Made by a program: the position numbers and the translations under genes
Notes under the pieces: generated by a model
What the model saw: the letters and a program-made list of their open reading frames with translations, nothing else
The model's database searches: none
Told to the model about the DNA's origin: nothing
In this document: positions 1 to 64,000 of the stretch, piece after piece
How positions within the stretch are numbered: position 1 is the stretch's first letter
How the letters are laid out: the number at the start of each line of letters is the position of its first letter
Source: Escherichia phage vB_EcoM_LNA6
Sequence record: OM630585.1
Reading direction: 5' to 3' (one strand)
Length of the DNA: 64,000 nucleotides

Positions 1-30
1 TTTTTGTAGCTTGTATCTGCTTGTGACATA

Positions 31-576
31 TTAAAAGTGCCCTTTTACTTGTGGAACATAGATTTCAAAAGTTGCTTTACCATCCTCTGATGGTTTTGAC
101 TGTACCTTTGTAAACACACGGTTATCATACAGCTTCTCAAAGAAGTTTTCAAAAGGTAAATGCACAGTGGCCTCTTCAGTAACTTTATGGAAAACAGTAT
201 GGAACACCACACTAGCATACGGTAAAGCATTGACAAGGATACCTGCACCACCAATTACAAAGACATCTTCATCAATAGAGCTATCAAGATACTTCAAAAA
301 TGCTCCAAATGACTCTTTACTGGCTTTAGCATACATTACATCATCTTTGCCAAAGTCTATGCCTAAGTATGGTACAGAATTTGTTAAGATGAGGTTTGCA
401 CGTTCTGGTAAAGGTTTACTACCCAGAGTCTTAAAAGTCTTATTACCCATGACTACTAAGTTATTTTTAGTGAGTCTCTTAAACTCTTGCATGTCCTGTT
501 TATGTCGAGGCCACGGCATACCAGTCGGTGTACCAAATTCACCGTTTTCACCACTTGCAAATATTAGTTTAATCAT
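31..576 (-). CDS. dihydrofolate reductase
   Basis: 181 aa; N-terminal MIKLIFA...GMPWP DHFR signature; typical DHFR length. Confidence 0.8.
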   Translation of the reverse strand: MIKLIFASGENGEFGTPTGMPWPRHKQDMQEFKRLTKNNLVVMGNKTFKTLGSKPLPERANLILTNSVPYLGIDFGKDDVMYAKASKESFGAFLKYLDSSIDEDVFVIGGAGILVNALPYASVVFHTVFHKVTEEATVHLPFENFFEKLYDNRVFTKVQSKPSEDGKATFEIYVPQVKGHF

Positions 577-833
577 TTTGTAAACCCTTTCTTAATGAAC
601 CAGTTGATGACACTCTTCACAAATTTACTACGATGGTAGATAAAATGTGGAGAGGGTTGGTATGAACCATAAGCCCAGAAAGCGATAATTTCATTACACC
701 CTGTGCATCGGGTACTTTCTTCAGCAATATGACCGTTGACTATTTCGCTTACCTCACCTTGTAAGTCTGTACACCCACAATGTGGACATCGGATAGGTGT
801 TCCATCAGACTCATAGCAGTGTTCAATTTTCAT
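573..833 (-). CDS. Cys-rich zinc-ribbon protein (hypothetical)
   Basis: 86 aa with CPHCGC...CTGC cysteine pairs; start overlaps DHFR stop. Confidence 0.4.
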   Translation of the reverse strand: MKIEHCYESDGTPIRCPHCGCTDLQGEVSEIVNGHIAEESTRCTGCNEIIAFWAYGSYQPSPHFIYHRSKFVKSVINWFIKKGFTK

Positions 834-1349
834 TTATTTAACCTCAAAAACTGGCTCAAGAACCAATATAAAGTCTACACAGTCATCTTCTTCATCCAGA
901 ATACCATCAAAGTTCTTAGGAACGAAGTCGAAGAGGTTCATAACAAAGCAGTCAGAAGTGACCTTGATAGTTCCTCCCATGTTCTCTACAGTTAGCACTG
1001 TACGACTTTCTTTTACCTCCCTCAGAAGATTACCCACAAAGTCGTCTAAGAAGTACTTCATCAGTGACTTGAAACCTTTAGGGTAATCTGTACCAGAGTA
1101 TGTTTCAATCTGAGGAACAAGCTTAACATTTATACTAGTCTTTGTTAAGAACGTTTTAGAGAACATACTATCAGGTAACTTACAAACAGTCTTTCCAGTA
1201 CCTTCATGCTCAATCTCAACAAAACCAGCTTCGTCGCCACATGTAACTATTTTAAAAGATGCTTCATTCTCATACTGTGAAGCCATAAACTTTTTAAGCA
1301 TCTCTTTAAGGAAGTCTGCATGAGCATCTTGTAAGAAGATATCAATCAT
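834..1349 (-). CDS. hypothetical protein
   Basis: 171 aa ORF, tightly packed in minus-strand operon. Confidence 0.4.
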   Translation of the reverse strand: MIDIFLQDAHADFLKEMLKKFMASQYENEASFKIVTCGDEAGFVEIEHEGTGKTVCKLPDSMFSKTFLTKTSINVKLVPQIETYSGTDYPKGFKSLMKYFLDDFVGNLLREVKESRTVLTVENMGGTIKVTSDCFVMNLFDFVPKNFDGILDEEDDCVDFILVLEPVFEVK

Positions 1350-1362
1350 AGTTAATCACCTA

Positions 1363-1722
1363 TTATGGGAACAAACACTTAATGTCATCGTTTTTGAAAA
1401 CAAAACTTGTGTAATTATGACCATCAACATCCAGCCAAACAGCCTGAACATCTACACCATCAAGATTTTGGTAAAGCTCTTTGATGAAGTGGTCTTTTAC
1501 AATCTGACTGCTAGTTGTTTCCAACTTAATGTTCGAGATTGCTGAACCTACAGCCATATAGCCCATGACACGTTTCTTCTCAGTATGCTTAATCTTACCA
1601 TCTTTGTAAGCCATAATGAGATTGGAAAGAATCTTTACACCGTAATACTTTTCAAGGTGAGTAGGTACACCATAAAAGCCTAATGCGAAGTTTTCAGAGT
1701 GGATAATGTTTTCACGTTTCAT
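1363..1722 (-). CDS. hypothetical protein
   Basis: 119 aa ORF in operon context. Confidence 0.4.
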   Translation of the reverse strand: MKRENIIHSENFALGFYGVPTHLEKYYGVKILSNLIMAYKDGKIKHTEKKRVMGYMAVGSAISNIKLETTSSQIVKDHFIKELYQNLDGVDVQAVWLDVDGHNYTSFVFKNDDIKCLFP

Positions 1723-1723
1723 A

Positions 1724-2053
1724 CTAGTCTGCCAACCTTAAATTGAAATTAACACCAAATTTTTCACATACTTCCAACATATACTCAAGGGAAACATTAC
1801 CAGTGAGGTGGATTATGTTGGATACACGAGCCTGAGAGATACCACAAATTTTAGCAACTTGCTCTTGAGAAAGACCTCTTGATTTAATCTCTCTCTTAAA
1901 ACGATGTGCAACGAAGTCTCTCATTTCATCTACATCCATTGGACAAATATAACTCTCCATTTCAGCCTCTCTATCAGCCTCCCAATCATCTTGTGGGGCA
2001 TAAGGGTCAAAAACCTCATTCATCTTTCTTCTTCCGTTTGAGTGAAGTGTCAA
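1724..2053 (-). CDS. helix-turn-helix DNA-binding protein
   Basis: C-terminal GLSQEQVAKICGISQARVSNI resembles an XRE-type HTH. Confidence 0.5.
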   Translation of the reverse strand: MTLHSNGRRKMNEVFDPYAPQDDWEADREAEMESYICPMDVDEMRDFVAHRFKREIKSRGLSQEQVAKICGISQARVSNIIHLTGNVSLEYMLEVCEKFGVNFNLRLAD

Positions 2054-2228
2054 TCAATGAATCTATGTTTGTAGCCCTAACCTTTTCACGTTCATCATTA
2101 AGATAATCGTCAAGAGCCTTTTCAATCTGTGAATCATCTTGACAGATGACTGTAAAGACTGTAAAGCCGTCTGTATCGTCAATTATCTTACCATAACCGC
2201 TTCTGGGATGTAACTTTTTAAGAGCCAT
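2016..2228 (-). CDS. hypothetical protein
   Basis: 70 aa ORF overlapping neighbour end; weak. Confidence 0.3.
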   Translation of the reverse strand: MALKKLHPRSGYGKIIDDTDGFTVFTVICQDDSQIEKALDDYLNDEREKVRATNIDSLIDTSLKRKKKDE

Positions 2229-2229
2229 A

Positions 2230-2613
2230 TTAGATACCTGTGCAGCTTCTGTTTTCTAAGAAATACTCAACACCATACATAGCTTTTTGCATCAAATCTT
2301 CTTTAAACTGGATACGATGGTTGAGCATAGCCTGTACATCAATATCATCATGGTGCTTCTCTTTAATATTTGCAGATTGCAGGAAATACTCTGCAAGAAC
2401 GCGATACTGGTAGTCAGTTACCTTATCAGTCATCTCTGTCAAAGACTCTTCAGAGATTGGTTTAAGTAGCTCACCATTAGCTAGAGCAACACCTTTTACA
2501 ATCTGGCAAGTATCCTCTGGAACACCTGATAAGTCCACATTTGGAAGTTCTGTTGCATTGACTGGTAAATTCATTGCCATAACCATTGCAGCAGCTAATA
2601 AAATCTTTTTCAT
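2230..2613 (-). CDS. secreted protein with signal peptide
   Basis: N-terminal MKKILLAAAMVMAMNLPVNA hydrophobic signal followed by polar region. Confidence 0.45.
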   Translation of the reverse strand: MKKILLAAAMVMAMNLPVNATELPNVDLSGVPEDTCQIVKGVALANGELLKPISEESLTEMTDKVTDYQYRVLAEYFLQSANIKEKHHDDIDVQAMLNHRIQFKEDLMQKAMYGVEYFLENRSCTGI

Positions 2614-2639
2614 AATGACCTCAAAGTTATATTAAATTT

Positions 2640-2700
2640 TGTATTACATTGAGTATAAAAATAAGCTATAACACCTGACTTGTCAACAGATTTTATAGCT
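2640..2700. repeat. inverted repeat / hairpin (ataagctataa...ttatagcttat)
   Basis: Near-perfect palindrome arms at 2661-2671 and 2691-2701. Confidence 0.4.
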
Positions 2701-2830
2701 TATTTGGCAGATTTTTTATAAGGCTACTGCCATCCTTCCATACCTTACCTTACCACACCTAACCATACCTAACCAAACTACACCATACAATACCTTGTTA
2801 AAAGACCCTCTTAAAGACCTTTTAAAAAGG
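2700..2830. repeat. CA-rich degenerate tandem repeat tract, copy 1
   Basis: ccataccttaccttaccacacctaaccatacctaaccaaac...; almost G-free on plus strand; related tract at 3960-4230. Confidence 0.5.
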
Positions 2831-2848
2831 AGCCTCCGAAGAGGCTGC
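2815..2848 (-). terminator. intrinsic terminator
   Basis: Minus-strand ggcagcctcTTCGgaggctcc hairpin followed by T-run. Confidence 0.5.
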
Positions 2849-2857
2849 CTAGTCAAC

Positions 2858-3298
2858 TTAGAAAGGTTTTCTACGTTGCTTGTTAATGTTAGCTTTCATA
2901 GCAGCTAAATGGTTTTGCTGTTCAATTAGTCGTGAACGTTCTTGATGGCTAAGTGCCATAGTGTTCACATTCTCAATTGCTTGAGTGGCTTGCTTTAAAG
3001 CTCGACCAATCTTACCAGACATTTTACGTTTTGCAATAGTTGCTTGATGCTTAGGTTCAACCACACGATAACCAACACCCATTGAAGCAACCAGATAAAT
3101 CTTCTCTTCTTTAAGAAGCTTCTCAATAAACTTCTCAAGTCGGTTTAGACGTGTAAGCGCATAAGCCTTCATTTCATCTTCGTACTTAACAATGTCACCT
3201 TGATAAGTTGGCTTCACAATACCTAAGAAGGTGTCCATCTCAGAATGTGATACAGTGTCACCGTAACTAAACTTTGCTGCTAATGCTTTCGTATTCAT
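2858..3298 (-). CDS. hypothetical protein
   Basis: 146 aa ORF; terminator-like hairpin downstream on minus strand. Confidence 0.4.
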   Translation of the reverse strand: MNTKALAAKFSYGDTVSHSEMDTFLGIVKPTYQGDIVKYEDEMKAYALTRLNRLEKFIEKLLKEEKIYLVASMGVGYRVVEPKHQATIAKRKMSGKIGRALKQATQAIENVNTMALSHQERSRLIEQQNHLAAMKANINKQRRKPF

Positions 3299-3300
3299 AA

Positions 3301-3906
<606 letters not shown>

Positions 3907-3959
3907 TTAGTTGATTGTTAAGTTGTTTGTAAAGAACCCTCAACAGAAGACTCTTTAGA

Positions 3960-4230
3960 AACTTGGTAGATTTTTAACGTGGCTACTACCATCCACCCAT
4001 ACCTCACATCACCATACCATACCTGACCGGACCTAACCAAACTCCACAGCACCATACATCACATCACACAACCTTATTAAAAGCCCCTGTTTAAAGACCT
4101 TTTAAAAAGGTAAGTCTCATTTTAATGTAGCTGAGACTAACTACCCATACCAAACAGCACCGCACTATGCCTTACCCCACCTCACCGAGCCTCGCCCCAC
4201 ATCACTTAAAAACCCTTTTCAAAGACTCTT
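3960..4230. repeat. CA-rich degenerate tandem repeat tract, copy 2
   Basis: ccacccatacctcacatcaccataccatacctgacc... plus shared tail ttaaaagaccc/ttaaagaccttttaaaaagg. Confidence 0.5.
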
Positions 4231-4453
4231 AAGTGATGTTGGTGAGTACCCGTTGGTTTATGCTGCTCAGTATACTCACCAAATTTTCTATGTCAACAAC
4301 TTTTTATAAAAAAGTTCTGATAGCTATATGTGTCACGAAACAAAAGATTGTAAACAAGACACCCATTGCAAAAGATGTGTCCAAAAGCTTACTTGCAACG
4401 TATGACAATACAAAGACAACCAGTATAAACAGAATGACTGTACTGAACATAGT

Positions 4454-5554
4454 TTATTCATAATCCCTAATAACTAGCCCTACAGGGAACTGTAAAGACC
4501 CCTTACGAGTCATCTTCTGGAACTGAACCGTTAAAGGTTTCCCGATAAACTCTTCAGGGTGTTCAGCAAGATACTGTTTCTTCTCGTGAGTAGTCTTCCA
4601 TGAAACATCTACAAAGACGTTAGGAAGAGTCTCTACAACGAACTTACCATGACCACGCTTATCGGTCTTGACACCAGTCACTTTAAACTCTTCAGTGTGC
4701 ATCTTCTTGTGCTTAATCAAGAAGTATGAACGGTGACAACACTCATAGAAGGAGTCTTCAGAGATTGAACGGTACATTGCACCTTCAAACTTAGCTTCAA
4801 CCCACTTATCATGAGCTTCATCAAACTCTTCCCAAGAATTTACACGGATAGTCTGTACAGGAACAACTCTACAGGTATCCCCAAGCTCAACAATAGGTGA
4901 GTTATCAATAACTTCACGACGTTCAGGCCAAGATTTTGAATTGTCGCAGATATCATACCAGTAGAATTTAAGAAGGTGACGGTCTGGATTGTCAGCATTC
5001 TTAATCATAGACACAATGTCTTCTAAGTCCCAACCATGAGCATAAATCTCGCCATCAAAGTCTTCAACTTGTGGATGTAATTTAAGCAACAAAAGCAAAT
5101 CTGGGATTAGTTCTTCTGGAACGTTGTAAACAGTATTCTCACGAGAATAAGCCGTGAAACTAACTGAATCATCATCTCTTGAAATTCTACAACGAACACC
5201 ATCAAATTTTGGTTGAGCATCAGCAGGGAACTTCAGGTACTTCGCATGACTAACCTTTGCAGCATCATGAGCAAGCTGTACACCTACCTTCTCAGTATTC
5301 TGTGCAGACTCTTTTGTGTAAGCATAACCTTTACGGTCAACTTGCTTTTTATACTTAGCAGCAACTTCAAAGAGAGCTTGCTGTTCAGTGTTACGCTCAT
5401 TCTTTTTACCGATGTTTTTAGGTTCTGCTGTATACTCTTCAAACATCATCTTGCCATTTTCTTTACCGTAGGTTGTAATAACTTTGTCACCTACAGCAAC
5501 GCATGACCAGACGTTGAAGGAACCGTCTTTATTTTGTTTGTACAGAATTGTCAT
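4454..5554 (-). CDS. ATP-dependent DNA ligase
   Basis: 366 aa; KFDGVRC matches ligase adenylation motif I (KxDG); size fits T7-type ligase. Confidence 0.65.
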   Translation of the reverse strand: MTILYKQNKDGSFNVWSCVAVGDKVITTYGKENGKMMFEEYTAEPKNIGKKNERNTEQQALFEVAAKYKKQVDRKGYAYTKESAQNTEKVGVQLAHDAAKVSHAKYLKFPADAQPKFDGVRCRISRDDDSVSFTAYSRENTVYNVPEELIPDLLLLLKLHPQVEDFDGEIYAHGWDLEDIVSMIKNADNPDRHLLKFYWYDICDNSKSWPERREVIDNSPIVELGDTCRVVPVQTIRVNSWEEFDEAHDKWVEAKFEGAMYRSISEDSFYECCHRSYFLIKHKKMHTEEFKVTGVKTDKRGHGKFVVETLPNVFVDVSWKTTHEKKQYLAEHPEEFIGKPLTVQFQKMTRKGSLQFPVGLVIRDYE

Positions 5555-5856
5555 TTTCTCTTACCACCAATCTCTACGTCAATAACTTGAACATCGCCAG
5601 CAACATCAAACTTATGAATGATGCTTTCCACAGTGTAAGTCCAACCATCAATGCGAACCAACTCGCCTTCTCGTGGGACGATTGGATTACGTTGAGCTAC
5701 GGTTGTAGTGGAGTGAACAACATCATAACGATAGGTATAGTTTACTAATACTTCCATCGTGAAAACCTCACTCAATAACCGTGGTATGTGATTGACCATT
5801 TTTGCCATAGCTATAAGATGTTGTTGTTTGAGAGTTTGGACATCTGACAACAACAA
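5551..5856 (-). CDS. hypothetical protein
   Basis: 101 aa ORF overlapping ligase start. Confidence 0.4.
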   Translation of the reverse strand: MLLSDVQTLKQQHLIAMAKMVNHIPRLLSEVFTMEVLVNYTYRYDVVHSTTTVAQRNPIVPREGELVRIDGWTYTVESIIHKFDVAGDVQVIDVEIGGKRK

Positions 5857-6028
5857 TATCTCTGCTTATAGCATCACCATGTAACTTGTATACTCTGCAA
5901 TCTTGCATCTCTGGTGGGAGGCTGTAAGAAGCATTTTTATCTTCATAAGAAGGGTTGCAGCCAGATAGAAAAATAACACCAAGCGCAATTACTGATTTCC
6001 ACATAATACACCCCTGTTTACTGTTCAC
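5768..6028 (-). CDS. small lipoprotein
   Basis: 86 aa; signal peptide ending in lipobox-like LSGC. Confidence 0.4.
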   Translation of the reverse strand: MNSKQGCIMWKSVIALGVIFLSGCNPSYEDKNASYSLPPEMQDCRVYKLHGDAISRDIVVVRCPNSQTTTSYSYGKNGQSHTTVIE

Positions 6029-6191
6029 GATGCTCTACTTCTCTGTATGTACGTCGATAATGAATGATAAGTGGTGCTAATTCATTGCTTTTAACATTTG
6101 AGCGTAACAGTTGCCAGTCAAAACCTTTACCAACTCTTCCATATAAATTAAAAAACTTAACTTTGCGTTTCATTTTCGGTATCTCCAATAT

Positions 6192-6419
6192 TCAGAGGTT
6201 AATATTAATACGTTCGCCCTTAAGGACTCCAGTACGGTCCCTTGCAATCTTACCATCAACAATAAGGATATGCGCAGACCTTAAAGAGTCACCATTAAAA
6301 CCTTTTACGAACTTACTAGGCATCACTACAATGGACATCTCCTGAATCATCTCTGGAGTATAGTAATTGTCGTGAAGTTGCTGAATAACGTCTGCAAGTG
6401 TCATTTTTGATGTCTCCAA
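6192..6419 (-). CDS. hypothetical protein
   Basis: 75 aa ORF. Confidence 0.3.
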   Translation of the reverse strand: METSKMTLADVIQQLHDNYYTPEMIQEMSIVVMPSKFVKGFNGDSLRSAHILIVDGKIARDRTGVLKGERININL

Positions 6420-6610
6420 TACTCAATGTCAATAAGTTCTTGTGCAATGCTTTTCAGATTACCTTTCAAGAAAACCTTCTCAGAACATGAAAGAGATGAA
6501 TTGTCAATTAACCTGTTCATTCTCTCAAACAGCTTCTGCTTACGATTTTTGATAGTCTCCTTTGAAGCACCTTTCATCATCGCTGCATGGGTTCTTCCAC
6601 GATGGCTCAT
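6401..6610 (-). CDS. hypothetical protein
   Basis: 69 aa basic ORF. Confidence 0.3.
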   Translation of the reverse strand: MSHRGRTHAAMMKGASKETIKNRKQKLFERMNRLIDNSSLSCSEKVFLKGNLKSIAQELIDIEYWRHQK

Positions 6611-6671
6611 AAGCCCTCCTATATAAGATATAGTATAAGGTACTCTTCCCTGAGCACCTTGTCAATACTAA

Positions 6672-7231
6672 TCAGTGTACCTCAAGCCAATTCTTACCAA
6701 CTTTACCAGTACCAGTTACAAGCGTTTCCTCCTTAAGTCCTAAGTTTCTTGATGCCTGACCATACATCCAGTCAATCACTGCTTTAACATCTTGTGTCAT
6801 CTCTTCTGGGCACTCCCAACTATTTTCATCGTGGTATGCTAGAAGCAATCTAGCACCAATAGCTGGTTTTCGACCATTCAGCTTTGTAAGACCCTCTTCA
6901 CAAGTTCTTCTACAAGCGAGGTTGATGGCTTCATTCTGAACCTGACTTTCCGAACCCATGAGCAGATAATTCAATAGTTTGTGTGGAGATTTACACCACA
7001 ACCATGCACCAGCAACCTTTACAAAACCACCTTTAGAAATTGCAGCAGTCTTACCAAATACCTCTTCAAGAGCCTTCTTAGTGGCTTTGAAGTCAGCTTC
7101 CAAATTATCTATCAACTTTTTAATCTTAGGGAGGCGTACAAAGTAAGTTTGCTTAGTTAAAGCACCTTCTTCGGTTGTTGATGCTTTAATCGTCTTGGCA
7201 AACTTCTCATCACCTGCCCCAAACAATACAT
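6672..7231 (-). CDS. DNA polymerase (family A, T7-type), exon 2
   Basis: Begins LFGAGDEK (second half of motif B, cf. T7 YGAGDEK) and contains HDE-type motif C; in-frame stop immediately upstream shows it is not a free-standing gene. Confidence 0.65.
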
Positions 7232-8035
7232 CTGGTCAATACACTCGCAAGGTGTACCAGTTCTCTTATGAACTTCTCCGCATTTCTACGGAGTGTCGGA
7301 CTATATCACGTAGTAGTAATACTACCGTTGCACTTGGGAATGGTCATTAGCTTACCACCCTACTCTACTCAGTTCATACATTAAGTATGCTTTTCGATAG
7401 TCTCTGAACGTTTCTCTGTTAGGAACTCTAAAATACTATTGTTTACTAAGGTATGCAATTGCTCTCTGCATATTATCAACGCTATCTGCAAGCAACCCCA
7501 AAGCCCTATTGCAATTGTGGCACAACATACCTCTTACTTTTCCGGTTTTGTGGTCATGGTCAACGACAAGTTTAGCCTTATGCCGTGAACTATTCATGAT
7601 AAAACCTTCACCGCCACAAATTTGACATTTGTAATCACAGTTACGGAGTAAGGTTTCAACCTCTTCTCTTTCTAAACCATATGTTCTCAGGTAGTAATTC
7701 TTAACTCTACCTTTCTCTCCGCAATGCGAAGAACAATAAACTTGCCTTGCTGTTCTAGGCATGAACACCTTCTCACAGCTAGGACATTTCTTAGTAAGAA
7801 CCCTATGTTCTGCTCTTCTGTCAAATTTTAATACGCAACTTCTGCACCGTTTTTGATTGTATTGGTATGGTTTAAACTCTGCACCACACTCAGTACACAA
7901 TCTCTCTTTGTAACCTGCCATTGTCTCTCCCCTTTGCTTTAGGAGTCCTAACAGAGACTTCGCTGCTGATTACCATATCTTTACAGACTTAGGCTTCCAG
8001 CAATTCACAACGTTTTACATGCGCCACTGACGCAT
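7232..8035 (-). other. putative group I intron in DNA polymerase gene (boundaries inferred)
   Basis: Polymerase reading frame is broken inside motif B; one junction obeying exon-U / intron-terminal-G rules gives ...KNGIY|VLFGAGDEK; contains HNH ORF. Confidence 0.45.
7436..7921 (-). CDS. HNH endonuclease (intron-encoded)
   Basis: 161 aa; multiple CxxC pairs plus DHDHKTG...HNCN HNH motif; lies between polymerase fragments. Confidence 0.75.
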   Translation of the reverse strand: MAGYKERLCTECGAEFKPYQYNQKRCRSCVLKFDRRAEHRVLTKKCPSCEKVFMPRTARQVYCSSHCGEKGRVKNYYLRTYGLEREEVETLLRNCDYKCQICGGEGFIMNSSRHKAKLVVDHDHKTGKVRGMLCHNCNRALGLLADSVDNMQRAIAYLSKQ

Positions 8036-10172
8036 AAATGCCATTCTTGGCTTTCTTACGACCCTTACTAATTTCTTGAAGAAGGTTTGTATCCTGAGTA
8101 GCTCGACAAGTCAAGATATCTTCCTCTTTATTAAGGCTGAAGTAGATGCTATTTAAAGTATGCGCATCAGTTCCTGAGTACACCACGTACAAGTCATTTT
8201 CAGAATCATAATGCAAATACTTGTCAATCTCTGGGTTTAGATACTGGTCAAAATGTTTGCAATAGTATCTGCCATCCTCTTGTTTGACAAACTCAACTTC
8301 TTCTTTACCCTCTGTCACTGCTTTGGTGAACTCTTTATCACCCATAAAGTTACACAGCAGTACAAGTTGCGCGCTATTCATATCTGCTGAAACAATATTA
8401 GTTCCTTCTTCACAAGTCCACACCTCCCTCATAGGTGCTCCATAGACAGCAGCACCAGACGGTACGTTTACAATACCATATTGTGTCATACGTCCAGTTG
8501 AAGTGCCAAACACCATTGCACCAGCACTAAGGCGACCATCAGGACGAATCTGGTTCAACCAACCTTTTTCATCATCCTTTGAGTTCTCAATAGTTCTGCG
8601 TCGGTGCATCAAAGTATAGTACTTAGCAATCTTCTGTCCAAGCTCACCTTCAATCGTATCATAAGATGATTCAGTAAGTTTTGGTGAAGTACGGATTAAG
8701 CAAGGTTCAAGCAAATCTGTGTATTTCTTCACAGACCAGTTATGCTCAATATACTGTACACCTTCGTGCTCAACATAGCTCAAACCACACCGCTCAACCA
8801 TTTCCTGCCACTTAGGATGTTTTGTAATCATCTTTTTATTGTCTTTGAAACGACAAACTTTGACAGGGCGACCATCTGAGTCTTTCTTGTAGTTCCAGTC
8901 ATCTGGAATCCAACCAACTGATTTCAAGTAGTCTTTAACAACTGCTACCTGAGTCATACGAGAAACTTCAAACTCAATTGGTGTATACGGTGCATCAATC
9001 AAACCTGTGTAGCGACTTGACTCAAGTTCAAAGTGGTTAACAACGTGACTGTTATAGTACTTCACAGTTTTGACTGTTTTTACTGGCTTCCAGTCTTTGC
9101 ATTTCTTACCAATCTTTGCATTCAACTCATTGCAAATTTCACGAGCATCCTTCATTGCTACAAAACCCTCCTTGTACTCTTCACCAGTTACAGAGTTGGT
9201 TGGTGTATAGCAATTTCTCTTTTCAATGTTAAAAATCTTTGTAGTTGGCTTACCAAATGGCTTGATTTCATATGTCTGCATCTCACCATTACGTACCTGC
9301 TGACGATACTTTGTCTTAGGGTACTTGGTAATCCTCTTCAGTCCATCTGCATGACCAAATGTTTCAACATACTCATTCCAAGCCCTTGCAAACTCTTCTC
9401 CAGTGACTTTACCTTTGGTCTTAATAGTTGGAGGAAGATGTGGTTCAACCTCTGAAGCAAGCTCATTAGTCAACTTGTCAAGTTCCTTTACATGGAACTC
9501 CATAAGCTCTTTATCAGCTTTCCAACCATTGATAGCTTGCTGGCTCATCCAGAAAGATGTCTCTTTAGCTCGCATGTAGGTTTCATAAGTGTCTATGCCA
9601 CACTTCTTAAGCTTGAGATACTCGTTATCAAGTGCCCGTTTAGTTTTGGTGTTAATACGGATATCTTCTACAACACGAGTGAAGATTTCTGCATTCCACA
9701 CACCCCAATGTTCAATCTCTGGTTTACGAACACCGACACGAGCACCCCATGCAGCCAAACCATGAGCACCTTTATAACCCCTTGGAGTTGGTCTATCCAT
9801 CCACTGAACACGAGACTGAATAAGAGAATCCTGAAAGAAATTACTCCACGGCTTACACTTTGGATTATCAAAGTTCCATAAATCAGGTGCAATGTGATTG
9901 AAAACCCACCAGTCATAACCGAGACCGTTATGGATGCAAAGACGTTTTGCCTTTAACGCAAACTCAACACCTTCACGTAAACCACCCTTAATGTACTTGG
10001 TATACTTGTGACCGAGGATAGGCTCATCTGTGAAGACCCATACAGGTGGCTCTTCATCGTCAGATTTATAGTCTGCAAAAGCCATTACGTGAACTTTAGT
10101 GAACTCAAGGAGTAAACCATCAGTCTCTGTATCACCAACCAAATGTAAGTTTTTAAAATCTATGTTTTCCAT
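8036..10172 (-). CDS. DNA polymerase (family A, T7-type), exon 1
   Basis: N-terminal DTETDG 3'-5' exonuclease motif; HGLAAWGARVG and NGLGYD resemble T7 gp5; tail KAKNGIY is first half of motif B; 3' boundary inferred. Confidence 0.7.
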
Positions 10173-10233
10173 TTTTTACTCCCTCTAAAACCATTAACCC
10201 CATACATTACTGCAAAAAATTATAAAAAGCAAG

Positions 10234-10290
10234 TTGACAATGCACTTGACAAGGTGTTAATCTTTGCGAAGTGGGTTTTTACTTAAAAGG
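10234..10290 (+). promoter_or_regulatory. divergent-junction promoter region with tandem TTGACA boxes
   Basis: agTTGACAatgcacTTGACAaggtgtt; same 25-bp motif recurs at 56139. Confidence 0.4.
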
Positions 10291-10430
10291 TTACTTAACA
10301 GTTTAACTATACAGATACTTTAAAACTCTTAAAAGATTATTTAATAGCTTTTAAAAAGCTTTAAAGTATAACGTATAGAATACGTTAAGATAAAAGATTA
10401 AAACTTAATAGTTACTTAAAAGAGGCTTAC

Positions 10431-10853
10431 ATGCAGAAAATGTTTGTTCACCCAGACATAGCTGACTTTGTTAGAGCTTTGCAGAAGTTGGAAGAACTTG
10501 ACATTGCTGCTCAACGGGAATATGCTCACCATCACAGGAGAATGGTTGATATACAACATGAAATAGAGTTGTCTGAAAACTATGAAGATGACTTAAAATG
10601 CTCTGTATTTGAGCATATGAAAGATGTTGCTACAGCGAGACGTAAAGCTAAAGACACAGTTGCTTTACTAGATTCTCTTAAAAAGAGGTTGCAAAGTGGT
10701 ACAGACTTGTGTAATCTAGCATCACTTATTAACGATGTTGAAACTTCTTGGGATAGGCACTATTATCCACGTTCTGAAAAGACACTTGACTTTTCTTCAT
10801 CAGAAAACTTAAAATGTTCTAGAAAGAAACTTAACCAACTGAGAGAGAAATAA
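10431..10853 (+). CDS. hypothetical protein
   Basis: 140 aa, first gene of plus-strand block after divergent promoter region. Confidence 0.4.
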   Translation: MQKMFVHPDIADFVRALQKLEELDIAAQREYAHHHRRMVDIQHEIELSENYEDDLKCSVFEHMKDVATARRKAKDTVALLDSLKKRLQSGTDLCNLASLINDVETSWDRHYYPRSEKTLDFSSSENLKCSRKKLNQLREK

Positions 10854-10854
10854 T

Positions 10855-11655
10855 ATGAATATTGATGTAGAAAAGATGCTTGAAGAAAAGGGTATTGACG
10901 AAGCATTTTTAATCAATGCCGTAGAAAGCATGGCTATGATTCTTCGTGGGAACAACTACACAGAACAGTTTATGCCTGCAAGCTATAACTTGCCTGAAGA
11001 CAAGTCTGATAACGGTGCTTTTGCAGAACAGGTCAACATGATGTTGACAGATACTACACTTGCTCTAGCATCTATTGCGGTTGGTGTTGATGCACTTGCT
11101 GAGTTCATTTTTTATGAAATGCAAAAGAATGACTATATCAGGATGTCAGATGAAGATAAGGAACTGTTGCTGACTAAGGACACTGATTTCATTATTGACA
11201 CGCTTATCTCATCAACGAGTGCTGTTATGGCTGTTCTTGAGAAGCGTATGGAAGAAAAGCTTTCACGATATGAAAAGCTTGATTGGGGTTTAGAAGAATT
11301 AAGCCCACGAATCAAAGAGATTATCCAGCAAACTAAAGAGTCTTTGGAAGAAGCTGTTGAAAATGACTCTGTAGCTGATATAGAACCGCTTCAGGTGAAA
11401 GTTGCACTGATGATTCCAGCTATCTCTACAATGATGAATATCGTTGCACTAATCCAACTTTCACAGATGATGGGTGTGAGTATGGAGTTCATTGAGGAGA
11501 TGACTGGTGGTGTTAGTATGCAAGCAATCAATGATGTTTTGGTGAACATTGGTGCTTCAATCATCGAAGAAAAACTGCGCATTAACTTCGGTGATGATTT
11601 TGTGAAGCAACTCTCAGCTATGGCTGAAAAAGAGTCTGCTGAGCAACTGCACTAA
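10855..11655 (+). CDS. hypothetical protein
   Basis: 266 aa acidic ORF. Confidence 0.45.
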   Translation: MNIDVEKMLEEKGIDEAFLINAVESMAMILRGNNYTEQFMPASYNLPEDKSDNGAFAEQVNMMLTDTTLALASIAVGVDALAEFIFYEMQKNDYIRMSDEDKELLLTKDTDFIIDTLISSTSAVMAVLEKRMEEKLSRYEKLDWGLEELSPRIKEIIQQTKESLEEAVENDSVADIEPLQVKVALMIPAISTMMNIVALIQLSQMMGVSMEFIEEMTGGVSMQAINDVLVNIGASIIEEKLRINFGDDFVKQLSAMAEKESAEQLH

Positions 11656-11716
11656 GTCTTTATAAATTTTACAAGCCTCCTTAGTTGGGGGCTTTTTAGT
11701 AATTAAGGGAGATAAA

Positions 11717-12460
11717 ATGAGTAATATTATTGCATTTACTGGAAAGGCACGTTCTGGAAAAGACACCTCATGTTCTATTGTGAAGAACATCTTAGAGGAT
11801 GAGTACGGCTACAATGTTGCAGTAATGGCCTATGCAGACAACCTTAAACTATCTGCATCAAAGATATTTGACCTGACTTGGAATGACCTGTATGGTGAAA
11901 CTAAAGAGACTCCACAGGTTTTTGACTTATCATATTCCGAACTTATGTTCAAAGTTACTGAAGCTATGGAGTTTACCTTCAGAGGTGAACGTTATCATAC
12001 GGACTTTAAACTTATGTCGGAATTGACAGGACGCTTAATCATGGAGCTTAAGAAGGTTGCTAAACCGACTCTATTAACACGTCTGGGATTTAGCAACAAG
12101 TATAAATTCTCATCAAGACAAATTCAACAGATTTGGGGCACTGAAGTTATCCGTAAAGTTATGGGTGACAAGTTCTGGGCTAAAGACCTCGAAAAACGAA
12201 TGGTAAATTTCTTTGATGTTTGCTCACTTAGAAATCAAGAAGGTGTTGTTTTAATCAGTGATTTAAGATTTGACTCTGAAGCTGAGTGGCTGAGTAGATT
12301 TGCACACCAAACTATTGAAGTAAAAAGAAACAATGTGGACAAAGTTTCATCACATGTTTCAGAAAATGGGATTTCTACCAAATATGCGCGTGACATTATT
12401 CATAATAATGGTACTCTTGAAGACCTTGAGAGCAAACTAAGAGCTATCCTGAAGATTTAA
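11717..12460 (+). CDS. deoxynucleoside monophosphate kinase-like P-loop protein
   Basis: N-terminal P-loop FTGKARSGKDT; size and position typical of phage dNMP kinase. Confidence 0.55.
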   Translation: MSNIIAFTGKARSGKDTSCSIVKNILEDEYGYNVAVMAYADNLKLSASKIFDLTWNDLYGETKETPQVFDLSYSELMFKVTEAMEFTFRGERYHTDFKLMSELTGRLIMELKKVAKPTLLTRLGFSNKYKFSSRQIQQIWGTEVIRKVMGDKFWAKDLEKRMVNFFDVCSLRNQEGVVLISDLRFDSEAEWLSRFAHQTIEVKRNNVDKVSSHVSENGISTKYARDIIHNNGTLEDLESKLRAILKI

Positions 12461-12468
12461 AAGAGATA

Positions 12469-12669
12469 ATGAAGATGAGAGTAAAAGACAATTTTAAAGT
12501 TATTGACCACCGTTTAGTGGAACTCTCATCTCTTTCCAATGAGGTAATGATTGAACGTCTTAAGAGAGTTGAATCACGAAGGAAAGAGATTGCAGATGAA
12601 ATTCATGAACTGGACAAGATTGAAAATGGATTGAAGGCAGAACTACAACGAAGAGGTGCTAATGTCTAA
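12469..12669 (+). CDS. hypothetical coiled-coil protein
   Basis: 66 aa ORF. Confidence 0.3.
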   Translation: MKMRVKDNFKVIDHRLVELSSLSNEVMIERLKRVESRRKEIADEIHELDKIENGLKAELQRRGANV

Positions 12670-14647
12670 AGGTCGTAAATTGAAAGAGGCTGGTCAGTTT
12701 GTTGGTCATTGTGCATGTCCACGTTGTGGTTCATCAGATGCTGGTTCAATCTATCATCATGACGATGATTCTTATTCGATGACTTGCTTTAGTTGTAAGA
12801 AAGGTTTCCCAGAGTGGGATTTTGATAAAGGACAAATCGTGAGCACTTATTCTACTGGTTCAGACAATAAAAACCGTACTTTCCGTGGAATGGATTTAGA
12901 CGATGTAAAAGAAAACCTAGAAGCAATGGACTTGAAAGACAGGAAGATTCCTGCAAAAGTTCTTGAGCGTTTGGGTATTAAGGTTGACATTGACAGTGAT
13001 GGTGAAATTGACGCACATTTCTACCCAACTTACAAACGTAATGAAGGTGGTAAGCTAGAACATGTTGGCTACCGTGTTCGTCACCGTTACCCAGAAGACC
13101 ATCCAAAAGAGCACCTACGTGGTAAGTTAAAAGACTTCTCAGGTGGTGTTGGAGACATTAAAGGTGAACTGGCAATGTTCGGTTCATGGATTGCTCCAGA
13201 AGGTGGTAACCGCCTATTCATCTGGGAAGGTGAGATGGAATGTGCGACAGCAATCTATATGACTTCTCTTGCGATTAAGGACAAGTCTCGTCGTAAGAAT
13301 TACTGTCACGTATCTGTTCCATCGGGTGCAAATATTAAATCTATCAAAGACAACTATCAGTACATCACATCATTTGATGAGATTTACTTGTGCTTTGATA
13401 ATGATGAAGCAGGTGCTAAAGCTACCAAAGAGGCTGCTGGTATCCTTCCGATTGAGAAGGTTCGTTTATTCCAGTATCCAGAAGGTGTAAAAGACCTTAA
13501 CGAATGGTGGACAAAGTTCTATAAAGAGAAAGATACGGTTCTGGAAGGATTTAAGCAGCGTATCTACAATGCGCCTCGTTACTGTCCTGCTGGTATCAAG
13601 AACTTCGCAGATGGTTTTGAGGCAATGAAGAATCGTGGTCAGATTCCATTGATTCCTTTCCCAGAATCTTTCGGAGATTTGAACAGGCTGACTTATGGTG
13701 GTTACGGTTTAGGTGAGATTACAACTCTGGCAGCACCATCTTCAGTGGGTAAATCTGCATACACTCGTGAAATGATTTATACTGCTTGGAAAGATACCGA
13801 TTACAATATTGGTGTAATTCCTGTAGAAGATACCTATGAAGAGTTGATGGAGATGCTCTGTGCAATCCACCTGAGCAAGCAGATTTCTGAGATTCCTTAT
13901 GACGAACGTGATTGGGATGAATTGAAGGAAGCACACGCAGAACTATCTAAAGGTCGTCGTATCCACATCGTTGACCATCAAGGGGCAATTGACCAAGATA
14001 ACTTGCTGGAATTTGTTGACTATCTTGTTAACAGTTTAGACTGTAAGATTATTATTCTTGACCCTATTACGTTGGCTCTGTCACGTTCAGATACGGATGA
14101 AGAGGAAGTTTTGTCTGAGCTATTGCGTCGTTGCAAACGCTACCAGTATGCACAGGTGAACGTCTGTCACGTTCGTAAGAGTGCAGGTGGTCAGAAGGCT
14201 AACTCTGAAGGTGGGGATATCTCTGAAGAGGATATTAAAGGTTCTGGTGCGTATTTCCAGATTTCTATGAACAACATTCTGTTAATGCGTAACAAGGTTG
14301 ACCCAGACCCTGTTAAGAAAAACTTGACAAAAATCAAGCTAACTAAATGTCGTCGTCACGGTAAGTCAACGGGTATTGCTGGTCATACTTGGTACAATCC
14401 AGATACAGGACGTCTTATTAAAGCATCTGGTTGTGGAGTTGACATTGATGGTGCAGCAGAAAACATTCGCCAGCAGTTTGGTATTGGTGAAGCTGAAGAC
14501 CATTATGATGATTCTTTACCGCATTATGAGGATGAAGTGTTTGACCGTGAGACTGGTGAAGTCTATACTGAAGAGCAGCGCCAAAGCTCAACGATTCCAC
14601 CTGTATTAAGTGAGGATGCAGATGACTGCCCATTCGAAACTGAGTGA
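12656..14647 (+). CDS. DNA primase-helicase (T7 gp4-like)
   Basis: 663 aa; N-terminal Cys4 zinc ribbon (CACPRCG...CFSC), central TOPRIM-like region, C-terminal Walker A (SVGKSA) helicase. Confidence 0.8.
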   Translation: MLMSKGRKLKEAGQFVGHCACPRCGSSDAGSIYHHDDDSYSMTCFSCKKGFPEWDFDKGQIVSTYSTGSDNKNRTFRGMDLDDVKENLEAMDLKDRKIPAKVLERLGIKVDIDSDGEIDAHFYPTYKRNEGGKLEHVGYRVRHRYPEDHPKEHLRGKLKDFSGGVGDIKGELAMFGSWIAPEGGNRLFIWEGEMECATAIYMTSLAIKDKSRRKNYCHVSVPSGANIKSIKDNYQYITSFDEIYLCFDNDEAGAKATKEAAGILPIEKVRLFQYPEGVKDLNEWWTKFYKEKDTVLEGFKQRIYNAPRYCPAGIKNFADGFEAMKNRGQIPLIPFPESFGDLNRLTYGGYGLGEITTLAAPSSVGKSAYTREMIYTAWKDTDYNIGVIPVEDTYEELMEMLCAIHLSKQISEIPYDERDWDELKEAHAELSKGRRIHIVDHQGAIDQDNLLEFVDYLVNSLDCKIIILDPITLALSRSDTDEEEVLSELLRRCKRYQYAQVNVCHVRKSAGGQKANSEGGDISEEDIKGSGAYFQISMNNILLMRNKVDPDPVKKNLTKIKLTKCRRHGKSTGIAGHTWYNPDTGRLIKASGCGVDIDGAAENIRQQFGIGEAEDHYDDSLPHYEDEVFDRETGEVYTEEQRQSSTIPPVLSEDADDCPFETE

Positions 14648-14903
14648 TAGTTATAAAAGAGAGGGGTTCACACCCTTCTTTGAAGAAAAAAGTTTAAATA
14701 AATTTCAGGAAGAGTGTTTGACAAAGATTGATAGATTCTATAGAATGCTCCTCATGAAATGCGATGGAGAGGTTGAGATAAAAGAAGATTTTCACCAGAG
14801 CATGATTACAGTCATCATTGCGCTGCCTCAGCATAATATTAGTTGGCTGTTTATAATTAAAGAAAATGTGTTTGAATATCAAGTATATCGGAGAATATCA
14901 TGA
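14610..14903 (+). CDS. hypothetical protein
   Basis: 97 aa ORF overlapping helicase end. Confidence 0.3.
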   Translation: MRMQMTAHSKLSDSYKREGFTPFFEEKSLNKFQEECLTKIDRFYRMLLMKCDGEVEIKEDFHQSMITVIIALPQHNISWLFIIKENVFEYQVYRRIS

Positions 14904-15049
14904 AACACTCTAAAGCATTTGAAAAAGTTTTTGGGGATTCCTTAAAAGCCACTGCTGGAAAACCAGCAAAATACTATGAAGAAAAACGTGTAAGAACTGG
15001 AAAAACTGCACGTAAAGCAGCTTCTAAAGATAAGCACAACTTCCAGTAA
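14900..15049 (+). CDS. small basic protein (hypothetical)
   Basis: 49 aa Lys-rich ORF with GGAGA RBS upstream; below ORF-track length cutoff, read manually. Confidence 0.25.
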   Translation: MKHSKAFEKVFGDSLKATAGKPAKYYEEKRVRTGKTARKAASKDKHNFQ

Positions 15050-15121
15050 TTAGTATTTGACAATAGAGTATCAACAAACTAGAATTGGTACTCTTCATAA
15101 ATTGAGATAGAGGTTTAAATA

Positions 15122-15979
15122 ATGTCTAAAGTTGTTAAAATGAAAGCTCCGGTAGAGAAATACAATGGTACTGAACGCCAAACTCTGCGATACCTGCTGA
15201 AAGATGTCTGGTTTTATTACCTGAACACTTCACCACGTCCGGGAAAAGGTAAGTCTATTGATAAGAAATTCCCAGGCAAAGACTGTAACTACAGCGTATC
15301 AATTCTGGCAGAAGACGGTAACAAACTGTTTAAAGAGTTTACTAAGTCTAAGAAAAATCCAGAAGGCTGGGATAAAGTCACTACTGAAGCAGTTGATGCA
15401 GATGACTTCGAAGAGAAGTTTGGTTGTAAACCACCTTTTGAAGCAGACACTTACTACATCTTGAAAGTAAGTCGTGCAGCAGCTTATAAAGATGGTGCTG
15501 TATGGACAGCTAAACAGTCATTCCCTGTGATGCTGATTGAAGAAGTAAATGGTAAGCGTGTAGCTGTTAAACAGCCGATGAAGAAAATCAAAGCTCAAGC
15601 ATCTGATAAACATGAAGATGACAAGAACTATGATGTAATTCATCCAGATATTGCAGTCGGTAACGGTTCTTTTGGTAGTGTGATTCTTTCTACTCACTTC
15701 TACACTTTTGAGAACAATGTTCTGACAAAACCTATTCAGGAACAGTTTATCATTGATACTCTTGTACCTTACACTGGTGGTAACGGTGCTAACGGTGAAC
15801 CTGAACTGGATGAAGACGAACTGGCTATGCTTGGTCTTGATGGTGTCGAAGATAACGGTGAAATCACTGAAGAAGATGCAACAGACCATAAATCTTCGAA
15901 TGAGTCTGATGATGGTGATGATGAAGATTTGCCAGACCCAGATGACGAAGAAGATGAAGACTTCGATACAGAAGACTAA
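15122..15979 (+). CDS. single-stranded DNA-binding protein (gp2.5-like)
   Basis: 285 aa with very acidic C-terminal tail ending DEDFDTED, as in T7-type SSBs. Confidence 0.5.
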   Translation: MSKVVKMKAPVEKYNGTERQTLRYLLKDVWFYYLNTSPRPGKGKSIDKKFPGKDCNYSVSILAEDGNKLFKEFTKSKKNPEGWDKVTTEAVDADDFEEKFGCKPPFEADTYYILKVSRAAAYKDGAVWTAKQSFPVMLIEEVNGKRVAVKQPMKKIKAQASDKHEDDKNYDVIHPDIAVGNGSFGSVILSTHFYTFENNVLTKPIQEQFIIDTLVPYTGGNGANGEPELDEDELAMLGLDGVEDNGEITEEDATDHKSSNESDDGDDEDLPDPDDEEDEDFDTED

Positions 15980-15996
15980 TCTCTAAAAGTTACTTT

Positions 15997-16026
15997 AAAG
16001 CCCTGTACTTAGTATGGGGCTTTTTC
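15997..16026 (+). terminator. intrinsic terminator (weak)
   Basis: agccc...ggggc stem followed by TTTTT after SSB gene. Confidence 0.35.
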
Positions 16027-16041
16027 ATATGGAGAGCCATA

Positions 16042-17088
16042 ATGGAGAAGTACACATTAACAAAGCTTCCCGATTCAGTTACACATGTCTTTATTGACTC
16101 TGACAGTATTGCCTATAAAGGTGCTTGTGTAGTTGAGAAAGCAAAATATAAATATGTCAATAAACTCACAGCAGAAGAATCTGAGCCATTTGATAATGCT
16201 AAAGATGCTGCAAGATGGTTAGCAGACCAGAGAATCCTTGTGGAAGAACTTGGCCTAGCATTTGATGAAGATGAATGGGAAAGACAGACTTGGAAAGAAG
16301 CTAAGAGTGAAAAAGAGGCTATCATGGCTACTCAACAGGTTCTTCAGGAATGGCTTAAGGTTGTTGGTAAAGAGAGAACTTGGGTAGGTTACTTAACAGA
16401 GAAAGGTGTGCATAAACATAAAGACATTAAAGGTCTTGAGCACCAATATCAAGGTAACCGTAAAGATGCTGTCACACCAACACACTTAGTTGCTTGTCGT
16501 GAATATCTTCTGTCAAGACCAGAGTTCAAATTGATTCTTGATGGATTTGAAGCTGACTCTATCGTTATTGCTAAAGCTGAAAAGATGGGAAAAAAGGCTG
16601 CCTTAATGAGTATTGATAAAGACCTTCGCCAAGCTGAAGGGACTTACTGCATTGATATGACCTATGAAAAGTCGCCTTTGATTTTTATTGCTGATAACAA
16701 CGTTGGTGAAATTTGGGATTGTCCAATAAAATCGACACCAAAAGCTAAGAAGACAGTTGGGGTAGGTTTTAAATTTCTTTGTTACCAAGCTGTGGCTGGT
16801 GATAATGCTGATAATTATTTTGGTTTAAAGGGCGTTGGTAAGGCTACTGTAATGAAAGCCCTTGAAGGTAAAACTACTTATAAAGAGTGTCTTGATGCTA
16901 TCTATGAACTTTATGCTAAGAAAGAGTCCTATACTTATGTCTCGTGGGATGGTCAAACAATTACCAGAACACCTTTAGAGTTAATGCAGCAACACTTTTT
17001 CTTAGCTTATCAGGAAAGAAACAAGAAAGACGATTTCACTTTTGATAAGTATGGGTGGACACCAAATGTTAACTCAACAAACTCTTAA
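16042..17088 (+). CDS. 5'-3' exonuclease / flap endonuclease
   Basis: N-terminal VFIDSDSIAY acidic cluster and GLKGVGKATVMKALEG helix-3-turn-helix motif typical of FEN/5'-exonucleases. Confidence 0.6.
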   Translation: MEKYTLTKLPDSVTHVFIDSDSIAYKGACVVEKAKYKYVNKLTAEESEPFDNAKDAARWLADQRILVEELGLAFDEDEWERQTWKEAKSEKEAIMATQQVLQEWLKVVGKERTWVGYLTEKGVHKHKDIKGLEHQYQGNRKDAVTPTHLVACREYLLSRPEFKLILDGFEADSIVIAKAEKMGKKAALMSIDKDLRQAEGTYCIDMTYEKSPLIFIADNNVGEIWDCPIKSTPKAKKTVGVGFKFLCYQAVAGDNADNYFGLKGVGKATVMKALEGKTTYKECLDAIYELYAKKESYTYVSWDGQTITRTPLELMQQHFFLAYQERNKKDDFTFDKYGWTPNVNSTNS

Positions 17089-17566
17089 AGAATACCTGCA
17101 CTATGACCCCGAAACAGGGGTCTTTACTTGGTTAGTTGGTAGAAAAGGTAAGGCCAAAGCTGGCTCAGTAGCAGGTCTTAAACATCATAGTGGTTATATC
17201 TATATAAAACTCTTCGGAAAAAGATATGCAGCACACAGACTGGCATTCTTGTATATGAAAGGATACCTCCCAAAATTTGTTGACCACAAAAATGGTATCA
17301 GGCACGACAACTGGTTCGACAATTTGAGAGAGTGTAGCAGGTCAGACAACAACTGCAATGCAGTCAAAAGAAAAGATAATAAGTCTGGTGTGAAGGGTGT
17401 ATATTACCACAAGCAAAGAGGTAGATGGGCTGCACAAGTCAAGCATAATAAAGTATGCTACCATCTAGGTTTATTTGACTCTATCACTGAGGCTGAATCA
17501 GTTGTCAAAAAGAAAAGAGAAGAACTCCATAGAGAGTTTACAAATCACGGAGAAGCTCATGAATGA
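17066..17566 (+). CDS. HNH homing endonuclease with AP2-like domain
   Basis: HRLAFLYMKG...VDHKNG HNH core plus SGVKGVYYHKQRGRWAAQV AP2-type DNA-binding motif; paralog of 31108..31599; start uncertain. Confidence 0.65.
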   Translation: MLTQQTLKEYLHYDPETGVFTWLVGRKGKAKAGSVAGLKHHSGYIYIKLFGKRYAAHRLAFLYMKGYLPKFVDHKNGIRHDNWFDNLRECSRSDNNCNAVKRKDNKSGVKGVYYHKQRGRWAAQVKHNKVCYHLGLFDSITEAESVVKKKREELHREFTNHGEAHE

Positions 17567-18063
17567 TTAAAGTTAAAGGTTTTGGGAGTTGCCCCACTTA
17601 TGGTCACTGGATTTCACTATGTGGTGAAGTTGACCCAGCAAAGCACTTTGGTTTTGTCTACCTAGTGTACTGCAAAAAGACTGGACAGTACTATTTGGGT
17701 AAGAAACAGCTTAACAGTGTGACCAAAAGAAAAGTTGCTGGGAAGACTCGGAAGAAGGTAGTCACTAAGGAGAGTGATTGGATGACTTACGAGACTTCTT
17801 CTGAGTATATTAAAAAAGATATTGAGAGCTTTGGAAAAGAATTTTTTGACTTTTACATTATTCAGACCTACTACACTAAAGGCGGTCTAGTTTATGGCGA
17901 AGCAAACCTTCAACATAAATTCGATGTAATGACAAAAAGGATTGACTCTAAGCTCAGACTCTTCTACAATGCCAATATTGCAGCAATTAAGTTTATTACT
18001 AAAGAAACTTATGAAGATGCTGAAAAAAGAATCCATAAGGTAATGAAAGCAAATTGTGCTTGA
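17563..18063 (+). CDS. GIY-YIG-like nuclease domain protein (putative)
   Basis: FVYLVY...QYYLGKK resembles GIY...YIG motif; weak. Confidence 0.35.
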   Translation: MIKVKGFGSCPTYGHWISLCGEVDPAKHFGFVYLVYCKKTGQYYLGKKQLNSVTKRKVAGKTRKKVVTKESDWMTYETSSEYIKKDIESFGKEFFDFYIIQTYYTKGGLVYGEANLQHKFDVMTKRIDSKLRLFYNANIAAIKFITKETYEDAEKRIHKVMKANCA

Positions 18064-18069
18064 TAACTA

Positions 18070-18333
18070 TTGAGAGAGAATAAAATGTTTAACAAAAGCA
18101 AAGCTGTGAGTCATGTAGCAAAAGTTGACAGCAAGATTGAAGAACTTGAGCGCATCCTTGCAAATGCTAGAGAGTCAATAATCAAAGAAGTTGAAGCTGT
18201 TGAATCTCAAATGCAGCACCTAATGCTTAAACGTCAAGAGCTACGTGAGCATCTAGAATATATTGAAACACGAGAGCTAAAAGTTAACAGATATTTTAAG
18301 GAGTCCGAATGTTTAACTCAAGAGAATCAGTAA
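18070..18333 (+). CDS. hypothetical coiled-coil protein
   Basis: 87 aa ORF. Confidence 0.35.
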   Translation: MRENKMFNKSKAVSHVAKVDSKIEELERILANARESIIKEVEAVESQMQHLMLKRQELREHLEYIETRELKVNRYFKESECLTQENQ

Positions 18334-19064
18334 AAAACTGGAACCTTCGTTGTGGAAACACTCAAAAGCAACCTTACAGTAATGAGTATTGGGAATCTTT
18401 AAAATCTCAATCTCTGTGTATGCTTGAAGAAGCAAAAGAGCTTGTAAAAGCAATTGAAGAGAAAGACCCCATTGAGACACTGGATGCTCAGGCAGATTTA
18501 CAATATGTTCTTGACGGTTTGATTTACCTGTCACAACATGACCATAACGGTGCTATGGAAGCTGTTTGCCATAATAATGACCTGAAGTACACAGATGACT
18601 ATGAAGAAGCTTTAAAACGTCTTGCAGATATTGAGAAGCGTACTGGTCAAGAGTGTATTATTCGAATGTCAGTGGTTGATGGTAAAGAGTGGTATGCGAT
18701 TGTCCGTGCAGCCGATGGGAAGATTATGAAGCAATCAAATCTCCCTAAAGTACAGCTTGGTGAATACATTGTAGAGCTTGAAAGCCAAGAACTTTTTGTG
18801 GTAGTATCTGAGACATGCGTTATCTGCAAAGGTATTGTAGGTAGCTTAAAGGATTTGGGTGTAGATGGTTTTGTAGAAGTTAATCCAATTACCTCTAAAG
18901 CAGATAAAGATTTCTGTAAAGAGAATGGACTATGGATTGCAGATATTGTCTACTATGATGGTGAGCAGTTCCATGTAACCTCATACCCGAAACTGAATTA
19001 TGATGCTAATAACCTGAAGTGCTGGTTAAAAGGGGTTGGTTATAATGGATTCACAGAACATTAA
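18309..19064 (+). CDS. hypothetical protein
   Basis: 251 aa ORF. Confidence 0.4.
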   Translation: MFNSRESVKNWNLRCGNTQKQPYSNEYWESLKSQSLCMLEEAKELVKAIEEKDPIETLDAQADLQYVLDGLIYLSQHDHNGAMEAVCHNNDLKYTDDYEEALKRLADIEKRTGQECIIRMSVVDGKEWYAIVRAADGKIMKQSNLPKVQLGEYIVELESQELFVVVSETCVICKGIVGSLKDLGVDGFVEVNPITSKADKDFCKENGLWIADIVYYDGEQFHVTSYPKLNYDANNLKCWLKGVGYNGFTEH

Positions 19065-19368
19065 TAAAGAGGTTGTGGCTCAGAAGAGCCACTTCTCAAA
19101 CTACAATATTTCTATGACGGTGTTTATGAATGACCCGTTACTTGAGAAGTATGGTGAGACTCCAGATACACTTCTGGATAATGAACAAGTTTTAAAAGCA
19201 GTCCTGTACAAATATGGGATTGATATTGAGAAAGAGTATTCCTTTGAAATCTGCCTACACAGAAATACTTTTGGTAAAGTTGTAATGGCTCCACTCTTCA
19301 TGGGTGTAGAAAGAACTGACTATGGTTGGTTATATCTAAAAAGAAACTTGGAGAAATACCGTGTCTAA
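19036..19368 (+). CDS. hypothetical protein
   Basis: 110 aa ORF. Confidence 0.35.
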   Translation: MVIMDSQNINKEVVAQKSHFSNYNISMTVFMNDPLLEKYGETPDTLLDNEQVLKAVLYKYGIDIEKEYSFEICLHRNTFGKVVMAPLFMGVERTDYGWLYLKRNLEKYRV

Positions 19369-19699
19369 AGCAAAAAAGCTATCTTATGATGATATTGTCT
19401 CAGGTGCTAAGTTAGGCGTTGACAGCCTCGGACAAGATGTTAAGCACGGGGACACAGTTATGTACTGTGATGACCGAAGAGGTAGAAGTGCAATCTTGTT
19501 TGGAAGAATTGTTTGCAAGATGCGAGGCAATTACGTTGTTGCAGACATGGATGTGAACGTTACACAAAAACTTGAAACACTTATGGATGATAATACATCA
19601 TCATGGTTCTCCCTGAATTGTATGCACACTTCTTCAGTCACAAAAGTAAGTGATAAGTTTTACGATATGTGGCAGAATGAGCAAATTTTCAAGATTTAA
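19361..19699 (+). CDS. hypothetical protein
   Basis: 112 aa ORF followed by intrinsic terminator. Confidence 0.35.
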   Translation: MSKAKKLSYDDIVSGAKLGVDSLGQDVKHGDTVMYCDDRRGRSAILFGRIVCKMRGNYVVADMDVNVTQKLETLMDDNTSSWFSLNCMHTSSVTKVSDKFYDMWQNEQIFKI

Positions 19700-19704
19700 A
19701 CTAT

Positions 19705-19727
19705 GGAGCCTCTTCGGAGGCTCTTTT
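19705..19727 (+). terminator. intrinsic terminator
   Basis: ggagcctcTTCGgaggctc hairpin + TTTT. Confidence 0.6.
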
Positions 19728-19745
19728 CATCTGTAGGATTCGAAA

Positions 19746-21980
19746 ATGATTAAGACAATTAAAAAATCAAACGGTACAGTAGTAAGCTTTGACCCAGAAA
19801 GACTGAATAAGTGGGCATCATGGGCAGATAAGCGTGGAATTATCTGGTCAGAAGTCACTATGGAAGCCATGAAGCGTGTCTATGAGGGTTGCACTACAAA
19901 AGAGATGCACCAAGCCATGATTGATGTTTGTGTTGATAAACAAACTCAAGAGTACTCAGATATGGCTGGACGGCTACTTCTGGGGATTATCTACAAAGAA
20001 GCCTTTGGAGGCTTTACTAAGGTCCCTACGCTGGTTACCTTCGTTAAAAATATGGAGAGAGCAGGACTTTGGGAGAAGATGGACTATTCTCAGGAAGAGC
20101 TTGAATATCTGCAAGGATACATTGTGCACTCAAAAGATATCTCTTACGGCTATGCAGTGTTGAAACAGTTCAGAGATAAATATGGTATCCGTGATATTAA
20201 AACGGGAAGACTTTTTGAGTCACCACAATTTATGTTTATGGGTATGGCTATGAAAGCCTTTGAGAAGCAACCAAAGCACCGTAGACTGCAAGATGTTATT
20301 AAGCTGTACACTTACCTATCTGACCTGAAGATTAATGCTCCTACACCTTATCTGAATGGTTTACGTGCTACTAAGTCAGGTTATGCGTCATGCTGTTTGA
20401 TTAAGGCAAATGATACTGCTGAGTCACTTGGTATTGCTGCAAAGGTTGCTTATGATATGACTACGAAGCAAGCTGGTATTGGTATGCTGATGGAGACTCG
20501 TACTATTGGTGATGGTATCCGTCAAAACACTATCGAACACATGGGTAAACTACCTTATTATAAGCTTGTACGTTCATCTGTAGAGGCAAACAAACAGAAG
20601 AGTCGTGGTGGTTCAGCTAATAACTTCTACACTGCTCTAGACCCGCAGATTGAAGATTTACTGCGTTTGAAGCACCCTACAACGGTTCCTTCTAAACGTA
20701 TTAATGAGATGGACTACTCATTCGGCACAAATGATTATTTCTGGCAGTGTGTTCAGTATGATACAGATTGGTTGCTATTCTCTTACAAAGATGCACCAAA
20801 ACTCTATGACATGTTCTACACAGCATCTGCTGATGAGTTTGCTATGGCAGTTGGTCATGCAGTACATTCAGGTGTTAAACACAGACGAGTCAAGGCTCGT
20901 GAAATTGCTAAGCTGTTTATTCAACAGCGTTATGCTACAGGTCGTGTGTATCCATTCTTCACTAACAATGCAAACACACATACACCATTTAAAGAACCAT
21001 TGAAGATGTCAAATCTTTGTATGGAAATTGTATTGCCAGTGTATGGTTTTGAGAAAGAGACAGACCTTTACAGAGACGATGCTGTGAAAGAGGATGGTGA
21101 GGTGGCTCTTTGCTTCCTAGCTAGTTTGGTTGCAGGGAGAATTTCAGAAGATGAATACGCTGACGTTGCTTATTATGCTCTTGCAATGGTTGACTCCGTT
21201 ATTGACCTTATGGATTATCCGTATCCGTCGATGCGTAACCATGTTCAGAAGCGTCGTTCTGTTGGGATTGGCCTTACAAATGTGGCTCATTACCTTGCGA
21301 AGAACTACGTGAACTATTCTTCAAGAGCAGGTAAAACGAAGCTTCATGAGCTTGCTGAAATGCACTCTTACTACTTACACGAAGCTTCTTTGAGACTTGC
21401 TAAAGAGCGTGGTGTTCCAGAGTACATGAAGTTCACTAAGTATCCTGAAGGATGGGTTCCTCCAAAAACAGCTAACAAGAAGATTGATGAAAAGCATGAC
21501 GCAAAACTACGATATGATTGGGATGACTTAGCACAGCGTATCAAAGAAAATGGTGGAATCCGAAACTCTGTATTAGAAGCTTACATGCCTAATGAGAGTT
21601 CTTCACTAGCAACTAATACGACAAATGGCTTGTACCCAATTCGTGACTTTATTTTAACTAAAAAGTCTGCAACTGGTAACGTGCTGTTTATTGTTCCAGA
21701 TTATGAAGAGTTGAAGTATGTCTATGAAATTGCTTGGGGTATTGACACCTTTGACCTGATTGATTGTTATGCAATTGTTCAAAAGTTCACTGGTCAAGCT
21801 ATCTCTTCAGATTTCTATGTTGACTACGCAAAAGCTAAGAAGGTATCATTGGCTCAAGCTTTGAAGTACATGATTTATGCCAACTCTGTAGGTATGAAAA
21901 CCATGTACTACCTTAACAGTCGCATTGGTGTAGGTAAATCTGCACTGCAAGATGCTTATTGCGAGGGATGTGGTGTTTAG
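19746..21980 (+). CDS. nrdA: ribonucleotide reductase class Ia alpha subunit
   Basis: 744 aa; N-terminal ATP-cone-like region, overall RNR large-subunit length, C-terminal Cys pair; followed by nrdB. Confidence 0.85.
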   Translation: MIKTIKKSNGTVVSFDPERLNKWASWADKRGIIWSEVTMEAMKRVYEGCTTKEMHQAMIDVCVDKQTQEYSDMAGRLLLGIIYKEAFGGFTKVPTLVTFVKNMERAGLWEKMDYSQEELEYLQGYIVHSKDISYGYAVLKQFRDKYGIRDIKTGRLFESPQFMFMGMAMKAFEKQPKHRRLQDVIKLYTYLSDLKINAPTPYLNGLRATKSGYASCCLIKANDTAESLGIAAKVAYDMTTKQAGIGMLMETRTIGDGIRQNTIEHMGKLPYYKLVRSSVEANKQKSRGGSANNFYTALDPQIEDLLRLKHPTTVPSKRINEMDYSFGTNDYFWQCVQYDTDWLLFSYKDAPKLYDMFYTASADEFAMAVGHAVHSGVKHRRVKAREIAKLFIQQRYATGRVYPFFTNNANTHTPFKEPLKMSNLCMEIVLPVYGFEKETDLYRDDAVKEDGEVALCFLASLVAGRISEDEYADVAYYALAMVDSVIDLMDYPYPSMRNHVQKRRSVGIGLTNVAHYLAKNYVNYSSRAGKTKLHELAEMHSYYLHEASLRLAKERGVPEYMKFTKYPEGWVPPKTANKKIDEKHDAKLRYDWDDLAQRIKENGGIRNSVLEAYMPNESSSLATNTTNGLYPIRDFILTKKSATGNVLFIVPDYEELKYVYEIAWGIDTFDLIDCYAIVQKFTGQAISSDFYVDYAKAKKVSLAQALKYMIYANSVGMKTMYYLNSRIGVGKSALQDAYCEGCGV

Positions 21981-22035
21981 TTTTAACAACTATGAGGGTC
22001 GTAAAAGACCCTCTAAAAATAACTTTGGAGAGACC

Positions 22036-22293
22036 ATGAAAGATTTAATAGAAAAACATGAGCGACCAATATACTTGCTCTACAAACCCCGCAAAGCATT
22101 GTACTATGTGAGCAGCACAGGTATCATGATAAAGCAGAATAATGACTTATGGGTCACTGGAGCTTCTTACATCTCTACAGCAGATGGTAAAATCTATGCA
22201 AGACCTTATGAGATGTTTAACAAAGAAAATTGGGAAGTTTTAGACAGAAAACAAGCCTTAGAAATGATAAAGAAAGGAGAAATCACGCTATGA
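22036..22293 (+). CDS. hypothetical protein
   Basis: ORF between nrdA and nrdB; start adjusted to ATG with GGAGAG RBS. Confidence 0.3.
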   Translation: MKDLIEKHERPIYLLYKPRKALYYVSSTGIMIKQNNDLWVTGASYISTADGKIYARPYEMFNKENWEVLDRKQALEMIKKGEITL

Positions 22294-23363
22294 TTAACCA
22301 GCACCCAATCTTTTTAGGTGGTGAGAGAAAAACTTTTGACTCACTTAATAAGCACTACCCAAAAATCTTTGAGCTTTATAAACAACAAAAAGCACAAGAT
22401 TGGTCAGAAGATGAGTTCCCTTTTGAACAATCACGTCTTGATTTTGAGAGTGTCCCAGCATCAATGTCAGGTGTAATGCTTGAGATTCTTAAGTGGCAAT
22501 GGGAAGCAGACACTCAAGTTGCTAAGAGCTTGGCATTTGCCTTTGCACCCTTTATCTCTGATGACATCTATGCAACTGCAATTATGAAGCAGTCTGAGAT
22601 TGAAAACCTACATGCTCTTACTTACTCAGAGATTGTAAGACAATGTATTAAAAACCCTGAAACAATCTTAGATGAGATTAACCAGAATGTTGCTGTGCAA
22701 GACCGATTAAAAACTGTGAATCGTGTTCTTGAAGAATTACTGGATGAAGGTATAAACTATCGTCTGAGTTATGTTCGTGATTCACTTCTGGACAAAGACC
22801 CTTTACACTTCCATAAAGTGATTCTGAAAGGGCTGTTTGCAGTGACTGCACTTGAAGGTATATCTTTTATGGCATCATTTGCATGTACTTTTGCACTTGA
22901 TGCTCAAGATAAATTTCAGGGTATTGCTCAAGCGGTACAGAAAATTATGCTTGACGAAATCCTTCACACTAAAATTGATATTGAAGTTTTAAAAGAAACT
23001 TTAAGAGATGATGAGTGGCAGAAAGCTTTTCAACAAATTCTTCCAGAGATTAAAGTAATCTTAGATGAAGTAGTTGAAAGTGAAGAGAAATGGTCGTATT
23101 ATATCTTCTCCGAAGGACGTGCTGTAGTTGGCCTAAATACAAAGCTTCTTCATGAGTGGGTTTACTATAATGCTGCCCCATTGTATGATATGTTTGGCAT
23201 TCCCAGAGATTTTGTAGCTCCTAAAGAACCACCTTTGAAGTACATGATTAAGAAGATGGAAATTGATAAAGAGCAGAATGCTAATCAGGAGCAACAGAAC
23301 GGTGCGTACCTATTGAATACTGTTGTAGATGATTTGAATAGTGGATTTTTAGAGGTTCCTTAA
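22291..23363 (+). CDS. nrdB: ribonucleotide reductase class Ia beta subunit
   Basis: About 357 aa with conserved E/H-rich di-iron helices; start at ATG after AAAGGAGA RBS. Confidence 0.85.
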
Positions 23364-23605
23364 TGACTTATGTAATTTACTCCAAAACTGGATGCCCTCA
23401 GTGTGAGACTGCAAAGAATTTTGCAAAAGCTCGTGGTATTGACCATGTTGTGAGAATGTTAGGGCAGGACTATGAGCTATCAGACCTGATGGATATTGCA
23501 CAGATGCCAGTTCGTCAGATGCCATTCATCATGAAAACTGATGGACAAAACCTAAAACCTGTTGGTACGCTACAGAATTTTATGGCAGAGGTGAATAATG
23601 CTTAA
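23363..23605 (+). CDS. glutaredoxin-like protein
   Basis: 80 aa with CPQC redox motif; overlapping start with nrdB stop. Confidence 0.65.
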   Translation: MTYVIYSKTGCPQCETAKNFAKARGIDHVVRMLGQDYELSDLMDIAQMPVRQMPFIMKTDGQNLKPVGTLQNFMAEVNNA

Positions 23606-23804
23606 ACGCCTTTGGGAAGGTTTGGTTGTTGATGCACCAGCTATTGTGATTGGTATGCTTATTGTTAACCTATTTACTGACTTTGAACAAGGTTCATTGT
23701 TTGGAGCTATGTTACTATGGGTTATCTTTGAAATATTAGAGATACAGTTAGGTATAACTGAAAAACTAAGAGAACTCTTTTCGAAGTTTTCTAAAAAGAT
23801 TTAA
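23598..23804 (+). CDS. small membrane protein
   Basis: 68 aa hydrophobic ORF. Confidence 0.3.
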   Translation: MLKRLWEGLVVDAPAIVIGMLIVNLFTDFEQGSLFGAMLLWVIFEILEIQLGITEKLRELFSKFSKKI

Positions 23805-23810
23805 AATGAA

Positions 23811-23833
23811 AGGGTCTCTTCGGAGACCTTTTT
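23811..23833 (+). terminator. intrinsic terminator
   Basis: gggtctcTTCGgagacc hairpin + TTTTT. Confidence 0.6.
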
Positions 23834-23852
23834 AGCATGTAAAGGGGCAATA

Positions 23853-25049
23853 ATGAACAAAGTACAGATTATTAAAAAGAACGGCTCACTTGAAGAACCT
23901 GATATCAAAAAAGTTTTAGCAGCAGTCACAAAGTCAGCTAACAGAGTTGGTTATAAAGAGCTTCCACCAGATGTTACTCAAGCTCTTGAGTCAGCATTTA
24001 TGAGGATTCTGGTAAAATCTACTAAGCAGAATAATTTACTCGTTTCAGTAAATGATATTCACAGTATTGTTGAGGGTGCTTTGGCAGAAGTCAATCACGA
24101 GATTTATGAGTCTTACTCAACATATAGAAATTACCGTAAAGAGGTTGCTCAAAATTGGGATGAACTTTACCAGAAGACCAAAGATACACTCTTCTTAGGT
24201 GACCGAGAAAACGCTAATTTTGACAGCAGTTTAATTTCTACAAAAGGTTCAATTATTCGTGGTTACCTGACTAAAGAAATCTTTAAACAGTACCACTTAA
24301 CACCAGAGGAACTTGAAGCCATTGAAAAAGGGTTTATTTATATCCATGACTTAAGAGACCTAATTTTTGGTGGTATCAACTGTTGTCTGTTTGACATTGG
24401 TAAAGTGCTGAAAGGTGGCTTTGAAATGTCTGGCATTGAATATTGTGAACCGAAGTCTGTACTGTCAGCATTACAGGTTATTGGCGATGTAGTTCTTTCA
24501 GCAACTGCACAGCAATTTGGTGGCTTTACTTTAGCAGAGATTGATAAGGTACTTGTACCGTATGCTAAAAAATCTTTAGTGTACCACTCAGAGAAAGCTG
24601 AAGAGTACGGAATCCCTAAAGAGCAACACTATAATTACGTAATGGAGCAATTACAGAATGAGTTAACACAAGGTTTCCAATCTCTTGAAATGAAACTTAA
24701 CACTGTTCCTTGCAGTCGCGGTGATTTTGCATTTACTACTCTGACATTTGGTCTGTTGGAACCAGATATGCACAATGAAGATAACCGTCTTCAGTTTATG
24801 ATTGCCAATACAATCCTTAACGTAAGGATGAACGGGCAAGGAAAAAGCAAAAAACCTGTTGTGTTCCCTAAACTTGTGTATATCTATGAAGAAACGAGAC
24901 ATAAGCTTGATGTATGCCAAGTAAGGTTGTTTGAAAAAGCTATTGAGTGTTGCTCTAAAGCTATGTATCCAGATTTCTTAAGTGTATCTGGTCATGGTGC
25001 TGTAGCAGAGGCTTTTGAGCGTTCTGGTAAGGTAATTTCCCCGATGGGT
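23853..25049 (+). CDS. nrdD: anaerobic ribonucleotide reductase, exon 1
   Basis: N-terminal ATP-cone; ends ...KVISPMG and continues in frame as CRAFLSPYH... at 25792. Confidence 0.8.
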
Positions 25050-25791
25050 TAACAAGCTCTATAGCTCATCTAAAACGTGCCTAAACAGGGAAACTCTACA
25101 GATGTAGACAATCCTGTGCTAAATGATGTACGATGTAAGAAACTATACAACATAGGAGTCTTACATGCCAAACTATCACGTCACTGAAGATGGAAAAGTC
25201 TTTAGGGAAAATGGTGTAGAGCTTACGCAGTGGAAATCCAACACTGGGTATATGAAAGTGAGGTTTTACGGTAAGAAGAATCGTGACATGTATGTCCACA
25301 GGTTAGTTGCTGAGAAATATGTACCTAACCCGAACAATCTTCCAATTGTAAAACATAAGGACGATAACAAACTAAATAACCACGTATCTAACTTAGAATG
25401 GGGTACTCATTCTGAGAATGCTAAAGAAGGTTATGAGAATGGATGCTACAAGTTCCACAAGCGTTCATATGCCGTGAAAGCCACACACAAAGTGACAAAG
25501 GAAGTTATTGTTACTAAGTCAATACGAGAGTTATCCAATATACTTGGATACAATCGCAAGACCATCTCTTCAATATTGAAGGGTGTAAAAGAGCATAATA
25601 ACTTCGAATATGAGTTTGAATACATCTAAATGCCGAACGACTAACCGTGATGAATGTAGCGGTGTAGGGTCAAGCGACTCGAAATGGTACGCTACTTAGA
25701 AATAAGTAGAAGATATAGTCTGGACTTACTGGCGACAGTAAGCAGCTTGAATAAAGCGGGGTAAGCTTAGCGAACTTACCTGAACAATAAG
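25050..25791 (+). other. putative group I intron in nrdD
   Basis: 742 nt between exons; exon 1 ends in T, intron ends in G, spliced product is colinear NrdD; carries an HNH ORF. Confidence 0.6.
25165..25629 (+). CDS. HNH homing endonuclease (intron-encoded)
   Basis: 154 aa; HRLVAEKYV...NN...N HNH-type motif, AGGAG RBS; inside nrdD intron. Confidence 0.7.
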   Translation: MPNYHVTEDGKVFRENGVELTQWKSNTGYMKVRFYGKKNRDMYVHRLVAEKYVPNPNNLPIVKHKDDNKLNNHVSNLEWGTHSENAKEGYENGCYKFHKRSYAVKATHKVTKEVIVTKSIRELSNILGYNRKTISSILKGVKEHNNFEYEFEYI

Positions 25792-26739
25792 TGTAGAGCA
25801 TTTTTATCACCATACCATAACGAATATGGTGAAGAGTTTTATGTAGGTCGTGCTAACATTGGTGCTGTATCTTTGAACTTACCAATGATTTACCAGTATT
25901 CTAAAGAGAAGGGCTTAGATTTCTGGAAAGAGCTTGATAAGTACCTAGAGATGATTCGCAGCTTCCACAAGAAACGCTACGAAATGATTGCTAATATGCC
26001 AGCAAGTTCTAACCCTCTTGCATTCACACAAGGTGGTCTGTACAAAGGGACTAAGAAACCTACTGACAAGGTTGGTTGGGATATCGTGAAGTCCTTCACA
26101 GCTTCTTTTGGGGTTACTGCTCTTGATGAACTGTCTGTTCTTGCTGAAGGTAAACGACTTCATGAAGTTGGAAGATATAGTTTTGCATACGATGTTCTGG
26201 AATACATCAACATGAAAACTGAAGAGTTTAAGAACGAAGATGGCTTCTTGTATGCGGTATATGGCACTCCAGCAGAATCACTTTGTGGAACTCAGTTAAA
26301 ACAGTTCAGAGATATGTTTGGCGTTATTAAAGGTGTCTCTGACAAGGAATACTTTACAAACAGTTTCCATATGAATGTTGCAGCAGACATCTCACCATTT
26401 GAGAAGCAGGACTTAGAAGAGCCATTCTTCCATATCTGTAGAGGTGGCAGAATCCAGTATGTAAGGGTAGCTAACCCAGAAAACTTAACAGCACTTAAAA
26501 GTTGTATTACCAGAGGGATGTTGAAGGGTTTTTATCAGGGACTTAACTTTAACTTAGCAATCTGTGAACATTGTGGTAACAGACCAAAGGCTGATGTTGA
26601 AGAATGTGAGGTTTGTCATTCACACGATATCTCTGTGATTAACAGGGTGTGCGGATATTTGGGATGGACTAAGATTAAAGGTGAATCCCGAATGAATGAT
26701 GCAAAAATCGCTGAGATTCGTGACAGAATTTCTATGTAA
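25792..26739 (+). CDS. nrdD: anaerobic ribonucleotide reductase, exon 2
   Basis: C-terminal CEHCG...CEVC zinc site and RVCGYLG glycyl-radical motif. Confidence 0.8.
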   Translation, partial: CRAFLSPYHNEYGEEFYVGRANIGAVSLNLPMIYQYSKEKGLDFWKELDKYLEMIRSFHKKRYEMIANMPASSNPLAFTQGGLYKGTKKPTDKVGWDIVKSFTASFGVTALDELSVLAEGKRLHEVGRYSFAYDVLEYINMKTEEFKNEDGFLYAVYGTPAESLCGTQLKQFRDMFGVIKGVSDKEYFTNSFHMNVAADISPFEKQDLEEPFFHICRGGRIQYVRVANPENLTALKSCITRGMLKGFYQGLNFNLAICEHCGNRPKADVEECEVCHSHDISVINRVCGYLGWTKIKGESRMNDAKIAEIRDRISM

Positions 26740-26750
26740 AACTTGACAAG

Positions 26751-27137
26751 GTGATGTGGGTCTTGATAGGCTTACATCACCTTTTTATTTGGAGTTACAT
26801 TATGGACTTGTGGCTTTATGTAGCAGCTTGTGGGATTGTATGTCTGATAATCTTATTTATTCTTGGAATAATGCGATTTAGAGACATAATACAGTCAGAT
26901 TTTTTGCCTGAGTTTGCCATGATAGTTGGGGTTATTGCCCTTTGTGTCTTGGCAGTGTTCTATTCATACAAAACTGTGATATGGATGGAGGCAAACAATT
27001 GTGTAAAAACTCATCAGCATCGTGAGGTTACTCATTTTGTGAGTGTACTTAGTGGTAGCACCACTATACTTGTCCCACAAACTTCTGTAGAGTATCTTTA
27101 CACATGTGATAATGGTAAAACTATATGGTGGAATTAA
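26751..27137 (+). CDS. membrane protein (hypothetical)
   Basis: 128 aa with hydrophobic segments. Confidence 0.35.
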   Translation: MMWVLIGLHHLFIWSYIMDLWLYVAACGIVCLIILFILGIMRFRDIIQSDFLPEFAMIVGVIALCVLAVFYSYKTVIWMEANNCVKTHQHREVTHFVSVLSGSTTILVPQTSVEYLYTCDNGKTIWWN

Positions 27138-27340
27138 CAATGACAACAATCTTAAAGGTATTGACACCCATACTACACATAGTAATCTTCTTCTTTGGTG
27201 TTAGTGTTATGGTATGGGGTTTTTCAGACCCACAATGGAATTTCTCATATCATGGTAAGATGGATTTATGGTCATGCTTCAAACCATTTTTAGGGTTAGC
27301 TATAGCATTCAGTGCATTACCAACTAAGGTGAAATTATGA
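27125..27340 (+). CDS. small membrane protein (hypothetical)
   Basis: 71 aa, two hydrophobic segments. Confidence 0.3.
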   Translation: MVELTMTTILKVLTPILHIVIFFFGVSVMVWGFSDPQWNFSYHGKMDLWSCFKPFLGLAIAFSALPTKVKL

Positions 27341-27732
27341 TTAAGTTAAACCAAAAACAGTTAGAGTGGATTAAAGATTACGCCTCAGAGTGTGGCTCTT
27401 GCGAAAAGAATCACGTAAGATACTCAACATTCCACACGGTCTTCACATTGTACATCAGCGACAACGTTCTAAGTGATTCTGTAGAAGATGGTGTAGCATT
27501 ACCTAATGAATTACTTGATAAACTGGCTGTAGTCTCTGGAACTTGGTCTGAAGAGGATGGTCATGAGCTATCTGACGATGTTATCTTCTACACCCTTGAA
27601 AACATCATGAATCCAGAGTACATTATGCTAATGACTTGCGCACAAGATTGTGTACCATTACAAAACTTCATTAAAGAGCACTGTGAAGAATTTATTACTA
27701 AACAGGTTCCTTGTCAGGTGGTGTTTGAATGA
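27337..27732 (+). CDS. hypothetical protein
   Basis: 131 aa ORF. Confidence 0.4.
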   Translation: MIKLNQKQLEWIKDYASECGSCEKNHVRYSTFHTVFTLYISDNVLSDSVEDGVALPNELLDKLAVVSGTWSEEDGHELSDDVIFYTLENIMNPEYIMLMTCAQDCVPLQNFIKEHCEEFITKQVPCQVVFE

Positions 27733-28028
27733 GTAAAACAATTCGAAGAAAAGGTTTAAAGAACGTTCATGGGCTTTATGAGTGGAGAAATGAGGTACGT
27801 AACAGAGAAAACGCTTCAGATGTCTACTTCCATTCTGATATGATGTCCAGAAAAGGTGGCTCTTATGACTTTACAAGCCAACCTTGTAGAGAGATTAAGA
27901 AGGCTACTAAACGTCTTACAAGAACACAAATAAGGCAGCTTACTAAGACATCTTTCTTAGATGAATACTTTGACATTGACAGCAAGTCTCCAAAGAAAGC
28001 TGCTCAGAGCACTTATATGTATTGGTGA
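27729..28028 (+). CDS. hypothetical protein
   Basis: 99 aa basic ORF. Confidence 0.4.
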   Translation: MSKTIRRKGLKNVHGLYEWRNEVRNRENASDVYFHSDMMSRKGGSYDFTSQPCREIKKATKRLTRTQIRQLTKTSFLDEYFDIDSKSPKKAAQSTYMYW

Positions 28029-28037
28029 GGTAACTAG

Positions 28038-28523
28038 ATGAATTACATGGAGATTAGACCATTTGACACAGCTAATGGTGAAGGGGTTCGTGTAAGCCTC
28101 TTCGTAGCTGGCTGTAAACATCACTGTGAAGGCTGCTTTAACAGGGAGTCTTGGAAGTTTAATGCTGGTAAAGTATTTACTTATGCAAACCTCTACGGCA
28201 TCATTAAGTTAATGGATGATGAGGCCATCAGTGGGTTGTCAATACTTGGTGGGGAGCCTCTGGATGATAGAAACATTCAAGAGGTCACCAACATATGCAA
28301 ACGTATTAAAACTGTTTATCCAGAAAAGTCTATATGGCTTTGGACAGGTTTTCAACTGCACGAAAAAATCCACTTAGATGTGATGAAATATGTTGACGTG
28401 GTGATTGATGGTAAGTATGATTCATCTAAACCAACAGTTAAACCATATCGTGGTTCTGATAACCAAAACCTCTGGAGAAAAGAGTATGGATGGCAAGGTG
28501 ATTGTCAATGGCGAGCAGAGTGA
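28038..28523 (+). CDS. nrdG: anaerobic ribonucleotide reductase activating protein
   Basis: N-terminal radical-SAM Cys cluster (CKHHCEGC) and overall NrdG size. Confidence 0.8.
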   Translation: MNYMEIRPFDTANGEGVRVSLFVAGCKHHCEGCFNRESWKFNAGKVFTYANLYGIIKLMDDEAISGLSILGGEPLDDRNIQEVTNICKRIKTVYPEKSIWLWTGFQLHEKIHLDVMKYVDVVIDGKYDSSKPTVKPYRGSDNQNLWRKEYGWQGDCQWRAE

Positions 28524-28761
28524 TTATTCTGGCAAATGGACTTACGACATCAACAAGTTAGATGCTTGGATGATTTATACGAGAGAAAAATTTGGTGCAA
28601 GTTCATTATGTGCTCTTGCAACGATGGTGAAGAACGTTACCTTTGACATTCATGACTCAGATAAGTTTGGAGACTTCTACAGGATTCAAAACATCAGAGA
28701 AGGTATGACTCCAATTGGTATCACTGAAGAAGAACTTCATAAGTTCTGTATTAAACTTTAA
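28489..28761 (+). CDS. hypothetical protein
   Basis: ORF overlapping nrdG end; start uncertain. Confidence 0.3.
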   Translation, partial: DGKVIVNGEQSDYSGKWTYDINKLDAWMIYTREKFGASSLCALATMVKNVTFDIHDSDKFGDFYRIQNIREGMTPIGITEEELHKFCIKL

Positions 28762-28776
28762 TGAGAGAGACTAAAA

Positions 28777-29043
28777 ATGGGAATTTTAGGTAATATGAAA
28801 GCTGGATTCTTGAAAGCACTGGAAAAAGCAGCAGCAATCATTTCTATGACTGGAAAGCAGGTTGGTGTCGATGCTTCAGCAGTTGCACAAGTTCTTGCAA
28901 GCCAAATTGAACAGCAGCCTTACATCTACGTAGGACGTGGAAAAGGTGGTAAAAAACAAGCACATCGACCAACTGGTGCAGCAGCAATTAAACGTGCAGC
29001 TAAGAAAGCTCGTAACCGTAAACGTAATAAGAAGGCTAAATAA
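28777..29043 (+). CDS. small basic protein
   Basis: 88 aa, Lys/Arg-rich C-terminus. Confidence 0.35.
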   Translation: MGILGNMKAGFLKALEKAAAIISMTGKQVGVDASAVAQVLASQIEQQPYIYVGRGKGGKKQAHRPTGAAAIKRAAKKARNRKRNKKAK

Positions 29044-29045
29044 TC

Positions 29046-29366
29046 ATGAGCAAAGTTTATAACACTCGCAAATTACAGATTTTCGTACTGTGCCAGTTTA
29101 TGGCTAAAGAATACAACTTCTACTATTGTGGTACAGGTTTTATTAGTGATGATGATGGCTCATACCTCCCATTCAAAGAGGCTGTAAAACTCTTCAATGA
29201 AGAGAAAAGCTCTGAGAAAGATATTGAAAAGGTTAAATTAACCTATAGTAAGAAAGATAAGAAGATTATCTGCCTAGATAACTTTGTAAAAGTTACTGGA
29301 GAAGCAAAAGAGTTTATGGATGAGAGTGAGATTTCATTCACAAGCATCTTGAAAGTAGCTCAGTAA
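29046..29366 (+). CDS. hypothetical protein
   Basis: 106 aa ORF. Confidence 0.4.
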   Translation: MSKVYNTRKLQIFVLCQFMAKEYNFYYCGTGFISDDDGSYLPFKEAVKLFNEEKSSEKDIEKVKLTYSKKDKKIICLDNFVKVTGEAKEFMDESEISFTSILKVAQ

Positions 29367-29420
29367 AAAGATACTATAAGGGGGCTGTAAAGGTTCCCTT
29401 TTTATTTTTGTGGAGATACT

Positions 29421-29936
29421 ATGTACCTGTCAAACCTGAAACGTTCGGCTGCAATGTCAGTGTTAAGACTCAGCTTTGAGGAACGTCAAGAGTTCATTGA
29501 CTCCCACCAATACGACCCCTCAAACTCCAATCACATGATTCTCTGGAATCGTGAGAGTACTCGTGAAAGAGCATTATTCCGATATTACCCATACTACACC
29601 ATAGATAACCTGTATGAATGTTTTGTTGTGAAGAACACCATTACAGTGCTCAATAAACTTTGCAGATACACAGGTAGTCAATCCTTCACATTAGGCCACC
29701 ACAAACCTGTTACAAAAGGTGGTGAACATCACTGTGCAAACTGGTTTATCCAAACTAAAGCTGATAACCAGAAGCAAGGAGATAGCCTCCTAAGTACACC
29801 TAAGATGACCTATGAAGAGCAAGAGAAATATATCAAAAACAATATGCCAGATGTGCTTGACAACAACTATACAGATTTGGCAATATCTCTCCTGTTGAAG
29901 TTCGAGACAGTTTATAGGGCAACTTATAATGGCTAA
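29421..29936 (+). CDS. hypothetical protein
   Basis: 171 aa ORF. Confidence 0.4.
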   Translation: MYLSNLKRSAAMSVLRLSFEERQEFIDSHQYDPSNSNHMILWNRESTRERALFRYYPYYTIDNLYECFVVKNTITVLNKLCRYTGSQSFTLGHHKPVTKGGEHHCANWFIQTKADNQKQGDSLLSTPKMTYEEQEKYIKNNMPDVLDNNYTDLAISLLLKFETVYRATYNG

Positions 29937-30258
29937 AGAGAAGTGGGAGATTTTACCATTAGTCAGTGAAGGTGGTAATGGTTGTGAGATGTACATGATA
30001 CGTGGTCATGTTCCAGAACCAATTGCACTTGAGATGGTAAACAACTTTACAGATGGTTCTTACAAAGACTTAGGCGAACCAACTGTCAAGCAACAATGGG
30101 TTAAACCTGTACCAGACAGCACAGGTAACTGTAGTGTACTTTATCACGTTGTAGACCCTGCAAAATGCAAATCTGCAATGGCAGTAACAAACGTAACTTT
30201 GATTGAGAGAGAAAACTATGAAGACATCTATCCGTGTTACAGTTCATTCACCAACTAA
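29929..30258 (+). CDS. hypothetical protein
   Basis: 109 aa ORF. Confidence 0.35.
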   Translation: MAKEKWEILPLVSEGGNGCEMYMIRGHVPEPIALEMVNNFTDGSYKDLGEPTVKQQWVKPVPDSTGNCSVLYHVVDPAKCKSAMAVTNVTLIERENYEDIYPCYSSFTN

Positions 30259-31099
30259 AGGAACTCATGAAGAGGAGTTTAACATCATCCAATTTCCTTC
30301 TGGTGAGATTGGTGGACACTTTTCGCCAGAGTTTGTTGATTTCACTGCTTATGCAGCATCATCCATCAACAATGTGATTATGATTGTAAAAGGTTATGAT
30401 AAGGATACATTGTTTGCTGTTGCACTTGCTAAAGAAGCAATTGATGATTTAGTCCCTCATGACTATGCCTTAAAGACTGTCATCTTTTACTACTTACCAA
30501 ATGCACGTTATGACCGTCACATGTTTAAAGGTGACGCAGCAGCTTTAAAGGTTTTTGCTAAACAGGTAAATGCAATGGGATTTGGTGCAGTCTGTGCAGT
30601 TGACCCTCACAGTTACGTTCCAGATAACCTGTTTAACTGCTTCCAGAGTATTCCTCAAAAGGAGATTGCAGTTCACTACGCAAATGACCCACTGATTGAT
30701 TACTTAGTAGCCCCAGATGCAGGTGCTTCTAAGAAGATTGCAGAGACTGCTAAAGAGGTGGATAAACCATACATCACAATGTCTAAAGTACGCAACCTCA
30801 AGACTGGTGAAATTACTGGTATGCGAATCCTTGACGATGTTGATTTGACAGATAAAACCGTCATGATTCTTGATGATATCTGTGATGGTGGTCGAACCTT
30901 CGTAGAGGCAGCTAAACACCTACGTGAAGCAGGTGCAAAACGTGTTGAGCTTTATGTAACACATGGTATCTTCTCTAAAGGTGTTGAAAACCTTCTTGAC
31001 AACGGTATCGACCATATTTACACTACAAACTCTTTAGGCGAAGCTAAAGACCGTGGCTTAACACATTATAGTCAAGTTACTGTAGCAAATTTGGATTAG
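30218..31099 (+). CDS. ribose-phosphate pyrophosphokinase-like protein (candidate ADP-ribose pyrophosphokinase Adps)
   Basis: About 293 aa; type I phosphoribosyltransferase motif MILDDICDGGRT; Prs-like size; next to NadV homolog. Confidence 0.7.
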   Translation: MKTSIRVTVHSPTKGTHEEEFNIIQFPSGEIGGHFSPEFVDFTAYAASSINNVIMIVKGYDKDTLFAVALAKEAIDDLVPHDYALKTVIFYYLPNARYDRHMFKGDAAALKVFAKQVNAMGFGAVCAVDPHSYVPDNLFNCFQSIPQKEIAVHYANDPLIDYLVAPDAGASKKIAETAKEVDKPYITMSKVRNLKTGEITGMRILDDVDLTDKTVMILDDICDGGRTFVEAAKHLREAGAKRVELYVTHGIFSKGVENLLDNGIDHIYTTNSLGEAKDRGLTHYSQVTVANLD

Positions 31100-31107
31100 G
31101 TATTAAA

Positions 31108-31599
31108 ATGGATAAGGGTTACTTCGAAAAATACCTAATATACGAACCGGAGACAGGTTTACTAATTTGGAAAGTAACCCTTTGCAATACCGCTATTGCT
31201 GGTAATGTTGCTGGCACAAGGTCTAAGAAGGGTTATATCCAAGTCCAGATAAATAAGAAGAGGTACTATGCACATAATATTGCATGGATTATGTCTGGAG
31301 GTGAGATACCAAGTGGATATGAGATAGACCACATAGACCTTGATAAATCTAATAATAAGTTGGAGAATTTAAGACTTAGCACAAAGTCACAAAATCAGAG
31401 GAATAGGGGTATATACAAGAATAATAAAACTGGTGTGAAGGGTGTAAGTTTTTGTAAACAAACAGGTCTTTACAAAGCAAGAGTCATGCTTTACCATAAA
31501 GAATACTTTTGTGGAAGATTTAAAACGGTAGAAGAAGCAAAAGAAGCTGTAATTAAAAAGCGAATAGAACTTCATGGTGAGTTTGCAAGACATAACTAA
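31108..31599 (+). CDS. HNH homing endonuclease with AP2-like domain
   Basis: YAHNIAWIMSG...IDHID HNH core and TGVKGVSFCKQTGLYKARV AP2-type motif; inserted between Prs-like and NadV-like genes. Confidence 0.7.
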   Translation: MDKGYFEKYLIYEPETGLLIWKVTLCNTAIAGNVAGTRSKKGYIQVQINKKRYYAHNIAWIMSGGEIPSGYEIDHIDLDKSNNKLENLRLSTKSQNQRNRGIYKNNKTGVKGVSFCKQTGLYKARVMLYHKEYFCGRFKTVEEAKEAVIKKRIELHGEFARHN

Positions 31600-31613
31600 G
31601 AGAGAGATAAAAT

Positions 31614-33395
31614 ATGAGTAAGTCACTTTACGCAGTACCAGCAGGTCTTAATGCAGATGCTTACAAGGCATCACATATATATCAGTATCCAGATGCTACG
31701 CAATATCTTATGTTGAACCTGACACCACGTAGTGACAAATGGTTTAACAGCCCCTTAGCAATTGATGGTGTAGTAGCTTTTGGTATTCAACGTTTCGTTA
31801 AAGATTACTTGATAGACCACTGGAACGCCACTTTCTTTGAACGTGATAAAAAAGAAGCCATTGATGAAATCTTAGAAGTCATGAACGGTGTTCTGGGCAA
31901 AGATGCTATTGGTCGAGAGCATTGGGAAGCACTTCACGACTTAGGTTATCTGCCAGTCGAAGTATACGCTGTAGAAGAAGGCACAGTTGTTCCGATGCGT
32001 GTCCCAATGATTGCCTTCCAGAACACTGTTTCAGGATTCCATTGGGTAGCAGGTTATCTGGAAGATGCTTTCTCTGCTGAGATTTGGAAGGCTTGCACTA
32101 TTGCGACTATTGCATTGCACTACAAACGTATCTGTAAGAAGTGGGCTGACCTTACTTGCGACAATGAATTACATTTACCTTATCAGTGCCATGACTTTGC
32201 TATGCGTGGTATGTCCGGCTTTACCGATGACGCATTTAATGCTGTAGGTCACTTAACCAGCTTTAAAGGAACTGATAGCTTCCCTGCTGTATACACGGCT
32301 AAACGCATCTATGGACAGTCTTACCCAATTTCTGATATTGGTAGTTCTGTACCAGCCACTGAACACTCTGTAATGTGTGCAAATATTGCTTGGGAAGGTG
32401 GTAATGAATTGATTGAAGAAGAAAGACGCTTTAAAGGTGAGTTGCAAACCTTCCGTCGTTTCTTAACAGAAACTTACCCAACTGGTATTGCAAGCATTGT
32501 GTCAGATACTTATAACTTCTGGAGAACTGTGTCAGAAATCTTACCAGCACTCCGTAAAGAAATTATGGAACGTGACGGTAAGCTGGTAATTCGCCCTGAC
32601 TCTGGAGACCCTGTACATATTGTCACAGGTTATAAAGCAATCCACTTAGAGTGTGCTAAAAAGGCTTATTACGAGCACCTAAGCAAGCTGGAAGCTAGTG
32701 ATACAATGCTGAACTCTGTTCTGAACATGAAGCTTGAAAACATCAACTATGGTATTGCTGGATGGCTACTGTCAGAAGGCTACGAAATGGTTGTTGACCG
32801 AGAAGACTTTGAAGTTGCTGATACAGTGATGTTGAAAAATGCTTATATGGTTGGTTCTGCAAACGTTGTAACACGTCCTGTAGCAGAGATTGATGGAGCT
32901 ATTAAGACCCTGTATAACATCTTCGGAGGAACTATCAACTCTAAAGGTTTTAAGGTACTGGATGAGCACATTGGACTTATCTATGGTGACTCTATCACAC
33001 TGGAACGTGCAAACGAAATCCTGAAGCGTCTGTATGAAATGGGTTTTGCAAGCTCTAACGTAGTGTTTGGCGTAGGCTCTTACACTTACCAGTACATGAC
33101 TCGTGACACCTTTGCATTTGCTGTTAAAGCAACTCTTGCAAGCATTGGTGGTAAAGAGATTATGCTTGCAAAAGACCCTAAAACAGATAGTGGTGTGAAG
33201 AAGTCTGCCTTTGGTGGTGTAGCACCTATGTGGGATGGTGATAAGCTGAAAGCTGTAGATGGCTATGGGTTCCAGAGCTTTGCAGATGCACTTGAACATC
33301 CAGCTTGTGCTCTACGCTTAGTCTTTAGTGATTCTGAGCAGTATGGTTACACATCTCTTGGTGATATTCGAAATAATATTGACAAACAGCTTTAA
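31614..33395 (+). CDS. nicotinamide phosphoribosyltransferase family protein (NadV/Namat-like)
   Basis: 593 aa; N-terminal YKASHIYQYP and overall Nampt/NadV architecture. Confidence 0.8.
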   Translation: MSKSLYAVPAGLNADAYKASHIYQYPDATQYLMLNLTPRSDKWFNSPLAIDGVVAFGIQRFVKDYLIDHWNATFFERDKKEAIDEILEVMNGVLGKDAIGREHWEALHDLGYLPVEVYAVEEGTVVPMRVPMIAFQNTVSGFHWVAGYLEDAFSAEIWKACTIATIALHYKRICKKWADLTCDNELHLPYQCHDFAMRGMSGFTDDAFNAVGHLTSFKGTDSFPAVYTAKRIYGQSYPISDIGSSVPATEHSVMCANIAWEGGNELIEEERRFKGELQTFRRFLTETYPTGIASIVSDTYNFWRTVSEILPALRKEIMERDGKLVIRPDSGDPVHIVTGYKAIHLECAKKAYYEHLSKLEASDTMLNSVLNMKLENINYGIAGWLLSEGYEMVVDREDFEVADTVMLKNAYMVGSANVVTRPVAEIDGAIKTLYNIFGGTINSKGFKVLDEHIGLIYGDSITLERANEILKRLYEMGFASSNVVFGVGSYTYQYMTRDTFAFAVKATLASIGGKEIMLAKDPKTDSGVKKSAFGGVAPMWDGDKLKAVDGYGFQSFADALEHPACALRLVFSDSEQYGYTSLGDIRNNIDKQL

Positions 33396-33398
33396 AAG

Positions 33399-33421
33399 TA
33401 TATGATAAGAGGCTCCTACGG
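33399..33421 (+). terminator. intrinsic terminator
   Basis: gaggctccTACGggagcctc hairpin + TTTTT after NadV-like gene. Confidence 0.6.
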
Positions 33422-33448
33422 GAGCCTTTTTAATTTCTGGAGAAGACT

Positions 33449-33784
33449 ATGAAAATCAAAGAAATGAACATTAACGTTGTCCTAGAAGAACGTTGGGAGA
33501 ACATTAAGAAACCTGAAGATGGTAAAAAGTTCCTTAACAAAATTTTAGTAGCAGCTAAAGAAGAACTGACTGGCAAGATTGCAGCAGCAATCACAATAAA
33601 AATCTGTGTAAAAGGTCTTCCACAACATCACCAATTTGCACTTGACGAGTTTAAAGAAAGCTTCTACAATCCAAACAAACAGATGCTTGAAAGTAACTTT
33701 GCAGTGTCTACAAGTATCGTCCATGACAGAAGCTTTATCCTTTACAAGAATATGAGAGGTGAGTCATGCAAGCATATTGGATAG
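33449..33784 (+). CDS. hypothetical protein
   Basis: 111 aa ORF. Confidence 0.4.
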   Translation: MKIKEMNINVVLEERWENIKKPEDGKKFLNKILVAAKEELTGKIAAAITIKICVKGLPQHHQFALDEFKESFYNPNKQMLESNFAVSTSIVHDRSFILYKNMRGESCKHIG

Positions 33785-33942
33785 AAATTTTACTGTCACT
33801 TGGTAGTGTAGCAGTATTTGTTTACCTTCTTTGCAAGTACTATGCAGAGCACAAGAAGTGTGACTACTGTAACGGAGAAGGGTACACAAGAGCAGGCTGT
33901 TGCCCTATGTGTGGTGGTTCTGGTAAAATGTTTAATAAGTAA
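33766..33942 (+). CDS. small membrane-anchored protein with DnaJ-type zinc finger (CxxCxGxG x2)
   Basis: 58 aa; N-terminal hydrophobic helix then CDYCNGEG...CPMCGGSG; below ORF-track cutoff, read manually. Confidence 0.35.
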   Translation: MQAYWIEILLSLGSVAVFVYLLCKYYAEHKKCDYCNGEGYTRAGCCPMCGGSGKMFNK

Positions 33943-33970
33943 TTTAACAGTAAACTAAGAGGAAAGTATT

Positions 33971-36337
33971 ATGCGCATGGTAAATGACCACGCAGAAGTG
34001 ATTAAGAGTTCAACTTCTTTGGAGACATCTCAAGCACAGATTACAATGACACCTGAAATGTTCAGCCTTCTGAGTTCTGGTGTATACACATTCAAAGAAA
34101 GGGCAGTGATTCGTGAACTGTCATGTAATGCAGTAGATGCTCAGAAAGAAGCTGGAAAAGAGAACATCCCATTCCATGTGCATTTACCTACTCGATTTGA
34201 GCCTTACTTTGAAGTCCGTGACTTTGGAACTGGTTTAACCCATGACAAAGTAATGAGTTTGTACCTGAACTATGGGGCTTCTACGAAGAATGACTCTAAT
34301 GATTACATTGGTGCAATGGGTATCGGCTCAAAATCACCATTTGCAATTGCTCAGTCATTCACAGTGTCTAGCTATGTTGATGGTGTTGTTAATAAGTACT
34401 CTGTTTACCTTGAGAATGGTATACCTCAAGTAACTAAGCTTACTACTAACCCAACAAATGAACCCAATGGTTTAGCTGTACGTGTGGCAGTTGCTGACCA
34501 CCGTATTTCAAAGTTCTTTGAAGAGGCTGGTCATGTATACTCATACTTTGCTGTAAAACCAGAAAGTAACATTGTATATGATGATGTGTTAGCAGATATG
34601 AACGTCATTGCTCGTGAAGAAGGTGTTTATGATGCCATGATTCATAAGCAAAGCTGGCGTTCTAGTGGTAACAGGACAGAGTTTAATGTGGTGATGGGTA
34701 ATATTGCCTACCCTGTTAACATGGAAGCATTACTTGGTGATGATTTCTTCAAAATCTTGCCAGAATTTTTCCGTAGGAGCGTAGACCTTGTAAACATCTA
34801 CATGCCTATTGGTTCAGTTGCTATTGCAGCTTCTCGTGAAGCATTACAGATGAATGACACGACAAAAAATGTTATCATTGAGGCTACTAAAAAGATAACT
34901 GAAGCCATTACAAAGGATGTTATCAAGAAAGTTAATAGCCAACCTACACTCATGGATGCCGCACAGGCTTATGCTGAGTTACGTTTGAACTCACGAGAGA
35001 TGTTTAATGCTGTGTGTCCAAAGCTAGAGTGGGGTGGCGTTAAGCTTGATTCTCTGGAAGAAGAATTGCTAAACATTCGTCGTGGAATTATCTACGCAGA
35101 AGACGGCTCAGTTATTTATGAACGTGACGGCAAAGGTAATATTAAGGTTGATAGGAACGGGAACAATATCCCTAAAGTAGATTATCTTTATGACCCAGTT
35201 GCTTATGTCAAGTTCAACTCTTTAGAGAGTAAGATTCGTGCAACATCGCTTTCCTACACTCAAGAGGCAAGTATGTTCAATATCTTTGGTGCAATGCGTA
35301 AAAGCCAAATTGAACAGTTTTTGTTTGTTATAAATGACCGTCGCAATAAAAATGGTACTGAGAAGACTGTAGGACGCAATCAGATTCTGCGTGGTGCATG
35401 TCGAGACTATGCCAGCGAGTCAAGCCTGTTTCACAGATATAATGGTATTGTCTTTGTATTCTCTACAGAGAAAGAGCTAGATGACTTAATCAATCTGCGC
35501 AAACTTGATAAGAGCTTGTTAAAGATTGTGAAGATGTCTGATAAGGAACACCATTATCAGCGTAAAGAAGCTGTGAGAGGTGTTGTAAAACTCTGGAAAG
35601 CTGTTCCAGCAGAAGGTGTAGCCTCATACACAGAGGTGTCAGAAGACTTAGACACGATTGAAGAGCCTCAGCTTTATATTAAGGCAGTAGGTGACACAGT
35701 TGATGGCGAATGTTTTTGCTCATCTCCAGATGATGTAGCTAAGTCAGTTGCCAATGTCATTGGAAAGACAGTCTATGTTTTCCGAAAAGCAAATTGGAAA
35801 AAGATACCAGAAGACTGGATTGAAGTAGATGAGAAGCTCTTGAACGACAGCTTAACTGATGTTCATTGGATTAATCATAACAGGTATATGACACGCGTCT
35901 GTATGCGTGGTGTCCTAGACCTTACAAGCTGTTGGATTATTACCAGAAACTTTACGTTCAATAACAGGAAGATTTCTGATGGTTATTGCTATTCACGGGA
36001 TACAAACAAAACTATCTTCCTAGAAGGTAATGAAGATGCTGTTGAGGCAATGTTCGGTAAAATCCAATACATTGCTGCACAATTTGCATACACTTACACT
36101 ATTAGTGTGTTGCAAGATTTGAAAAGGTGTCTTGATAATGATACAAAACTTTACAAGAAAATTAAGAAAGCTGGTGACCGTATGTTTATTAAGGTAACAA
36201 ACTACTTCTCAAAAAGAAAACAAGAAAACTTCTTGCTTTCTCATCTAGATTGGAATAAAGTGTCACCCGTCGAAGTAAGTAAGTTCTTAGGCTTTGATGT
36301 GAAGTGTGTTCCAGAAGGAACTACAATTTACGATTAA
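33971..36337 (+). CDS. rIIA: rIIA-like protein (GHKL ATPase domain)
   Basis: 788 aa; VIRELSCNAVDA (N-box), RDFGTGL and GAMGIGSKSPF resemble T4 rIIA ATPase motifs (from memory). Confidence 0.75.
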   Translation: MRMVNDHAEVIKSSTSLETSQAQITMTPEMFSLLSSGVYTFKERAVIRELSCNAVDAQKEAGKENIPFHVHLPTRFEPYFEVRDFGTGLTHDKVMSLYLNYGASTKNDSNDYIGAMGIGSKSPFAIAQSFTVSSYVDGVVNKYSVYLENGIPQVTKLTTNPTNEPNGLAVRVAVADHRISKFFEEAGHVYSYFAVKPESNIVYDDVLADMNVIAREEGVYDAMIHKQSWRSSGNRTEFNVVMGNIAYPVNMEALLGDDFFKILPEFFRRSVDLVNIYMPIGSVAIAASREALQMNDTTKNVIIEATKKITEAITKDVIKKVNSQPTLMDAAQAYAELRLNSREMFNAVCPKLEWGGVKLDSLEEELLNIRRGIIYAEDGSVIYERDGKGNIKVDRNGNNIPKVDYLYDPVAYVKFNSLESKIRATSLSYTQEASMFNIFGAMRKSQIEQFLFVINDRRNKNGTEKTVGRNQILRGACRDYASESSLFHRYNGIVFVFSTEKELDDLINLRKLDKSLLKIVKMSDKEHHYQRKEAVRGVVKLWKAVPAEGVASYTEVSEDLDTIEEPQLYIKAVGDTVDGECFCSSPDDVAKSVANVIGKTVYVFRKANWKKIPEDWIEVDEKLLNDSLTDVHWINHNRYMTRVCMRGVLDLTSCWIITRNFTFNNRKISDGYCYSRDTNKTIFLEGNEDAVEAMFGKIQYIAAQFAYTYTISVLQDLKRCLDNDTKLYKKIKKAGDRMFIKVTNYFSKRKQENFLLSHLDWNKVSPVEVSKFLGFDVKCVPEGTTIYD

Positions 36338-36416
36338 AGTGTTTGACAAGGGGCTTCGAAGCCCCTTAGAATAGCCTTACAAAATGATTTATTAACTAAC
36401 AAGAGAGAGTAATAAG

Positions 36417-37526
36417 ATGACTACTAAAACTAAAGCACAGATTGACGCAGAAATTTACGAACTGGTTAAAGAAGGTAAGCTGACTAAAACAGCTATTGCA
36501 CAGAAGTTCAATACTTCAACCCGTTCAGTTGGTCGTGCTGTAGAGCGTCATGAAGCAACCTTAAAAGGTAAGAAAAAGGTAGCTTCTAAACCAGCTACGA
36601 AGACTTTGAAGCAAGTTGCTAAATCAGTTAAAAAGAAAGCTGACAAACCAGTTGAAAAGGTTGTTAAAGAGCCTGTACAGAAAGCTCCGGTAAATAAACT
36701 GCATGAAGCTATGCAGAATGGCAACCAGATTGAGTACATGATTACTGGCGACTCTGTTATCATGACTTTCGGTGCAGATTCTGAAATCGTTGAATCTACC
36801 CATCCGAACTACAAAGAAATCGTGATGGCTGTTGTATCCGGTGAGTATAAGAAAGCTTTCGAACTGATGAACATTCGTAAGTCTATCGAAAACTTCACTC
36901 AGGGTGCTATCACCATCAAAGGTGACAAGTTATTCTACGGTGCTGTTGAGATGCGTTCTACTCTGGTTGACCGTATTCTTCACATGATGAAGACTGGAGA
37001 TAAGGGTTTTGAACGCCTTGTGATGTTCTTCGAAAAACTGATGGAAAACCCATCTAAAGATTCTGTAGAACAACTTTGGGGATTCGTATCTCACCTTGAT
37101 GTTGAAATTGATGAAGAAGGCTACATCATTGGTTGGAAGAAAGTCTCTACTCGTGAAGGCAAGCTGGTTGACTCCCACACCTACAGAGTACCTAATGATT
37201 TGGGTAACATTGTAGAAATGCCACGTTGGATGGTTGATAATAACCGTAACGTGACTTGCTCTCAAGGTCTTCACGTTGGTGCTTGGGATTACGTTCGTTG
37301 CTTCTCAGGTGATACAATCCTGAAGGTTCGTGTCCATCCACGAGATGTTGTATCTGTTCCAACTGATTACAACGATATGAAGATGCGTTCGTCTCGTTAT
37401 GAAGTTGCAGCAATCGTTGATAATCAACGTAAAGTGCTGAAAGAATGGGATGGCAAGACTGAAGCTTTGCATGTCATCGTTGGTACTGCTGGAGAACTTA
37501 TCTCTCAACGTAAACGTGAAATCTAA
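36417..37526 (+). CDS. rIIB: rIIB-like protein
   Basis: 369 aa directly after rIIA; LFYGAVEMRSTLVDRIL and VHPRDVVSVPTDYNDMKMR resemble T4 rIIB (from memory). Confidence 0.65.
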   Translation: MTTKTKAQIDAEIYELVKEGKLTKTAIAQKFNTSTRSVGRAVERHEATLKGKKKVASKPATKTLKQVAKSVKKKADKPVEKVVKEPVQKAPVNKLHEAMQNGNQIEYMITGDSVIMTFGADSEIVESTHPNYKEIVMAVVSGEYKKAFELMNIRKSIENFTQGAITIKGDKLFYGAVEMRSTLVDRILHMMKTGDKGFERLVMFFEKLMENPSKDSVEQLWGFVSHLDVEIDEEGYIIGWKKVSTREGKLVDSHTYRVPNDLGNIVEMPRWMVDNNRNVTCSQGLHVGAWDYVRCFSGDTILKVRVHPRDVVSVPTDYNDMKMRSSRYEVAAIVDNQRKVLKEWDGKTEALHVIVGTAGELISQRKREI

Positions 37527-37533
37527 TAAATAA

Positions 37534-37557
37534 CTTCTTAAAAGGCTGCTTCGGCGG
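37534..37557 (+). terminator. intrinsic terminator
   Basis: ggctgcTTCGgcggcc hairpin + TTTTTT after rIIB. Confidence 0.6.
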
Positions 37558-37626
37558 CCTTTTTTATTTGTATTTTGTGCAGAGTGCTGTATAATTGTTG
37601 TCACGATAAACTAAACAGGAGAACCA

Positions 37627-38175
37627 ATGAAGAAATTGATTCTAGGTTTGTGCTTAATGTTTACAGCACACTTATCTTATGCAGTTGACTGCCCAGAGCT
37701 ATCAATTAGCCAAAAAGTAAACATGTTAAAAGCTTACCAGTATGGTGAGAATAACATGGGCAAAGGTTGGGGTATCACTCTAGCTGCTATAGCCTTACAA
37801 GAGTCAGAGTTAGGTCTGAAGGTAGAGAATAAAAAGACACATGATTATGGTATTTTCCAGAATCACTTGAAGACTGTTGTAAAGCGTAACAAAATTAGTC
37901 CTAATGTGGCTAAAAAGAAACTCTTAAAAGACTTTGACTATGCTGCGAAGGAAACGCACAAAGAGCTTGAGTTTTGGACAAAGGTGCATGGTCAGCCAAA
38001 GTCAAAGAAGACTTTACAAAAAGTTTTAGCATCATATAATGCTGGGTATTCGTACAGAATCCCTAAAGCTAAGAAATACTCTCAAGATGTCTATAACAAT
38101 ATGAAAGTTATCGCTCAATGTGAATTTGCAACAAACATTTCTAAGGTAAATCATGAAAAAATTAAGAAAGTCTGA
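37627..38175 (+). CDS. secreted lytic transglycosylase-like protein (putative)
   Basis: Signal peptide; QESELG...YGIFQN resembles SLT catalytic Glu/GLMQ region. Confidence 0.4.
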   Translation: MKKLILGLCLMFTAHLSYAVDCPELSISQKVNMLKAYQYGENNMGKGWGITLAAIALQESELGLKVENKKTHDYGIFQNHLKTVVKRNKISPNVAKKKLLKDFDYAAKETHKELEFWTKVHGQPKSKKTLQKVLASYNAGYSYRIPKAKKYSQDVYNNMKVIAQCEFATNISKVNHEKIKKV

Positions 38176-38848
38176 TGAAGTCCTGTGTCATGCTTATGAC
38201 TTGCATCCTCATGAGTTTGGTCTTGATTCCTGTGTATGGACTCCAGAACAGTGCAGGGATTTTGAAGACACTGCAAGAGAAGTTGTATGTTCACTTGAAG
38301 ATTTCCACACCTCAGAACCAATTGTGAATGTTGTAGATAAAGAGACTGGACAAACTATAGGTGTAAGTCGTGATAGCTTAGTCATAGTCAATAAAGACCT
38401 TGTAGAAAAAGGTAACCTCATCTTAGCAGATATTGATGGTGTTCTTACAAATTTTAATCACGAAGATTGCTCAACGGAATTGACTGATGGGTCATTCTCA
38501 CAGTACACTAATCTTCTTGACTCTGTAAGAGCAAAACCAACGTATGTCTTTAGTATTATTGATGCAATTGCTAATCATGCTGCCATTGGACTCTTGACAG
38601 CGAGAGGTGAATCTCAGAGAATACCTACTGAGATGTTTTTAAGGCACAACATAGAGCATGACTACATGCTTTTTATGCGTGGTTTTGGAACTAACTCTAT
38701 AAGTGCAGAAAGTTTGAAAGTGAGGATGATTCAGTCTTGCATCCTGCCTTACTTTAATATAGTATGTTTTATAGAAGACACAGAGAAGAATGTGCAGAAG
38801 GTGAACAGAATCCTTCCACACATTAAAACCATGTTAGTTAAACATTGA
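38153..38848 (+). CDS. hypothetical protein
   Basis: 231 aa ORF. Confidence 0.4.
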   Translation: MKKLRKSDEVLCHAYDLHPHEFGLDSCVWTPEQCRDFEDTAREVVCSLEDFHTSEPIVNVVDKETGQTIGVSRDSLVIVNKDLVEKGNLILADIDGVLTNFNHEDCSTELTDGSFSQYTNLLDSVRAKPTYVFSIIDAIANHAAIGLLTARGESQRIPTEMFLRHNIEHDYMLFMRGFGTNSISAESLKVRMIQSCILPYFNIVCFIEDTEKNVQKVNRILPHIKTMLVKH

Positions 38849-38858
38849 GAGAAAACTT

Positions 38859-39323
38859 ATGAACAATATCATTACGGTAGCACTGGACGATACGGTAAAC
38901 AAATCTGCAATAGTTCGTAAAATGATTCAAGGTAACTTTGAAGGTAAAATTTTTCGTGCTGTTAATGTAAAAGCTGATGGCAGCATTCGTGAATATCGTG
39001 CATTATTGAATGTTAAAAAACACGTAAAAGGTGCTGGTTCAACTACTGCACACAAAGAAAACCTGATGACTATCTATGATATGGGCAAGGCTTCAGAGTT
39101 AGGTGCTGAAGGTATCGTTAAAGAAGGTGCTCCGTATCGCTCTTTCAATCTGGAAACTACTCTTATGCTTTCCTTTACAAGTGGTTCTAAAACAATCACT
39201 TATCTCTTTACTGATGCTGCAACGGTATCTGCTATTAAGGATAGCACTGTCAAAGCTGGCGTAGTTGCTGCTGCAAAAGCTTCTTCGATGGCTGCGAATA
39301 TCCTTGCTAAAGTCCTCGGTTAA
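38859..39323 (+). CDS. hypothetical protein
   Basis: 154 aa ORF followed by intrinsic terminator. Confidence 0.4.
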   Translation: MNNIITVALDDTVNKSAIVRKMIQGNFEGKIFRAVNVKADGSIREYRALLNVKKHVKGAGSTTAHKENLMTIYDMGKASELGAEGIVKEGAPYRSFNLETTLMLSFTSGSKTITYLFTDAATVSAIKDSTVKAGVVAAAKASSMAANILAKVLG

Positions 39324-39335
39324 GGTTAAGATACA

Positions 39336-39356
39336 GGCTCCTTCGGGAGCCTTTTT
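39336..39356 (+). terminator. intrinsic terminator
   Basis: ggctccTTCGggagcc hairpin + TTTTT. Confidence 0.6.
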
Positions 39357-39375
39357 CATTTTAGGAGATTGTTAA

Positions 39376-39723
39376 ATGACATTTAAAGAGTTCTGTCAAG
39401 CCACTTTCATAATTGTTTTCTTAGTTGGGGCAGGTGTCTGGGGGGGATACTCTTACAGAGACTATCAAGTTGCTGAAACTGAGCTAAATAATCAAAAGCT
39501 CATAAGTGTTGCTAAAGATGCTTATCAGGAAGGATTAGCCACACTCAGCACCAATTACAAAAATGATTTGAAAGATGTGCTTGCTAAGAATAAGCACACA
39601 AAAGAGGTACTAACATATGAAAAAACTAAGCCAGAGTTTTATAATGTTTGTGTTACTGATAACTATGTCAGGGTGTTCAACGAACAAAGTGAGCAGTACA
39701 TTCAAAAACTCCCAAGTAAGTGA
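39376..39723 (+). CDS. i-spanin-like protein (putative)
   Basis: N-terminal transmembrane helix then charged coiled-coil region; overlapped by lipoprotein ORF in another frame. Confidence 0.4.
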   Translation: MTFKEFCQATFIIVFLVGAGVWGGYSYRDYQVAETELNNQKLISVAKDAYQEGLATLSTNYKNDLKDVLAKNKHTKEVLTYEKTKPEFYNVCVTDNYVRVFNEQSEQYIQKLPSK

Positions 39724-39886
39724 GAGTGATAAGTACACTCAAGAAGAATCACGGTATATCATCAAAGGTAACACAGGCAGTGATGTAGCAGCAGCCCTTG
39801 AGTTCTATCGTGACGGCTTTTACCAGTGTACAATCAAAGCTAATAACCTTATTGACATGATTTTATTAGGGAATAAGCAGCAATGA
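39617..39886 (+). CDS. o-spanin-like lipoprotein (putative)
   Basis: 89 aa; signal peptide with lipobox-like TMSGC; embedded in 3' end of preceding gene. Confidence 0.4.
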   Translation: MKKLSQSFIMFVLLITMSGCSTNKVSSTFKNSQVSESDKYTQEESRYIIKGNTGSDVAAALEFYRDGFYQCTIKANNLIDMILLGNKQQ

Positions 39887-40152
39887 CAGAGAATCAAGAT
39901 ACTTTTTACGTAGAAGGGTACTTACTGTTACCACGACCAAAAGAGACTTATATGCGAATTGATTTCTCACCAACCATTATGGATAATGTGATGTGCCATA
40001 TCTTTATGCAAGGTGTCACAGCACAGCTTAAACATGTTGGTAAAGAGTGCAAAATAAAGGTTGACACTCATCCAGAAATCAAAGAGAATCACTACACATG
40101 GTTCTTACCAGATTCTAAAGAAATCTTAGCAGTTCTTAAAACGAGGAAGTAA
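39883..40152 (+). CDS. hypothetical protein
   Basis: 89 aa ORF. Confidence 0.35.
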   Translation: MTENQDTFYVEGYLLLPRPKETYMRIDFSPTIMDNVMCHIFMQGVTAQLKHVGKECKIKVDTHPEIKENHYTWFLPDSKEILAVLKTRK

Positions 40153-40154
40153 CT

Positions 40155-40481
40155 ATGCAGATTAATGGAAGAGACTTTGTAGCCGTTTACTACGAGAAAG
40201 ATAAAGAAGTTGGCGTAGCACAAGTGTCTTATGGCAATGGTAAGTGGCTATATGGAACAATCACAGTAGTAGGAACAAGAAGTGATACAAAAACTTTTAA
40301 AGATTGTGTTGACCTTCTTGAAGAATCCATCCAGAATCATTGGTGTCTGATATGGATGACTGACAATGAAGTGATAGAACGCTTCAAAAAGATTGATATC
40401 AACATTGATAGTATTGAGCATGTTGATTTATATGAGCTAACTGAGAAGGTAAACTATGAGAGCAATTTTAGCCAGAGATAA
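40155..40481 (+). CDS. hypothetical protein
   Basis: 108 aa ORF. Confidence 0.35.
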   Translation: MQINGRDFVAVYYEKDKEVGVAQVSYGNGKWLYGTITVVGTRSDTKTFKDCVDLLEESIQNHWCLIWMTDNEVIERFKKIDINIDSIEHVDLYELTEKVNYESNFSQR

Positions 40482-40683
40482 AAAGACACGGAAACTCATC
40501 AGGTCAGCAGTATTCATTGGAAGAAATGAAGTCATCCCGTTTACAGCAAACGATGTGATAGCCTACAGGAAAAACTTAGTATTTAGTGATTGCTTACGTG
40601 GCTTCATCTCTGAACCATTGGAAGACTTTAAAAGTCGTTGTGGTAAAGGTATCATCATTCAAGAGGCAATTATTCATGGCTGA
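40456..40683 (+). CDS. hypothetical protein
   Basis: 75 aa ORF. Confidence 0.3.
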   Translation: MRAILARDKKTRKLIRSAVFIGRNEVIPFTANDVIAYRKNLVFSDCLRGFISEPLEDFKSRCGKGIIIQEAIIHG

Positions 40684-40876
40684 CTTCTGTAAAGACTGTT
40701 CTATCGAAATGTTCGGACGTGATACAGGTGACTTAAAAGGTCTTATCACTGAAGATGATTTTAAAGCTGGTTATGCAATGCCAGTAATCTGTGAAGGTTG
40801 TGGGTGCATCTGGGTAGACCACGAAGGACAACGTGTAAAACCTTCAGAAGATAAAGAATCTTGGGAGAGATGCTAA
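40677..40876 (+). CDS. Cys-rich small protein (hypothetical)
   Basis: MADFCKDC...CEGCGC; start adjusted to ATG inside track ORF 40586..40876. Confidence 0.3.
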
Positions 40877-41662
40877 ATGGGTATTGTAAAAATCATCAAT
40901 GGGGATATCTTCTCCGCATTTGATAAAGGTAAGTTTGATATTATTGGTCACGGTTGCAACTGTATGAATTTAATGGGTGCAGGTATCGCTGACAAGATTT
41001 CTAAACTTTACCCAAAAGCATATGAGACCGATACAGAAGTTTATCTGTATGCAGGTGGCATAGGCCACAAACCCTGTGAAAATTTACTAGGGAATTTCTC
41101 TGTAGCACGTTTAGAACAAGGCCGTATAGCTAACCTTTACACACAACTTCATACTGGTAAAGATGCCAGATACAGTGCTTTAGAGTCATCTTTGAAGAAA
41201 CTTAACAGGTACTGTGAAGTCAATCAGTTGAAGAAAGTCGGGTTACCTATGATTGGCGCAGGTATCGGTGGACTAGACCCTCAAGCCGTCACAGTTATCA
41301 TTAATCAGGTGATGAAGAGTGTAGATGTTTATCTGTATGTCTACGAAGGAGAGATGTACCACAAGTTACGCTCAGGTTGGAATAACTACTGTGAACCAGA
41401 ATACTTTGCAGGTGTAGTAATGTTCACAGATGATACGGTTACCCTCTTCAGACGAAGAAAAGGTAAGATACATCAAAGTAACCCTCCGGTTGAAAAGATG
41501 TCTCTAAGTAACGCTCTAGTTACCCACCTGTCAAAGAGCAATCACAGAATTGCTGTAACATTTGGTAGTGATGCAGAAGCTTATATCTATGCAAGAACTG
41601 ATGAGGATATCGAGGCAATCTTCTCTTCACCAGAAGTTACCTTCTTAGACGCAAAGAACTAA
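40877..41662 (+). CDS. macro-domain protein (ADP-ribose binding/processing)
   Basis: 261 aa; N-terminal IINGDIF...IIGHGCNCMNLMGAGIA matches macro-domain core. Confidence 0.6.
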   Translation: MGIVKIINGDIFSAFDKGKFDIIGHGCNCMNLMGAGIADKISKLYPKAYETDTEVYLYAGGIGHKPCENLLGNFSVARLEQGRIANLYTQLHTGKDARYSALESSLKKLNRYCEVNQLKKVGLPMIGAGIGGLDPQAVTVIINQVMKSVDVYLYVYEGEMYHKLRSGWNNYCEPEYFAGVVMFTDDTVTLFRRRKGKIHQSNPPVEKMSLSNALVTHLSKSNHRIAVTFGSDAEAYIYARTDEDIEAIFSSPEVTFLDAKN

Positions 41663-41734
41663 GAAACTCTGTAGTATATTCACAATAGCCTAAGCCTTTC
41701 TTATCTGGTAAATTTTTCAGGTAAGGAGGGCTTT

Positions 41735-41935
41735 TTCATTTTAGAATTGTGCAGGTAGAGTTCTGTAGAGAAATCTGTAGAGAGAATTTTGAACTCCAAA
41801 GGGAAAATTCATTTTCAAACTGTGCAGGTAATCTCCAAAGAGCTTTTTCATTTTCAAAACGTGCAGAGAAAAATCAGGTCGGGCAAGAAAAATCATTTTA
41901 GAATTGTGCAGGTAGGTGGGGGTAGGTGGGGATGT
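41735..41935 (+). repeat. four direct repeats tttCATTTTnnAAnTGTGCAGGTA plus G-rich tandem ggtaggtgggggtaggtgggg
   Basis: Copies near 41735, 41808, 41846 and 41890 upstream of the early-array promoter. Confidence 0.5.
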
Positions 41936-42091
41936 CGCCATTTCTCACAAGGCTACCACATCCGAAAAGAAAAGTCAACAGAAAAATTTGTAGCGGATTG
42001 AAAAATAATTCTTGATTTGTGTTCTGTTTTGTGGTATTCGCGTGCGCCCGTTTCATTACATTTTTGCCAAAAATATTTTTAAAATTTTTTC

Positions 42092-42120
42092 TTGACTCTT
42101 TGAACGGGTTTTTATAGTAT
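42092..42120 (+). promoter_or_regulatory. sigma70-like promoter of early array
   Basis: TTGACT, about 15-17 bp spacer, TATAGT; 50 bp upstream of first early ORF. Confidence 0.5.
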
Positions 42121-42172
42121 TTGCATCAGACGGGGCGACAAGCCTAACAACCTTAAACTAGGAGATTCAAAA

Positions 42173-42553
42173 ATGGCATATCGTGCACCTAAATTCATCA
42201 ACAAAGACAACTTTCGCAACGCACTGGAGAAGTCACTTGATGAAAATTTTAAAGGTAACATTATCGTTGTTCACGCATTCAATTTTAAGTATGATGTAAA
42301 CGGGAATAGAATCAACCATTACACGGCAACCATGTTAGATGGTACACTTTCAAGTGAAAAAGCCGTACTAAATGCACTGGCAGGACGTGGAAAGGTATTA
42401 GTAAGATGTGATAAGAGACGTTATCAGGGCGGCGCATATGGTTATGATGATGCTGTTTACCATCTTGAAAATATGGGCTATCAAGTAGAAAAAGCTGGAG
42501 CATCACAAATCATCGGCAGCGATGGTTATGTAACTATCTTCAAAATTAACTGA
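42173..42553 (+). CDS. early-array small protein 1 (hypothetical)
   Basis: 126 aa; promoter TTGACT-N-TATAGT and conserved CTAGGAGATTCAAAA-ATG leader upstream. Confidence 0.45.
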   Translation: MAYRAPKFINKDNFRNALEKSLDENFKGNIIVVHAFNFKYDVNGNRINHYTATMLDGTLSSEKAVLNALAGRGKVLVRCDKRRYQGGAYGYDDAVYHLENMGYQVEKAGASQIIGSDGYVTIFKIN

Positions 42554-42555
42554 TA

Positions 42556-42642
42556 AAGTACTTTACAGGGGGCTTATAGTTCGATAAAGTAAGCCCCAGA
42601 TAAAGAGCTTTACCACTAAATCCTAAATTGGAGAACTTAAAA
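42556..42642 (+). repeat. early-array intergenic module, hairpin type
   Basis: gggggctta-loop-taagcccc hairpin + agataaagagctttaccactaaatcctaaa + GGAGA-N8-ATG. Confidence 0.6.
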
Positions 42643-42936
42643 ATGGCTATTATCAAAAACGTTGTAATTACTGCAAAGACTCGTGATGACGCTCGCGTTA
42701 TGGCTAAAAAGTTATGCGGGAAAGTGGTTGACAACGGAAAACAATCTGCTGTAAGGTGGGGCGTGAAGGTTGATAAACAGTTGAAGTTAAAAAATTCACC
42801 GATAAACCTTTTTACATGTGCAAACACTATCGGGAAGACAACTGTATACACGAAAAAGGCATACATTAGACGCGTAGCATTAACATCCCCCATTCGTACA
42901 ATGAGAAGTTATGCAAAGCTGAAAATTAACAAATAA
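42643..42936 (+). CDS. early-array small protein 2 (hypothetical)
   Basis: ATG after conserved leader; track start was an upstream TTG. Confidence 0.45.
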   Translation: MAIIKNVVITAKTRDDARVMAKKLCGKVVDNGKQSAVRWGVKVDKQLKLKNSPINLFTCANTIGKTTVYTKKAYIRRVALTSPIRTMRSYAKLKINK

Positions 42937-43021
42937 AGTACTTTACAGGGGGCTTAAAAGTTGATATCTTAAGCCCCAGATAAAGAGCTTTACCACTAAA
43001 TCCTAAACTGGAGATTCAAAA
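42937..43021 (+). repeat. early-array intergenic module, hairpin type
   Basis: Same stem and 3' leader as 42556 with a different loop sequence. Confidence 0.6.
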
Positions 43022-43534
43022 ATGAAAACTGTAGACGCTACCTTTGAAGTTGTAAAAGAAAAATTCACCATTATTTACGAAGCTGTCAATTGTTATGAAG
43101 CAAGCCATAATCTTGATAATTGGAAGTTTACAGATGACCATCAAGGCGGCGTGACTATTAAAAACCCCAATTGTCAGCGTAATGATTTTAAATATGCAAT
43201 CCCTTTAAATTATAGCCTTAAACAGCTTTCTAGTGACTATGCAAAACAAGGCCGGGAAAATCCATCAAAAGAGGCTTACGCAAGCTTACAGAAAGAACTA
43301 GAAAGAGATTTAGAGGCTTCAGAGTACAACCTTGCCGCGAAAGTTGTGGATGCAAACGGTAACACGGTTTTAGAAAGTTTTTATCTTGGTTATGCTTTCG
43401 ATTGGTGTTATCGTGACGGCGATGATTTAGAGGATAGACTAAAAGAAGAGGTGAACAACGCAGACGCAGAATCTGAAGTATTAGAACGTTTGGAATCATT
43501 GAAAGACTCAGTGATGAATATCTTTAAGAACTAA
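43022..43534 (+). CDS. early-array protein 3 (hypothetical)
   Basis: 170 aa after conserved leader module. Confidence 0.45.
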   Translation: MKTVDATFEVVKEKFTIIYEAVNCYEASHNLDNWKFTDDHQGGVTIKNPNCQRNDFKYAIPLNYSLKQLSSDYAKQGRENPSKEAYASLQKELERDLEASEYNLAAKVVDANGNTVLESFYLGYAFDWCYRDGDDLEDRLKEEVNNADAESEVLERLESLKDSVMNIFKN

Positions 43535-43626
43535 ATAGATTTCTTTACACGGGGTTATCAAGCTGGTAGGATAGCCCCAGATAAAGAGATTTATCAAATA
43601 AAGCCCTTAAACTAGGAGATTCTAAA
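43535..43626 (+). repeat. early-array intergenic module, diverged hairpin type
   Basis: cacggggttatc...gatagccccagataaagag... followed by conserved leader. Confidence 0.5.
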
Positions 43627-43923
43627 ATGAAATTATCAAATCAAGTGCGTGAAAATTTGAGCAAATTACTCAACAAAATTGATTTCATTGAAACATCAAG
43701 GAATAGTCATGATGTTATGGAATGGTTACACGGCAAAATAAAAGGTCGTCGTGTAGTGATTTGCTTATGGAATAGCTGCAGGGAGTATAAAAAACCTGTA
43801 TTGCAAGTCAATATTTATGATGACACCTTTAAAAGTCCTGTAAAGTCTAAAAGCGATTTATTAGAATCCTATGAGATAACTGTAAATGGCAAAGTATCAC
43901 GTAAAGAGGAATCGCCATGCTGA
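43627..43923 (+). CDS. early-array protein 4 (hypothetical)
   Basis: 98 aa after conserved leader module. Confidence 0.45.
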   Translation: MKLSNQVRENLSKLLNKIDFIETSRNSHDVMEWLHGKIKGRRVVICLWNSCREYKKPVLQVNIYDDTFKSPVKSKSDLLESYEITVNGKVSRKEESPC

Positions 43924-44249
43924 TGATTGGTATCACTGCAACCATTGCCATTTTCGCGCTATATAAGGCATATAAAGCCTATAATCTAGCAAATAAGGCA
44001 ATCACACAACAGGTTAGCAATAACCTTGTAGGGAGCTTTCTAGAGCGTTTAAATGATGAGCAAATAAAGCGGCTAGAGATGAGCTTCAGATACAAAGCGA
44101 AAACCTATCAGATAAGTGACATCTTCAAAGATGATTTTCAGTTAGTTGATGATTATAATTCTCTGATAAATGCTTTAAATATCAGTGACTTAAAAGACTA
44201 CTACGCTGTAATTGTTCAAGAATTGAGCAAACGAAAACAAAGTGTTTGA
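43917..44249 (+). CDS. early-array protein 5 (membrane, hypothetical)
   Basis: 110 aa, N-terminal hydrophobic helix; start overlaps previous stop. Confidence 0.4.
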   Translation: MLMIGITATIAIFALYKAYKAYNLANKAITQQVSNNLVGSFLERLNDEQIKRLEMSFRYKAKTYQISDIFKDDFQLVDDYNSLINALNISDLKDYYAVIVQELSKRKQSV

Positions 44250-44274
44250 CACTGGTTTTTAGATAGATTAAATT
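44246..44274 (+). promoter_or_regulatory. sigma70-like promoter inside module
   Basis: TTGACA, 17-bp spacer, TAAATT. Confidence 0.5.
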
Positions 44275-44340
44275 ACACATCAACGGGGAGGGAATGACCT
44301 TCCCCACTAAATAAAGTCCTTAAACTAGGAGATTCAAAAA
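44250..44340 (+). repeat. early-array intergenic module, promoter type
   Basis: TTGACActggtttttagatagatTAAATT + atcaacggggagggaatgaccttcccc hairpin + conserved leader. Confidence 0.6.
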
Positions 44341-44613
44341 ATGTATACTACTAACAACGGTCGTACTTTAAATGTCACTCTACGTCACTATGTAGATGGT
44401 GTAATGTGCTTTGAGGATTTACAAGCTGAGCAACATATCTTAAATTGGCAAGTAGCAGGACTCCAAAAAACTACTACCGGATACGGTAAAAAGATTCCAA
44501 CCAGTTGGAAAGTACACTACGAAGGGCGTTTGCGTAGAATTTATCAAGATGTTTGTAGCAATAGCGCATCGAGTTACATCATGGTAAAAGGTAAAAAGCT
44601 GCATTTAGTGTAA
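44341..44613 (+). CDS. early-array protein 6 (hypothetical)
   Basis: 90 aa after promoter-type module. Confidence 0.45.
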   Translation: MYTTNNGRTLNVTLRHYVDGVMCFEDLQAEQHILNWQVAGLQKTTTGYGKKIPTSWKVHYEGRLRRIYQDVCSNSASSYIMVKGKKLHLV

Positions 44614-44698
44614 AGTACTTTACAAGGGGTTTATAGTTCGATAAAGTAAGCCCCAGATAAAGAGCTTTACCACTAAATCCTAAATTGGAGATTCTAAA
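44614..44698 (+). repeat. early-array intergenic module, hairpin type
   Basis: Near-identical to 42556 module. Confidence 0.6.
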
Positions 44699-45103
44699 AT
44701 GGCTATTAACAACCGTGAGTTATCAATCTTAAAAGCGCGTTTGACCGTTAACCGGATTAATGTTATCACGTCATCATCACCGGACGAAACATTACACAAC
44801 ATTATCGGGAAGATTCAAAGTATTATCTTAGACGTTGAAAATGTAAAAAGCTCATTGGCTGACGTTGCAGCAGGTATCACGCTAGACGGCGCACAATATG
44901 AAATGGTTGACATGTTAGGCAAATCGAAGGTAATGAATAAAGAGCTTGATTTAAAAATGTTTCGATTTGCCGTGAAAGTATGGTTATCTGTCGAGTATGA
45001 CGCTAATTTTGCAATCGCTGATTTCTTTGCCACTTGGTTACAACGTAATTTGACAAATCATGATTTTCGTGATGTCTGTGATGCAATTTATGCAGAACTC
45101 TAA
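44699..45103 (+). CDS. early-array protein 7 (hypothetical)
   Basis: 134 aa after hairpin-type module. Confidence 0.45.
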   Translation: MAINNRELSILKARLTVNRINVITSSSPDETLHNIIGKIQSIILDVENVKSSLADVAAGITLDGAQYEMVDMLGKSKVMNKELDLKMFRFAVKVWLSVEYDANFAIADFFATWLQRNLTNHDFRDVCDAIYAEL

Positions 45104-45204
45104 AAAATTTTGTTGACACTGGTTTTTAGATAGATTAAATTACACATCAACGGGGAGGGAATGACCTTCCCCACTAAATAAAATCCTAAACTGGAGATTC
45201 TAAA
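45104..45204 (+). repeat. early-array intergenic module, promoter type
   Basis: Near-identical to 44250 module including TTGACA-N17-TAAATT. Confidence 0.6.
45113..45141 (+). promoter_or_regulatory. sigma70-like promoter inside module
   Basis: TTGACA, 17-bp spacer, TAAATT; identical to 44246 copy. Confidence 0.5.
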
Positions 45205-45408
45205 ATGGCTATTATTAACGGCTTACACATTGAAACAACTCACATCAAAGATATTAAAGTTGGTGATGTAGTCCTTTCCCACGGCGTAGAGAAAACTGTC
45301 ACTGCAAAGGATATCAAAGAGGACTCTTTCATGGGTAGGACTCTCTTCGGTGATTCTTATTGCTTAGGTTATCTTGCAGTTTTAAAAGTTGTCAAAAATA
45401 ACAAATAA
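45205..45408 (+). CDS. early-array protein 8 (hypothetical)
   Basis: 67 aa after promoter-type module. Confidence 0.4.
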   Translation: MAIINGLHIETTHIKDIKVGDVVLSHGVEKTVTAKDIKEDSFMGRTLFGDSYCLGYLAVLKVVKNNK

Positions 45409-45495
45409 AGTACTTTACAGGGGGCTTGGAAGTTGATATCTTAAGCCCCAGATAAAGAGCTTTATCACTCAATCCTTAAACTAGGAGATTCAAAA
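45409..45495 (+). repeat. early-array intergenic module, hairpin type
   Basis: Same stem as 42937 module with variant loop. Confidence 0.6.
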
Positions 45496-46038
45496 ATGAA
45501 ATGCTATCACGGAACTACTCAAGAAAATTTCCTCAACCTGATTAATAACGGTGATAAACCATCAGGCGCATGGAATTGTTCGGATATGGACGGCAATTTT
45601 TACGTGTATCCAGAAAATAAAATCTATGGCGACGATGAGGAAGAGATAACATCAGAAGGCATCCAGCAAGCTCTAGGCAATGCCACTATCACCGCAGCTT
45701 TTCAGATGAAGACTCAAAATATTGTTATCTTAGAACTCGATATTCCAGAGGATGAGCTGAATGACGATTATTCTTGTGATAATATGTCGAGTGTAGCAAG
45801 TTTTACAGAGTACTTTGATGTAAATTGGATTAAAAAGGTCTATACAACAGAGTTTAACGCTATGTATTCACCTTTTTGTCTTCCTTCATTGGATAACCCA
45901 AATTTAAACTATCTTGATGAGTCTCTGGAGCTTCTTGCTAAAAGTGTTCAACAGTCGGACAGTATTCAGGTTTTTTGTGACATCATGGACACGCTGACAG
46001 GAAACATCACAGAAGAGGATTTAAAGAGCTTTTTCTAA
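45496..46038 (+). CDS. early-array protein 9 (hypothetical, acidic)
   Basis: 180 aa after hairpin-type module. Confidence 0.45.
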   Translation: MKCYHGTTQENFLNLINNGDKPSGAWNCSDMDGNFYVYPENKIYGDDEEEITSEGIQQALGNATITAAFQMKTQNIVILELDIPEDELNDDYSCDNMSSVASFTEYFDVNWIKKVYTTEFNAMYSPFCLPSLDNPNLNYLDESLELLAKSVQQSDSIQVFCDIMDTLTGNITEEDLKSFF

Positions 46039-46070
46039 AAACCTACACAATCACCTTATAAACACTGATT

Positions 46071-46091
46071 AGCCCCTTGTAGGGGCTTTTA
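46071..46091 (+). terminator. intrinsic terminator
   Basis: agccccTTGTAggggct + TTTT. Confidence 0.5.
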
Positions 46092-46104
46092 GAGGGCTTA
46101 AATC

Positions 46105-46338
46105 ATGCTAACAACCGTTTATCTCATCCTCTCAATTTGTAATGGCCATTCATGTGACTTTAAAGGGCTTGAGGAGTTCACAGGAAGTAAAGAAAATGCT
46201 ATTCAAGTTTGCCAGATAGCAAGACAAGACTATCCCGCCAGTGATGATATACAATGCTACTTTAAGACAGAAGATGAAGAAGGAATCTATTTCGACAGTG
46301 TTGATGGTCAATATGAAATTATCATTGAAAAAGACTAG
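46105..46338 (+). CDS. early-array protein 10 (hypothetical)
   Basis: 77 aa; preceded by terminator-like hairpin rather than a full module. Confidence 0.4.
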   Translation: MLTTVYLILSICNGHSCDFKGLEEFTGSKENAIQVCQIARQDYPASDDIQCYFKTEDEEGIYFDSVDGQYEIIIEKD

Positions 46339-46430
46339 ACAAGCCTGATAAAAGTCTGTAAATTGTCAATCAACGGGGAGGGAATGACCTTCCCCACTAA
46401 GTAAAGTCCTTAAACTAGGAGATTCCAAAA
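46339..46430 (+). repeat. early-array intergenic module, promoter type
   Basis: gtaaattgtcaatcaacggggagggaatgaccttcccc + conserved leader. Confidence 0.55.
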
Positions 46431-46772
46431 ATGGCTTATGTAACCGTAGTAACCGATAAAGCTGGCTCATCTTGGTCAACTCAGGTTAGTGATAAGATGT
46501 CGCCTATGCAGTGCCTAAAATACTTTGAACAGTGGAACAAAGGCGAGGACACAAGCCCCTTTCAAGTGATGCAGATTATCCATGTAGACAACGAAGGGAA
46601 GAAAACAACTCTGAATAGTGAGTACTATGCAAGCCGTTTTGAAACGAGAAGTAAAACAATGAAGCTTCTACGTGAATCCGGTTATACCCATATCGCCGCG
46701 TTAATCTGGGATGACCTGATAAAAAGTCAACGTATCAGTTATGTAAAGCCTGAAAAAATATTCATCAGTTAA
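46431..46772 (+). CDS. early-array protein 11 (hypothetical)
   Basis: 113 aa after promoter-type module. Confidence 0.45.
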   Translation: MAYVTVVTDKAGSSWSTQVSDKMSPMQCLKYFEQWNKGEDTSPFQVMQIIHVDNEGKKTTLNSEYYASRFETRSKTMKLLRESGYTHIAALIWDDLIKSQRISYVKPEKIFIS

Positions 46773-46904
46773 TCAATAACTTACAAAAAACTTTTAAAAA
46801 AGTGTTGACAATACCCCTTGACATTGGTAACTTTGTTCGAGGGGGTTTATCTAAAAGGGATTAACTTAAAAGATTCTTTATAGATAAGCTTAAAAAATTG
46901 CTTG

Positions 46905-46992
46905 CAATCAGCTATCAAAACAAGTAAATTACTAATCAACGGGAGGTAATAGCCTCCCCACTAAACAAAGTCCTTAAACTAGGAGAGTCAAA
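46905..46992 (+). repeat. early-array intergenic module, promoter-type variant
   Basis: gtaaattactaatcaacgggaggtaatagcctcccc + conserved leader; compensatory changes keep the hairpin. Confidence 0.5.
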
Positions 46993-47523
46993 ATGAACAA
47001 GTTTAAAGCTATCAACTTCATTCGTTCAAATGCTGTAATGTCAAAACCTGTAAAAGACACATACGAATTTCGCTGCAATGGGGTACACTTTGCAACCATC
47101 ACTAAGTCAGAAAACGGGGCTTATTACATTCATCGCCGTAATGTTTCTACTGTTGTAGTCTCTCACTTTATGCAAGCTGTAGCGGAATTATTGCCGTTAT
47201 TCTTAGAGATTTATCTAGATGAGTGTAAAAACGTTCACAACCACGTTAAAAACCTTTTAAACGGTTATAAAATGGCTTATGAACGTTCTATCAAGTCGCT
47301 AAACAAGTTCTATAAAGCCCCTGAAAATACTGTATCAATAGCTTATGATGTAAGCGGTGAAATGGTCAACCTCTCCAATGTAGAACAAATTGGCCTTTAT
47401 GACTCACGTCCTAGCGGTTACTCTAAGACACTGGGAGAAGGTTTATCTTTCAATATCAAGAACTTAGAAAAAACTTTAAAAGATATTGAAAAAGATATTG
47501 ACGAAACAATCAAAAGTCTGTAA
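46993..47523 (+). CDS. early-array protein 12 (hypothetical)
   Basis: 176 aa after module variant. Confidence 0.45.
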   Translation: MNKFKAINFIRSNAVMSKPVKDTYEFRCNGVHFATITKSENGAYYIHRRNVSTVVVSHFMQAVAELLPLFLEIYLDECKNVHNHVKNLLNGYKMAYERSIKSLNKFYKAPENTVSIAYDVSGEMVNLSNVEQIGLYDSRPSGYSKTLGEGLSFNIKNLEKTLKDIEKDIDETIKSL

Positions 47524-47602
47524 ATTGTCAATCAACGGGGAGGGAATGACCTTCCCCGCTAAACAAAACCCTTAATCAACTTCCTAAACTGGAGATTCTA
47601 AA
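47524..47602 (+). repeat. early-array intergenic module, promoter type
   Basis: gtaaattgtcaatcaacggggagggaatgaccttcccc + leader. Confidence 0.55.
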
Positions 47603-47851
47603 ATGGCTACTATCCGCGCAACTGTTAACGAATTTGGCTTCTACTCTCTGGACGTTAAATTTGACCTTGTAGGTACTGATAACGCCTTTGAAATGGTGAA
47701 AGGCCTTATCAGCCAGACCATCAGTGACTACAACCCCTCTGATGAATTCTGGAAAGAAACAAAAGAGGAAGTTCTCAAAGAGGGTTATACATACCACTAC
47801 TGGGGTGAAAAAATTGTCTCCTTGTACTACGACAAAGAAGGCACTAACTAA
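47603..47851 (+). CDS. early-array protein 13 (hypothetical)
   Basis: 82 aa, last gene of array, followed by terminator. Confidence 0.45.
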   Translation: MATIRATVNEFGFYSLDVKFDLVGTDNAFEMVKGLISQTISDYNPSDEFWKETKEEVLKEGYTYHYWGEKIVSLYYDKEGTN

Positions 47852-47859
47852 ACGCCGCA

Positions 47860-64000: not shown

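Follow-up and report, generated by a model that had tools for sequence, protein, structure and literature searches.

The sole DNA polymerase gene of Felixounavirus is very probably interrupted, in the phage described here, by a mobile group I intron of IA2-like type. Escherichia phage vB_EcoM_LNA6 (OM630585.1) is a Felix O1-like myophage of this genus, for which a single DNA polymerase is reported (PMC3185647), and all features of the interrupted locus lie on the minus strand of the 64,000-nt stretch that was analysed, hereafter the window. The gene encodes a family A (T7/Pol I-type) polymerase, and its motif B is broken by an 801-nt insert (8029..7229, minus strand). The architecture of the ribozyme, the exact restoration of the gene, the family of the enclosed nuclease and the polymorphism of the element, both in presence and in decay, are read from the sequences, from which we infer self-splicing, the activity and target of the nuclease, and homing. 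An earlier note on this DNA had described a family A polymerase interrupted inside motif B by an endonuclease-bearing, intron-like element, a reading now borne out by a complete group I core and by the exact restoration of the gene on removal of the insert. The intron is real but an ordinary mobile element, already noted in sister phages.

The interrupted polymerase gene and its junction

The upstream polymerase ORF (10172..7989) starts with an ATG at 10172, just 3' of the Shine-Dalgarno sequence GAGGGAG. Its homology to polymerases ends with ...RKKAKNGIYA and is followed by 13 extra codons that belong to the insert (SVAHVKRCELLEA), then by TAA (7991..7989). The downstream ORF (7226..6672) begins with (L)FGAGDEK, and the frame remains free of stops as far back as 7235, which gives PDV-LFGAGDEK. 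According to the ORF list, the sequence itself and collinearity with phages wV8 and Felix O1, exon 1 (10172..8030) comprises codons 1-714 and the first base of Leu715, and exon 2 (7228..6672) runs from bases 2-3 of Leu715 to the stop codon. The break of the frame after ...RKKAKNGIY(A) and its resumption about 800 nt downstream had thus been rightly located by the earlier note, the insert measuring 801 nt.

Removal of 8029..7229 gives a protein of 899 aa that aligns without a gap over its whole length to the intronless polymerases of wV8 (95.0% identity) and Felix O1 (91.9%), which is the comparison with intronless homologs that had been proposed as a check. This collinearity also confirms that the two parts together reconstitute motif B. 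The joined polymerase scores 59.2 bits against Pfam DNA_pol_A (cut-off 34.3), the best stretch (residues 680-896) spanning junction residue 715, whereas the unjoined fragments, at 18.7 and 27.3 bits, fail to reach this cut-off. Among the PDB sequence matches are Taq Pol I and T7 gp5, the latter with query residues 168-360 against T7 residues 511-695. The spliced protein has the features of a family A DNA polymerase, motif B (R..K...Y/F-G) included, and its motif B or O-helix reads RKKAKNGIYALLFGAGDEK.

The boundaries of the intron were set by comparison with the intronless homologs, together with the rules of a U·G pair at the 5' splice site and of a terminal G. The join ...TAT GCG T|TA TTG... 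falls within a Leu codon (U|UA) and yields KNGIYALLFGAGDEK, which the spliced polymerase of the window shares with the polymerases of wV8 and Felix O1; across the junction these two intronless polymerases have KAKNGIYALLFGAGDEK, and their site is ATCTATGCACTGCTGTTCGGTGCAGG. At the RNA level, GCGU|...AUG|UAUUG satisfies both the terminal-U and the terminal-G rule and gives KNGIYA-L-LFGAGDEK, with a predicted ligated-exon sequence of ...ATTTATGCGT|TATTGTTTGGG. The junction KNGIY|VLFGAGDEK, which had been thought to combine an exon-terminal U with an intron-terminal G, does not exist, and the real junction adds one residue. Indeed, a product IY|VLFG would be one residue short compared with every intronless homolog and cannot be obtained with both rules together: for a TAT|GTA cut the intron would have to end in T, and for a TATG|TA cut the exon would have to end in G.

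The ribozyme and the endonuclease that it carries

The intron (8029..7229; 5' CAGUGG, 3' CCAGAUG) has no P2, and helices P1, P3 to P9.2, P7.1, P7.2 and P10 can all be drawn with standard pairs. The 5' ribozyme segment (8029..7938), in which all helices were checked as valid pairs, holds the P10 guide CAGUG (8029..8025), the 3' strand of P1 or internal guide GCGCAU (8024..8019), the 5' strand of P3 (8012..8007), P4-P5-P5a with a GUAA tetraloop (8002..7964), P6, and the 5' strand of P6a (7957..7943). The 5' strand of P1, AUGCGU, consists of the last six bases of exon 1 (8035..8030), the last exon base U8030 standing opposite G8024 in the expected U·G pair, and P1 and P3 are only 6 nt apart. The 3' ribozyme segment (7428..7229), similarly formed of valid pairs and with covariation in 32 distinct related introns, holds the 3' strand of P6a (7428..7413), the 5' strand of P7 (GACUA, 7402..7398), P7.1 (7389..7375), P7.2 (7360..7337) directly preceded by GUA, the 3' strand of P3 (7331..7326), P8 (7325..7310), J8/7 with the 3' strand of P7 (GAUAUAGUC, 7307..7299), P9 (7293..7276), P9.1 (7273..7260) and P9.2 (7259..7233). 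The intron ends with G7229, and a P10 of 5 bp is possible between CAGUG and the start of exon 2, UAUUG (7228..7224). Introns of subgroup IA2 have P7.1 and P7.2 between P7 and P3', commonly lack P2 and carry an ORF in P6a (PMC3428280); here, both helices are present and the ORF lies between the P6a strands.

At Rfam gathering thresholds the window returned tRNAs only. A permissive search with RF00028 (threshold 50 bits) gave two partial matches of 28.1 and 15.4 bits in the window copy, covering the signatures of P4-P6 and of J6/7-P7...J8/7-P7'-P9; the intron stays below the gathering score because a 486-nt ORF in P6a splits the model. The ORF-less alleles of the same intron exceed the threshold, with 59.2 bits in REP5 (268 nt) and 63.3 bits in warpig (311 nt), and the ribozyme core of warpig is 99.5-100% identical to that of the window, so that the catalytic core P3-P8 is recognized through these alleles. 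The structure search that had been suggested for the insert therefore succeeds, with P1 and P3-P10 drawn. Folding of an ORF-less allele by free energy recovered most helices overall, P3, P4, P5 and P5a independently. A covariance model built from the proposed structure scores the two halves of the window intron at 227.9 and 83.8 bits and finds more than 100 related introns among viral contigs. Over 32 distinct full-length related phage introns, 95.2% of cells are paired, versus 34-43% with slid partners, and both sides change in 61 of the 72 pairs, although these counts lean towards the structure, the alignment having been fitted to its own model. Compensatory changes are thus present; for the nearly invariant P7 a single sequence carries the test, and in P8 a compensatory C-G to U-A swap is seen inside the genus Felixounavirus.

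The predicted homing endonuclease gene (7921..7436, 161 aa plus stop) sits in the P6a loop, with its own ATG and TAG and a Shine-Dalgarno sequence GGGGAG (7932..7927). The earlier note was right about a separate gene with its own start and stop, but its assignment to the HNH type did not hold. The protein matches Pfam Endonuclease_7 (PF02945) with 69.3 bits (E = 2.7e-19, cut-off 23.6) and PHROG 307 'endonuclease VII' (E = 7e-42), and Hpy99I and T4 endonuclease VII are among its PDB sequence matches. No Pfam HNH family of the classical PF01844 type was found at E ≤ 0.01, the only other Pfam matches beside Endonuclease_7 being weak zinc-ribbon ones. The DHHRN motif is defined as CxxC ... D-H-x-H ... 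R ... CxxC-N and is related to classical HNH at the level of the ββα-metal superfamily only (Fang et al. 2018, PMC6083498). The C-terminal half of the protein displays it entirely (C99/C102, D121-H122-D123-H124, R130, C134/C137, N138), and further CxxC pairs occur in the N-terminal half, at residues 9, 26 and 46. Judged by these matches, the predicted enzyme is a member of the 'DHHRN' (Endonuclease VII-motif) branch of ββα-metal nucleases and not to the classical HNH family; it is therefore HNH-like at the superfamily level only. Between alleles, dN/dS is 0.03-0.06, and the gene is under strong purifying selection.

Occlusion of the nuclease Shine-Dalgarno sequence was also considered: GGGGAGAGAC pairs with GUCUCU of the P6a 5' strand in the local minimum-energy fold, but the stability does not exceed that of shuffled sequences (z = -0.31). 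Similarly, a scan of the locus for promoters and terminators gave nothing beyond the shuffled expectation.

In the mechanism that we propose, the polymerase gene would be transcribed into a single pre-mRNA, in which the intron RNA would fold into the P1-P10 ribozyme and excise itself with a guanosine cofactor. Ligation of the exons (...UAU GCG U and UA UUG UUU...) would yield a single family A polymerase of 899 aa in which motif B is uninterrupted, whereas unspliced RNA could give only a truncated protein because the frame of exon 1 meets UAA 13 codons into the intron. The 161-aa endonuclease of the P6a loop would be translated independently and would serve homing, cutting or nicking intronless polymerase alleles near the insertion site in mixed infections, and repair off an intron-bearing genome would copy the intron into the cut allele. 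Over its first ~45 nt, exon 2 of the window hardly differs from that of phage VSe11, and a cut on the exon 2 side is therefore predicted.

Distribution in the genus and alternative explanations

Among 259 Felixounavirus records, the intron is present in about 96 and the nuclease gene in about 42, the others being intronless. The genus displays a series of decay, from an intact nuclease gene to a frameshifted one (VpaE1), a deleted gene, a minimal intron and no intron. At the insertion site, all 16 intron-plus alleles examined read GCGT|TATTG, while intronless alleles mostly read GCAC.TGCTG or GCCC.TGTTA. The ribozyme cores of the window and VSe11 are 100% identical, whereas their flanking exons are 76-84% identical; within the genus, the core can be 100% identical while the enclosed nuclease cassette has diverged to synonymous saturation. 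The presence/absence polymorphism and a core far more alike than the flanking exons lend indirect support to the proposed cleavage of intronless alleles and to homing. The nucleases of JH2, EC6 and FSL SP-010 have been listed as intron-encoded (Fang et al. 2018, PMC6083498), and the announcement of Salmonella phage Meda noted an ORF-less intron in the polymerase gene (PMC6486253). In the literature searched, no experimental work on the intron of Felix O1-like phages was found. No introns were reported in the original Felix O1 genome paper, consistent with Felix O1 being an intronless allele.

The insert had been left by the earlier note as either an intron or a split gene, and of these we retain the group I intron, on account of its core and of the restored gene, with splicing as the expected consequence. 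The other reading is an endonuclease cassette that splits the gene without RNA splicing, the fragments of 727 and 184 aa being translated separately and assembling into an active enzyme. Such arrangements exist: in some T4-related phages, a homing endonuclease gene inserted in gene 43 divides it. For most deposited genomes, gene callers indeed deliver two 'DNA polymerase' CDS and one for 'endonuclease VII', and TTG at 7226 is a formal candidate for the start of the second ORF, but no Shine-Dalgarno sequence occurs within 20 nt 5' of this codon. The break interrupts the O-helix of motif B midway, separating Ala from Leu in IYA|LLFG, a place where non-covalent reassembly seems implausible. Moreover, about 315 nt of the insert are highly conserved non-coding sequence carrying the full group I core, the bases of P1 and P10 are always kept in intron-plus exons, and a cassette fails to explain why an insert devoid of any ORF persists in many phages as a 268-nt form. 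We consider a split gene very unlikely.

A protein-level splicing element such as an intein is still far less credible, being already refuted by the reading frames. Insertion in a highly conserved catalytic motif is typical for inteins and introns alike, but the frame of exon 1 runs into a stop after 13 codons of the insert, the nuclease is encoded by an ORF with a Shine-Dalgarno sequence, a start and a stop of its own, and about 205 nt, with stops in the exon 2 frame, separate this ORF from exon 2. Pfam reveals no Hint or intein domain, and the element does not qualify as an intein, as the earlier note had already held from the separate nuclease gene with its own start and stop. Hardly more probable is an artefact, of assembly or of sequencing (that note had named a sequencing frameshift as a possible cause of the break), or a dead pseudogene: only the interruption itself speaks for these, and the recurrence of the same architecture in about 96 of the 259 records, among them dozens of independently isolated, viable lytic phages, refutes the artefact. 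In addition, no polymerase besides this one is reported for the genus (PMC3185647), and strong constraint acts on the ribozyme core as well as on the nuclease gene.

The mobile group I intron calls for one joined CDS (10172..8030 and 7228..6672) to be annotated, together with the intron as a feature of its own and the homing endonuclease gene; deposited annotations often contain, in addition, a spurious antisense ORF within the ribozyme. Felixounavirus phages are widely used candidates for biocontrol or therapy against Salmonella and E. coli. The intron and its co-converted flanks amount to local mosaicism, and the region should therefore be left out of phylogenies. The genus would offer another clear case of a homing cycle with all stages (invasion, nuclease decay, intron loss) caught together, and the nuclease is an uncharacterised, presumably site-specific enzyme of the Endonuclease VII-motif family. 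Current understanding is unchanged by any of these points.

Motif B insertions and related systems

Group I introns occupy four staggered positions within 17 nt of motif B in four unrelated phage lineages, at codons 524 (T7-like Berlin), 526 (LUZ24), 528 (Felixounavirus) and 530 (Bas89) in T7 numbering or its equivalent. Related nucleases of the Endonuclease VII type are encoded in three of these introns, but the ribozymes are not each other's closest relatives; among those compared, the closest to the Felixounavirus core is an intron in an RNA polymerase gene of an N4-like phage. Staggered sites, related nucleases, ribozymes whose nearest relatives lie elsewhere and saturated nuclease divergence together suggest that nuclease and ribozyme may be independently mobile. 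That motif B is a repeatedly colonised hotspot, where a nuclease lineage tracks its polymerase target and moves between ribozymes, is a tentative idea that we hold to be somewhat less probable than its opposite; if true, the element would offer a natural setting in which to test the Bonocora-Shub model of mobile intron formation.

The other Felixounavirus introns (JH2, EC6, FSL SP-010, Meda) lie in the same gene and at the same insertion site as in the window, with 94-100% identity in the ribozyme core, 80-100% in the nuclease and no essential difference. Escherichia phage LinBro is especially close, its locus being 97.9% and its nuclease 100% identical.

The polymerase intron of Yersinia phage Berlin type shares with the window an IA2-like ribozyme without P2, the J8/7-P7' GAUAUAGUC and P9.1 GUUCAUAAGAGAAC motifs, and an ORF starting in P6a, which unlike that of the window extends into P7. 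Its nuclease is 44% identical to that of the window overall, and 51% over residues 44-159, but lacks the extra N-terminal CxxC...CxxC unit. The Berlin-type intron is also inserted in motif B of a family A polymerase, though 11 nt upstream of the Felixounavirus site, after base 2 of the T7 F524 codon (AKTF|IYGFLYGAG), and it resides in a podophage belonging to another family. It is probably of the PhiI/W31 type, reportedly described by Bonocora and Shub in 2004. PhiI/W31 introns have been placed at E. coli Pol I position 881 (PMC3428280), with which the position of the Berlin-type intron at motif B (about 760) is not reconciled.

Pseudomonas phage LUZ24 has a polymerase intron with gp35, an 'endonuclease VII' (Ceyssens et al. 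2008, as cited in PMC6083498). Like that of the window, it is a group I intron in motif B with U·G at the 5' splice site and a terminal G, and its nuclease is 47% identical; its insertion, at a junction deduced here, lies 6 nt upstream, in a Tyr codon (AKTFI-Y-AFIYGAG).

The introns of SPO1, SP82, Bastille and cyanophage Pf-WMP3, which encode I-HmuI, I-HmuII, I-BasI and I-PfoP3I, are likewise group I introns at a conserved motif of phage family A polymerase genes with a ββα-metal nuclease gene in a peripheral loop, but their insertion site differs, corresponding to position 674 of E. coli Pol I (PMC3428280). They encode nicking enzymes of the classical HNH family, whereas the nuclease of the window has the Endonuclease VII motif, and their splicing and nicking are demonstrated, whereas the window element is known from its sequence. 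Finally, F-CphI of cyanophage S-PM2, the founder of the 'DHHRN' homing endonuclease family (PMC6083498), shares with the window nuclease the catalytic motif CxxC...DHxH...R...CxxC-N, C-terminal in both; F-CphI is free-standing and adjoins a psbA intron, whereas the nuclease of the window is intron-internal.

Layout of the locus and restoration of the polymerase

All three open reading frames of the locus lie on the minus strand. The upstream polymerase ORF (727 aa, 10172..7989) has a conserved part ending in ...GRKKAKNGIYA, followed by 13 codons and a TAA; the middle ORF (161 aa, 7921..7436) has GGGGAG seven bases 5' of its ATG; and the downstream polymerase ORF (184 aa, 7226..6672) starts with (L)FGAGDEK. 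The outer ORFs match Pfam DNA_pol_A weakly (at 18.7 and 27.3 bits they fall short of the 34.3 cut-off) and the middle one matches Endonuclease_7 strongly (PF02945, 69.3 bits, E = 2.7e-19), so that both layout and Pfam assignments agree with the interrupted polymerase described in the earlier note, an account that was accurate. The locus is 97.9% identical to that of Escherichia phage LinBro and 84-96% identical to those of many other Felixounavirus genomes (Felix O1-like myophages); in GenBank records it appears as two 'DNA polymerase' CDS and an 'endonuclease VII'. A cluster of 24 tRNAs (58323..63552, plus strand), typical of Felix O1-like phages, fits this genus.

The polymerases of Felix O1 and wV8 are uninterrupted (906 aa) and read KAKNGIYALLFGAGDEK at the break site. 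The sole join in the window that reproduces this sequence links ...ATT TAT GCG T (exon 1 end, 8030) to TA TTG TTT GGG... (exon 2 start, 7228), and the insert is therefore 8029..7229, minus strand, with 801 nt starting with CAGUGG and finishing with CCAGAUG. Its removal, in the comparison with intronless homologs that had been proposed, gives an 899-aa product that aligns without gaps to the polymerases of wV8 (95.0%) and Felix O1 (91.9%), passes the DNA_pol_A cut-off (59.2 bits) with a match crossing the junction, and has PDB sequence matches including Taq Pol I and T7 polymerase (T7 residues 511-695). The break falls in the O-helix of motif B (aligned with T7 K522-TFIYGFLYG), the splice point lying after base 1 of the codon equivalent to T7 F528. 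The junction first suggested, IY|VLFG, has to be corrected, being one residue short of the intronless Felix O1 and wV8 sequence; moreover, it cannot combine an exon ending in U with an intron ending in G.

Two further observations concern the ends of the polymerase gene. Within 10172..10194 (minus strand), a run of six A lies just 5' of its ATG at 10172; through it an upstream ATG (10194) is no longer in frame, and an in-frame TAA arises at 10178..10176. Annotations of wV8, Felix O1 and LinBro start the polymerase at the upstream ATG, adding 7 residues; a Shine-Dalgarno sequence, GAGGGAG, favours the downstream ATG as the start in these three phages and in the window. At the 3' end, a free-standing HNH endonuclease gene directly follows or overlaps the polymerase in Felix O1, Si3, REP5, warpig and VSe11 (relatives with the gene downstream of exon 2: L002, L004, L005, L006, L008) and is absent from the window and LinBro; the polymerase locus thus has a second polymorphism of a mobile nuclease, independent of the first.

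A group I ribozyme core

A permissive search of the window with Rfam RF00028 yielded two pieces, one covering P4-P6 (28.1 bits, E = 8e-5) and the other J6/7-P7 'GUUCAGAGACUA', J8/7-P7' 'GAUAUAGUC' and P9 (15.4 bits). The gathering-threshold scan of the window did not detect the intron because the ORF splits the model; ORF-less forms of the same intron in the sister phages REP5 (268 nt) and warpig (311 nt) reach 59.2 and 63.3 bits, respectively (threshold 50). The full secondary structure, written out with every pair checked as standard, comprises P1 (AUGCGU|...GCGCAU, the splice-site U pairing with G), P3, P4, P5, P5a with its GNRA loop, P6, P6a with the ORF in its loop (a 15-bp stem closes P6a in the window), P7, P7.1, P7.2, P8, P9, P9.1, P9.2 and the terminal G, as well as a P10 of 5 bp, in which UAUUG of exon 2 pairs with CAGUG. 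Among the P1-P9 helices of the structure search that had been advised, only P2 is absent. An unguided free-energy fold of an ORF-less allele recovers P3, P4, P5, P5a, P7.1, P7.2, P8, P9 and P9.1. The RF00028 matches, the ORF-less alleles above threshold and the complete drawn core bear out the intron reading, and on its sequence we assign the insert to the group I introns. In LinBro, JLBYU28 and other deposits, a small antisense 'hypothetical protein' is annotated inside the 3' ribozyme domain (about 7240..7360 in the window, plus strand; 4366..4482 in record L001); this annotation almost certainly does not represent a real gene.

More than 120 viral contigs of IMG/VR contain the motif GATATAGTC...GTTCATAAGAGAAC. 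A covariance model, R1, was built from five ORF-less Felixounavirus alleles and the structure above, and retrieved 130 matches from 100 sources. The 34 top-scoring full-length matches comprise 32 distinct sequences. In their alignment, which was fitted to R1 itself, standard pairs fill 95.2% of pair cells, sliding the 3' partners by 1-3 columns lowers this to 34-43%, and 61 of the 72 pairs show changes on both sides; none of the observed covariation measures was reached by the shuffles (0/500). P7 is nearly invariant, its sole variant (GACCA/UGGUC) being compensatory. Within the genus, a C-G pair of P8 becomes U-A (GUAGCA/UGCUAC and GUAGUA/UACUAC) and the P5a loop remains GNRA.

The endonuclease, mobility and alternative readings

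The 161-aa protein carries a complete Endonuclease VII motif in its C-terminal half (C99xxC, D121-H-D-H124, R130, C134xxC-N138), aligns with PDB entries for the restriction enzyme Hpy99I and for T4 endonuclease VII, and falls in the PHROGs category 'endonuclease VII'; three further CxxC pairs in the N-terminal half are presumably zinc-ribbon DNA-binding units. By its motif it is a 'DHHRN' homing endonuclease, a family defined by Fang et al. (2018; PMC6083498) that is related to HNH enzymes at the ββα-metal level and has no central Asn. The earlier note had thus recognized an endonuclease, as PF02945 confirms, but its HNH label does not hold beyond that relationship, no Pfam HNH profile matching the protein. 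Between alleles dN/dS is 0.03-0.06, and the protein is therefore maintained by selection.

About 96 of the 259 phage records matching the polymerase have the ribozyme core, the others being intronless, and 42 encode the nuclease at ≥60% identity; duplicate RefSeq/GenBank entries are contained in all these counts. All stages of a homing cycle are represented among phages: introns of 801-805 nt with an intact nuclease gene, a 780-nt intron with a frameshifted one in Escherichia phage vB_EcoM-VpaE1 (L164), a 311-nt form deleted for the gene with the long P6a stem kept, a minimal 268-nt intron, and no intron. The VpaE1 ORF has a deletion of ~21 nt and a frameshift beside an intact ribozyme; it is a decaying homing endonuclease gene that the record still names 'endonuclease VII'. 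The bases GCGT|TATTG, required for P1 and P10, are kept in 16/16 intron-plus alleles examined, whereas most of the 26 intronless alleles examined (wV8, Felix O1, viral contigs) encode the same amino acids with GCAC.TGCTG or GCCC.TGTTA. Between phages the flanking gene is much less similar than the ribozyme core: the window and Salmonella phage VSe11 share 100% identity in the core, 84% in exon 1 and 76% in exon 2.

Since the interrupted gene is the only polymerase of many cultured, viable lytic phages (PMC3185647), some process must restore the polymerase; of the candidates, RNA splicing has by far the strongest support. A polymerase made as two separate polypeptides fails to explain the conserved non-coding ribozyme and the ORF-less alleles; moreover, exon 2 has no preceding ribosome-binding site and the break would fall in mid-helix. 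An intein is excluded by the reading frames, as had been argued from the outset, and a sequencing or assembly artefact by the recurrence of the interruption in independent genomes. Ribozyme architecture, exact gene restoration, nuclease family and constraint, and polymorphism can be read from the DNA itself; going by what is established for group I introns and homing endonucleases, splicing by the pre-mRNA would be autocatalytic and guanosine-initiated, and the nuclease would be translated from its own ribosome-binding site. During co-infection it would cut or nick intronless alleles near the insertion site, and recombinational repair would then copy the intron.

The finding is real, correctly interpreted and already known at the bioinformatic level. 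The proteins of JH2, EC6 and FSL SP-010, which carry the same element (89-94% identity over the locus), were explicitly called 'intron-encoded' (Fang et al., 2018; PMC6083498), and the announcement of the Meda genome notes that the polymerase gene holds an intron lacking an ORF (PMC6486253). That the original Felix O1 genome paper reported no introns (PMC3185647) is explained by the intronless allele of this phage. Literature searches turned up no experiments on the splicing or homing of this intron.

Related introns in motif B

Outside the genus, the nearest relatives of the nuclease are encoded in polymerase introns of T7-like Yersinia phages (51% identity over residues 44-159, 44% overall) and Pseudomonas phage LUZ24 (47%), the Yersinia intron sharing 98.8-98.9% identity with the introns of Berlin and YpP-G. 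In four unrelated phage lineages, group I introns interrupt the motif B coding sequence of Pol A at staggered positions that all fall within 17 nt: the Berlin type at AKTF|IYG, codon 524 after base 2 (2318..2987 in the Yersinia phage L007), LUZ24 inside Tyr526 (about 11113..11829 in L131), Felixounavirus at the codon equivalent to 528, and Bas89 inside the Tyr equivalent to 530 (about 2459..3238 in L010), the junctions outside Felixounavirus being deduced from the U/G rules and the T7 motif. Two IMG/VR contigs likewise break after AKTFI, L013 and L089 are further entries of this set, and introns of three of the four lineages encode related Endonuclease VII-type nucleases.

The nuclease and the ribozyme have different closest relatives. 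The Felixounavirus nuclease has its nearest relatives in the Berlin and LUZ24 introns, while the ribozyme is closer, by rough pairwise alignment, to an ORF-less, unannotated group I intron of ~257 nt lying between two 'RNA polymerase' CDS in the N4-like Escherichia phage vB_EcoP-ZQ2 (486..753 in L009). This intron scores 114.6 bits with R1, is 84% identical in the 3' domain and, among the introns compared, is the closest ribozyme relative outside the genus. The intron itself (7229..8029) is a mosaic relative to VSe11 (L008) and EC6 (L160): its ribozyme halves are identical (100% to VSe11 over the first 91 nt and the last ~236 nt of the intron, covering the ribozyme core and the last ~35 nt of the ORF), whereas the nuclease cassette has only ~75% identity to VSe11/EC6 with saturated synonymous sites (pS 0.71, dS about 2.2), which points to recombination parting the two histories. 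Staggered sites, discordance and mosaic together hint at plausibly separate histories of nuclease and ribozyme, which fits published models.

The introns of the T7-like phages PhiI and W31 were placed at E. coli Pol I position 881 (PMC3428280), against about position 760 for the Berlin-type intron in motif B; the two are either distinct introns or numbered differently in that study. With the T7-like and cyanophage introns described there, the Felixounavirus intron shares P7.1 and P7.2, the lack of P2 and an ORF in P6a, the hallmarks of subgroup IA2 (PMC3428280).

Follow-up and report, generated by a model that had tools for sequence, protein, structure and literature searches.

A conserved second TTGACA hexamer in the spacer of three predicted sigma-70-type promoters of a Felix O1-like phage

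Introduction

Why should the same pair of TTGACA hexamers recur where a phage genome turns from minus-strand to plus-strand genes? The question is raised by a stretch of 64,000 nucleotides from Escherichia phage vB_EcoM_LNA6 (OM630585.1), referred to here as the window, which belongs to the Felixounavirus group (Felix O1/wV8-like) and shares 97-99.5% identity with the genomes of allfine, momo, wV8 and Felix O1. Phages of the Felix O1 type are long-established tools for typing, and today they are candidates for biocontrol and therapy. A preliminary description of the window noticed a TTGACA motif repeated at both minus-to-plus junctions and proposed a shared regulatory site, for example one bound by a regulator at divergent promoters. 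The genes and intergenic regions concerned are the following:

7989-10172, minus strand: DNA polymerase gene
10173-10430: site 1 intergenic region, minus-to-plus, flanked by the DNA polymerase gene on the left and the gene 97 homologue on the right
10431-10853, plus strand: Felix O1 gene 97 homologue
46993-47523, plus strand: open reading frame downstream of site 3, in the early region
Start at 56039, minus strand: Felix O1 gene 40 homologue, a small gene
56040-56288: site 2 intergenic region, minus-to-plus, flanked by the gene 40 homologue on the left and the gene 41 homologue on the right
Start at 56289, plus strand: Felix O1 gene 41 homologue, a DUF5681 protein

The Felix O1 equivalents of sites 1 and 2 are the gene 96/97 and gene 40/41 junctions, respectively. 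According to Whichard et al. (2010), Felix O1 has four transcription units, and transcription diverges at both of these junctions (PMC3185647). One promoter predicted in that genome, P41, reads TTGACA-N15-TATAGG and begins at the first hexamer of site 2; P41 aside, no homologous promoter was seen in the 40-41 and 96-97 regions, the timing of transcription through host RNA polymerase alone was left unexplained, and no RNA polymerase-modifying proteins were reported (PMC3185647). In GenBank record MZ726792 (phage ASO1B), a rightward promoter is annotated that begins at the first hexamer of site 1, with GTTAAT as its -10 element at N16. Neither the literature nor GenBank promoter annotation yielded a description of the doubled hexamer, a literature search on Felixounavirus found no transcription start-site or RNA-seq study, and the portion of the Bas63 PhageMaP preprint that was searched held no result for these intergenic sites. 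In the RT-PCR classes of Felix O1, genes 41, 42 and 96-99 reach their maximum at 25 min; these data look noisy, and the time classes were given little weight because many structural genes are put at 5 min.

Occurrence of the double hexamer

Three exact double sites are present in the window, two of them at the junctions:

10234-10257, plus strand: site 1, TTGACAATGCACTTGACAAGGTGT, of the form TTGACA-N6-TTGACA-AGGTGT
56139-56162, plus strand: site 2, TTGACAAAGTACTTGACAAGGTGT, of the form TTGACA-N6-TTGACA-AGGTGT
46805-46823, plus strand: site 3, TTGACAATACCCCTTGACA, a third exact double site, within a same-strand block

The repeat reported at the two minus-to-plus junctions was thus borne out, both copies lying on the plus strand and being identical at 20 of 24 positions. 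It is not restricted to strand switches, since the third copy (46805-46823) lies in a block of genes on the same strand. A chance origin can be set aside. When the window was simulated with a first-order Markov model (n=300) and searched for exact TTGACA-N4-7-TTGACA, the mean was 0.14 sites and none of the 300 simulations reached the three observed. TTGACA itself is abundant (58 copies on the plus and 37 on the minus strand, compared to about 21 expected per strand); even with this real excess allowed for, the Poisson expectation was 0.28 sites (P(>=3) = 0.003).

The complete genome of wV8 carries exactly three double sites, all on the plus strand. Hafnia phage Zyzzx, with approximately 60% polymerase identity, carries exactly two, both on the plus strand and both at the minus-to-plus junctions. 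In Erwinia phage M7 a single intergenic double site lies towards the end of the plus-strand block, and ordinary single-hexamer promoters stand at the junctions. Among the matches listed in an IMG/VR scan for TTGACA-N4-7-TTGACAAGG, unrelated contigs appeared at about the estimated chance rate.

Conservation of the second hexamer

Orthologous regions were collected from IMG/VR phage contigs, including diverged lineages whose flanking-gene proteins are 84-92% identical, and 21, 19 and 17 distinct sequences were aligned for sites 1, 2 and 3, respectively. Throughout some 60 related genomes both hexamers never changed, and the bases between them varied freely: over the three sites, 0 of 36 hexamer positions varied, compared to 14 of 19 between-hexamer positions (Fisher p = 2.7e-9). 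The gap variants at site 2, all of 6 nt, comprise AAGTAC, AAGGAC, AAGCAC, AATGAC, TTCCTC and AGCCTC. A less biased scan of site 1, in which IMG/VR and a metagenome collection were searched with the flanks fixed and the 12 middle positions left free, returned 43 matches with 11 distinct middles; all six gap positions varied (ATGCAC, ATGTAC, AAGCAC, ATTCAC, AATCAC, ATGCGC, AATAAC, ATACAC, TGGGAC, AACTGC, ATTCAA), and the second hexamer was TTGACA in 43/43.

This pattern demonstrates independent purifying selection on the second TTGACA within the spacer of three predicted promoters per genome. The earlier suggestion that conservation exceeds what a single -35 box needs is therefore upheld, as neither hexamer changes from genus to genus and 14 of the 19 intervening positions do, and invariant hexamers amid a variable gap likewise support a shared regulatory module that is selectively maintained at both junctions.

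The bases flanking the second hexamer are usually C on the 5' side and A or T on the 3' side. The extended sigma-70 -35 consensus is tcTTGACat, with which these flanks agree. The tendency extends more widely in this genome: a spacer hexamer with at most one mismatch to TTGACA was found in 7 of the 27 TTGACA-N16-18-TAnnnT sites of the window, compared to 1.9 expected (P = 0.0025).

Position of the hexamers relative to the -10 element

Which of the two hexamers would serve as the -35 can be judged from their distance to a conserved TAnnnT. From the first hexamer this distance is composed as follows (inter-hexamer gap + second hexamer + remainder):

Site 1: 6+6+6, total 18 nt
Site 2: 6+6+5, total 17 nt
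Site 3: 7+6+4, total 17 nt
Zyzzx, polymerase junction: 4+6+7, total 17 nt
Zyzzx, DUF5681 junction: 5+6+6, total 17 nt
M7: 6+6+5, total 17 nt

The distance is 17-18 nt in every site and lineage, so that the second hexamer shifts inside a fixed frame. The T, A and final T of the -10 hexamer are kept in all observed variants (TAATCT/TAGTCT at site 1, TAGGCT/TAGCCT/TAAGTT at site 2, TAACTT/TAATGT at site 3), which match the consensus at only 3/6 positions (T-12, A-11, T-7); a simple consensus scan called neither of the plus-strand junction promoters. At 16-18 nt past the second hexamer there is no conserved TAnnnT, the corresponding bases being AAGTGG (site 1), TACTTA/CACTTA (site 2), GGGGGT (site 3) and ACATGG (Zyzzx). 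From the fixed distance to the first hexamer, together with the lack of a -10 element after the second, it was concluded that the first hexamer is the putative -35 of a sigma-70-type promoter and the second an extra element at about -25 to -17.

The features expected of a sigma-70 promoter recur at all three sites. The -35 matches TTGACA at 6/6 positions at 10234, 56139 and 46805 and is invariant in the relatives; the -10 candidates TAATCT (N18), TAGGCT (N17) and TAACTT (N17) each have A2 and T6; and all three lie on the coding strand upstream of the open reading frames at 10431, 56289 and 46993, after aaaa..aaaaag tracts.

Anatomy of the three predicted promoters

The three sites have a common layout, in which an A-rich UP-like tract is followed by TTGACA, a gap of 6-7 nt, the second TTGACA, 4-6 nt usually ending in TG, a minimal -10 and an AT-rich leader; the leaders between predicted promoter and start codon are 125-160 nt long. 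At site 1 the elements are:

10214-10233, plus strand: UP-like A/T-rich tract aaaaaattataaaaagcaag, read from the sequence and adjoining the first hexamer
10234-10239, plus strand: first TTGACA, the proposed -35, invariant and 18 nt upstream of TAATCT/TAGTCT in every lineage
10240-10245, plus strand: inter-hexamer gap of 6 nt, all positions variable
10246-10251, plus strand: second TTGACA, in the spacer at about -24 to -19, kept in all of the sequences scanned
10255-10263, plus strand: TGt + TAATCT, an extended -10-like TG with a minimal -10 (hexamer 10258-10263), TAnnnT in all lineages
10204-10232, minus strand: leftward DNA polymerase promoter, TTGCTT (10232-10227)-N17-TAATGT (10209-10204)

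We infer a transcription start near 10269-10271. The last 10 nt of the UP-like tract (aaaaagcaag) are kept across genera. An aaaa..ttttaaaaaagNNg tract also stands upstream of some ten further promoter-like TTGACA sites of the window, whose -10 hexamers are better (TATACT, TATAGT, TAGAAT, TAATAT, TAAATT). At site 2 the corresponding features are:

56129-56138, plus strand: UP-like A-tract aaaaaagttg (gttaaaaaagttg), from sequence and alignment
56139-56144, plus strand: first TTGACA, the proposed -35, invariant and identical to the -35 of the predicted P41
56151-56156, plus strand: second TTGACA, in the spacer, invariant
56160-56167, plus strand: TG + TAGGCT, a minimal -10 (hexamer 56162-56167), N17 from the first hexamer
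56085-56113, minus strand: leftward promoter TTGACT-N17-TACCAT for the gene starting at 56039, from a consensus scan and lying in an invariant block

Transcription is predicted to start near 56173-56175. The TG abuts the -10 here, without the one-base offset, and Felix O1 has TA in its place. Site 3 has a same-strand gene upstream and comprises:

46783-46804, plus strand: full UP-like element acaaaaaacttttaaaaaagtg, from the sequence and conserved in the alignment
46805-46833, plus strand: TTGACA-atacccc-TTGACA-ttgg-TAACTT (TAACTT at 46828-46833)
46840-46992, plus strand: leader, beginning AGGGGGTTTATCTAAAAGGGATTAACTTAAAAGATTC, upstream of the open reading frame at 46993-47523

Both of its hexamers are invariant and the 7-nt gap between them is variable; TGg precedes the -10, which lies at N17 and reads either TAACTT or TAATGT. 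The first bases predicted to be transcribed from site 3 resemble those at site 1 (GTGGGTTTTTACTTAAAAGG).

These maps lend no support to the proposed tie to divergent promoters. Site 3 has the same architecture without a leftward gene, and the double site of Erwinia phage M7 lies away from the junctions. The distance to the leftward promoter also differs between the two junctions: at site 1 the leftward and rightward promoters stand back-to-back with their -35 hexamers 1 bp apart, whereas at site 2 the leftward promoter is 25 bp from the motif. The site 1 leftward promoter has the form TTGCTT-N17-TA(A/G)(T/G)GT in six diverged lineages with different spacer sequence; the leftward promoter annotated in MZ726792 is another one, located in the leader and reading TTAAGA-N15-TATAGT.

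Several other readings of these bases were tried and rejected. A minus-strand PhoB-box or activator-dependent leftward promoter, composed of TGTCAA repeats and a perfect TATAAT (10218-10213), was discarded as the TATAAT is absent in other lineages, and a CACTT/AAGTG hairpin around the site 1 -10 showed no compensatory change in lineage L025. Inspection against consensus sequences gave mismatches or non-conserved bases for sigma-32, sigma-E, sigma-28 and sigma-54 promoters, as well as for a marbox, IHF and DnaA-box sites and a Type I restriction site.

Leader sequences

The similarity between sites 1 and 2 does not end at the promoter. A shared leader box, ACTTAAAAGGTT, is found at 10281-10292 (site 1) and 56187-56198 (site 2), exactly 25 nt past AGGTGT and about 13-15 nt downstream of the predicted start, and a looser similarity runs on from it to ACAGATA; judging by this alignment, the module common to the two sites is longer than the 25 bp first described. 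The following leader features were recorded:

10270-10430, plus strand: site 1 leader, conserved and AT-rich, about 160 nt, from the alignment of 21 distinct sequences
10282, 10294, 10307, 10328, 10359, 10415: CTTAAAAG-type boxes in the site 1 leader
10348-10362: palindrome AGCTTTTAAAAAGCT in the site 1 leader
10371-10385: hairpin ACGTATagaATACGT in the site 1 leader
56168-56288, plus strand: site 2 leader, nearly invariant, from the alignment of 19 distinct sequences and the three-site alignment; it contains ACTTAAAAGGTT (56187-56198) and CTCTAAAAAGG
56221-56240: hairpin AGATATCtttctgGATATCT in the site 2 leader
56250-56266: palindrome CTTAAAAGCCTTTTAAG in the site 2 leader

In both leaders conservation is higher than at the beginnings of the adjacent genes. 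The hairpin ACGTATagaATACGT shows a compensatory change in lineage L019 (ATGTATaacATACAT), and an Rfam search with the two leaders gave noise only. Either folded RNA or operators bound by a dimeric protein could account for the hairpins and palindromes. In Felixounavirus the leader box reads CTTAAAAGGTT(A/C)C at both junctions, whereas in the diverged lineages and Zyzzx it reads CTTAA(A/T)AGACTC, again at both; set against each other, the two forms are CTTAAAAGGTT and CTTAAAAGACTC, and the first box differs as GGTT(A/C)C in Felixounavirus against GACTC in the others. This concerted difference at both junctions suggests gene conversion or a common trans-acting reader. Weak nAnnnT-type boxes (AAGGTT, AAGACT, TAGACT) lie 13-25 nt past the predicted start in several lineages.

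Boxes of the type CT[TAG][TA]A[AC]AG number 91 and 64 on the two strands of the window, where base composition would predict about 18 on each. They are arrayed in the two junction leaders (10282-10422, 56188-56266) and are densest at 47,900-49,560. This last region is an ORF-free 1.7 kb at a plus-to-minus convergent junction, with short arrays of 10-12 bp period (CTTAACAATTT x2.8, ACTTGTTAGCA x2.7, CCTATAAAGC x2.9, CTGTTAAGAA x6.8, TTGTTAGAAGGC x5.9). Boxes of the CTTAAAAG/CTTAACAG type, some 30 of them, lie there in either orientation. The region has an iteron-like appearance and might be a replication origin, a packaging site or a regulator array; its wV8 counterpart, at 13,884-15,531, is unannotated.

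Comparison with known systems

Strong sigma-70 early promoters of virulent coliphages (T4 early, T5 and T7 A1-A3 type) resemble those described here in their consensus TTGACA, A-rich upstream tract, 17-18-nt spacer and TG before the -10, as well as in the predicted use of unmodified host RNA polymerase and a place at the head of transcription units. They differ in that here the -10 is minimal (3/6), a second TTGACA sits in the spacer and a conserved leader of 125-160 nt follows. No promoter of T4, T5 or T7 is known to us whose spacer contains another consensus -35. A T4 middle promoter was rejected, as there is no MotA box (TGCTTtA at -30) on the plus strand and a consensus -35 is present.

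The predicted P41 of Felix O1 and the promoter annotated in MZ726792 concern the same loci and use the same -35, namely the first hexamers of site 2 and site 1, respectively. Their -10 choices, TATAGG at N15 and GTTAAT at N16, are not conserved across lineages, and neither prediction mentions the second hexamer or the third copy. The ordinary host-type phage promoter class is thus already known, and two of the three promoters had been predicted before; what appears to be new is the conserved second -35 embedded in the spacer, the third copy, the cross-genus geometry and the shared leader box.

The lambda CII and P22 C1 sites (TTGC-N6-TTGC) are likewise short direct repeats that start with TTG and overlap the -35 region. 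In those sites, however, the repeats flank a poor -35 with a fixed 10-bp period and a temperate-phage activator is needed, whereas in the present promoters the repeated unit is itself the consensus -35, the copies recur at 10-13 bp, and the downstream one falls within the spacer. An activator site of this type was rejected because the TTGACA unit, the 10-13-bp period and the consensus -35 do not fit. Boxes of the OmpR/PhoB type, in which fixed 10-11-bp repeats replace the -35 about 10 bp from a -10, were rejected for either strand: sites 1 and 2 have a 12-bp period, other sites have different ones, and the minus-strand TATAAT that had prompted the idea is not conserved.

The lambdoid PR' promoter likewise stands before a long operon with terminators in it and has a further -35-like hexamer, used during Q loading, past the true -35. 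In lambda PR' this hexamer adjoins a -10-like element that induces pausing soon after the transcription start, and a Q-binding element accompanies it; here, in contrast, the extra hexamer lies upstream of the -10. A further parallel, competition of extra sigma-70-like sites overlapping a promoter with the productive register, was described by Lagator et al. (2022), although in random and mutant libraries, with unproductive sites defined by loss of the ribosome-binding site, and not for a natural -35 embedded in a spacer (PMC8791639).

Possible roles of the second hexamer

The motif would, with somewhat better than even confidence, be the core of a small class of host sigma-70-type promoters in this virulent phage, three per genome, in which the second TTGACA provides an extra docking register for sigma region 4. 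Two of these promoters would start the long rightward units, one from gene 97 onward and the other comprising gene 41, the tRNAs and the structural genes, and the third (46805) would serve an early-region gene. The first TTGACA, placed after the A-rich UP-like tract, would act as the -35, with the minimal, usually TG-preceded -10 found 17-18 nt downstream, and transcription would begin about 7 nt past the -10, into the long conserved AT-rich leader. The second TTGACA, which lacks a -10 partner and sits at about -25 to -17, would be bound by region 4 of the host sigma-70, an assignment based on its match to the consensus including the usual C and A/T flanks. Such a register would be non-productive and might tune the capture or retention of RNA polymerase at promoters that combine a perfect -35 with a minimal -10; a factor of the same specificity could equally be the reader, with the same effect. 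That competing or overlapping sigma-70 RNA polymerase registers alter promoter output is documented by Lagator et al. (2022; PMC8791639). On the other hand, a non-productive docking site should lower expression, and its conservation would then be puzzling. The 3/6 match of the -10 hexamers, the failure of the simple consensus scan to call the two junction promoters and the placement of the TG at site 2 also speak against this reading, and the 25-min maximum in the noisy RT-PCR data would fit a regulated class.

What else could keep a hexamer intact in the spacer? The role of the second hexamer, which we infer from conservation and geometry, is most likely that of a competing docking site for sigma region 4 or of an operator. 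The latter reading, in which the pair of hexamers or the second one alone is bound by a dedicated phage or host regulator that switches the heads of the rightward operons, is possible but rather unlikely. A perfectly conserved element in a promoter spacer occupies a classic repressor position, the weak -10 and long conserved leaders at all three promoters suggest a regulated class, the phage encodes at least one HTH regulator, and the 25-min peak of the Felix O1 genes in the noisy RT-PCR would fit, as would the unexplained transcription timing (PMC3185647). The spacing of 4, 5, 6 or 7 nt between hexamers across sites and lineages is hard to reconcile with one rigid dimer; the shifting position thus disfavours a rigid dimer bound to the two hexamers together, although a factor that reads the second hexamer alone would still fit. 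Moreover, the element is the sigma-70 -35 consensus, flanks included, no candidate reader was found, and the only recognisable regulator is Xre-type (PezA/HigA/HipB/C.AhdI-like), a family that usually binds palindromes and not direct repeats. An undescribed Ounavirinae timing switch, made up of the double-hexamer promoters and the box-filled leaders, with a phage factor or a remodelled sigma region 4 at the spacer TTGACA and a second factor at the CTTAAAAG-type boxes, which also fill the ORF-free 1.7 kb, is a more speculative proposal that we regard as unlikely; if true, it would tie expression of the two main rightward operons to replication or to the programme of infection.

The remaining explanations have far less to recommend them. 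A loading or remodelling role for the second hexamer is improbable. It would be Q-like, as with the -35-like element of lambdoid late promoters, or work by sigma appropriation, a phage factor moving sigma region 4 onto the hexamer and modifying the polymerase for the long, terminator-rich operons. The promoters head long units with many intrinsic terminators whose read-through is unexplained (PMC3185647), the leader box 13-25 nt past the predicted start fits nAnnnT as a sigma-dependent pause element would, and from lineage to lineage the two junctions have altered their first leader box together; yet no Q-, N-, MotA- or AsiA-like gene has so far been recognised, Rfam finds nothing in the leaders, and many terminators overlap or precede their own sigma-70-type promoters (26743, 36343, 58176), so that re-initiation may suffice for the long units. 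The geometry is also unlike that of lambda PR'. It is very improbable that each TTGACA is the -35 of its own productive promoter, the two overlapping with starts 10-13 nt apart: two perfect -35 hexamers do stand in tandem and overlapping promoters are common in bacteria, but A2 and T6 are not kept across lineages 16-18 nt past the second TTGACA. Just as little probability attaches to the hexamer being a functionless passenger in three paralogous copies of an ancestral promoter-leader module. The extended similarity among the sites, the unusual conservation of the whole intergenic regions and the many duplicated promoter repeats of this phage would agree with such an origin; against it, the bases adjoining the hexamer vary freely and the hexamer never does, and in Zyzzx and M7 its position is shifted with the sequence intact.

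The three promoters are likely control points, two of them heading the replication/nucleotide-metabolism and the tRNA/structural units, and their doubled architecture is absent from the single-hexamer promoters of the same genome. A natural second -35 in a spacer would offer a clean test case for the tuning of promoter output by overlapping docking of RNA polymerase. The effect could be a modest tuning, and were the second hexamer inert, the finding would amount to ordinary promoter annotation.

Other promoters and neighbouring genes

The Xre-type HTH regulator is encoded at 1724-2053 on the minus strand, downstream in the DNA polymerase transcription unit, and corresponds to wV8 gp91, annotated as a transcriptional regulator. 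Its best matches are to HTH_3, with PezA, HigA, HipB, C.BclI and C.AhdI as relatives in the PDB. As a reader of TTGACA it was rejected, the Sigma70_r4 match of 21.8 bits being below the cutoff and reflecting generic HTH similarity; the leader palindromes are likelier targets for this regulator than the TTGACA repeats.

Promoter-like sequences embedded in terminator-like hairpins were observed at three places:

26743-26800: TTGACA[AGGTGATGT]..[ACATCACCT]TTTTT
36343-36375: TTGACAA[GGGGCTTCGAAGCCCC]TTAGAAT
58166-58205: [GGGTAT]TGACA..TTG[ATACCC]TTTAATAT, which is the Felix O1 terminator t42

Such modules of terminator plus promoter may explain the expression of long units without antitermination. 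A promoter repeat, TTGACACTGGTTTTTAGATAGATTAAATTACACATCAAC..., is present in two copies in the early region (44246-44284 and 45113-45151); these are the 39-bp repeats known from Felix O1 and part of the direct-repeat set DR_1-9 of wV8. The second gene after site 2 (56742-58157) encodes a protein with DUF2828 and DUF7788, labelled "vWFA protein" in some phage records and "RNA-binding protein" in RefSeq. Directly downstream of it, 24 tRNA genes are found at 58323-63552, with strong TTGACA promoters between them.

Follow-up and report, generated by a model that had tools for sequence, protein, structure and literature searches.

The interrupted nrdD gene and its predicted spliced product

The window, the whole 64,000-nucleotide stretch of phage DNA analysed here, contains an nrdD gene in two exons separated by an intron, and every feature described below lies on the + strand. 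Exon 1 (23853–25049) comprises 399 codons, encodes the ATP-cone and the N-terminal half of NrdD (assigned from the ORF and the Pfam NRDD and ATP-cone profiles) and ends with ...SPMG. The group I intron (25050–25791) is 742 nt long, begins with an in-frame TAA and ends with G25791, and the gene of an HNH homing endonuclease (25165–25629) lies inside it. Exon 2 (25792–26739) opens with the codon for Cys400 and holds the RVCGYLG motif. The first-pass annotation had read the locus in the same way, as nrdD interrupted by a 742-nt group I-like intron with an HNH gene, and this reading is upheld by the folded core, by covariation and by an ORF-less copy that passes the Rfam threshold. The agreement of coordinates and boundaries is far beyond chance. 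Around the gene, an nrdB-like ORF is found just upstream, and an ORF downstream (28038–28523) may encode NrdG, which it resembles by sequence and by the gene order of related phages.

The exon 1 end was fixed by alignment to the intronless nrdD genes of bumzen and Felix O1, in which ...CCGATGGGT|TGC... is unbroken and the CDS has 2145 nt, equal to the in-silico spliced CDS of the window (2145 nt, 714 aa). In this alignment, the insertion point lies exactly between GGT and TGY. A shared T would allow a boundary shift of 1 nt by alignment alone; we chose 25050–25791 because only this placement gives a U before the 5′ splice site and a G as the last intron base. The ORF at 23853–25052 ends with ...KVISPMG followed by TAA, the final exon 1 base (25049) is T, and the frame from 25792 reads CRAFLSPYHNEYGEEFYVGRANIGAVSLNLP...; the exon ends and the terminal G given in the first-pass annotation thus agree with both the sequence and the intronless alignment. 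The predicted spliced sequence is ...CCGATGGGT|TGTAGAGCA..., and the predicted junction peptide is VISPMGCRAFLSPYHNEYGEEFYVGR, with ...VISPMGCRAFLSPY... spanning G399|C400.

The spliced NrdD aligns to T4 NrdD without a break across the junction (E 3.5e-78). Cys400 stands opposite Cys290 of T4, the thiyl-radical cysteine, and RVCGYLG stands opposite the T4 glycyl-radical region. The Pfam NRDD profile is divided between the exons, with positions 1–250 in exon 1 and 264–560 in exon 2, while the ATP-cone lies within exon 1 and Gly_radical within exon 2. The features of a class III NrdD are present: the NRDD, ATP-cone and Gly_radical domains in Pfam, and the thiyl-radical cysteine and the glycyl-radical motif in the alignment. 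Read in its own frame, exon 2 has no ATG, GTG or TTG before 25873, so the catalytic cysteine codon at 25792 cannot be translated without splicing. With no in-frame start before that position, the outcome that would have spoken against an intron, NrdD made as two separate polypeptides, is very unlikely. The intron boundaries are exact, and we infer that splicing takes place at them in vivo.

Database records list nrdD here in two fragments, together with a stray endonuclease gene, and the true splice sites appear in none of the annotations that we examined; the real product is probably one 714-aa enzyme with its junction at G399|C400. A GenBank "join" in the ECGD1 record was considered as a prior intron annotation and rejected, as its coordinates, reckoned from the sequence, are the ORF ends including the stop codon. 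Two papers describe split nrdD genes or endonuclease genes inserted into genes, and the Felix O1 genome paper reports that introns are absent in Felix O1, which agrees with the intronless nrdD found here. Our literature searches returned no paper in which the Felixounavirus insert is termed a group I intron; the searchable literature speaks only of a "split gene".

Predicted fold of the intron

The first-pass annotation had proposed folding the intron for P1–P9 and an internal guide sequence. P1, P10 and P3–P9 were found, and the guides match the ends of both exons. First, the exon segment GAUGGGU (25043–25049) forms the 5′ strand of P1 and pairs with 25064–25070, so that U25049, immediately before the 5′ splice site, faces G25064 in a U·G pair. 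P1 is predicted independently by RNAalifold and covaries; for example, its outermost G-C is replaced by U·G or C-G. The internal guide sequence (25057–25070) consists of CUCUAUA (25057–25063) for P10 and GCUCAUC (25064–25070) for P1. In P10, CUCUAUA pairs with UGUAGAG (25792–25798), the first 7 nt of exon 2, over 7 bp. All 14 pairs of the two guides are standard, and the guides are adjacent, as exon alignment would require.

The 5′ core (25076–25119) and the 3′ core (25621–25780) are both defined by RNAalifold and pair counts. P3 is formed by 25076–25081 and 25686–25691, P4 by 25085–25090 and 25112–25117, P5 by 25095–25099 and 25104–25108, and P6 by 25118–25119 and 25632–25633. The P6a 5′ strand GAUGUA (25125–25130) pairs with 25621–25626, and its loop holds the endonuclease ORF; compensatory changes occur at all six P6a pairs across relatives, and a second GAUGUA at 25132 could take the place of this 5′ strand. 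P7 joins 25639–25643 to 25716–25720 and is followed by two covarying helices, P7.1 (25644–25647 with 25660–25663) and P7.2 (25667–25671 with 25676–25680). The remainder is composed of P8 (25692–25698 with 25703–25709), P9 (25725–25731 with 25736–25742), P9.1 (25745–25748 with 25754–25757), which was assigned by hand and stands outside the counted structure, and P9.2 (25760–25765 with 25775–25780). The window intron has the P3/P7 pseudoknot and retains every core helix intact.

We compared the core with related introns by pair counting. A MAFFT alignment of the whole region was good for homology and for the shared site and unusable for counting pairs; therefore, the ORF loops were excised and the cores realigned. 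The counted alignment holds nine sequences, hand-trimmed to a core of about 270 positions, with each ORF loop replaced by GAAA. From these nine cores, RNAalifold recovered P1, P3–P6a, P7.1, P7.2, P8, P9 and P9.2. With P7 added, 97.8% of the pair cells are paired, compared with 81.5% in shuffles and 37–41% with slid partners, the tested structure being favoured over the slid controls since it is largely the RNAalifold prediction from the same alignment. Compensatory changes are found at 36 of the 65 pairs, and none of 500 shuffles reached the observed values. P7 is invariant, so that its pairing is supported by conservation and not by covariation.

At the gathering threshold, an Rfam search of the whole window gave tRNAs only. 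In an E-value search, the window intron scores 33.1 bits against Intron_gpI (RF00028), under the gathering threshold of 50 bits, because the 490-nt ORF loop splits the model. The 316-nt ORF-less copy of momo, which is nearly identical to the window intron in their common parts, passes with 53.4 bits (E 6e-13). The identity of the core to the T4 td and T4 nrdD introns is 66–70%, P2 is absent, and the extra helices of IA2 type, P7.1 and P7.2, are present between P7 and the P3 3′ strand. The insert is a genuine group I intron, of the IA2-like type seen in T4 td and nrdD.

The predicted core suggests guanosine-dependent self-splicing. In the pre-mRNA, the last seven bases of exon 1 would pair with the guide GCUCAUC in P1, placing U·G at the splice site, and the first seven bases of exon 2 would pair with the adjacent CUCUAUA in P10. 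The P3–P9 core and the guanosine pocket of P7 would catalyse two transesterifications, which would join GGT to TGT and yield the 714-aa NrdD with its catalytic cysteine encoded at the very start of exon 2. Ribosomes would halt at the intron border, where the first intron codon is an in-frame TAA.

Endonuclease gene, distribution and proposed mobility

The endonuclease gene, placed at 25165–25629 by the first-pass annotation and recovered here in the P6a loop, encodes 154 aa, and its last two sense codons form the P6a 3′ strand. The product matches Pfam HNH_3 over 44 of 46 profile positions (E 1.3e-10, 41.2 bits against a cut-off of 24.8) and PHROG 59, 'HNH endonuclease' (E 1.8e-43). It also matches I-HmuI (1U3E) over its full length, reaching the I-HmuI C-terminus (E 5.6e-9). 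For the C-terminal part, residues 99–150 match PHROG 3855, 'HTH DNA binding protein' (E 5.8e-4); NUMOD1 scores 17.6 bits, under the Pfam cut-off of 22.8. A minimum-free-energy fold predicts a hairpin at 25133–25166 (z = -2.1), in which AUGUAAGA (25133–25140) pairs with UCUUACAU (25159–25166). The hairpin encloses the AGGAG ribosome-binding site (25154–25158), and its pairing takes in the A and U of the start codon; by analogy with the T4 intron endonucleases, it may possibly control endonuclease translation. The promoter scan found fewer sigma-70-like sites than chance (6 versus 9.7 expected), and we claim no separate endonuclease promoter.

By analogy, the I-HmuI-like enzyme probably acts on intronless nrdD. 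In a mixed infection, it would nick or cut this allele near ...CCGATGGGT|TGCAGAGC..., and recombinational repair would transfer a copy of the intron, along with part of the exon sequence next to it, to the recipient (homing). The candidate target on intronless nrdD includes CCGATGGGTTGCAGAGCTTTCTTATC, and the bumzen and Felix O1 site reads ...CCGATGGGTTGCAGAGCTTTCTTATCTCC.... The sequence CCGATGGGT|TGY, which encodes the catalytic cysteine loop, does not differ between T4 and intronless Felixounavirus; such a conserved target may explain the spread of the intron and its endonuclease gene to five or more phage lineages.

In Felixounavirus, nrdD occurs in three allelic states: intronless, with an intron that contains the endonuclease gene, and with an intron that lacks it. 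About 60 phage records hold the intron with the gene. In some 35 further records the intron is present at ≥90% identity with no full-length match, and all those inspected are the 316-nt form, as in momo; pairwise alignment with momo shows that this form lacks 25171–25596 (426 nt). Intronless related records number well over 100. Felixounavirus records that carry the intron show 92–99.9% identity across its full length. The window and momo both carry the intron; their nrdD genes have intact exons and differ synonymously at 50 codons and nonsynonymously at 10, which is consistent with nrdD still being under selection in intron-carrying phages. Adjacent to the intron, a 54-nt tract of exon 2 (25792–25845) has nine substitutions fixed between two intron-carrying and two intronless genomes, while the last 156 nt of exon 1 show no such fixed differences in these genomes. 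It may represent a co-conversion tract or a region recognised by the endonuclease.

Our main reading, with a probability of roughly 0.88, is that the window derives from a Felix O1-like phage (Felixounavirus) whose nrdD carries a mobile T4 td/nrdD-type group I intron at 25050–25791. The strongest alternative keeps the splicing and denies the mobility: the HNH ORF would be inactive or its target absent, and the intron would be inherited vertically only. The ORF is lost from about a third of the Felixounavirus copies, so the window copy could be inactive too, and the T4 nrdB intron bears an inactive I-TevIII (PMC2988022). However, the window ORF is full-length and matches I-HmuI from end to end with almost the complete HNH_3 profile, the composite element occupies the same site in unrelated phage groups, and the substitution tract linked to the intron suggests past co-conversion. 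We regard an immobile intron as unlikely.

A second alternative denies the splicing. The insert would be an endonuclease cassette that leaves two nrdD genes, the products of which reassemble, like mobE in nrdA of Aeromonas phage Aeh1. In GenBank records and in two papers, the locus does appear as a pair of nrdD ORFs flanking a homing endonuclease, and split, non-splicing ribonucleotide reductase has a precedent cited in PMC7344957, where the passage concerned describes the Aeh1 enzyme as anaerobic. However, the ORF is surrounded by a complete, covarying group I core with guides to both exon ends, and a separate C-terminal protein started at 25873 would be without 27 residues including the catalytic cysteine. 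Moreover, the 316-nt form still interrupts nrdD in many phages, and therefore the endonuclease gene is not what splits nrdD. A non-splicing cassette is highly improbable on these grounds.

It is just as improbable that the intron is a decayed, non-splicing relic in an nrdD pseudogene, dispensable given the aerobic NrdAB encoded upstream. The ORF-less copies do show decay of the endonuclease gene within the lineage, and a class I ribonucleotide reductase is also phage-encoded; yet both exons are open and have changed mostly synonymously, every helix of the window core is intact, and the core is nearly unchanged across the intron-carrying Felixounavirus phages. Finally, an intein was rejected, since an in-frame stop stands at the very start of the insert and the ORF has a different frame and a ribosome-binding site of its own, as was a group II intron, the insert being small, free of a reverse transcriptase and fitted by a group I core.

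The probably mobile group I intron in nrdD belongs to a well-known kind of selfish element and leaves the current understanding of introns unchanged; it exemplifies, in textbook fashion, the insertion of such an element into the most strongly conserved stretch of a gene of essential type. Felixounavirus comprises coliphages and Salmonella phages that are easy to grow, and each of the three stages of homing, from the empty site to the intron with its endonuclease gene deleted, is represented in the genus by many isolates, which makes it a convenient natural system in which to measure homing, co-conversion and endonuclease decay. An earlier remark on a polymerase intron elsewhere in the window is consistent with our results.

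Comparison with known introns and endonucleases

The endonuclease was compared with I-HmuI from the DNA polymerase intron of Bacillus phage SPO1 (1U3E), an enzyme that nicks one strand. The two are of the same size class (154 aa in the window, 174 aa in I-HmuI), and their alignment shows a common HKD...NN...NL.W stretch and a helix-turn-helix-like C-terminal tail; however, the sequence identity is low, and the host gene and target differ.

Introns at the same site, ATGGGT|TGY, are found in JSE (Krischvirus), navn and HMD-6 (Vequintavirus), ECGD1 (Justusliebigvirus) and Vibrio phage F100, which belong to phage families unlike that of the window. Their cores are homologous, being 68–75% identical to that of the window. 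JSE, navn, HMD-6 and F100 also have a homologous HNH ORF in P6a, whereas ECGD1 has no ORF. The endonuclease of the related phage UAB_Phi87 is reported to be 53% identical to that of JSE (PMC4837284). The introns of JSE, navn, HMD-6 and ECGD1 start with AAAC... and reach a stop three codons in, whereas that of F100 starts with TAAG..., an immediate in-frame stop like that of the window. Judged by eye, JSE, ECGD1 and navn have a weaker or shifted P10 potential, and F100 and navn have a second nrdD intron upstream.

The td intron of T4/RB3 (I-TevI) shares with the window intron the same helix set and the ORF in the P6a loop. Its 3′ half is about 71% identical in DNA to the window intron, and the aligned core is 66% identical. 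The td intron differs in its P2 helix, its thymidylate synthase host gene and its GIY-YIG endonuclease.

The T4 nrdD (sunY) intron lies in the same host gene. The first-pass annotation had brought it in for comparison, and the comparison stands in part: the T4 intron exists and is of the same type, but its site and endonuclease differ. Neither intron has P2, both have P7.1 and P7.2, an in-frame UAA opens both, and the aligned cores are about 70% identical. The guide is GCUCAUG in T4 and GCUCAUC in the window, and the exon targets are AUGAGU and AUGGGU, respectively. However, the T4 intron splits Tyr180, whereas the window intron lies at the equivalent of Gly289|Cys290, about 110 codons downstream. 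The T4 intron (1033 nt) carries the GIY-YIG enzyme I-TevII in its 3′ part, after P9, whereas that of the window (742 nt) carries an HNH enzyme in the P6a loop. Thus, the window does not contain the T4 nrdD intron in its T4 position. We tentatively raise the possibility, which we consider doubtful, that the two introns are one lineage in two places of nrdD, which moved by ectopic reverse splicing into a guide-matching site and independently captured different endonuclease genes (GIY-YIG after P9, HNH in P6a). The two target hexamers, about 110 codons apart in the gene, do look alike. If one lineage did occupy both sites, phage genomes would hold a natural record of intron transposition followed by the invasion and loss of endonuclease genes.

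The insertion in nrdD and its boundaries

The class III ribonucleotide reductase gene nrdD is divided into two pieces in the window. The first is an ORF at 23853–25052 that ends ...KVISPMG followed by TAA, the second continues from 25792 in the frame CRAFLSPYHNEYGEEFYVGRANIGAVSLNLP..., and a 154-aa endonuclease ORF (25165–25629) lies between them. Positions 1–250 of the Pfam NRDD profile and the ATP-cone are found in the first piece, and positions 264–560 and Gly_radical in the second. Region 23853–26739 shows 97.6% identity to Escherichia phage pinkbiff and 92–97% to dozens of other Felixounavirus (Felix O1-like) genomes, and the gene order of the locus (nrdB, glutaredoxin, small membrane protein, nrdD, small ORFs, nrdG) agrees with that published for Felix O1-like relatives. 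When aligned with the window, nrdD of phages bumzen and Felix O1 is uninterrupted (...CCGATGGGT|TGCAGAGC...), and the window carries 742 extra bases (25050–25791) precisely between GGT and TGT. Splicing in silico gives a CDS of 2145 nt, equal in length to the bumzen and Felix O1 genes, whose product aligns with the T4 NrdD crystal-structure sequence without a gap over the junction (E 3.5e-78). Since the boundaries, domains, spliced length and T4 alignment all agree, the first-pass annotation of an nrdD split by a 742-nt insert with an HNH ORF is confirmed to the base.

The insert separates the codons of Gly399 and Cys400, which in the alignment fall opposite Gly289 and Cys290 of T4 NrdD. Cys290 is the thiyl-radical cysteine of the T4 enzyme; therefore, the insert directly precedes the catalytic cysteine codon. 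No in-frame ATG, GTG or TTG occurs ahead of 25873, so exon 2 (25792–26739) alone cannot be translated with this cysteine. Between the window and phage momo, which both carry the intron, there are 50 synonymous and 10 nonsynonymous codon differences and both exons are open; nrdD is therefore under purifying selection. A terminator-like hairpin (16 pairs) with a T run behind it lies directly past the stop codon of nrdD (26748–26783), and a short GC-rich hairpin flanked by T runs is located just upstream of the start (23811–23835).

Group I core and guide sequence

At the Rfam gathering threshold the window intron is missed because of the ORF insertion. An E-value search returns two partial Intron_gpI matches within it, one to P4–P6 (25085–25168) and one of 33.1 bits, in which the P7–P9 side is the well-aligned part. 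The 316-nt ORF-less form in momo scores 53.4 bits against the threshold of 50 (E 6e-13). For comparison, we used the introns of JSE, navn, HMD-6, ECGD1, Vibrio phage F100, two Aeromonas phages, RB3 td and T4 nrdD, and nine cores were aligned after excision of the ORF loops, with trimming by hand. RNAalifold recovered P1, P3, P4, P5, P6, P6a, P7.1, P7.2, P8, P9 and P9.2 unprompted, with compensatory changes in 37 of its 64 pairs. For counting, P7 (GACUA with UAGUC), the partner of P3 in the classical pseudoknot, was added and two small pairings were removed. In this structure 97.8% of the cells are paired, compared with 81.5% in shuffles and 37–41% when the partners are slid by 1–3 columns. Changes on both sides occur in 36 of 65 pairs, and none of 500 shuffles attains any observed measure, in a count that covers nine hand-trimmed sequences and an invariant P7 and tests a structure mostly derived from the same alignment.

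Every core helix is intact in the window. The guide sequence consists of two contiguous parts: GCUCAUC (25064–25070) pairs with the final seven bases of exon 1, the splice-site U·G pair among them, and CUCUAUA (25057–25063) pairs with the opening seven bases of exon 2. P7.1 and P7.2 are present and P2 is absent, which is the T4-type IA2 architecture. The earlier group I-like assignment thus holds, with covariation support for the core and guides that match both exon ends. Judged by its sequence, the insert is a well-formed and quite ordinary T4-type group I intron, probably mobile, that carries a gene for an I-HmuI-like HNH endonuclease.

A gene for a family-A DNA polymerase at 6672–10172 on the minus strand is seemingly split. 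The matches of ORFs 7989–10172 (weak DNA_pol_A, E 9e-4) and 6672–7226 (C-terminal part of DNA_pol_A, E 2.2e-6) both fall under the Pfam cut-off, and an Endonuclease_7-family ORF (7436–7921, E 2.7e-19) lies between the two ORFs. A partial Intron_gpI match to the P4–P6 region is found at 7870–8006 on the minus strand (28.1 bits). This locus probably holds another group I intron, whose endonuclease belongs to a different family. The plus strand carries an array of 24 tRNA genes (58323–63552), one of which (60537–60624) has an additional weak score as tRNA-Sec.

Endonuclease gene, possible homing and allelic states

The endonuclease ORF sits in the P6a loop, and its final two sense codons form the P6a 3′ strand. 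It matches Pfam HNH_3 (E 1.3e-10) and PHROG 59 "HNH endonuclease" (E 1.8e-43). Its alignment with I-HmuI, an HNH endonuclease encoded in an intron of Bacillus phage SPO1 (PDB 1U3E; E 5.6e-9), runs from end to end. AGGAG lies 6 nt ahead of the ATG, and a promoter scan gave nothing above chance. A predicted hairpin (25133–25140 with 25159–25166; z-score just −2.1) takes in the A and U of the start codon and, by analogy with T4 intron endonucleases, could at a guess restrain translation of the ORF.

In the first 54 nt of exon 2 (25792–25845), nine mostly synonymous substitutions are fixed between the window and momo on one side and bumzen and Felix O1 on the other, with zero fixed differences between carriers and intronless alleles in the last 156 nt of exon 1 among these four genomes. 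Such an exon-2-sided cluster, seen in four genomes, is as expected from co-conversion in homing. Recognition of the 3′ exon by the endonuclease, as in the case of I-HmuI, would be consistent with it too.

Homologous introns occupy the identical ATGGGT|TGY site in JSE (Krischvirus), navn and HMD-6 (Vequintavirus), ECGD1 (Justusliebigvirus) and Vibrio phage F100, with a homologous HNH ORF in P6a in all except ECGD1, which has no ORF. At this position T4 reads CCGATGGGT|TGC, identical to the intronless Felixounavirus target; thus, the target DNA is conserved across very distant phages. By approximate counts, the full intron with its ORF is present in about 60 phage records, about 35 further records match it at ≥90% identity without full coverage (the 316-nt form in all those inspected), and well over 100 related records have the uninterrupted junction; an IMG/VR motif scan added 24 contigs. 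In the 316-nt form of momo (comparison sequence L005, 1701–2016) and similar records, window bases 25171–25596 (426 nt) are deleted, and the start-codon region (ATG to ATA) and the final 33 nt of the ORF are retained. All four ORF-less intron matches listed have a length of 316 nt, suggesting that the deletion happened once.

Several observations concern related records. F100 (L003, 224–1384) and navn (L010, 1383–1692) have a second nrdD interruption upstream of that at the Cys codon, with a 309-aa HNH endonuclease ORF inside it in F100. Aeromonas phage 2L372D (L009, 2420–2802) and phage phiA047 (L014) carry ORF-less introns of the same subfamily with a common P7.1 loop, UGAUGAAUGUAG; the former interrupts the terminase large-subunit gene and the latter has an ORF on either side, each annotated as a hypothetical protein. 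Two public records share high identity with nrdD DNA of Felixounavirus: MG065668 (97%), which bears the label Campylobacter phage A126, and GU169904 (88%), which bears the label Staphylococcus phage SA1. This is odd for such hosts and suggests mislabelled or mixed records.

Comparison with known introns and annotations

The Felix O1 genome paper reported no introns (PMC3185647), correctly, as Felix O1 is intronless at this site. In UAB_Phi87 and related phages, Bardina et al. (2016) described a "split gene (nrdD)" into which a putative homing endonuclease gene is inserted, the endonuclease having 53% identity to the JSE protein (PMC4837284). Moreno Switt et al. (2013) described homing endonuclease genes inserted in genes and never used the word intron (PMC3728262), and our literature search for Felixounavirus with "group I intron" found nothing. 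The GenBank CDS of ECGD1 (L008, 1522–3611) is a two-piece join whose breakpoints, reckoned from the sequence, are ORF ends and not splice sites; piece 1 includes the stop codon and piece 2 begins at an ATG built of the last intron bases. RT-PCR on Pectobacterium phage CB7 showed that introns with HNH genes are spliced out of other phage genes, among them genes for RNR subunits (PMC7344957), and by analogy splicing of the window intron is plausible. The practical value lies mainly in corrected annotation and in a natural system that conveniently offers three allelic states.

The window intron and the T4 nrdD intron, to which the first-pass annotation pointed, agree in gene and intron type but differ in site and endonuclease. 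The T4 intron (1033 nt) encodes I-TevII of the GIY-YIG family and splits the codon of Tyr180 (...TATGAGT|intron|ATGAAG...), which corresponds to Met280 of the window NrdD, whereas the window intron encodes an HNH protein. The T4 td intron shows 71% identity to the 3′ half of the window intron. Because the guides are nearly identical (GCUCAUG in T4 nrdD, GCUCAUC in the window) and the exon targets similar (AUGAGU and AUGGGU), the two nrdD introns may, speculatively, represent one lineage at two sites. In summary, the window intron is a new, properly delimited intron of a type already known, at a site unlike that of T4 and common to several other phage groups.

Follow-up and report, generated by a model that had tools for sequence, protein, structure and literature searches.

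A probable NARP1 operon, interrupted by a putative homing endonuclease gene, in the Felixounavirus vB_EcoM_LNA6

A stretch of 64,000 nucleotides of Escherichia phage vB_EcoM_LNA6 (OM630585.1), a Felixounavirus (FelixO1-like phage), was analysed and is called the window below. In all probability, its positions 30218-33395 are a NARP1 operon into which a selfish free-standing HNH homing endonuclease gene (HEG) has been inserted without inactivating it. The locus is assigned to Bas63-type NARP1 because its two enzyme genes are orthologues of genes 79-80 of phage Bas63, the operon whose deletion, together with metabolomics, revealed NARP1 (10.1101/2024.02.11.579819; Osterman et al., 'Phages reconstitute NAD+ to counter bacterial immunity'). 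NARP1 (Adps + Namat) is already characterised and Felixounavirus is the genus of the published prototype, so the locus is not new. The features considered are the following.

29378..29400, + strand: terminator-like hairpin (pattern scan; 9-bp stem, then a T-run), presumed to bound the probable transcription unit on its upstream side
29421..29936, + strand: conserved ORF of 171 aa, orthologue of bas63_0077 (phrog_3500, E=1e-91), in the same probable transcription unit as adps and namat
29929..30258, + strand: conserved small ORF of 109 aa, orthologue of bas63_0078 (phrog_4726 covers aa 1-91 of 92)
30218..31099, + strand: adps, putative ADP-ribose pyrophosphokinase of NARP1, 293 aa (orthology to Bas63_0079; annotated 'ribose-phosphate pyrophosphokinase')
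31090..31613, + strand: homing-endonuclease cassette (junction alignment), which stands in place of the last ~10 nt of adps and a hairpin spacer
31108..31599, + strand: putative free-standing HNH homing endonuclease gene (HNH_3 + AP2-like), 163 aa (Pfam and PHROG matches)
31614..31715, + strand: divergent 5' part of namat, linked to the HNH gene and covering codons 1-34 (identity and dS contrast)
31614..33395, + strand: namat, putative nicotinamide ADP-ribose transferase of NARP1, 593 aa (97% aa identity to Bas63_0080; annotated 'nicotinamide phosphoribosyltransferase')
32637..32894, + strand: inserted alpha/beta domain of Namat, 86 aa, aa 342-427 (missing in SPbetaL1 Namat, in Nampt and in 496-aa bacterial homologues)
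33407..33430, + strand: intrinsic-terminator-like hairpin that starts 12 nt past the namat stop (10-bp stem, then TTTTT; folding energy -16.6 kcal/mol, z=-3.3)

A Prs-like gene, an HNH gene and a gene of the Nampt family had been predicted here from the sequence alone, and the ORF listing places all three on the + strand at the coordinates foreseen; they have strong family matches and are not chance ORFs. The genes adps and namat run in the same direction, separated by 514 nt that contain a single HEG, and the arrangement of this pair recurs in ~259 phage records found in a search of related phages. As in Bas63 (JohannRWettstein), also a Felixounavirus, the locus follows nrdG and precedes rIIA, with the same neighbours, and the two enzymes have the same lengths, 293 and 593 aa, in both phages. 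The small ORF at 29929..30258 consists of 109 and not ~92 aa because its T-run has one T fewer than that of HY02 (TTTG in the window vs TTTTG in HY02), and it therefore overlaps the start of adps. The preceding ORF, 29421..29936, gave a weak HNH-like match to phrog_2214 (E=1e-4), and neither a Macro nor a RyR domain was found in it by the domain scan. An Rfam scan of 23000-35000 for riboswitches and group I introns yielded nothing at the gathering threshold. Sigma-70-like promoters around the locus were barely in excess (20 matches vs 13.9 +/- 3.7 in shuffled sequence) and were discarded.

The start of adps at ATG 30218 agrees with that of Bas63 and is preceded by the ribosome-binding motif GAGAGAGA, both of which disfavour the alternative upstream start, TTG 30203. 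The protein is 79% identical to Bas63_0079 in a gap-free alignment and 98% identical to the HY02 and KhF2 proteins. The proposed comparison with characterised enzymes and with canonical Prs also pointed to Adps, with 34% identity over 195 aa to the biochemically characterised SPbetaL1 Adps vs 22–24% to E. coli Prs. Its K190 is aligned to the essential lysine K162 of SPbetaL1, which corresponds to the catalytic lysine K197 of B. subtilis Prs; R192 and the motifs FPSGE, NARYDR, DPHS and DDICDGGRT are kept as well. The longer motif LDDICDGGRT, noted in the original prediction, is indeed present at aa 218-227 (nt 30869-30898). The protein matches phrog_619 (E=1e-97), and its best 120 database relatives are of Adps size (~280–300 aa) and belong to phages and a few enterobacteria. 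Taken together, these features would assign the product of 30218-31099 to the Adps clade of phages and set it apart from cellular Prs.

The second enzyme, predicted as a 593-aa protein of the Nampt family, is encoded by an ORF of exactly this length and matches Pfam NAPRTase (E=6.7e-35) together with NAMPT_N, phrog_448 (E=1e-201) and NCBIfam PRK09198 (471 bits, cutoff 405). Its best PDB sequence matches are the Namat structures 9w5w and 9w5x (6e-129), ahead of human Nampt (1e-41), and the closest fold to its AF2 model (pLDDT 92.6) is 9w5x, with a TM score of 0.95 normalised to the crystal chain. The residues F195, R198, D221, H251, R327 and D329 are invariant in an alignment of 28 sequences and aligned to 9w5x, the reference core of SPbetaL1 Namat being F189, R192, D215, the catalytic His, R306 and D308.

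The 'selectivity clamp' motifs by which Namat recognises ADPR-PP have been tested by mutagenesis (PMC12774641). The clamp helix (SCH) follows the pattern GS-X-Phi-X-Phi-X-Phi-TRD, in which motif positions 3 and 7 are aromatic, and the window protein has GSYTYQYMTRD at aa 488-498, with Y490 and Y494 at these positions and Met at Phi3, where Asn or Val is usual. The corresponding segments are GSFTYQYNTRD in SPbetaL1 Namat, GAQTYQRNTRD in the true Nampt HdNadV, with Q and R at positions 3 and 7, and GGALLQKVDRD in Xcc Nampt. In the clamp loop (SCL), the adenine-stacking residue is Arg at position 3, or Lys/Tyr is followed by a stacking residue. The loop of the window protein, PRSDKWFNSPLAIDG with the K42-W43 pair, is the same as that of Bas63, as is the clamp helix; its SDKWF segment conforms to this pattern, and stacking is predicted from the Lys and the residue next to it described for Bas63. 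Orthology to Bas63 genes 79-80, equal lengths, synteny and these motifs uphold the earlier suggestion that the pair resembles NARP1.

Between the two genes, the HNH-AP2 homing endonuclease was found as foreseen, with strong matches to Pfam HNH_3 (E=1.6e-19) and phrog_99 'HNH endonuclease' (E=3.5e-69) and an AP2 match (E=4.7e-4) weaker than the Pfam cutoff. The window and FelixO1, which carry the HNH gene, were aligned with Bas63, HY02, KhF2 and Mordin, which lack it and have a 45-nt hairpin spacer instead, and the junctions of the cassette proved precise. Only 60 of the ~259 related phage records carry the gene, about three quarters of the related genomes being without it, and so the endonuclease has probably invaded a conserved operon, as was originally proposed. 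In FelixO1 and ~59 other Felixounavirus and Mooglevirus records, the adps-HNH-namat layout and the junctions are identical to those of the window and the HNH genes are 91–100% identical (at least 99% in six of the 60 HNH-bearing records). A tract of 100% identity at ~30920-31720 is common to the window, skuden and D4, with flanks only 90–96% identical. The first 34 codons of namat, which differ from Bas63 as an HNH-linked haplotype, show 96% nucleotide identity to FelixO1 vs 75–77% to genomes without the HNH gene, and dS is 1.2–1.4 in them vs 0.22 across the remaining gene. This tract is probably a homing-site or co-conversion region. Free-standing HEGs of T-even phages (Seg/Mob-type) likewise sit between conserved genes, are present or absent from one phage to the next, and take flanking markers along in co-conversion; the window gene differs from them in its HNH_3 + AP2-like architecture. 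From such patterns, we infer that this ORF is a free-standing homing endonuclease, with its nuclease activity and target site predicted on the same grounds. An HNH paralogue, 40% identical, is located at 17042-17566 of the window.

Both adps and namat are intact beside the cassette, each with its own GAGAGAGA motif. The hairpin of the HNH-less spacer (GGGGCUU-GAAA-GCCCC in Bas63) folds with ~-11.5 kcal/mol; it was rejected as a full terminator, the stem being followed by just four U residues, and was considered as a weak terminator or RNA stability element. Loss of this hairpin and the insertion of ~500 nt could alter the Adps:Namat expression ratio.

The C-terminal catalytic half of Adps is ~99% identical to that of Bas63, and the N-terminal ~150 aa exist as two deep alleles, the commoner one in the window and the other in Bas63; over codons 1-150, pN between the window and the tested Bas63 protein is 0.21. 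Positive selection on the divergent N-terminus was rejected, with pS of 0.8 (saturated synonymous sites) and dN/dS well below 1, and the two alleles are therefore considered ancient and exchanged by recombination. The conserved motifs suggest that the N-terminal half in the window is functionally equivalent to that of Bas63. A link between allele and HNH presence was also rejected: the window, which has the HNH gene, groups with HY02 and KhF2, which do not, and FelixO1 differs from the window in sharing its allele with HNH-less Bas63. Phages with and without the HNH gene thus occur in both allele groups, which makes the distribution of this gene independent of the Adps allele.

It may be asked whether the two enzymes rather perform canonical salvage, similarly to NARP2, with a true PRPP synthetase feeding a true Nampt to give NMN and an Nmnat of host or phage finishing the synthesis. 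The names of the Pfam, PHROG and NCBIfam families read Prs and Nampt, and every related GenBank record is annotated accordingly. However, Adps exceeded the cutoff of the broad TIGR01251 subfamily model only and failed all NCBIfam Prs equivalog cutoffs, scoring 43–103 bits on equivalog and subfamily models with cutoffs of 296–536 bits, and the window Namat has the clamp residues of Namat, not those of HdNadV. In a host mutated in both pncC and nadR, Bas63 remained able to overcome SIR2-HerA, ADPR-PP was found in Bas63-infected cells, and the SPbetaL1 Adps gave no product from ribose-5-phosphate (10.1101/2024.02.11.579819). The Nampt proteins of NARP2 group in a clade of their own, from phages without Adps; here Adps is adjacent, and neither Nmnat nor a Nudix domain was found among the scanned neighbours. 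Canonical salvage is, therefore, very improbable as an explanation of the locus. Namat keeps PRPP-dependent NMN synthesis in vitro (PMC12774641), and some canonical activity is thus possible.

With regard to the inserted gene, a functional role as third member of the pathway, comparable to that of the Macro phosphatase Adpp or the RyR-domain glycosidase RyDEP in other NARP1 operons, is suggested by the accessory genes that other phages have between or beside adps and namat. This reading hardly deserves credence, since the protein combines a DNA nuclease (HNH_3) with an AP2-like module for DNA binding and has no fold that handles ADPR, the functional operon of Bas63 and most related genomes do without the gene, its complete identity within diverged flanks and its linked flanking haplotype are hallmarks of mobility, and a paralogue is present elsewhere in the window. 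The weak AP2 match might rather indicate a decayed remnant that is no longer homing and merely persists. This is also unlikely: the ORF is full length, and at least five phages of different national origin share it without a difference although their flanking genes have diverged by 4–10%, a pattern that indicates that the gene has spread horizontally in recent times while selection kept its ORF intact. A presumably active mobile HEG within a NARP1 operon remains the preferred reading.

According to the proposed mechanism, NAD+-depleting defences, among them SIR2-HerA/Nezha, type I Thoeris, DSR1/2 and SEFIR, split NAD+ into ADP-ribose (ADPR) and nicotinamide; Adps (30218-31099) would pyrophosphorylate ADPR with ATP to ADPR-PP, and Namat (31614-33395) would combine ADPR-PP with nicotinamide directly into NAD+, with no need of the host NMN salvage. 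These activities and the anti-defence effect are established for the orthologues and, by analogy, are expected in this phage. The Bas63 deletion mutant no longer overcame SIR2-HerA, and the Bas63 protein 'did not purify well', the biochemistry (ADPR + ATP to ADPR-PP, then with nicotinamide to NAD+) having been performed on SPbetaL1 enzymes (10.1101/2024.02.11.579819), which are 32–38% identical to the window proteins. The HNH gene would have taken the place of the small conserved hairpin in the adps-namat spacer and most likely spread by cutting HNH-less genomes near the 3' end of adps or the 5' end of namat during co-infection, after which repair would copy the HNH gene in along with ~100–200 nt of flank.

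The locus shares gene order, catalytic Lys and Arg, clamp motif and fold with SPbetaL1 (PDB 9w5w, 9w5x). The SPbetaL1 Namat differs in its length (491 aa), in the lack of the 86-aa insert and of a ~15-aa insert (aa 259-273), and in having Arg40 in the clamp loop vs Lys42-Trp43 in the window. In NARP1-AP (Adps-Adpp-Namat; for example in Vibrio phages Gary and River4) and RyDEP loci, a third gene also lies within the operon; in the window, this gene encodes a putative nuclease and not a Macro or RyR enzyme. To count as NARP1-AP, a locus must have a Macro gene no more than two genes away from adps or namat, and the domain scan of ORFs 28777 to 33942 found none of the Macro/Adpp and RyR/RyDEP accessory domains. 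In the original NARP1 study, namat was in the immediate vicinity of adps for 97% of Adps-clade genes.

NARP1 defeats a whole class of NAD+-depleting immune systems, which makes it relevant to the choice of therapeutic phages, and felixounaviruses are widely proposed as biocontrol agents of Salmonella and E. coli. The window provides no new principle and adds one more member of the prototype's genus with an intact copy of NARP1; ~250 GenBank records still bear the outdated names 'ribose-phosphate pyrophosphokinase' and 'nicotinamide phosphoribosyltransferase'. In our opinion, the added value consists in the anatomy of the HEG insertion, with mobile nucleases possibly shuffling anti-defence operon alleles, in the two deep N-terminal alleles of Adps, and in two leads concerning a Macro protein that might act in trans and the Namat insert. 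Separately, the HEG at the adps-namat junction may drive exchange of anti-defence operon alleles between co-infecting phages. Both this and the idea that Felixounavirus NARP1 is larger than the two published genes are tentative and rather doubtful.

The sole Macro-domain gene found, Adpp-like and unlinked, is situated at 40877-41662, 7.5 kb downstream of the locus. Its product is a homologue of the Adpp-type phosphatase that Vibrio phage River4 encodes inside its operon, and could supply an ADPR-1''-phosphate phosphatase in trans. If so, the phage would gain NARP1-AP-like resistance to aRES, and the published screen of two genes on each side of NARP1 would have missed Macro genes of this type. 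The 86-aa insert of Namat, which is Ounavirinae-specific, could add regulation or partner binding.

The locus at 30218-33395 consists of three real open reading frames with strong family matches in Pfam, PHROG and NCBIfam, and the outer two, likened to the NARP1 pair by the original prediction from the sequence alone, proved to be ungapped orthologues of genes 79 and 80 of phage Bas63 (record MZ501086, Felixounavirus), with identities of 79% for Adps and 97% for Namat. The Bas63 genes encode 293 and 593 aa and have the same neighbourhood. The features of the locus are as follows.

29378-29400, terminator-like hairpin, upstream edge of the ORF171-ORF109-adps-HNH-namat unit
29421-29936 (+), ORF171, 171 aa, conserved, heads the NARP1 transcription unit; phrog_3500
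30218-31099, adps-like ORF, 293 aa from the ATG, Pribosyltran and Pribosyl_synth domains; phrog_619, E=1e-97
31108-31599, HNH ORF, 163 aa, HNH_3 (E=1.6e-19), AP2 sub-threshold; phrog_99, E=3.5e-69
31614-33395, Nampt-family ORF, 593 aa, NAPRTase and NAMPT_N domains; phrog_448, E=1e-201; NCBIfam PRK09198, 471 bits (cutoff 405)
33407-33430, terminator-like hairpin, downstream edge of the same unit

The ATG of adps at 30218 is preceded by GAGAGAGAAAACT and matches the Bas63 start; an alternative TTG lies at 30203. In a database search, 259 phage records matched the 3.7-kb region with a best identity of 95.6%, almost all of them Felixounavirus or Mooglevirus (Ounavirinae) from Escherichia, Salmonella, Shigella and Citrobacter. 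The gene order of the window is that of FelixO1 and Bas63: nrdA, nrdB, split nrdD, nrdG, the NARP1 locus, rIIA, rIIB and a 26-gene tRNA array.

Genes 79-80 of BASEL phage Bas63 (JohannRWettstein) are the pair in which NARP1 was first recognised; Bas63 without them becomes sensitive to SIR2-HerA, ADPR-PP was seen only with wild-type Bas63 in defence-carrying cells, host pncC and nadR are dispensable for the effect, and, since the Bas63 protein was hard to purify, the SPbetaL1 homologues served for the biochemistry (bioRxiv 10.1101/2024.02.11.579819). Judged by sequence comparison, the window pair is orthologous to this experimentally defined system, which goes beyond mere resemblance. NARP1 combined with a selfish homing endonuclease gene very probably explains the locus; direct observations are the orthology, the fold, the intact catalytic and specificity residues, and the layout of the HNH insertion with its presence or absence among relatives. 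The two enzymes would turn ADPR into ADPR-PP and then NAD+, and the rebuilt NAD+ would counter depletion of the SIR2, TIR and SEFIR types. The NARP1 system, its mechanism and its presence in Felixounavirus are already published, and dozens of GenBank entries, FelixO1 among them, already contain the three-gene layout under incorrect annotation.

The comparison with canonical Prs and Nampt placed both proteins with Adps and Namat, an assignment that rests on identity, motif, profile and fold comparisons. Window Adps retains the catalytic motifs of Prs, namely FPSGE, NARYDR, DPHS and DDICDGGRT (LDDICDGGRT being aa 218-227) and passes one Prs model, the broad subfamily TIGR01251 (121 bits vs cutoff 113); with the Prs equivalog and subfamily models having cutoffs of 296-536 bits it reaches only 43-103 bits. 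Its identity to E. coli Prs is 22-24%, and both the N-terminal helix insertion and the C-terminal tail of Prs are missing. Identity to SPbetaL1 Adps is 34% over 195 aa, with K190 aligned to the essential K162. A search of 5.8 billion sequences gave as its best 120 relatives Adps-sized proteins, encoded by phages or, in a few cases, by enterobacteria; of 50,697 phage records, 1319 contain Adps-like genes.

According to structural work on SPbetaL1 Namat, the enzyme combines a catalytic core of the Nampt type with two further elements, an adenine "selectivity clamp" helix specific to Namat (GS-X-Phi-X-Phi-X-Phi-TRD, with aromatic residues at motif positions 3 and 7) and a variable clamp loop giving one further stacking residue, described in Bas63 as a Lys-then-next-residue stacking variant (PMC12774641). 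Window Namat has the core residues F195, R198, D221, H251, R327 and D329, the clamp helix GSYTYQYMTRD (aa 488-498; GSFTYQYNTRD in SPbetaL1) and the same loop as Bas63, PRSDKWFNSPLAIDG, whereas the genuine Nampt HdNadV and Xcc Nampt have GAQTYQRNTRD and GGALLQKVDRD at the clamp position. A PDB sequence search ranked Namat (9w5w/9w5x, 6e-129) before HdNadV (1e-105) and human Nampt (1e-41), and for the AlphaFold2 model (pLDDT 92.6) the nearest fold is 9w5x (TM score 0.95, normalised to the crystal chain). Canonical Prs/Nampt salvage, with which the family names in Pfam, PHROG and NCBIfam would agree, is considered very improbable.

A role of the HNH protein in the pathway is most improbable in our opinion. 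The gene lies between adps and namat in 60 related records (FelixO1 among them) and is missing from the remaining ones, including Bas63, HY02, KhF2 and Mordin. Both neighbouring ORFs are intact. The predicted homing endonuclease is supported by this polymorphism, by the cassette junctions and by three signatures of mobility; of the HNH-AP2 architecture, the HNH part stood and the AP2 match stayed below threshold. HNH-less genomes have a 45-nt spacer with a conserved hairpin (stem GGGGCU/AGCCCC, variable loop, about -11.5 to -12.6 kcal/mol); downstream of it come AUUUU and the ribosome-binding motif GAGAGAGA. The hairpin, at 15641-15656 of the Bas63 locus (L007) and also in HY02, KhF2 and Mordin, is missing at ~31100 of the window; in HNH-containing genomes the cassette replaces the whole stretch that begins ~10 nt ahead of the adps stop and ends just short of GAGAGAGA. 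The phages skuden, pinkbiff, vB_SflM_004, D4 and I14.1 share the window's HNH ORF at 100% identity although their flanking genes are 90-96% identical to those of the window, and perfect identity in skuden and D4 extends over roughly 30920-31720. Over the first ~100 nt of namat, identity of the window to FelixO1, which also has the HNH gene, is 96%, vs 75-77% to the three genomes lacking it; the rest of namat is about 93-99% identical among all compared genomes. The dS of 1.2-1.4 in this 5' tract, vs 0.22 in the rest, with dN/dS well below 1, points to an old haplotype travelling with the element, in sequence terms a classic co-conversion or immunity-site pattern. The selfish enzyme would cut HNH-less alleles near the adps-namat junction.

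Candidate roles of the spacer hairpin are weak termination, RNA stability or processing. Another HNH/AP2-type endonuclease at 17042-17566 (+) is 40% identical to the 31108-31599 paralogue (tblastn E=3e-30), and an HNH_3 ORF (25165-25629) separates the two pieces of the anaerobic ribonucleotide reductase gene nrdD (23853-25052 and 25873-26739), so the window has at least three HNH homing-endonuclease genes. The Bas63 annotation gives nrdD as a joined CDS accompanied by a homing endonuclease; within 23853-26739 of the window, an Rfam scan gave no group I/II intron at the gathering threshold.

Two deeply diverged N-terminal adps alleles occur across the genus (codons 1-150, window 30218-30670), with a breakpoint at ~nt 276-450: nucleotide identity is 58-64% over the first ~300 nt, ~80% by nt 450 and 90-100% in the C-terminal half. 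The window carries the commoner allele, common to HY02 and KhF2 (98% aa); the other, of Bas63 and FelixO1, is somewhat nearer Mooglevirus. Because synonymous sites are saturated, the divergence is ascribed to old lineages recombining, not to rapid adaptation. Which allele a phage carries is unrelated to whether it has the HNH gene.

In Ounavirinae-type Namat an alpha/beta insert of 86 aa (aa 342-427) is predicted with confidence, and structure search detected no relative of it; a smaller insert lies at aa 259-273. SPbetaL1 Namat and Nampt lack both, as do the 496-aa homologues from bacteria. These Namat-like bacterial proteins, with clamp GSFTYQYNTRD, and ~285-aa Adps-like proteins (database hits P0066, P0072, P0109, P0190 and P0222) lie on chromosomal contigs of Klebsiella, Cronobacter, Erwinia, Kosakonia and Superficieibacter, in agreement with reported bacterial NARP1 homologues.

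ORF171 and ORF109 are kept in Bas63 as genes 77-78, and domain and family searches assigned no function to them. ORF171 contains an HNH-like sequence (HHKPVTKGGEHHCANW...NQKQ) with a weak HNH-endonuclease PHROG match (E=1e-4). The small ORF at 29929-30258 exceeds its length in relatives by 17 codons (site 30203-30258) and overlaps the adps start, owing to a T-run that lacks one base (TTTG vs TTTTG in HY02); either true variation or a sequencing error in the homopolymer may lie behind this.

Macro (Adpp) and RyR (RyDEP) domains extend NARP1 in other phages; none was found in the neighbours of the locus. The published Adpp screen covered only two genes either side of NARP1, and a Macro protein is encoded farther away.

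40877-41662 (+), Macro-domain protein, 261 aa, orthologue of bas63_0095 "putative phosphatase"; phrog_335

Its N-terminal Macro domain (PF01661, 32 bits, cutoff 22) is 30% identical (E=6e-17) to the Vibrio phage River4 phosphatase, encoded between adps and namat in the NARP1-AP layout, and both share distant matches to TARG1/OARD1 and DarG-type macrodomains; the ~100-aa C-terminal part matched no family. The protein is a candidate for an Adpp acting in trans, or alternatively for an enzyme directed against DarT. Since the family occurs in 2854 phage records, T4-like phages included, its role may be general and a NARP1-specific one is only hypothetical. Records MG065664.1 and MG065668.1 ("Campylobacter phage A132/A126") contain adps, namat and Macro genes almost identical to those of Felixounavirus (up to 99.7-100% aa; hits H105, H152, H191 and H256), which suggests mislabelled or contaminated entries.

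Follow-up and report, generated by a model that had tools for sequence, protein, structure and literature searches.

Within a 64,000-nucleotide stretch of DNA from Escherichia phage vB_EcoM_LNA6 (sequence record OM630585.1; this whole stretch is hereafter the window), the open reading frame at 40877..41662 encodes an Ounavirinae member of the phage Poa1p-like/ALC1-like macro domain family (PHROG 335), referred to below as the macro protein. That phage macro domains act as counter-defence enzymes is already established; new here is a lineage-specific two-domain variant with a tail of roughly 100 residues. The substrate assignment that we prefer, tentatively and as a possibility somewhat short of probable, is that the macro protein serves as an orphan DarG-like antitoxin of the AdfM type, which would erase DarT2 marks on phage single-stranded DNA (ssDNA).

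The source phage is a Felixounavirus (a Felix-O1-like myovirus), a genus often represented among therapeutic and model phages. Over the 6 kb that surround the macro gene, the window is 96% identical to Escherichia phage bumzen, and the macro protein itself is 99.6% identical to bumzen_95 and 95% identical to its orthologue bas63_0095 in the BASEL phage Bas63/JohannRWettstein; both proteins are annotated 'putative phosphatase', and GenBank already labels the gene as a phosphatase. Full-length orthologues of the two-domain macro protein were recovered in 257 phage records. The usual tRNA cluster is present in the window. The gene, its flanking signals and its two parts lie as follows:

40863..40869, plus strand: Shine-Dalgarno-like GGGAGAG, 7 nt before the macro-gene ATG, read from the sequence
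40877..41662, plus strand: coding sequence of the macro protein (261 aa, ATG start, stop codon included)
40877..41347, plus strand: macro domain, aa 1-157, alpha/beta/alpha fold (Pfam, AF2, Foldseek and DarG profiles)
41348..41659, plus strand: C-terminal part, aa 158-261 (104 aa), predicted by AF2
41692..41733, plus strand: terminator-like hairpin followed by a T-run, 30 nt 3' of the macro-gene stop

The frame at 40877..41662 is a real gene, translated and selected over its whole length with less constraint on the tail, because dN/dS was low in both parts in pairwise comparisons of four Felixounavirus orthologues (0.04-0.09 for residues 1-157 and 0.25-0.35 for residues 158-261). Since the stop codon of a small upstream ORF (TAA, 40874-40876) abuts the macro-gene ATG, the two are likely to be translationally coupled, and the macro gene appears to be the last gene in its transcription unit. 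It is flanked by small phage ORFs and spanins, with a PNK-like gene 2 kb upstream; among the neighbouring ORFs examined, no darT or other ART-like gene was annotated or detected by Pfam. Our literature search returned no paper on the Felixounavirus macro protein, nor any on Bas63 versus DarTG.

Residues 1-157 can be assigned with confidence to a macro domain. The first-pass annotation had recognized such a domain in the N-terminal string IINGDIF...IIGHGCNCMNLMGAGIA, read in the translation of this frame, and profile searches bear this out: Pfam PF01661 matched aa 25-141 at profile positions 2-117 of 118 (32.1 bits against a gathering cut-off of 22 bits; E = 1.2e-7), and PHROG 335 ('phosphatase') matched over the full length (E = 1e-112). 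Structure prediction, which had been proposed as a check, likewise returned the fold, with the full-length AF2 model (built from 32 sequences; pLDDT 92, pTM 0.88) placing a macro fold in residues 1-157 and Foldseek against the PDB matching it to TARG1 (E = 3e-10, TM 0.84), DarG (TM 0.80), BT1257 (0.80) and Poa1p (0.76); sequence and profile searches of the PDB also ranked TARG1, DarG and Poa1p-type folds on top. The macro fold reaches about residue 157, which shortens the C-terminal extension, earlier put at 140 aa, to about 104 aa.

The catalytic motifs of the MacroD class, which Rack, Perina and Ahel reportedly described in 2016 as Nx6GG[VLI]D in loop 1 and G[VIA][YF]G in loop 2, are absent from the macro protein, and for this reason its sequence places the domain in the ALC1-like/Poa1p-like class and not with MacroD. 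A MacroD-type hydrolase was accordingly discarded as a candidate (N28-CMNLMG-AGIA has no GG[VLI]D, and loop 2 reads G-I-G-G), and MacroD, initially suggested for comparison of catalytic residues, proved to be the wrong class to compare with. DarG was the sole PADLOC and NCBIfam model matched by the macro protein, with the profiles aligned to aa 7-163 (PADLOC DarG: 50.1 bits, E = 6.6e-14, positions 17-146 of 329; NCBIfam NF048014: 50.9 bits against a curated cut-off of 250, positions 4-153 of 338). Membership among the DarG antitoxins themselves was rejected on score, domain content and context.

Alignments of 19 sequences (A1) and 32 sequences (A2) placed three motifs in the active site:

40949..40990, plus strand: loop-1 ADP-ribose-binding motif H25-G-C-N28-C-M-N-L-M-G-A-G-I-A38 (alignments)
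41132..41146, plus strand: N86-L-Y-T-Q90 motif (TARG1 profile alignment and multiple alignment)
41246..41272, plus strand: loop-2 diphosphate-binding motif P124-M-I-G-A-G-I-G-G132 (alignments)

Positions invariant in A2 comprised H25, G26, N28, C29, M33, G36 and A38 of loop 1 (to which A1 adds N31, G34 and A35) as well as N86, L87, T89, Q90, P124, G127 and G129. H25 aligned with H23 of Poa1p (PDB 6LFQ), which has HxCNC in common with the macro protein, and with H32 of human TARG1/OARD1 (PDB 4J5R), which has M-G-A-G-I-A in common with it, both being cellular enzymes with 22-24% sequence identity to the macro protein; N28 aligned with N22 of DarG2 (T. aquaticus/M. tuberculosis; PDB 5M31, 5M3E and 5M3I). 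The glycine-rich segments M33-G-A-G-I-A38 and I126-G-A-G-I-G-G132, of the kind that in macro domains holds the diphosphate and distal ribose of ADP-ribose, match their counterpart loops in TARG1, DarG and Poa1p in the alignments and show little or no variation, and the ADP-ribose-binding loops can be read as intact. The catalytic machinery differs: Q90 sits at the position of the catalytic Lys of TARG1 (K84) and DarG (K80), and G131 stands at the position of TARG1 D125. Gln occupies the Lys position in every aligned phage family member and is invariant in the 32 sequences of A2, unlike in DarG and the PhiKZ AdfM, both of which keep the catalytic Lys (K80 and K78, respectively), and unlike in Poa1p, which has Ser there. 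Because Q90 replaces the Lys and G131 replaces the Asp, the Lys-dependent mechanism of TARG1 and DarG is, on these alignments, excluded for the macro protein.

By tblastn, the macro part was found in 2,803 phage records (the PHROG 335 family), with carriers including T4-like phages, KVP40, Vequintavirinae, Ackermannviridae and Pseudomonas phages. Judged by its tested members, the PHROG 335-type family can be regarded as a counter-defence family in phages. One of these members, T4 Tk.4, was the one gene that a transposon screen (HIDEN-SEQ) picked out on a DarTG2 host and was named AdfM (anti-DarT factor macrodomain); its clean deletion sensitizes T4 to DarTG2, evidence that is genetic only (preprint 10.1101/2025.11.20.689424). 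The other, Adpp of Vibrio phage Gary, converts in purified form ADPR-1''-phosphate (ADPR-1''P), the product of aRES (RES-domain), to ADPR; its gene lies inside a NARP1 operon, Adps and Namat carry the resulting ADPR on to NAD+ in the pathway termed NARP1-AP, and the three-gene operon overrides aRES (preprint 10.64898/2026.01.28.702374). A more distant phage macro protein with the Lys, PhiKZ gp104, is an anti-DarTG2 enzyme (PMC13309987). With two functions reported in the family for very similar active sites, the macro protein offers a third test case for substrate choice. Knowledge of its substrate would show the reach of one phage's counter-defence over DarTG2, aRES and SIR2/TIR depletion and would aid host-range prediction on defence-bearing strains.

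The macro protein would be catalytically active, hydrolysing ADP-ribose adducts at C1'' of the distal ribose, presumably through a Gln-assisted, water-mediated mechanism such as that proposed for SCO6735 of Streptomyces coelicolor (PDB 5E3B) in place of the Lys mechanism. In the AdfM-type role, removal of the ADP-ribose that DarT2-type toxins place on ssDNA thymidines would let phage replication proceed on DarTG2 hosts, and the C-terminal domain, which evolves fast, would serve as an accessory for targeting or partner binding, dispensable for catalysis. A second activity on ADPR-1''P would be compatible with this DNA-eraser role.

Several lines of evidence point in this direction. The macro protein and T4 Tk.4 are 35% identical across the whole macro domain (aa 3-157; E = 1e-23), have the motifs HGCNC, NLYTQ and P.IGAGIG in common and carry the same PHROG 335-type 'phosphatase' annotation, and both are encoded by orphan genes with no adjacent toxin in virulent E. 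coli myoviruses; Tk.4 differs in being a 155-aa single domain without the extra 104-aa C-terminal domain, and T4 in having no NARP1. The DarG-model scores of the macro protein exceed those of T4 AdfM (36 bits in PADLOC and 30 in NCBIfam) and of the Adpp-like protein of Vibrio phage Thalassa (39 and 31). The closest solved structures, TARG1 and DarG, are both robust on thymidine-ADPr, TARG1 alone being comparably robust in a human panel (PMC12879935). Q90 corresponds to the described position of Gln85 in SCO6735, an ALC1-like protein in which Gln likewise replaces the catalytic Lys; there, Gln85 is essential, and the enzyme clears ADP-ribose from thymidines in ssDNA and relieves cells of DarT toxicity despite having no cognate DarT (PMC9411070). 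Finally, the gene lies outside the NARP1 operon, and most operon macro proteins differ from it in their motifs.

Against this stand the purely genetic support for T4 AdfM, with DNA activity reported for no Gln-bearing phage family member, and the distance of SCO6735, which is a bacterial chromosomal protein with a long mobile loop instead of a C-terminal domain, was absent among the PDB sequence-search matches and is related to the macro protein at class level only. The sole biochemically characterized phage member, Gary Adpp, is an ADPR-1''P phosphatase that also carries the Gln, and it is nearly as close: Thalassa gp184, a close Gary Adpp orthologue, has 30% identity to the macro protein (E = 9e-17) and 34% to T4 Tk.4. 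Moreover, the motif argument comes from few lineages, Poa1p also has Thr before the equivalent position, and the phage does carry NARP1, the genes of which lie upstream in the window:

30218-31099, plus strand: Adps (Prs-like; Pfam; 79% identity to Bas63 gene 79)
31108-31599: HNH endonuclease ORF interrupting the NARP1 pair (Pfam)
31614-33395, plus strand: Namat (NadV-like; Pfam; 97% identity to Bas63 gene 80)
39335-39352: terminator-like hairpin between Namat and the macro gene

The Prs-like/NadV-like pair is, by sequence identity, orthologous to NARP1 of Bas63, the Felixounavirus in which NARP1 was discovered and experimentally defined. The first-pass annotation was therefore right that an NAD+ pair is present upstream; the distance that it gave (about 8 kb) becomes 7.5-10.7 kb for the pair at 30218-33395. 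Downstream of Namat, 7.5 kb and 15 genes intervene before the macro gene starts (Bas63: genes 0079/0080 versus 0095), with rIIA/rIIB, a lysin-like gene, the PNK-like gene, spanins and a strong terminator-like hairpin in between. The order NARP1, rIIA-rIIB, PNK-like gene and macro gene is kept in Kolesnikvirus and in two metagenomic Ounavirinae-like contigs, where the macro proteins at the syntenic sites have only 33-37% identity; gene order conserved in this way shows stable co-occurrence and not a functional link.

A close rival, which would be compatible with the AdfM-type role if the enzyme is promiscuous, is that the macro protein works as an Adpp in trans (a dispersed NARP1-AP), converting ADPR-1''P to ADPR, from which Adps and Namat would then rebuild NAD+. 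We consider this conceivable but, taken by itself, somewhat unlikely; it would give the toolkit idea of the first-pass annotation its specific form. Like Gary Adpp, the macro protein belongs to the PHROG 335 family and has Gln at the Lys position in a phage that also encodes Adps and Namat, and it has H..NC, N.Y.Q and P.IG.G in common with the Thalassa orthologue. Purified Gary Adpp makes ADPR from ADPR-1P and its operon overrides aRES; aRES is found in E. coli, Klebsiella and Enterobacter; the window's own Adps and Namat are the Bas63-type pair; macro gene and NARP1 co-occur syntenically in Felixounavirus, Kolesnikvirus and the two metagenomic contigs; and the N-terminal HxCNC is common to yeast Poa1p, a known ADPR-1''P phosphatase.

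The differences from Adpp are in location, motifs and architecture. The Adpp gene is placed between Adps and Namat or beside them, and was operationally defined as a macro gene within two genes of NARP1 (preprint 10.64898/2026.01.28.702374); the macro gene, 15 genes away behind a terminator-like hairpin, falls outside this definition, although it has both homology to a characterized Adpp and NARP1 in the same genome. Synteny inside one phage backbone is itself weak evidence of a functional link, and the preprint table includes no Escherichia, Salmonella or Erwinia phage (10.64898/2026.01.28.702374). Adpp carries HQCNC and NVYGQ, as opposed to HGCNC and NLYTQ in the macro protein, and Adpps have no C-terminal domain; the identity and DarG-profile scores lean slightly to T4 AdfM.

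Motif states were compared across the NARP1-adjacent macro proteins of the preprint table (about 128). Most of them have H-Q/V-x-N-C plus Y-G/A/S-Q, with YGQ in 105 and HGCNC in only 13; HGCNC and NLYTQ, the states of the macro protein and T4 Tk.4, are thus unlike those of most operon Adpps. Together with the DarG-profile scores, these motif states slightly favour an AdfM-type role, but the motif evidence is weak because few independent lineages contribute to it and because NARP1-adjacent macro proteins of Acinetobacter phages carry HGCNC/YTQ, the T4-type motifs. A neighbour-joining tree (46 sequences, 300 bootstraps) recovered the Ounavirinae proteins as their own clade (72%) without a supported sister group, grouped T4 with KVP40 (69%) and placed the NARP1-operon macro proteins elsewhere; its deep nodes lack support, and the phylogeny does not separate an AdfM from an Adpp role. 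Most family members, that of T4 included, appear to act without an adjacent NARP1, since the family spans ~2,800 records and about 130 macro genes adjoin NARP1 among the 20,185 genomes of an earlier and smaller release (10.64898/2026.01.28.702374).

That both activities, DNA de-ADP-ribosylation and ADPR-1''P hydrolysis, matter in vivo strikes us as doubtful; such dual use is plausible in that both roles share their chemistry, hydrolysis at C1'' of the distal ribose. The broader proposal of the first-pass annotation, an ADP-ribose/NAD-centred counter-defence toolkit, stands as far as its components go, namely the family (AdfM, Adpp) and NARP1. Joint action of the macro protein with NARP1 does not have the same standing and is only plausible, given the 15 genes and at least one terminator-like site between them, the AdfM-type motifs and a tree that gives no decision. 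By family membership, the macro protein would be an ADP-ribose-centred counter-defence enzyme, for which a specific link to NARP1 is plausible.

The macro protein could instead hydrolyse some other ADP-ribose conjugate, on RNA, on protein, among immune signals or among RNA-repair by-products, which we judge to be distinctly improbable. RNA candidates include CmdT-type mRNA modification and ADP-ribosylation of RNA ends or 2'-OH groups; signal candidates include Thoeris cADPR isomers and His-ADPR; and, as by-products, ADPR-1''P/Appr>p could arise in RNA repair along with the PNK-like enzyme encoded close by. Macro domains accept C1''/C2'' adducts promiscuously, proteins too are among the substrates of SCO6735 (PMC9411070), and Iyer et al. 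argue that phage macro proteins mainly target soluble ADPr derivatives (PMC9503650). In KVP40 and KpS8, the family gene has pseT or an RNA ligase 1-3 genes away, and the window has its PNK-like gene 2 kb upstream, but neither an RNA ligase nor Tpt1/KptA was seen near the macro gene in the window. The family's two experimental data points are DarTG2 and ADPR-1P and include none of these substrates, and in a study of RNA ADP-ribosylation, NADARs reversed the guanosine modification, whereas the macrodomain-like and ARH-like hydrolases tested were inactive on that substrate.

Loss of the TARG1/DarG Lys and of the TARG1 Asp (Q90 and G131) could also signify a non-catalytic ADP-ribose reader or sponge, binding ADPR-containing molecules or, via the C-terminal domain, a host ADP-ribosyltransferase. 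Inactive forms of SCO6735, DarG and TARG1 continue to inhibit DarT by interacting with it (PMC9411070), and a fast-evolving C-terminal domain would suit a protein-protein interface. We nevertheless consider a purely non-catalytic role highly unlikely: Gary Adpp, which is enzymatically active, has the same Gln, SCO6735 requires it for catalysis, H25, N28 and Q90 are invariant across the family, and the macro core evolves at a dN/dS of 0.04-0.09.

What is new in the protein is its C-terminal domain. In the AF2 model it comprises a linker helix (158-167) and a beta-rich domain of six strands within 179-239 and a helix (242-249); the pLDDT is about 90 within the full-length model and 76 in a model of the domain by itself, and because the full-length pTM is 0.88, the model suggests fixed packing of the domain on the macro core. 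A full-length homologue search yielded 19 two-domain relatives, whereas a word-index search with the C-terminal 105 aa by themselves gave no match, an outcome of the index and not a sign that relatives are absent. The C-terminal domain evolves 4-5 times faster than the macro core; identities in the same pairs are 45-53% versus 76-80%, and in distant pairs 16-22% versus 40-54%. A Pfam search of the domain gave no match, a BFVD fold search returned the SUSP2 orthologue only, and a C-terminal HMM run against 1.84 billion representative proteins recovered just the same two-domain macro proteins plus one fragment. Three giant repeat proteins from that HMM search (a retroelement polyprotein, a YDG/MBG adhesin and an fn3-like protein) were discarded as summed low-complexity repeat scores. 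By these sequence and fold searches, the C-terminal domain appears lineage-specific, with relatives confined to these proteins.

The arrangement recalls DarG, in which a macro domain is likewise joined to a second, C-terminal domain; the macro gene differs in having no darT neighbour, and the half of DarG that binds DarT (profile positions about 150-338) found no match in the C-terminal domain. Charge might have hinted at binding or mimicry of DNA, but it varies without a common direction among the domain's relatives (pI 4.8-9.7), and this absence of a pointer to DNA binding counts against an AdfM-type role. The most reasonable guess is that the C-terminal domain is a partner-binding or targeting adaptor. 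Extending this, the tail may be a rapidly evolving module not described before, and the macro protein might be a two-pronged orphan antitoxin in which the macro core erases the mark (or dephosphorylates ADPR-1''P) while the tail binds and blocks a partner or recruits the enzyme to it, an independent reinvention of the DarG design that we regard as unlikely. DarT2, aRES, the replisome or ssDNA, and Adps/Namat are among the partners that could be named. The macro proteins of Kolesnikvirus and of Vibrio phage VAP7 have tails of their own, and hhalign of these against the C-terminal domain gave a probability below 1%; were the two-pronged arrangement correct, such unrelated tails would be alternative adaptors swapped in an arms race. 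An orphan C-terminal domain in one lineage and unrelated tails in its sister lineages hint at modular adaptors mounted on a conserved eraser.

The active-site segments of the window's macro protein (aa 25-29 and 86-90) were compared with the macro proteins of NARP1 operons, which carry the NAD+-rebuilding pair Adps and Namat, using Supplementary Table S1 of 10.64898/2026.01.28.702374. The residue after the conserved His is mostly Gln or Val in the NARP1-operon proteins, whereas it is Gly in T4 Tk.4 (AdfM) and the Ounavirinae proteins; likewise, the residue before the catalytic-position Gln is mostly Gly, Ala or Ser in the former and Thr in the latter. These contrasting residue states may constitute a substrate-specificity signature, a reading that shared ancestry confounds.

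Beyond the active site, C-terminal extensions were found on three other family members:

Macro proteins with C-terminal extensions
L007 (Erwinia phage vEam_PM_6 locus), 11998-12780: extension of ~100 aa
L009 (Vibrio phage VAP7 locus), 2486-3220: extension of ~90 aa
L010 (Klebsiella phage KpS8 locus), 2480-3091: extension of ~45 aa

The Felixounavirus-type C-terminal domain showed no similarity to the Kolesnikvirus and VAP7 macro tails, and thus a single conserved macro core bears differing tails.

RNA-repair genes often lie close to macro family members, as in the KVP40 and KpS8 loci:

RNA-repair genes and a candidate near macro genes
L008 (KVP40 locus), 1026-3010: interval with pseT near the macro gene
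L010 (KpS8 locus), 2480-4541: interval with RNA ligase near the macro gene
Window, 38153-38848: polynucleotide kinase by annotation in related phages, preceding the macro gene by 2 kb

The product of the window gene at 38153-38848 had no Pfam match, and its relatives gave weak HAD_PNKP matches only.

Within NARP1 itself, a further ORF lies between Adps and Namat:

Window, 31108-31599: homing-endonuclease ORF, by its HNH_3 and AP2 domain composition

In the related phages bumzen and Bas63, Adps and Namat are spaced by ~45 nt, with no intervening endonuclease ORF. Against the Bas63 proteins, identity is 97% for the window's Namat but just 79% for its Adps, which lies 5' of the insertion; homing-associated sequence exchange could be a source of this difference.

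The macro gene's apparent transcription unit, delimited by terminator-like hairpins (39335-39352 and 41692-41733), also includes four small ORFs without known function and a spanin pair:

Window, 39376-39886: i-spanin/o-spanin site

Such company is unusual for a presumed counter-defence gene.

Follow-up and report, generated by a model that had tools for sequence, protein, structure and literature searches.

What is the function of the direct repeats that precede the small-gene array of Escherichia phage vB_EcoM_LNA6? The stretch of DNA analysed here, hereafter the window, comprises 64,000 nucleotides (64 kb) of record OM630585.1, and at 41735-41935 it carries four copies of a short motif followed by a G-rich tandem. 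The original prediction regarded these as an operator or enhancer array, or as tandem promoters for a non-sigma-70 polymerase, which would control expression of the early array. A megablast search with positions 41000-43000 returned 250 phage records, nearly all from Felixounavirus and 92-95% identical, and this similarity assigns the window to that genus (Felix O1-like). Felixounavirus comprises the Felix O1-like myoviruses infecting Salmonella, E. coli and Shigella, which serve classically in Salmonella typing and are now frequent in biocontrol products and model collections (BASEL phages).

Genomic setting of the repeats

The repeats sit inside a 510-bp non-coding gap, with a macro-domain gene on one side and the small-gene array on the other; the Felix O1 counterpart of this gap is 7915-8423, from ORF13 (the macro-domain 'phosphatase') to ORF15. 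The macro-domain gene (40877-41662, plus strand; Pfam Macro, E = 1.2e-7), a homologue of Felix01p025 that is annotated in relatives as a phosphatase or an O-acetyl-ADP-ribose deacetylase, is the final gene of the long rightward rIIA-macro-domain operon. This operon is closed by a strong intrinsic terminator at 41692-41733 (plus strand; terminator scan and RNA folding), consisting of a 17-pair hairpin and then TTTCATTTT, the 3' arm and U-tract of which overlap the first repeat. In the aligned relatives the 5' arm varies with pairing preserved and the 3' arm is nearly invariant.

On the far side of the gap, a promoter scan placed the first sigma-70-type promoter of the array at 42092-42120 (plus strand). 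A promoter reading TTGACT...TATAGT had been proposed here; the position stands, but the fitting and conserved form is TTGACT-N17-TAGTAT, the spacer to TATAGT being 15. Relatives retain both the -35 hexamer and TA(G/A)TAT. Directly 5' of the -35 hexamer, the alignment reveals a 22-bp A/T-only, UP-element-like tract, AAAAATATTTTTAAAATTTTTT (42069-42090, plus strand), with a core, AATATTTTTAAAA, that is invariant and flanking A's that are near-invariant in the aligned full-length loci (phiEa104 excluded). Similar A/T tracts also precede other array promoters. The first array ORF (42173-42553, plus strand, from the ORF list) encodes 126 aa matching phrog_4495, of unknown function, and in relatives the first array gene can be a different one. 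The small plus-strand ORFs of the array, presumed to be host-takeover genes, are each preceded by repeated promoter/5'-UTR modules.

A genome terminus was suspected first at this locus, because felixounaviruses have terminal repeats of ~0.6 kb and the TH10 record breaks inside the gap. Direct terminal repeats of 613 bp in Ro111lw (PMC6454146) and 581 bp in Pr103Blw (PMC8303462) have been determined by PhageTerm, and a 618-bp sequence has been given for the Felixounavirus UAB_69 (PMC11350853, Fig. S1). The UAB_69 repeat aligns over its full length, with 86% identity, to 48318-48910 of the window and not to 41.7-42.1 kb, which places the direct terminal repeat, and hence the physical genome ends, at 48318-48910; likewise, the Ro111lw record starts at window position 48320. 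A terminus, concatemer junction or pac site was rejected for the gap, as the published terminal repeat maps 6.4 kb downstream. The breaks of records and contigs in the repeated promoter modules are probably assembly breaks. The repeat array thus lies ~7 kb, or ~8% of the genome, from one terminus (48910 minus 41735, ~7.2 kb of ~87 kb).

Four direct repeats and a degenerate fifth copy

The pattern TCATTTTNNAANTGTGCAG, with up to two mismatches allowed, has exactly four matches in the window, all on the plus strand and starting at 41736, 41809, 41848 (1 mismatch) and 41893. Shuffled sequences gave a chance expectation of 0.09, and four matches were reached in 0 of 100 shuffles, so that the four direct repeats of the original prediction are real. 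All four starts share the consensus TCATTTT-N5-YGTGCAG. Copy 3 deviates from the full consensus of the original prediction in its 3' part, with CGTGCAGAGA in place of TGTGCAGGTA. A repeat search widened the unit to 34 nt (41721-41754, 41794-41827, 41833-41866 and 41878-41911) and added a degenerate fifth copy at 41960-41993.

With the repeat search and the pattern match combined, repeat 1 extends over 41721-41758, its core TCATTTTAGAATTGTGCAGGTA at 41736-41757. A long spacer separates it from repeat 2 and is occupied by a pair of mini-motifs read from the sequence, TCTGTAGAG at 41762-41770 and again at 41774-41782 (together 41762-41782, plus strand); related CTGKASAG motifs are found at the same place in Suspvirus and Mooglevirus. 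Repeat 2 (41794-41832; left arm CTCCAAAGGGAAAAT, core TCATTTTCAAACTGTGCAGGTA) and repeat 3 (41833-41866; left arm CTCCAAAGAGCTTTT, core TCATTTTCAAAACGTGCAG) are contiguous, each unit of 39 nt being built as CTCCAAAG-R-G-W5-TCATTTT-N5-YGTGCAG-GT. Repeat 4 (41878-41914) comes 45 nt after repeat 3 and has the core TCATTTTAGAATTGTGCAGGTA at 41893-41914. All four repeats are on the plus strand, as is a further conserved block at 41967-42017, made up of the degenerate fifth repeat TCAACAGAAAAATTTGTAG (41975-41993) and then TTGAAAAATAATTCTTGATT, with an identity of 0.85 across genera. The repeats fill the space between the terminator and the first sigma-70 promoter. They had been described as immediately upstream of that promoter, and upstream they are, but the wording is loose: the end of copy 4 lies ~180 bp, and copy 1 ~355 bp, from the -35 hexamer.

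A search of the complete genome for the motif, suggested with the original prediction, was run by combining the window with bumzen 1-45000, which together make up one complete genome. With up to one mismatch in the core, no second locus was found. The other array promoters lack the motif, and control of the array by the repeats therefore cannot operate at each promoter individually.

The single locus also bears on the proposal of tandem promoters, through which a phage-modified or non-sigma-70 RNA polymerase would read into the array. The copies are indeed oriented with, and upstream of, the downstream genes. However, a motif found at no other locus of the complete genome does not constitute a promoter class, and the promoter scan of 41400-48400 detected no sigma-70-like hexamer pair (16-18 nt apart) within 41735-41935 on either strand. 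The -24/-12 elements of sigma-54 are also unmatched, with CTGCAC instead of TGGCAC and no TTGC. Felix O1, moreover, has been reported to encode neither an RNA polymerase nor known specificity-modifying factors (PMC3185647). We consider tandem promoters highly improbable.

Comparisons were made with sigma-54, DnaA-box, IHF, Fur, ArgR, CsrA, boxA and ops sites, by eye against their consensus sequences, and none of these fits all four copies.

Conservation of the array across Ounavirinae

The array was compared in 26 IMG/VR loci from Felixounavirus, Suspvirus and Mooglevirus, namely those in which a macro-domain protein of close or moderate homology is encoded. All 26 have the same 4+1 layout in the same order, orientation and genomic position, with copy spacings of 73-77, 39-41 and 45. 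In Suspvirus and Mooglevirus the macro-domain protein is just 63-69% identical and the repeats are still present. Erwinia phage phiEa104 (Kolesnikvirus), in which the flanking protein is 44% identical, carries at the same place four copies of W5-TCATTTT-N5-YGTGCAT with 37/37/39-nt spacing. Beyond them come a C-run tract, then a degenerate fifth copy, and lastly a UP-like tract with a sigma-70 promoter. The motif, the absence of which from relatives had been named as an argument against a regulatory role, is therefore present across four Ounavirinae genera. A blastn search with a 206-bp block returned 293 phage records, all of Ounavirinae type, and no plasmid match, and a pattern scan of IMG/VR found multi-copy matches only in contigs identified as Ounavirinae and in a few further contigs of the same ~84-90-kb size.

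Identity between the window and Suspvirus/Mooglevirus is 0.97-0.98 in the CTCCAAAG arms (0.97 for repeat 2, 0.98 for repeat 3) and 0.86-0.89 in the repeat cores (0.86 for repeats 2 and 3, 0.89 for repeat 4), compared with 0.51-0.69 in the spacers, 0.36 in the tract after repeat 4 and 0.51-0.57 at third-codon positions of the adjacent gene. The repeats even outscore the -35/-10 region of the first array promoter (0.68), and no flanking stretch measured in the gap matches the ~270-bp block in cross-genus conservation. The identity of 0.86-0.98 in the repeats against 0.51-0.57 at third-codon positions indicates strong purifying selection on the repeats, and the cross-genus comparison shows that their order, orientation and spacing are also under strong purifying selection. 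Within the units, conservation is confined to the blocks CTCCAAAG, TCATTT and GTGCAG, between which lie freely varying spacers of 5-7 nt. Blocks about one helical turn apart are the usual pattern of base-specific protein-DNA contacts.

The repeats and the first array promoter always stay linked, even in phages with a swapped upstream gene or another first gene downstream. In 'finno'-type felixounaviruses, which have another upstream gene and terminator and three copies only, repeat 1 abuts the new terminator and repeats 3 and 4 are kept. Together with the fifth-copy block and the first promoter, the repeats thus behave as one conserved non-coding module of ~390 bp, which is under strong purifying selection.

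The same figures bear on the idea that the array is a neutral relic, left by tandem duplication of the 3' flank of the terminator. The units do resemble the terminator 3' arm and U-tract (GGGCTTTTTCATTTT). Yet conservation in four genera is position-specific and far above that of synonymous sites and spacers, and a neutral origin is strongly disfavoured, the least probable of the explanations considered here.

A hypervariable tract follows the fourth repeat

The G-rich tandem GGTAGGTGGG was confirmed by TRF at 41911-41931 (period 10, 2.1 copies, 100% matches), overlapping the 3' end of repeat 4. It is, however, not conserved: TRF and alignment assign it to a hypervariable tract at 41911-41966 (plus strand), which is the tract of 0.36 identity to other genera and occurs as two unrelated alleles. 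One, present here, is the G-form, in which the tandem copy number varies; the other is a C-run form, with CCCCTCTCCCCCTCTTACTCCCCCTCTCCCC, that replaces it in about half of the relatives. Carriers of the C-form include Felix O1, other felixounaviruses, Suspvirus and Mooglevirus, with a looser form in phiEa104, and because of this distribution the C-form is probably ancestral. On the minus strand, the C-form constitutes a canonical G-quadruplex motif with four runs, the sole such motif in every stretch scanned; the window itself has no canonical G-quadruplex motif. The two tracts were also considered as an invertible segment, which was rejected (reverse-complement local alignment score of 13, against 12.4 ± 2.2 for shuffles). 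We take the G-rich tandem to be a side effect of a homopurine/homopyrimidine spacer that evolves fast, and place it outside the repeat system.

The tract and its flank contain the parts of a putative weak leftward promoter, TTGACT (reverse complement of 41973-41978), 17 nt and a TG-extended TAGCCT (reverse complement of 41950-41955). From it, a minus-strand transcript, antisense or non-coding, could cross repeats 4 to 1 and reach the 3' end of the macro-domain gene, and the repeats would then be RNA motifs. Consistent with this, AAAAGTCAA is invariant in the aligned full-length loci, although phiEa104 has no AGTCAA at the matching place, and the 'TA' starting the -10 element, 17 nt away, is among the few positions common to both tract alleles. 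The -10 element is nevertheless poor (TAGCCT here, TAAGAG in the C-form) and failed the promoter scan, and the terminator scan found no terminator for a leftward transcript. Folding of the minus-strand RNA was no better than that of shuffled sequence (z = +0.84), and the locus has no Rfam match. A minus-strand element of this kind seems very unlikely.

The array is neither coding sequence nor a known RNA

Several GenBank records place short 'hypothetical protein' ORFs over the region, with a strand and extent that are inconsistent between records. Coding sequence was rejected, since indels of 2 and 4 nt between genera together with the biallelic, non-homologous tract break every candidate frame. 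A known RNA family was likewise rejected, the best Rfam scores being 12-22 bits against gathering thresholds of 47-197 (E > 2), and the plus-strand fold signal is mainly that of the terminator.

A proposed protein-binding array at the operon junction

The block is a selected, oriented, single-copy and non-coding DNA element, and from its short conserved blocks, the usual signature of a protein-binding-site array, we infer that it is one. Tentatively, we read it as a set of oriented protein-binding sites that acts on transcription where the rIIA-macro-domain operon meets the early array. Positions 41721-41993 would then comprise four full and one degenerate recognition site for a sequence-specific DNA-binding protein, either phage-encoded, for example the HTH_3 protein at 1724-2023 (minus strand), or a conserved enterobacterial factor. 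The sites would be placed right after the operon terminator and 110-390 bp 5' of the first array sigma-70 promoter, where their cooperative occupation could build a nucleoprotein complex that acts on transcription. Such a complex may serve as an insulator, a roadblock behind the terminator against read-through from the upstream operon into the early array, and/or may tune the first promoter as an upstream region that activates or silences it. The operator or enhancer array of the original prediction is compatible with this conservation, in that the repeats behave as a selected cis-acting site.

Several results argue for this binding array. Four same-strand copies are present against 0.09 expected by chance, and the 4+1 architecture is kept in 26/26 IMG/VR loci and in phiEa104. 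Arms and cores at 0.86-0.98 identity stand out from spacers at 0.51-0.69 and third-codon positions at 0.51-0.57, the conservation being block-like (CTCCAAAG, TCATTT, GTGCAG) with free spacers. Coding is ruled out by the indels, and the Rfam and minus-strand folding results above give no sign of an RNA element. The linkage to the terminator and to the first promoter module survives gene replacements. Finally, the genome encodes the HTH_3 protein, the only recognisable regulator in it; domain searches of the neighbouring ORFs found no DNA-binding or Rep domains.

Other observations weigh against it. Nothing connects the HTH_3 protein with the sites, and the repeats are asymmetric and direct, whereas XRE-type dimers usually prefer palindromic sites. 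The site centres, at about -147 to -382 from the presumed start, are far for a classical operator, and the repeats occur at the first of roughly ten array promoters only. Three copies suffice in the 'finno'-type phages. Furthermore, one site per genome is less characteristic of a transcription factor regulon than of an origin, a packaging site or a DNA-entry site. The literature searched yielded no transcript or binding data for any member of the Ounavirinae.

Among known systems, the P2 Cox boxes, the lambda Xis sites and the Fis sites upstream of rrn P1 are similar in that 3-6 direct, oriented sites precede a strong promoter with a UP-like A/T tract, and in their short conserved blocks with free spacers. 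They differ in that W5-TCATTTT-N5-YGTGCAG matches none of their consensuses and in that the distance to the promoter is larger here. The array would add a new and clearly delimited case to a familiar kind of element, the oriented binding arrays of direct repeats in phage control regions.

Comparison with replication origins and DNA-entry sites

In place of a transcription factor operator, the array may be a once-per-genome DNA-handling site, either a T5-like entry stop or an Ounavirinae origin with a novel initiator. We regard this broader alternative as possible but doubtful.

In the first form of this alternative, an iteron-type replication origin, the repeats would be iterons for a phage initiator or a host factor, initiation being aided by negative supercoiling or by transcription from the adjacent promoter, and the A/T tract at 42069-42090 would be the unwinding region. 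At least three direct repeats of ~17-35 bp in one orientation and at one locus, as expected of iterons, are present, in the form of 4-5 asymmetric copies within a large, terminator-shielded non-coding gap, at a single locus per genome and adjacent to an invariant A/T tract and a strong promoter. These features are shared with the iteron arrays of lambda ori, P1 oriR and T4 oriE, in which several asymmetric direct repeats of ~20-35 bp in one orientation lie at a single non-coding locus per genome, beside an A/T tract and an active promoter. T4 oriE, which reportedly contains the iteron clusters repEA and repEB, would offer a precedent by analogy in a lytic myovirus.

In contrast to those systems, the spacing is irregular here, at 39-77 bp, and differs from the regular ~22-bp phasing of classical iterons. 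No initiator gene of the Rep or O type was detected in domain searches of the neighbouring ORFs, and the annotations of three relatives name a primase/helicase, polymerase, ligase and exonuclease but no initiator. The replisome is T7-like, with a primase/helicase and a PolA-type polymerase, and a T7-like replisome classically needs no iteron-binding initiator. The A/T tract resembles the UP elements at other array promoters and is not among the least stable DNA of the genome: the instability of the 42069-42090 region falls in the 91st-93rd percentile over windows of 100-150 bp, and a helix-stability minimum at the array was rejected, the least stable DNA of the window lying around the terminal repeat and at 10.3 kb, in the divergent region that adjoins the gene for the DNA polymerase. 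A GC-skew switch was also rejected as an origin marker, since the skew simply follows gene orientation. Taken as an origin specifically, the array is an unlikely candidate.

The second form, by analogy with T5, is a pause or stop site for DNA entry. The terminal 7 kb, made up of the terminal repeat and the small-gene array, would enter first and be expressed. Entry would stall once the repeats encounter a protein associated with the membrane or channel, and would resume on release by an early product. In keeping with this, the terminal block amounts to ~8% of the genome, compared with 7.9% in T5; it is packed with small genes that have their own sigma-70 promoters and are transcribed toward the terminus, and a conserved region of non-coding repeats forms its inner boundary. 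Here and in T5 alike, conservation is higher in the non-coding repeats than in the adjacent ORFs, and the site here is single-copy, as such a function would require. In the first-step-transfer DNA of T5, similarly, the conserved untranslated repeats of the injection stop signal (repeat region 3) mark the inner boundary of a terminal segment of ~8%, which is filled with small early genes transcribed toward the genome end.

The T5 stop region is ~1 kb and lies inside a 10-kb terminal repeat, whereas the array is ~270 bp and lies outside the 0.6-kb terminal repeat. The T5 signal contains inverted repeats, palindromes and eight DnaA boxes (Davison, bioRxiv 10.1101/866236), unlike the direct repeats found here. 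By inspection, TTWTNCACA has no match within 41650-42130, the closest sequence being TGTGCAGGT with 3 mismatches to TGTGNAWAA, and the repeat search detected weak inverted repeats only, none of them large. In the literature searched, neither two-step injection nor entry of this end first is reported for Felix O1-like phages. An entry stop is thus improbable, though if either an origin or a DNA-entry checkpoint were true, it would be the first for this widely used phage group and considerably more interesting.

Relation to described repeats and to existing annotation

Direct repeats of 57 bp and 39 bp have been described in the small-gene array of Felix O1 (Whichard et al. 2010). Both they and the present array are intergenic direct repeats of the same genomic neighbourhood, but the former are promoter and 5'-UTR hairpin modules dispersed between the array genes, whereas the latter differs in sequence and forms a cluster at a single site. 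Other direct repeats, and not this array, are listed in the Felix O1 genome paper (Whichard et al. 2010), and a text search of the literature did not find the longer repeat strings, its 31 matches being chance occurrences of an 11-mer. In Bas63, gp96/gp97 overlie the array, and the PhageMaP text for this phage gives no data for them. The repeat array is therefore apparently undescribed so far.

As an experimental handle, the array offers a probe for a candidate binding protein and a defined target for deletion. It is also a landmark for genome engineering, and insertions there may not be neutral. In most records the array region is unannotated or covered by short hypothetical ORFs, and the 'hypothetical proteins' called across it by several GenBank records can be corrected.

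Variation in the repeat array and a possible regulator

The tract that follows repeat 4 of the direct-repeat array (window 41915-41966; at 8187, 1489 and 1448 in the relatives' sequences L003, L007 and L010, respectively) exists in more than one form. In Felix O1, SUSP2, Mordin and others it is a four-run C tract, so that the minus strand has a canonical G-quadruplex motif, the sole one in each of the scanned stretches. In the window allele its place is taken by a plus-strand G-run of two tetrads. RNA of the C-form tract, being C-rich and G-poor, would also be well suited to Rho loading on read-through transcripts.

Variation extends beyond this tract in L009 and L058, two sequences of the 'finno'-type subset of felixounaviruses. 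Here the macro-domain gene and its terminator give way to a 780-bp gene that is unrelated and has a terminator of its own, repeat 2 has been lost, and a palindrome, ATCTGTA...TACAGAT, stands where the TCTGTAGAG pair would be.

A scan of 19 window ORFs, together with the annotations of three relatives, yielded a single recognisable transcription factor, an HTH_3 (Cro/CI-type) regulator of 99 aa (phrog_1373), encoded on the minus strand at 1724-2023.

Annotation and assembly across the repeat array

Several deposited genomes place short 'hypothetical proteins' over the repeat array, on strands that differ between records (window 41741-41941 and 41749-41901; Sl26 CDS0100-0102, Bas63 gp96/gp97, EcSzw2_16 and Mordin gp014). 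The reading frames of these annotated ORFs are not conserved, and the calls are therefore almost certainly spurious. Furthermore, one GenBank record (TH10) and four metagenome contigs of ~89 kb have their start or end inside the same intergenic region, with breaks at window 41947-42077 and at the equivalent positions in the relatives' sequences L004/L005, L018-L020 and L032. These are probably not true termini but places where the repeated promoter modules interrupted the assembly.

Downstream, the small-gene array (window 42550-47530) contains two kinds of repeated intergenic modules in alternation: in the first, a GGGGAGGGAATGACCTTCCCC hairpin comes after a TTGACAC...TAAATT promoter, and in the second, a TTTACA promoter overlaps a GGGGCTTA...TAAGCCCC hairpin. 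The ribosome-binding region CCTTAAACTAGGAGATTCAAAAATG closes every module of both kinds. They match the repeats of 57 bp and 39 bp that Whichard et al. (2010) described in Felix O1.

Other repeat-bearing and intergenic regions

A second intergenic region, at window 2738-2795, has the same layout as the region of the repeat array when read on the minus strand, namely, in this order, a terminator, G/T-rich tandem repeats, an A/T tract and a sigma-70 promoter (TTGACA). Its tandem repeats are GGTTAGGTATGG-like and similar to the GGTAGGTGGG tandem next to repeat 4, and the equivalent stretch carries a repeat_region annotation in the bumzen record.

The least stable, most A/T-rich DNA of the window is the divergent gap at 10172-10431, with the DNA polymerase gene on the minus strand to one side and a rightward gene block, starting at 10431, to the other. 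As an alternative, the replication origin or the main early promoters may lie in this gap. It contains tandem TTGACA hexamers, and the primase/helicase gene of the rightward block lies about 2 kb downstream.

Short GTTAAGA and CTTGTTA(G/A) repeats crowd the direct terminal repeat of the phage (window 48318-48910), the repeat-bearing stretches there and in its flanks being 48325-48410, 48714-48857 and 49289-49360. Just beyond the terminal repeat lies a further array, TTGTTAGAAGGC in 5.9 copies. All these repeats are plausible candidates for concatemer-processing sites or for terminase recognition sites, the latter because the Felix O1-like group is not known to have a small terminase subunit. 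The genes flanking the terminal repeat on both sides are transcribed towards it.
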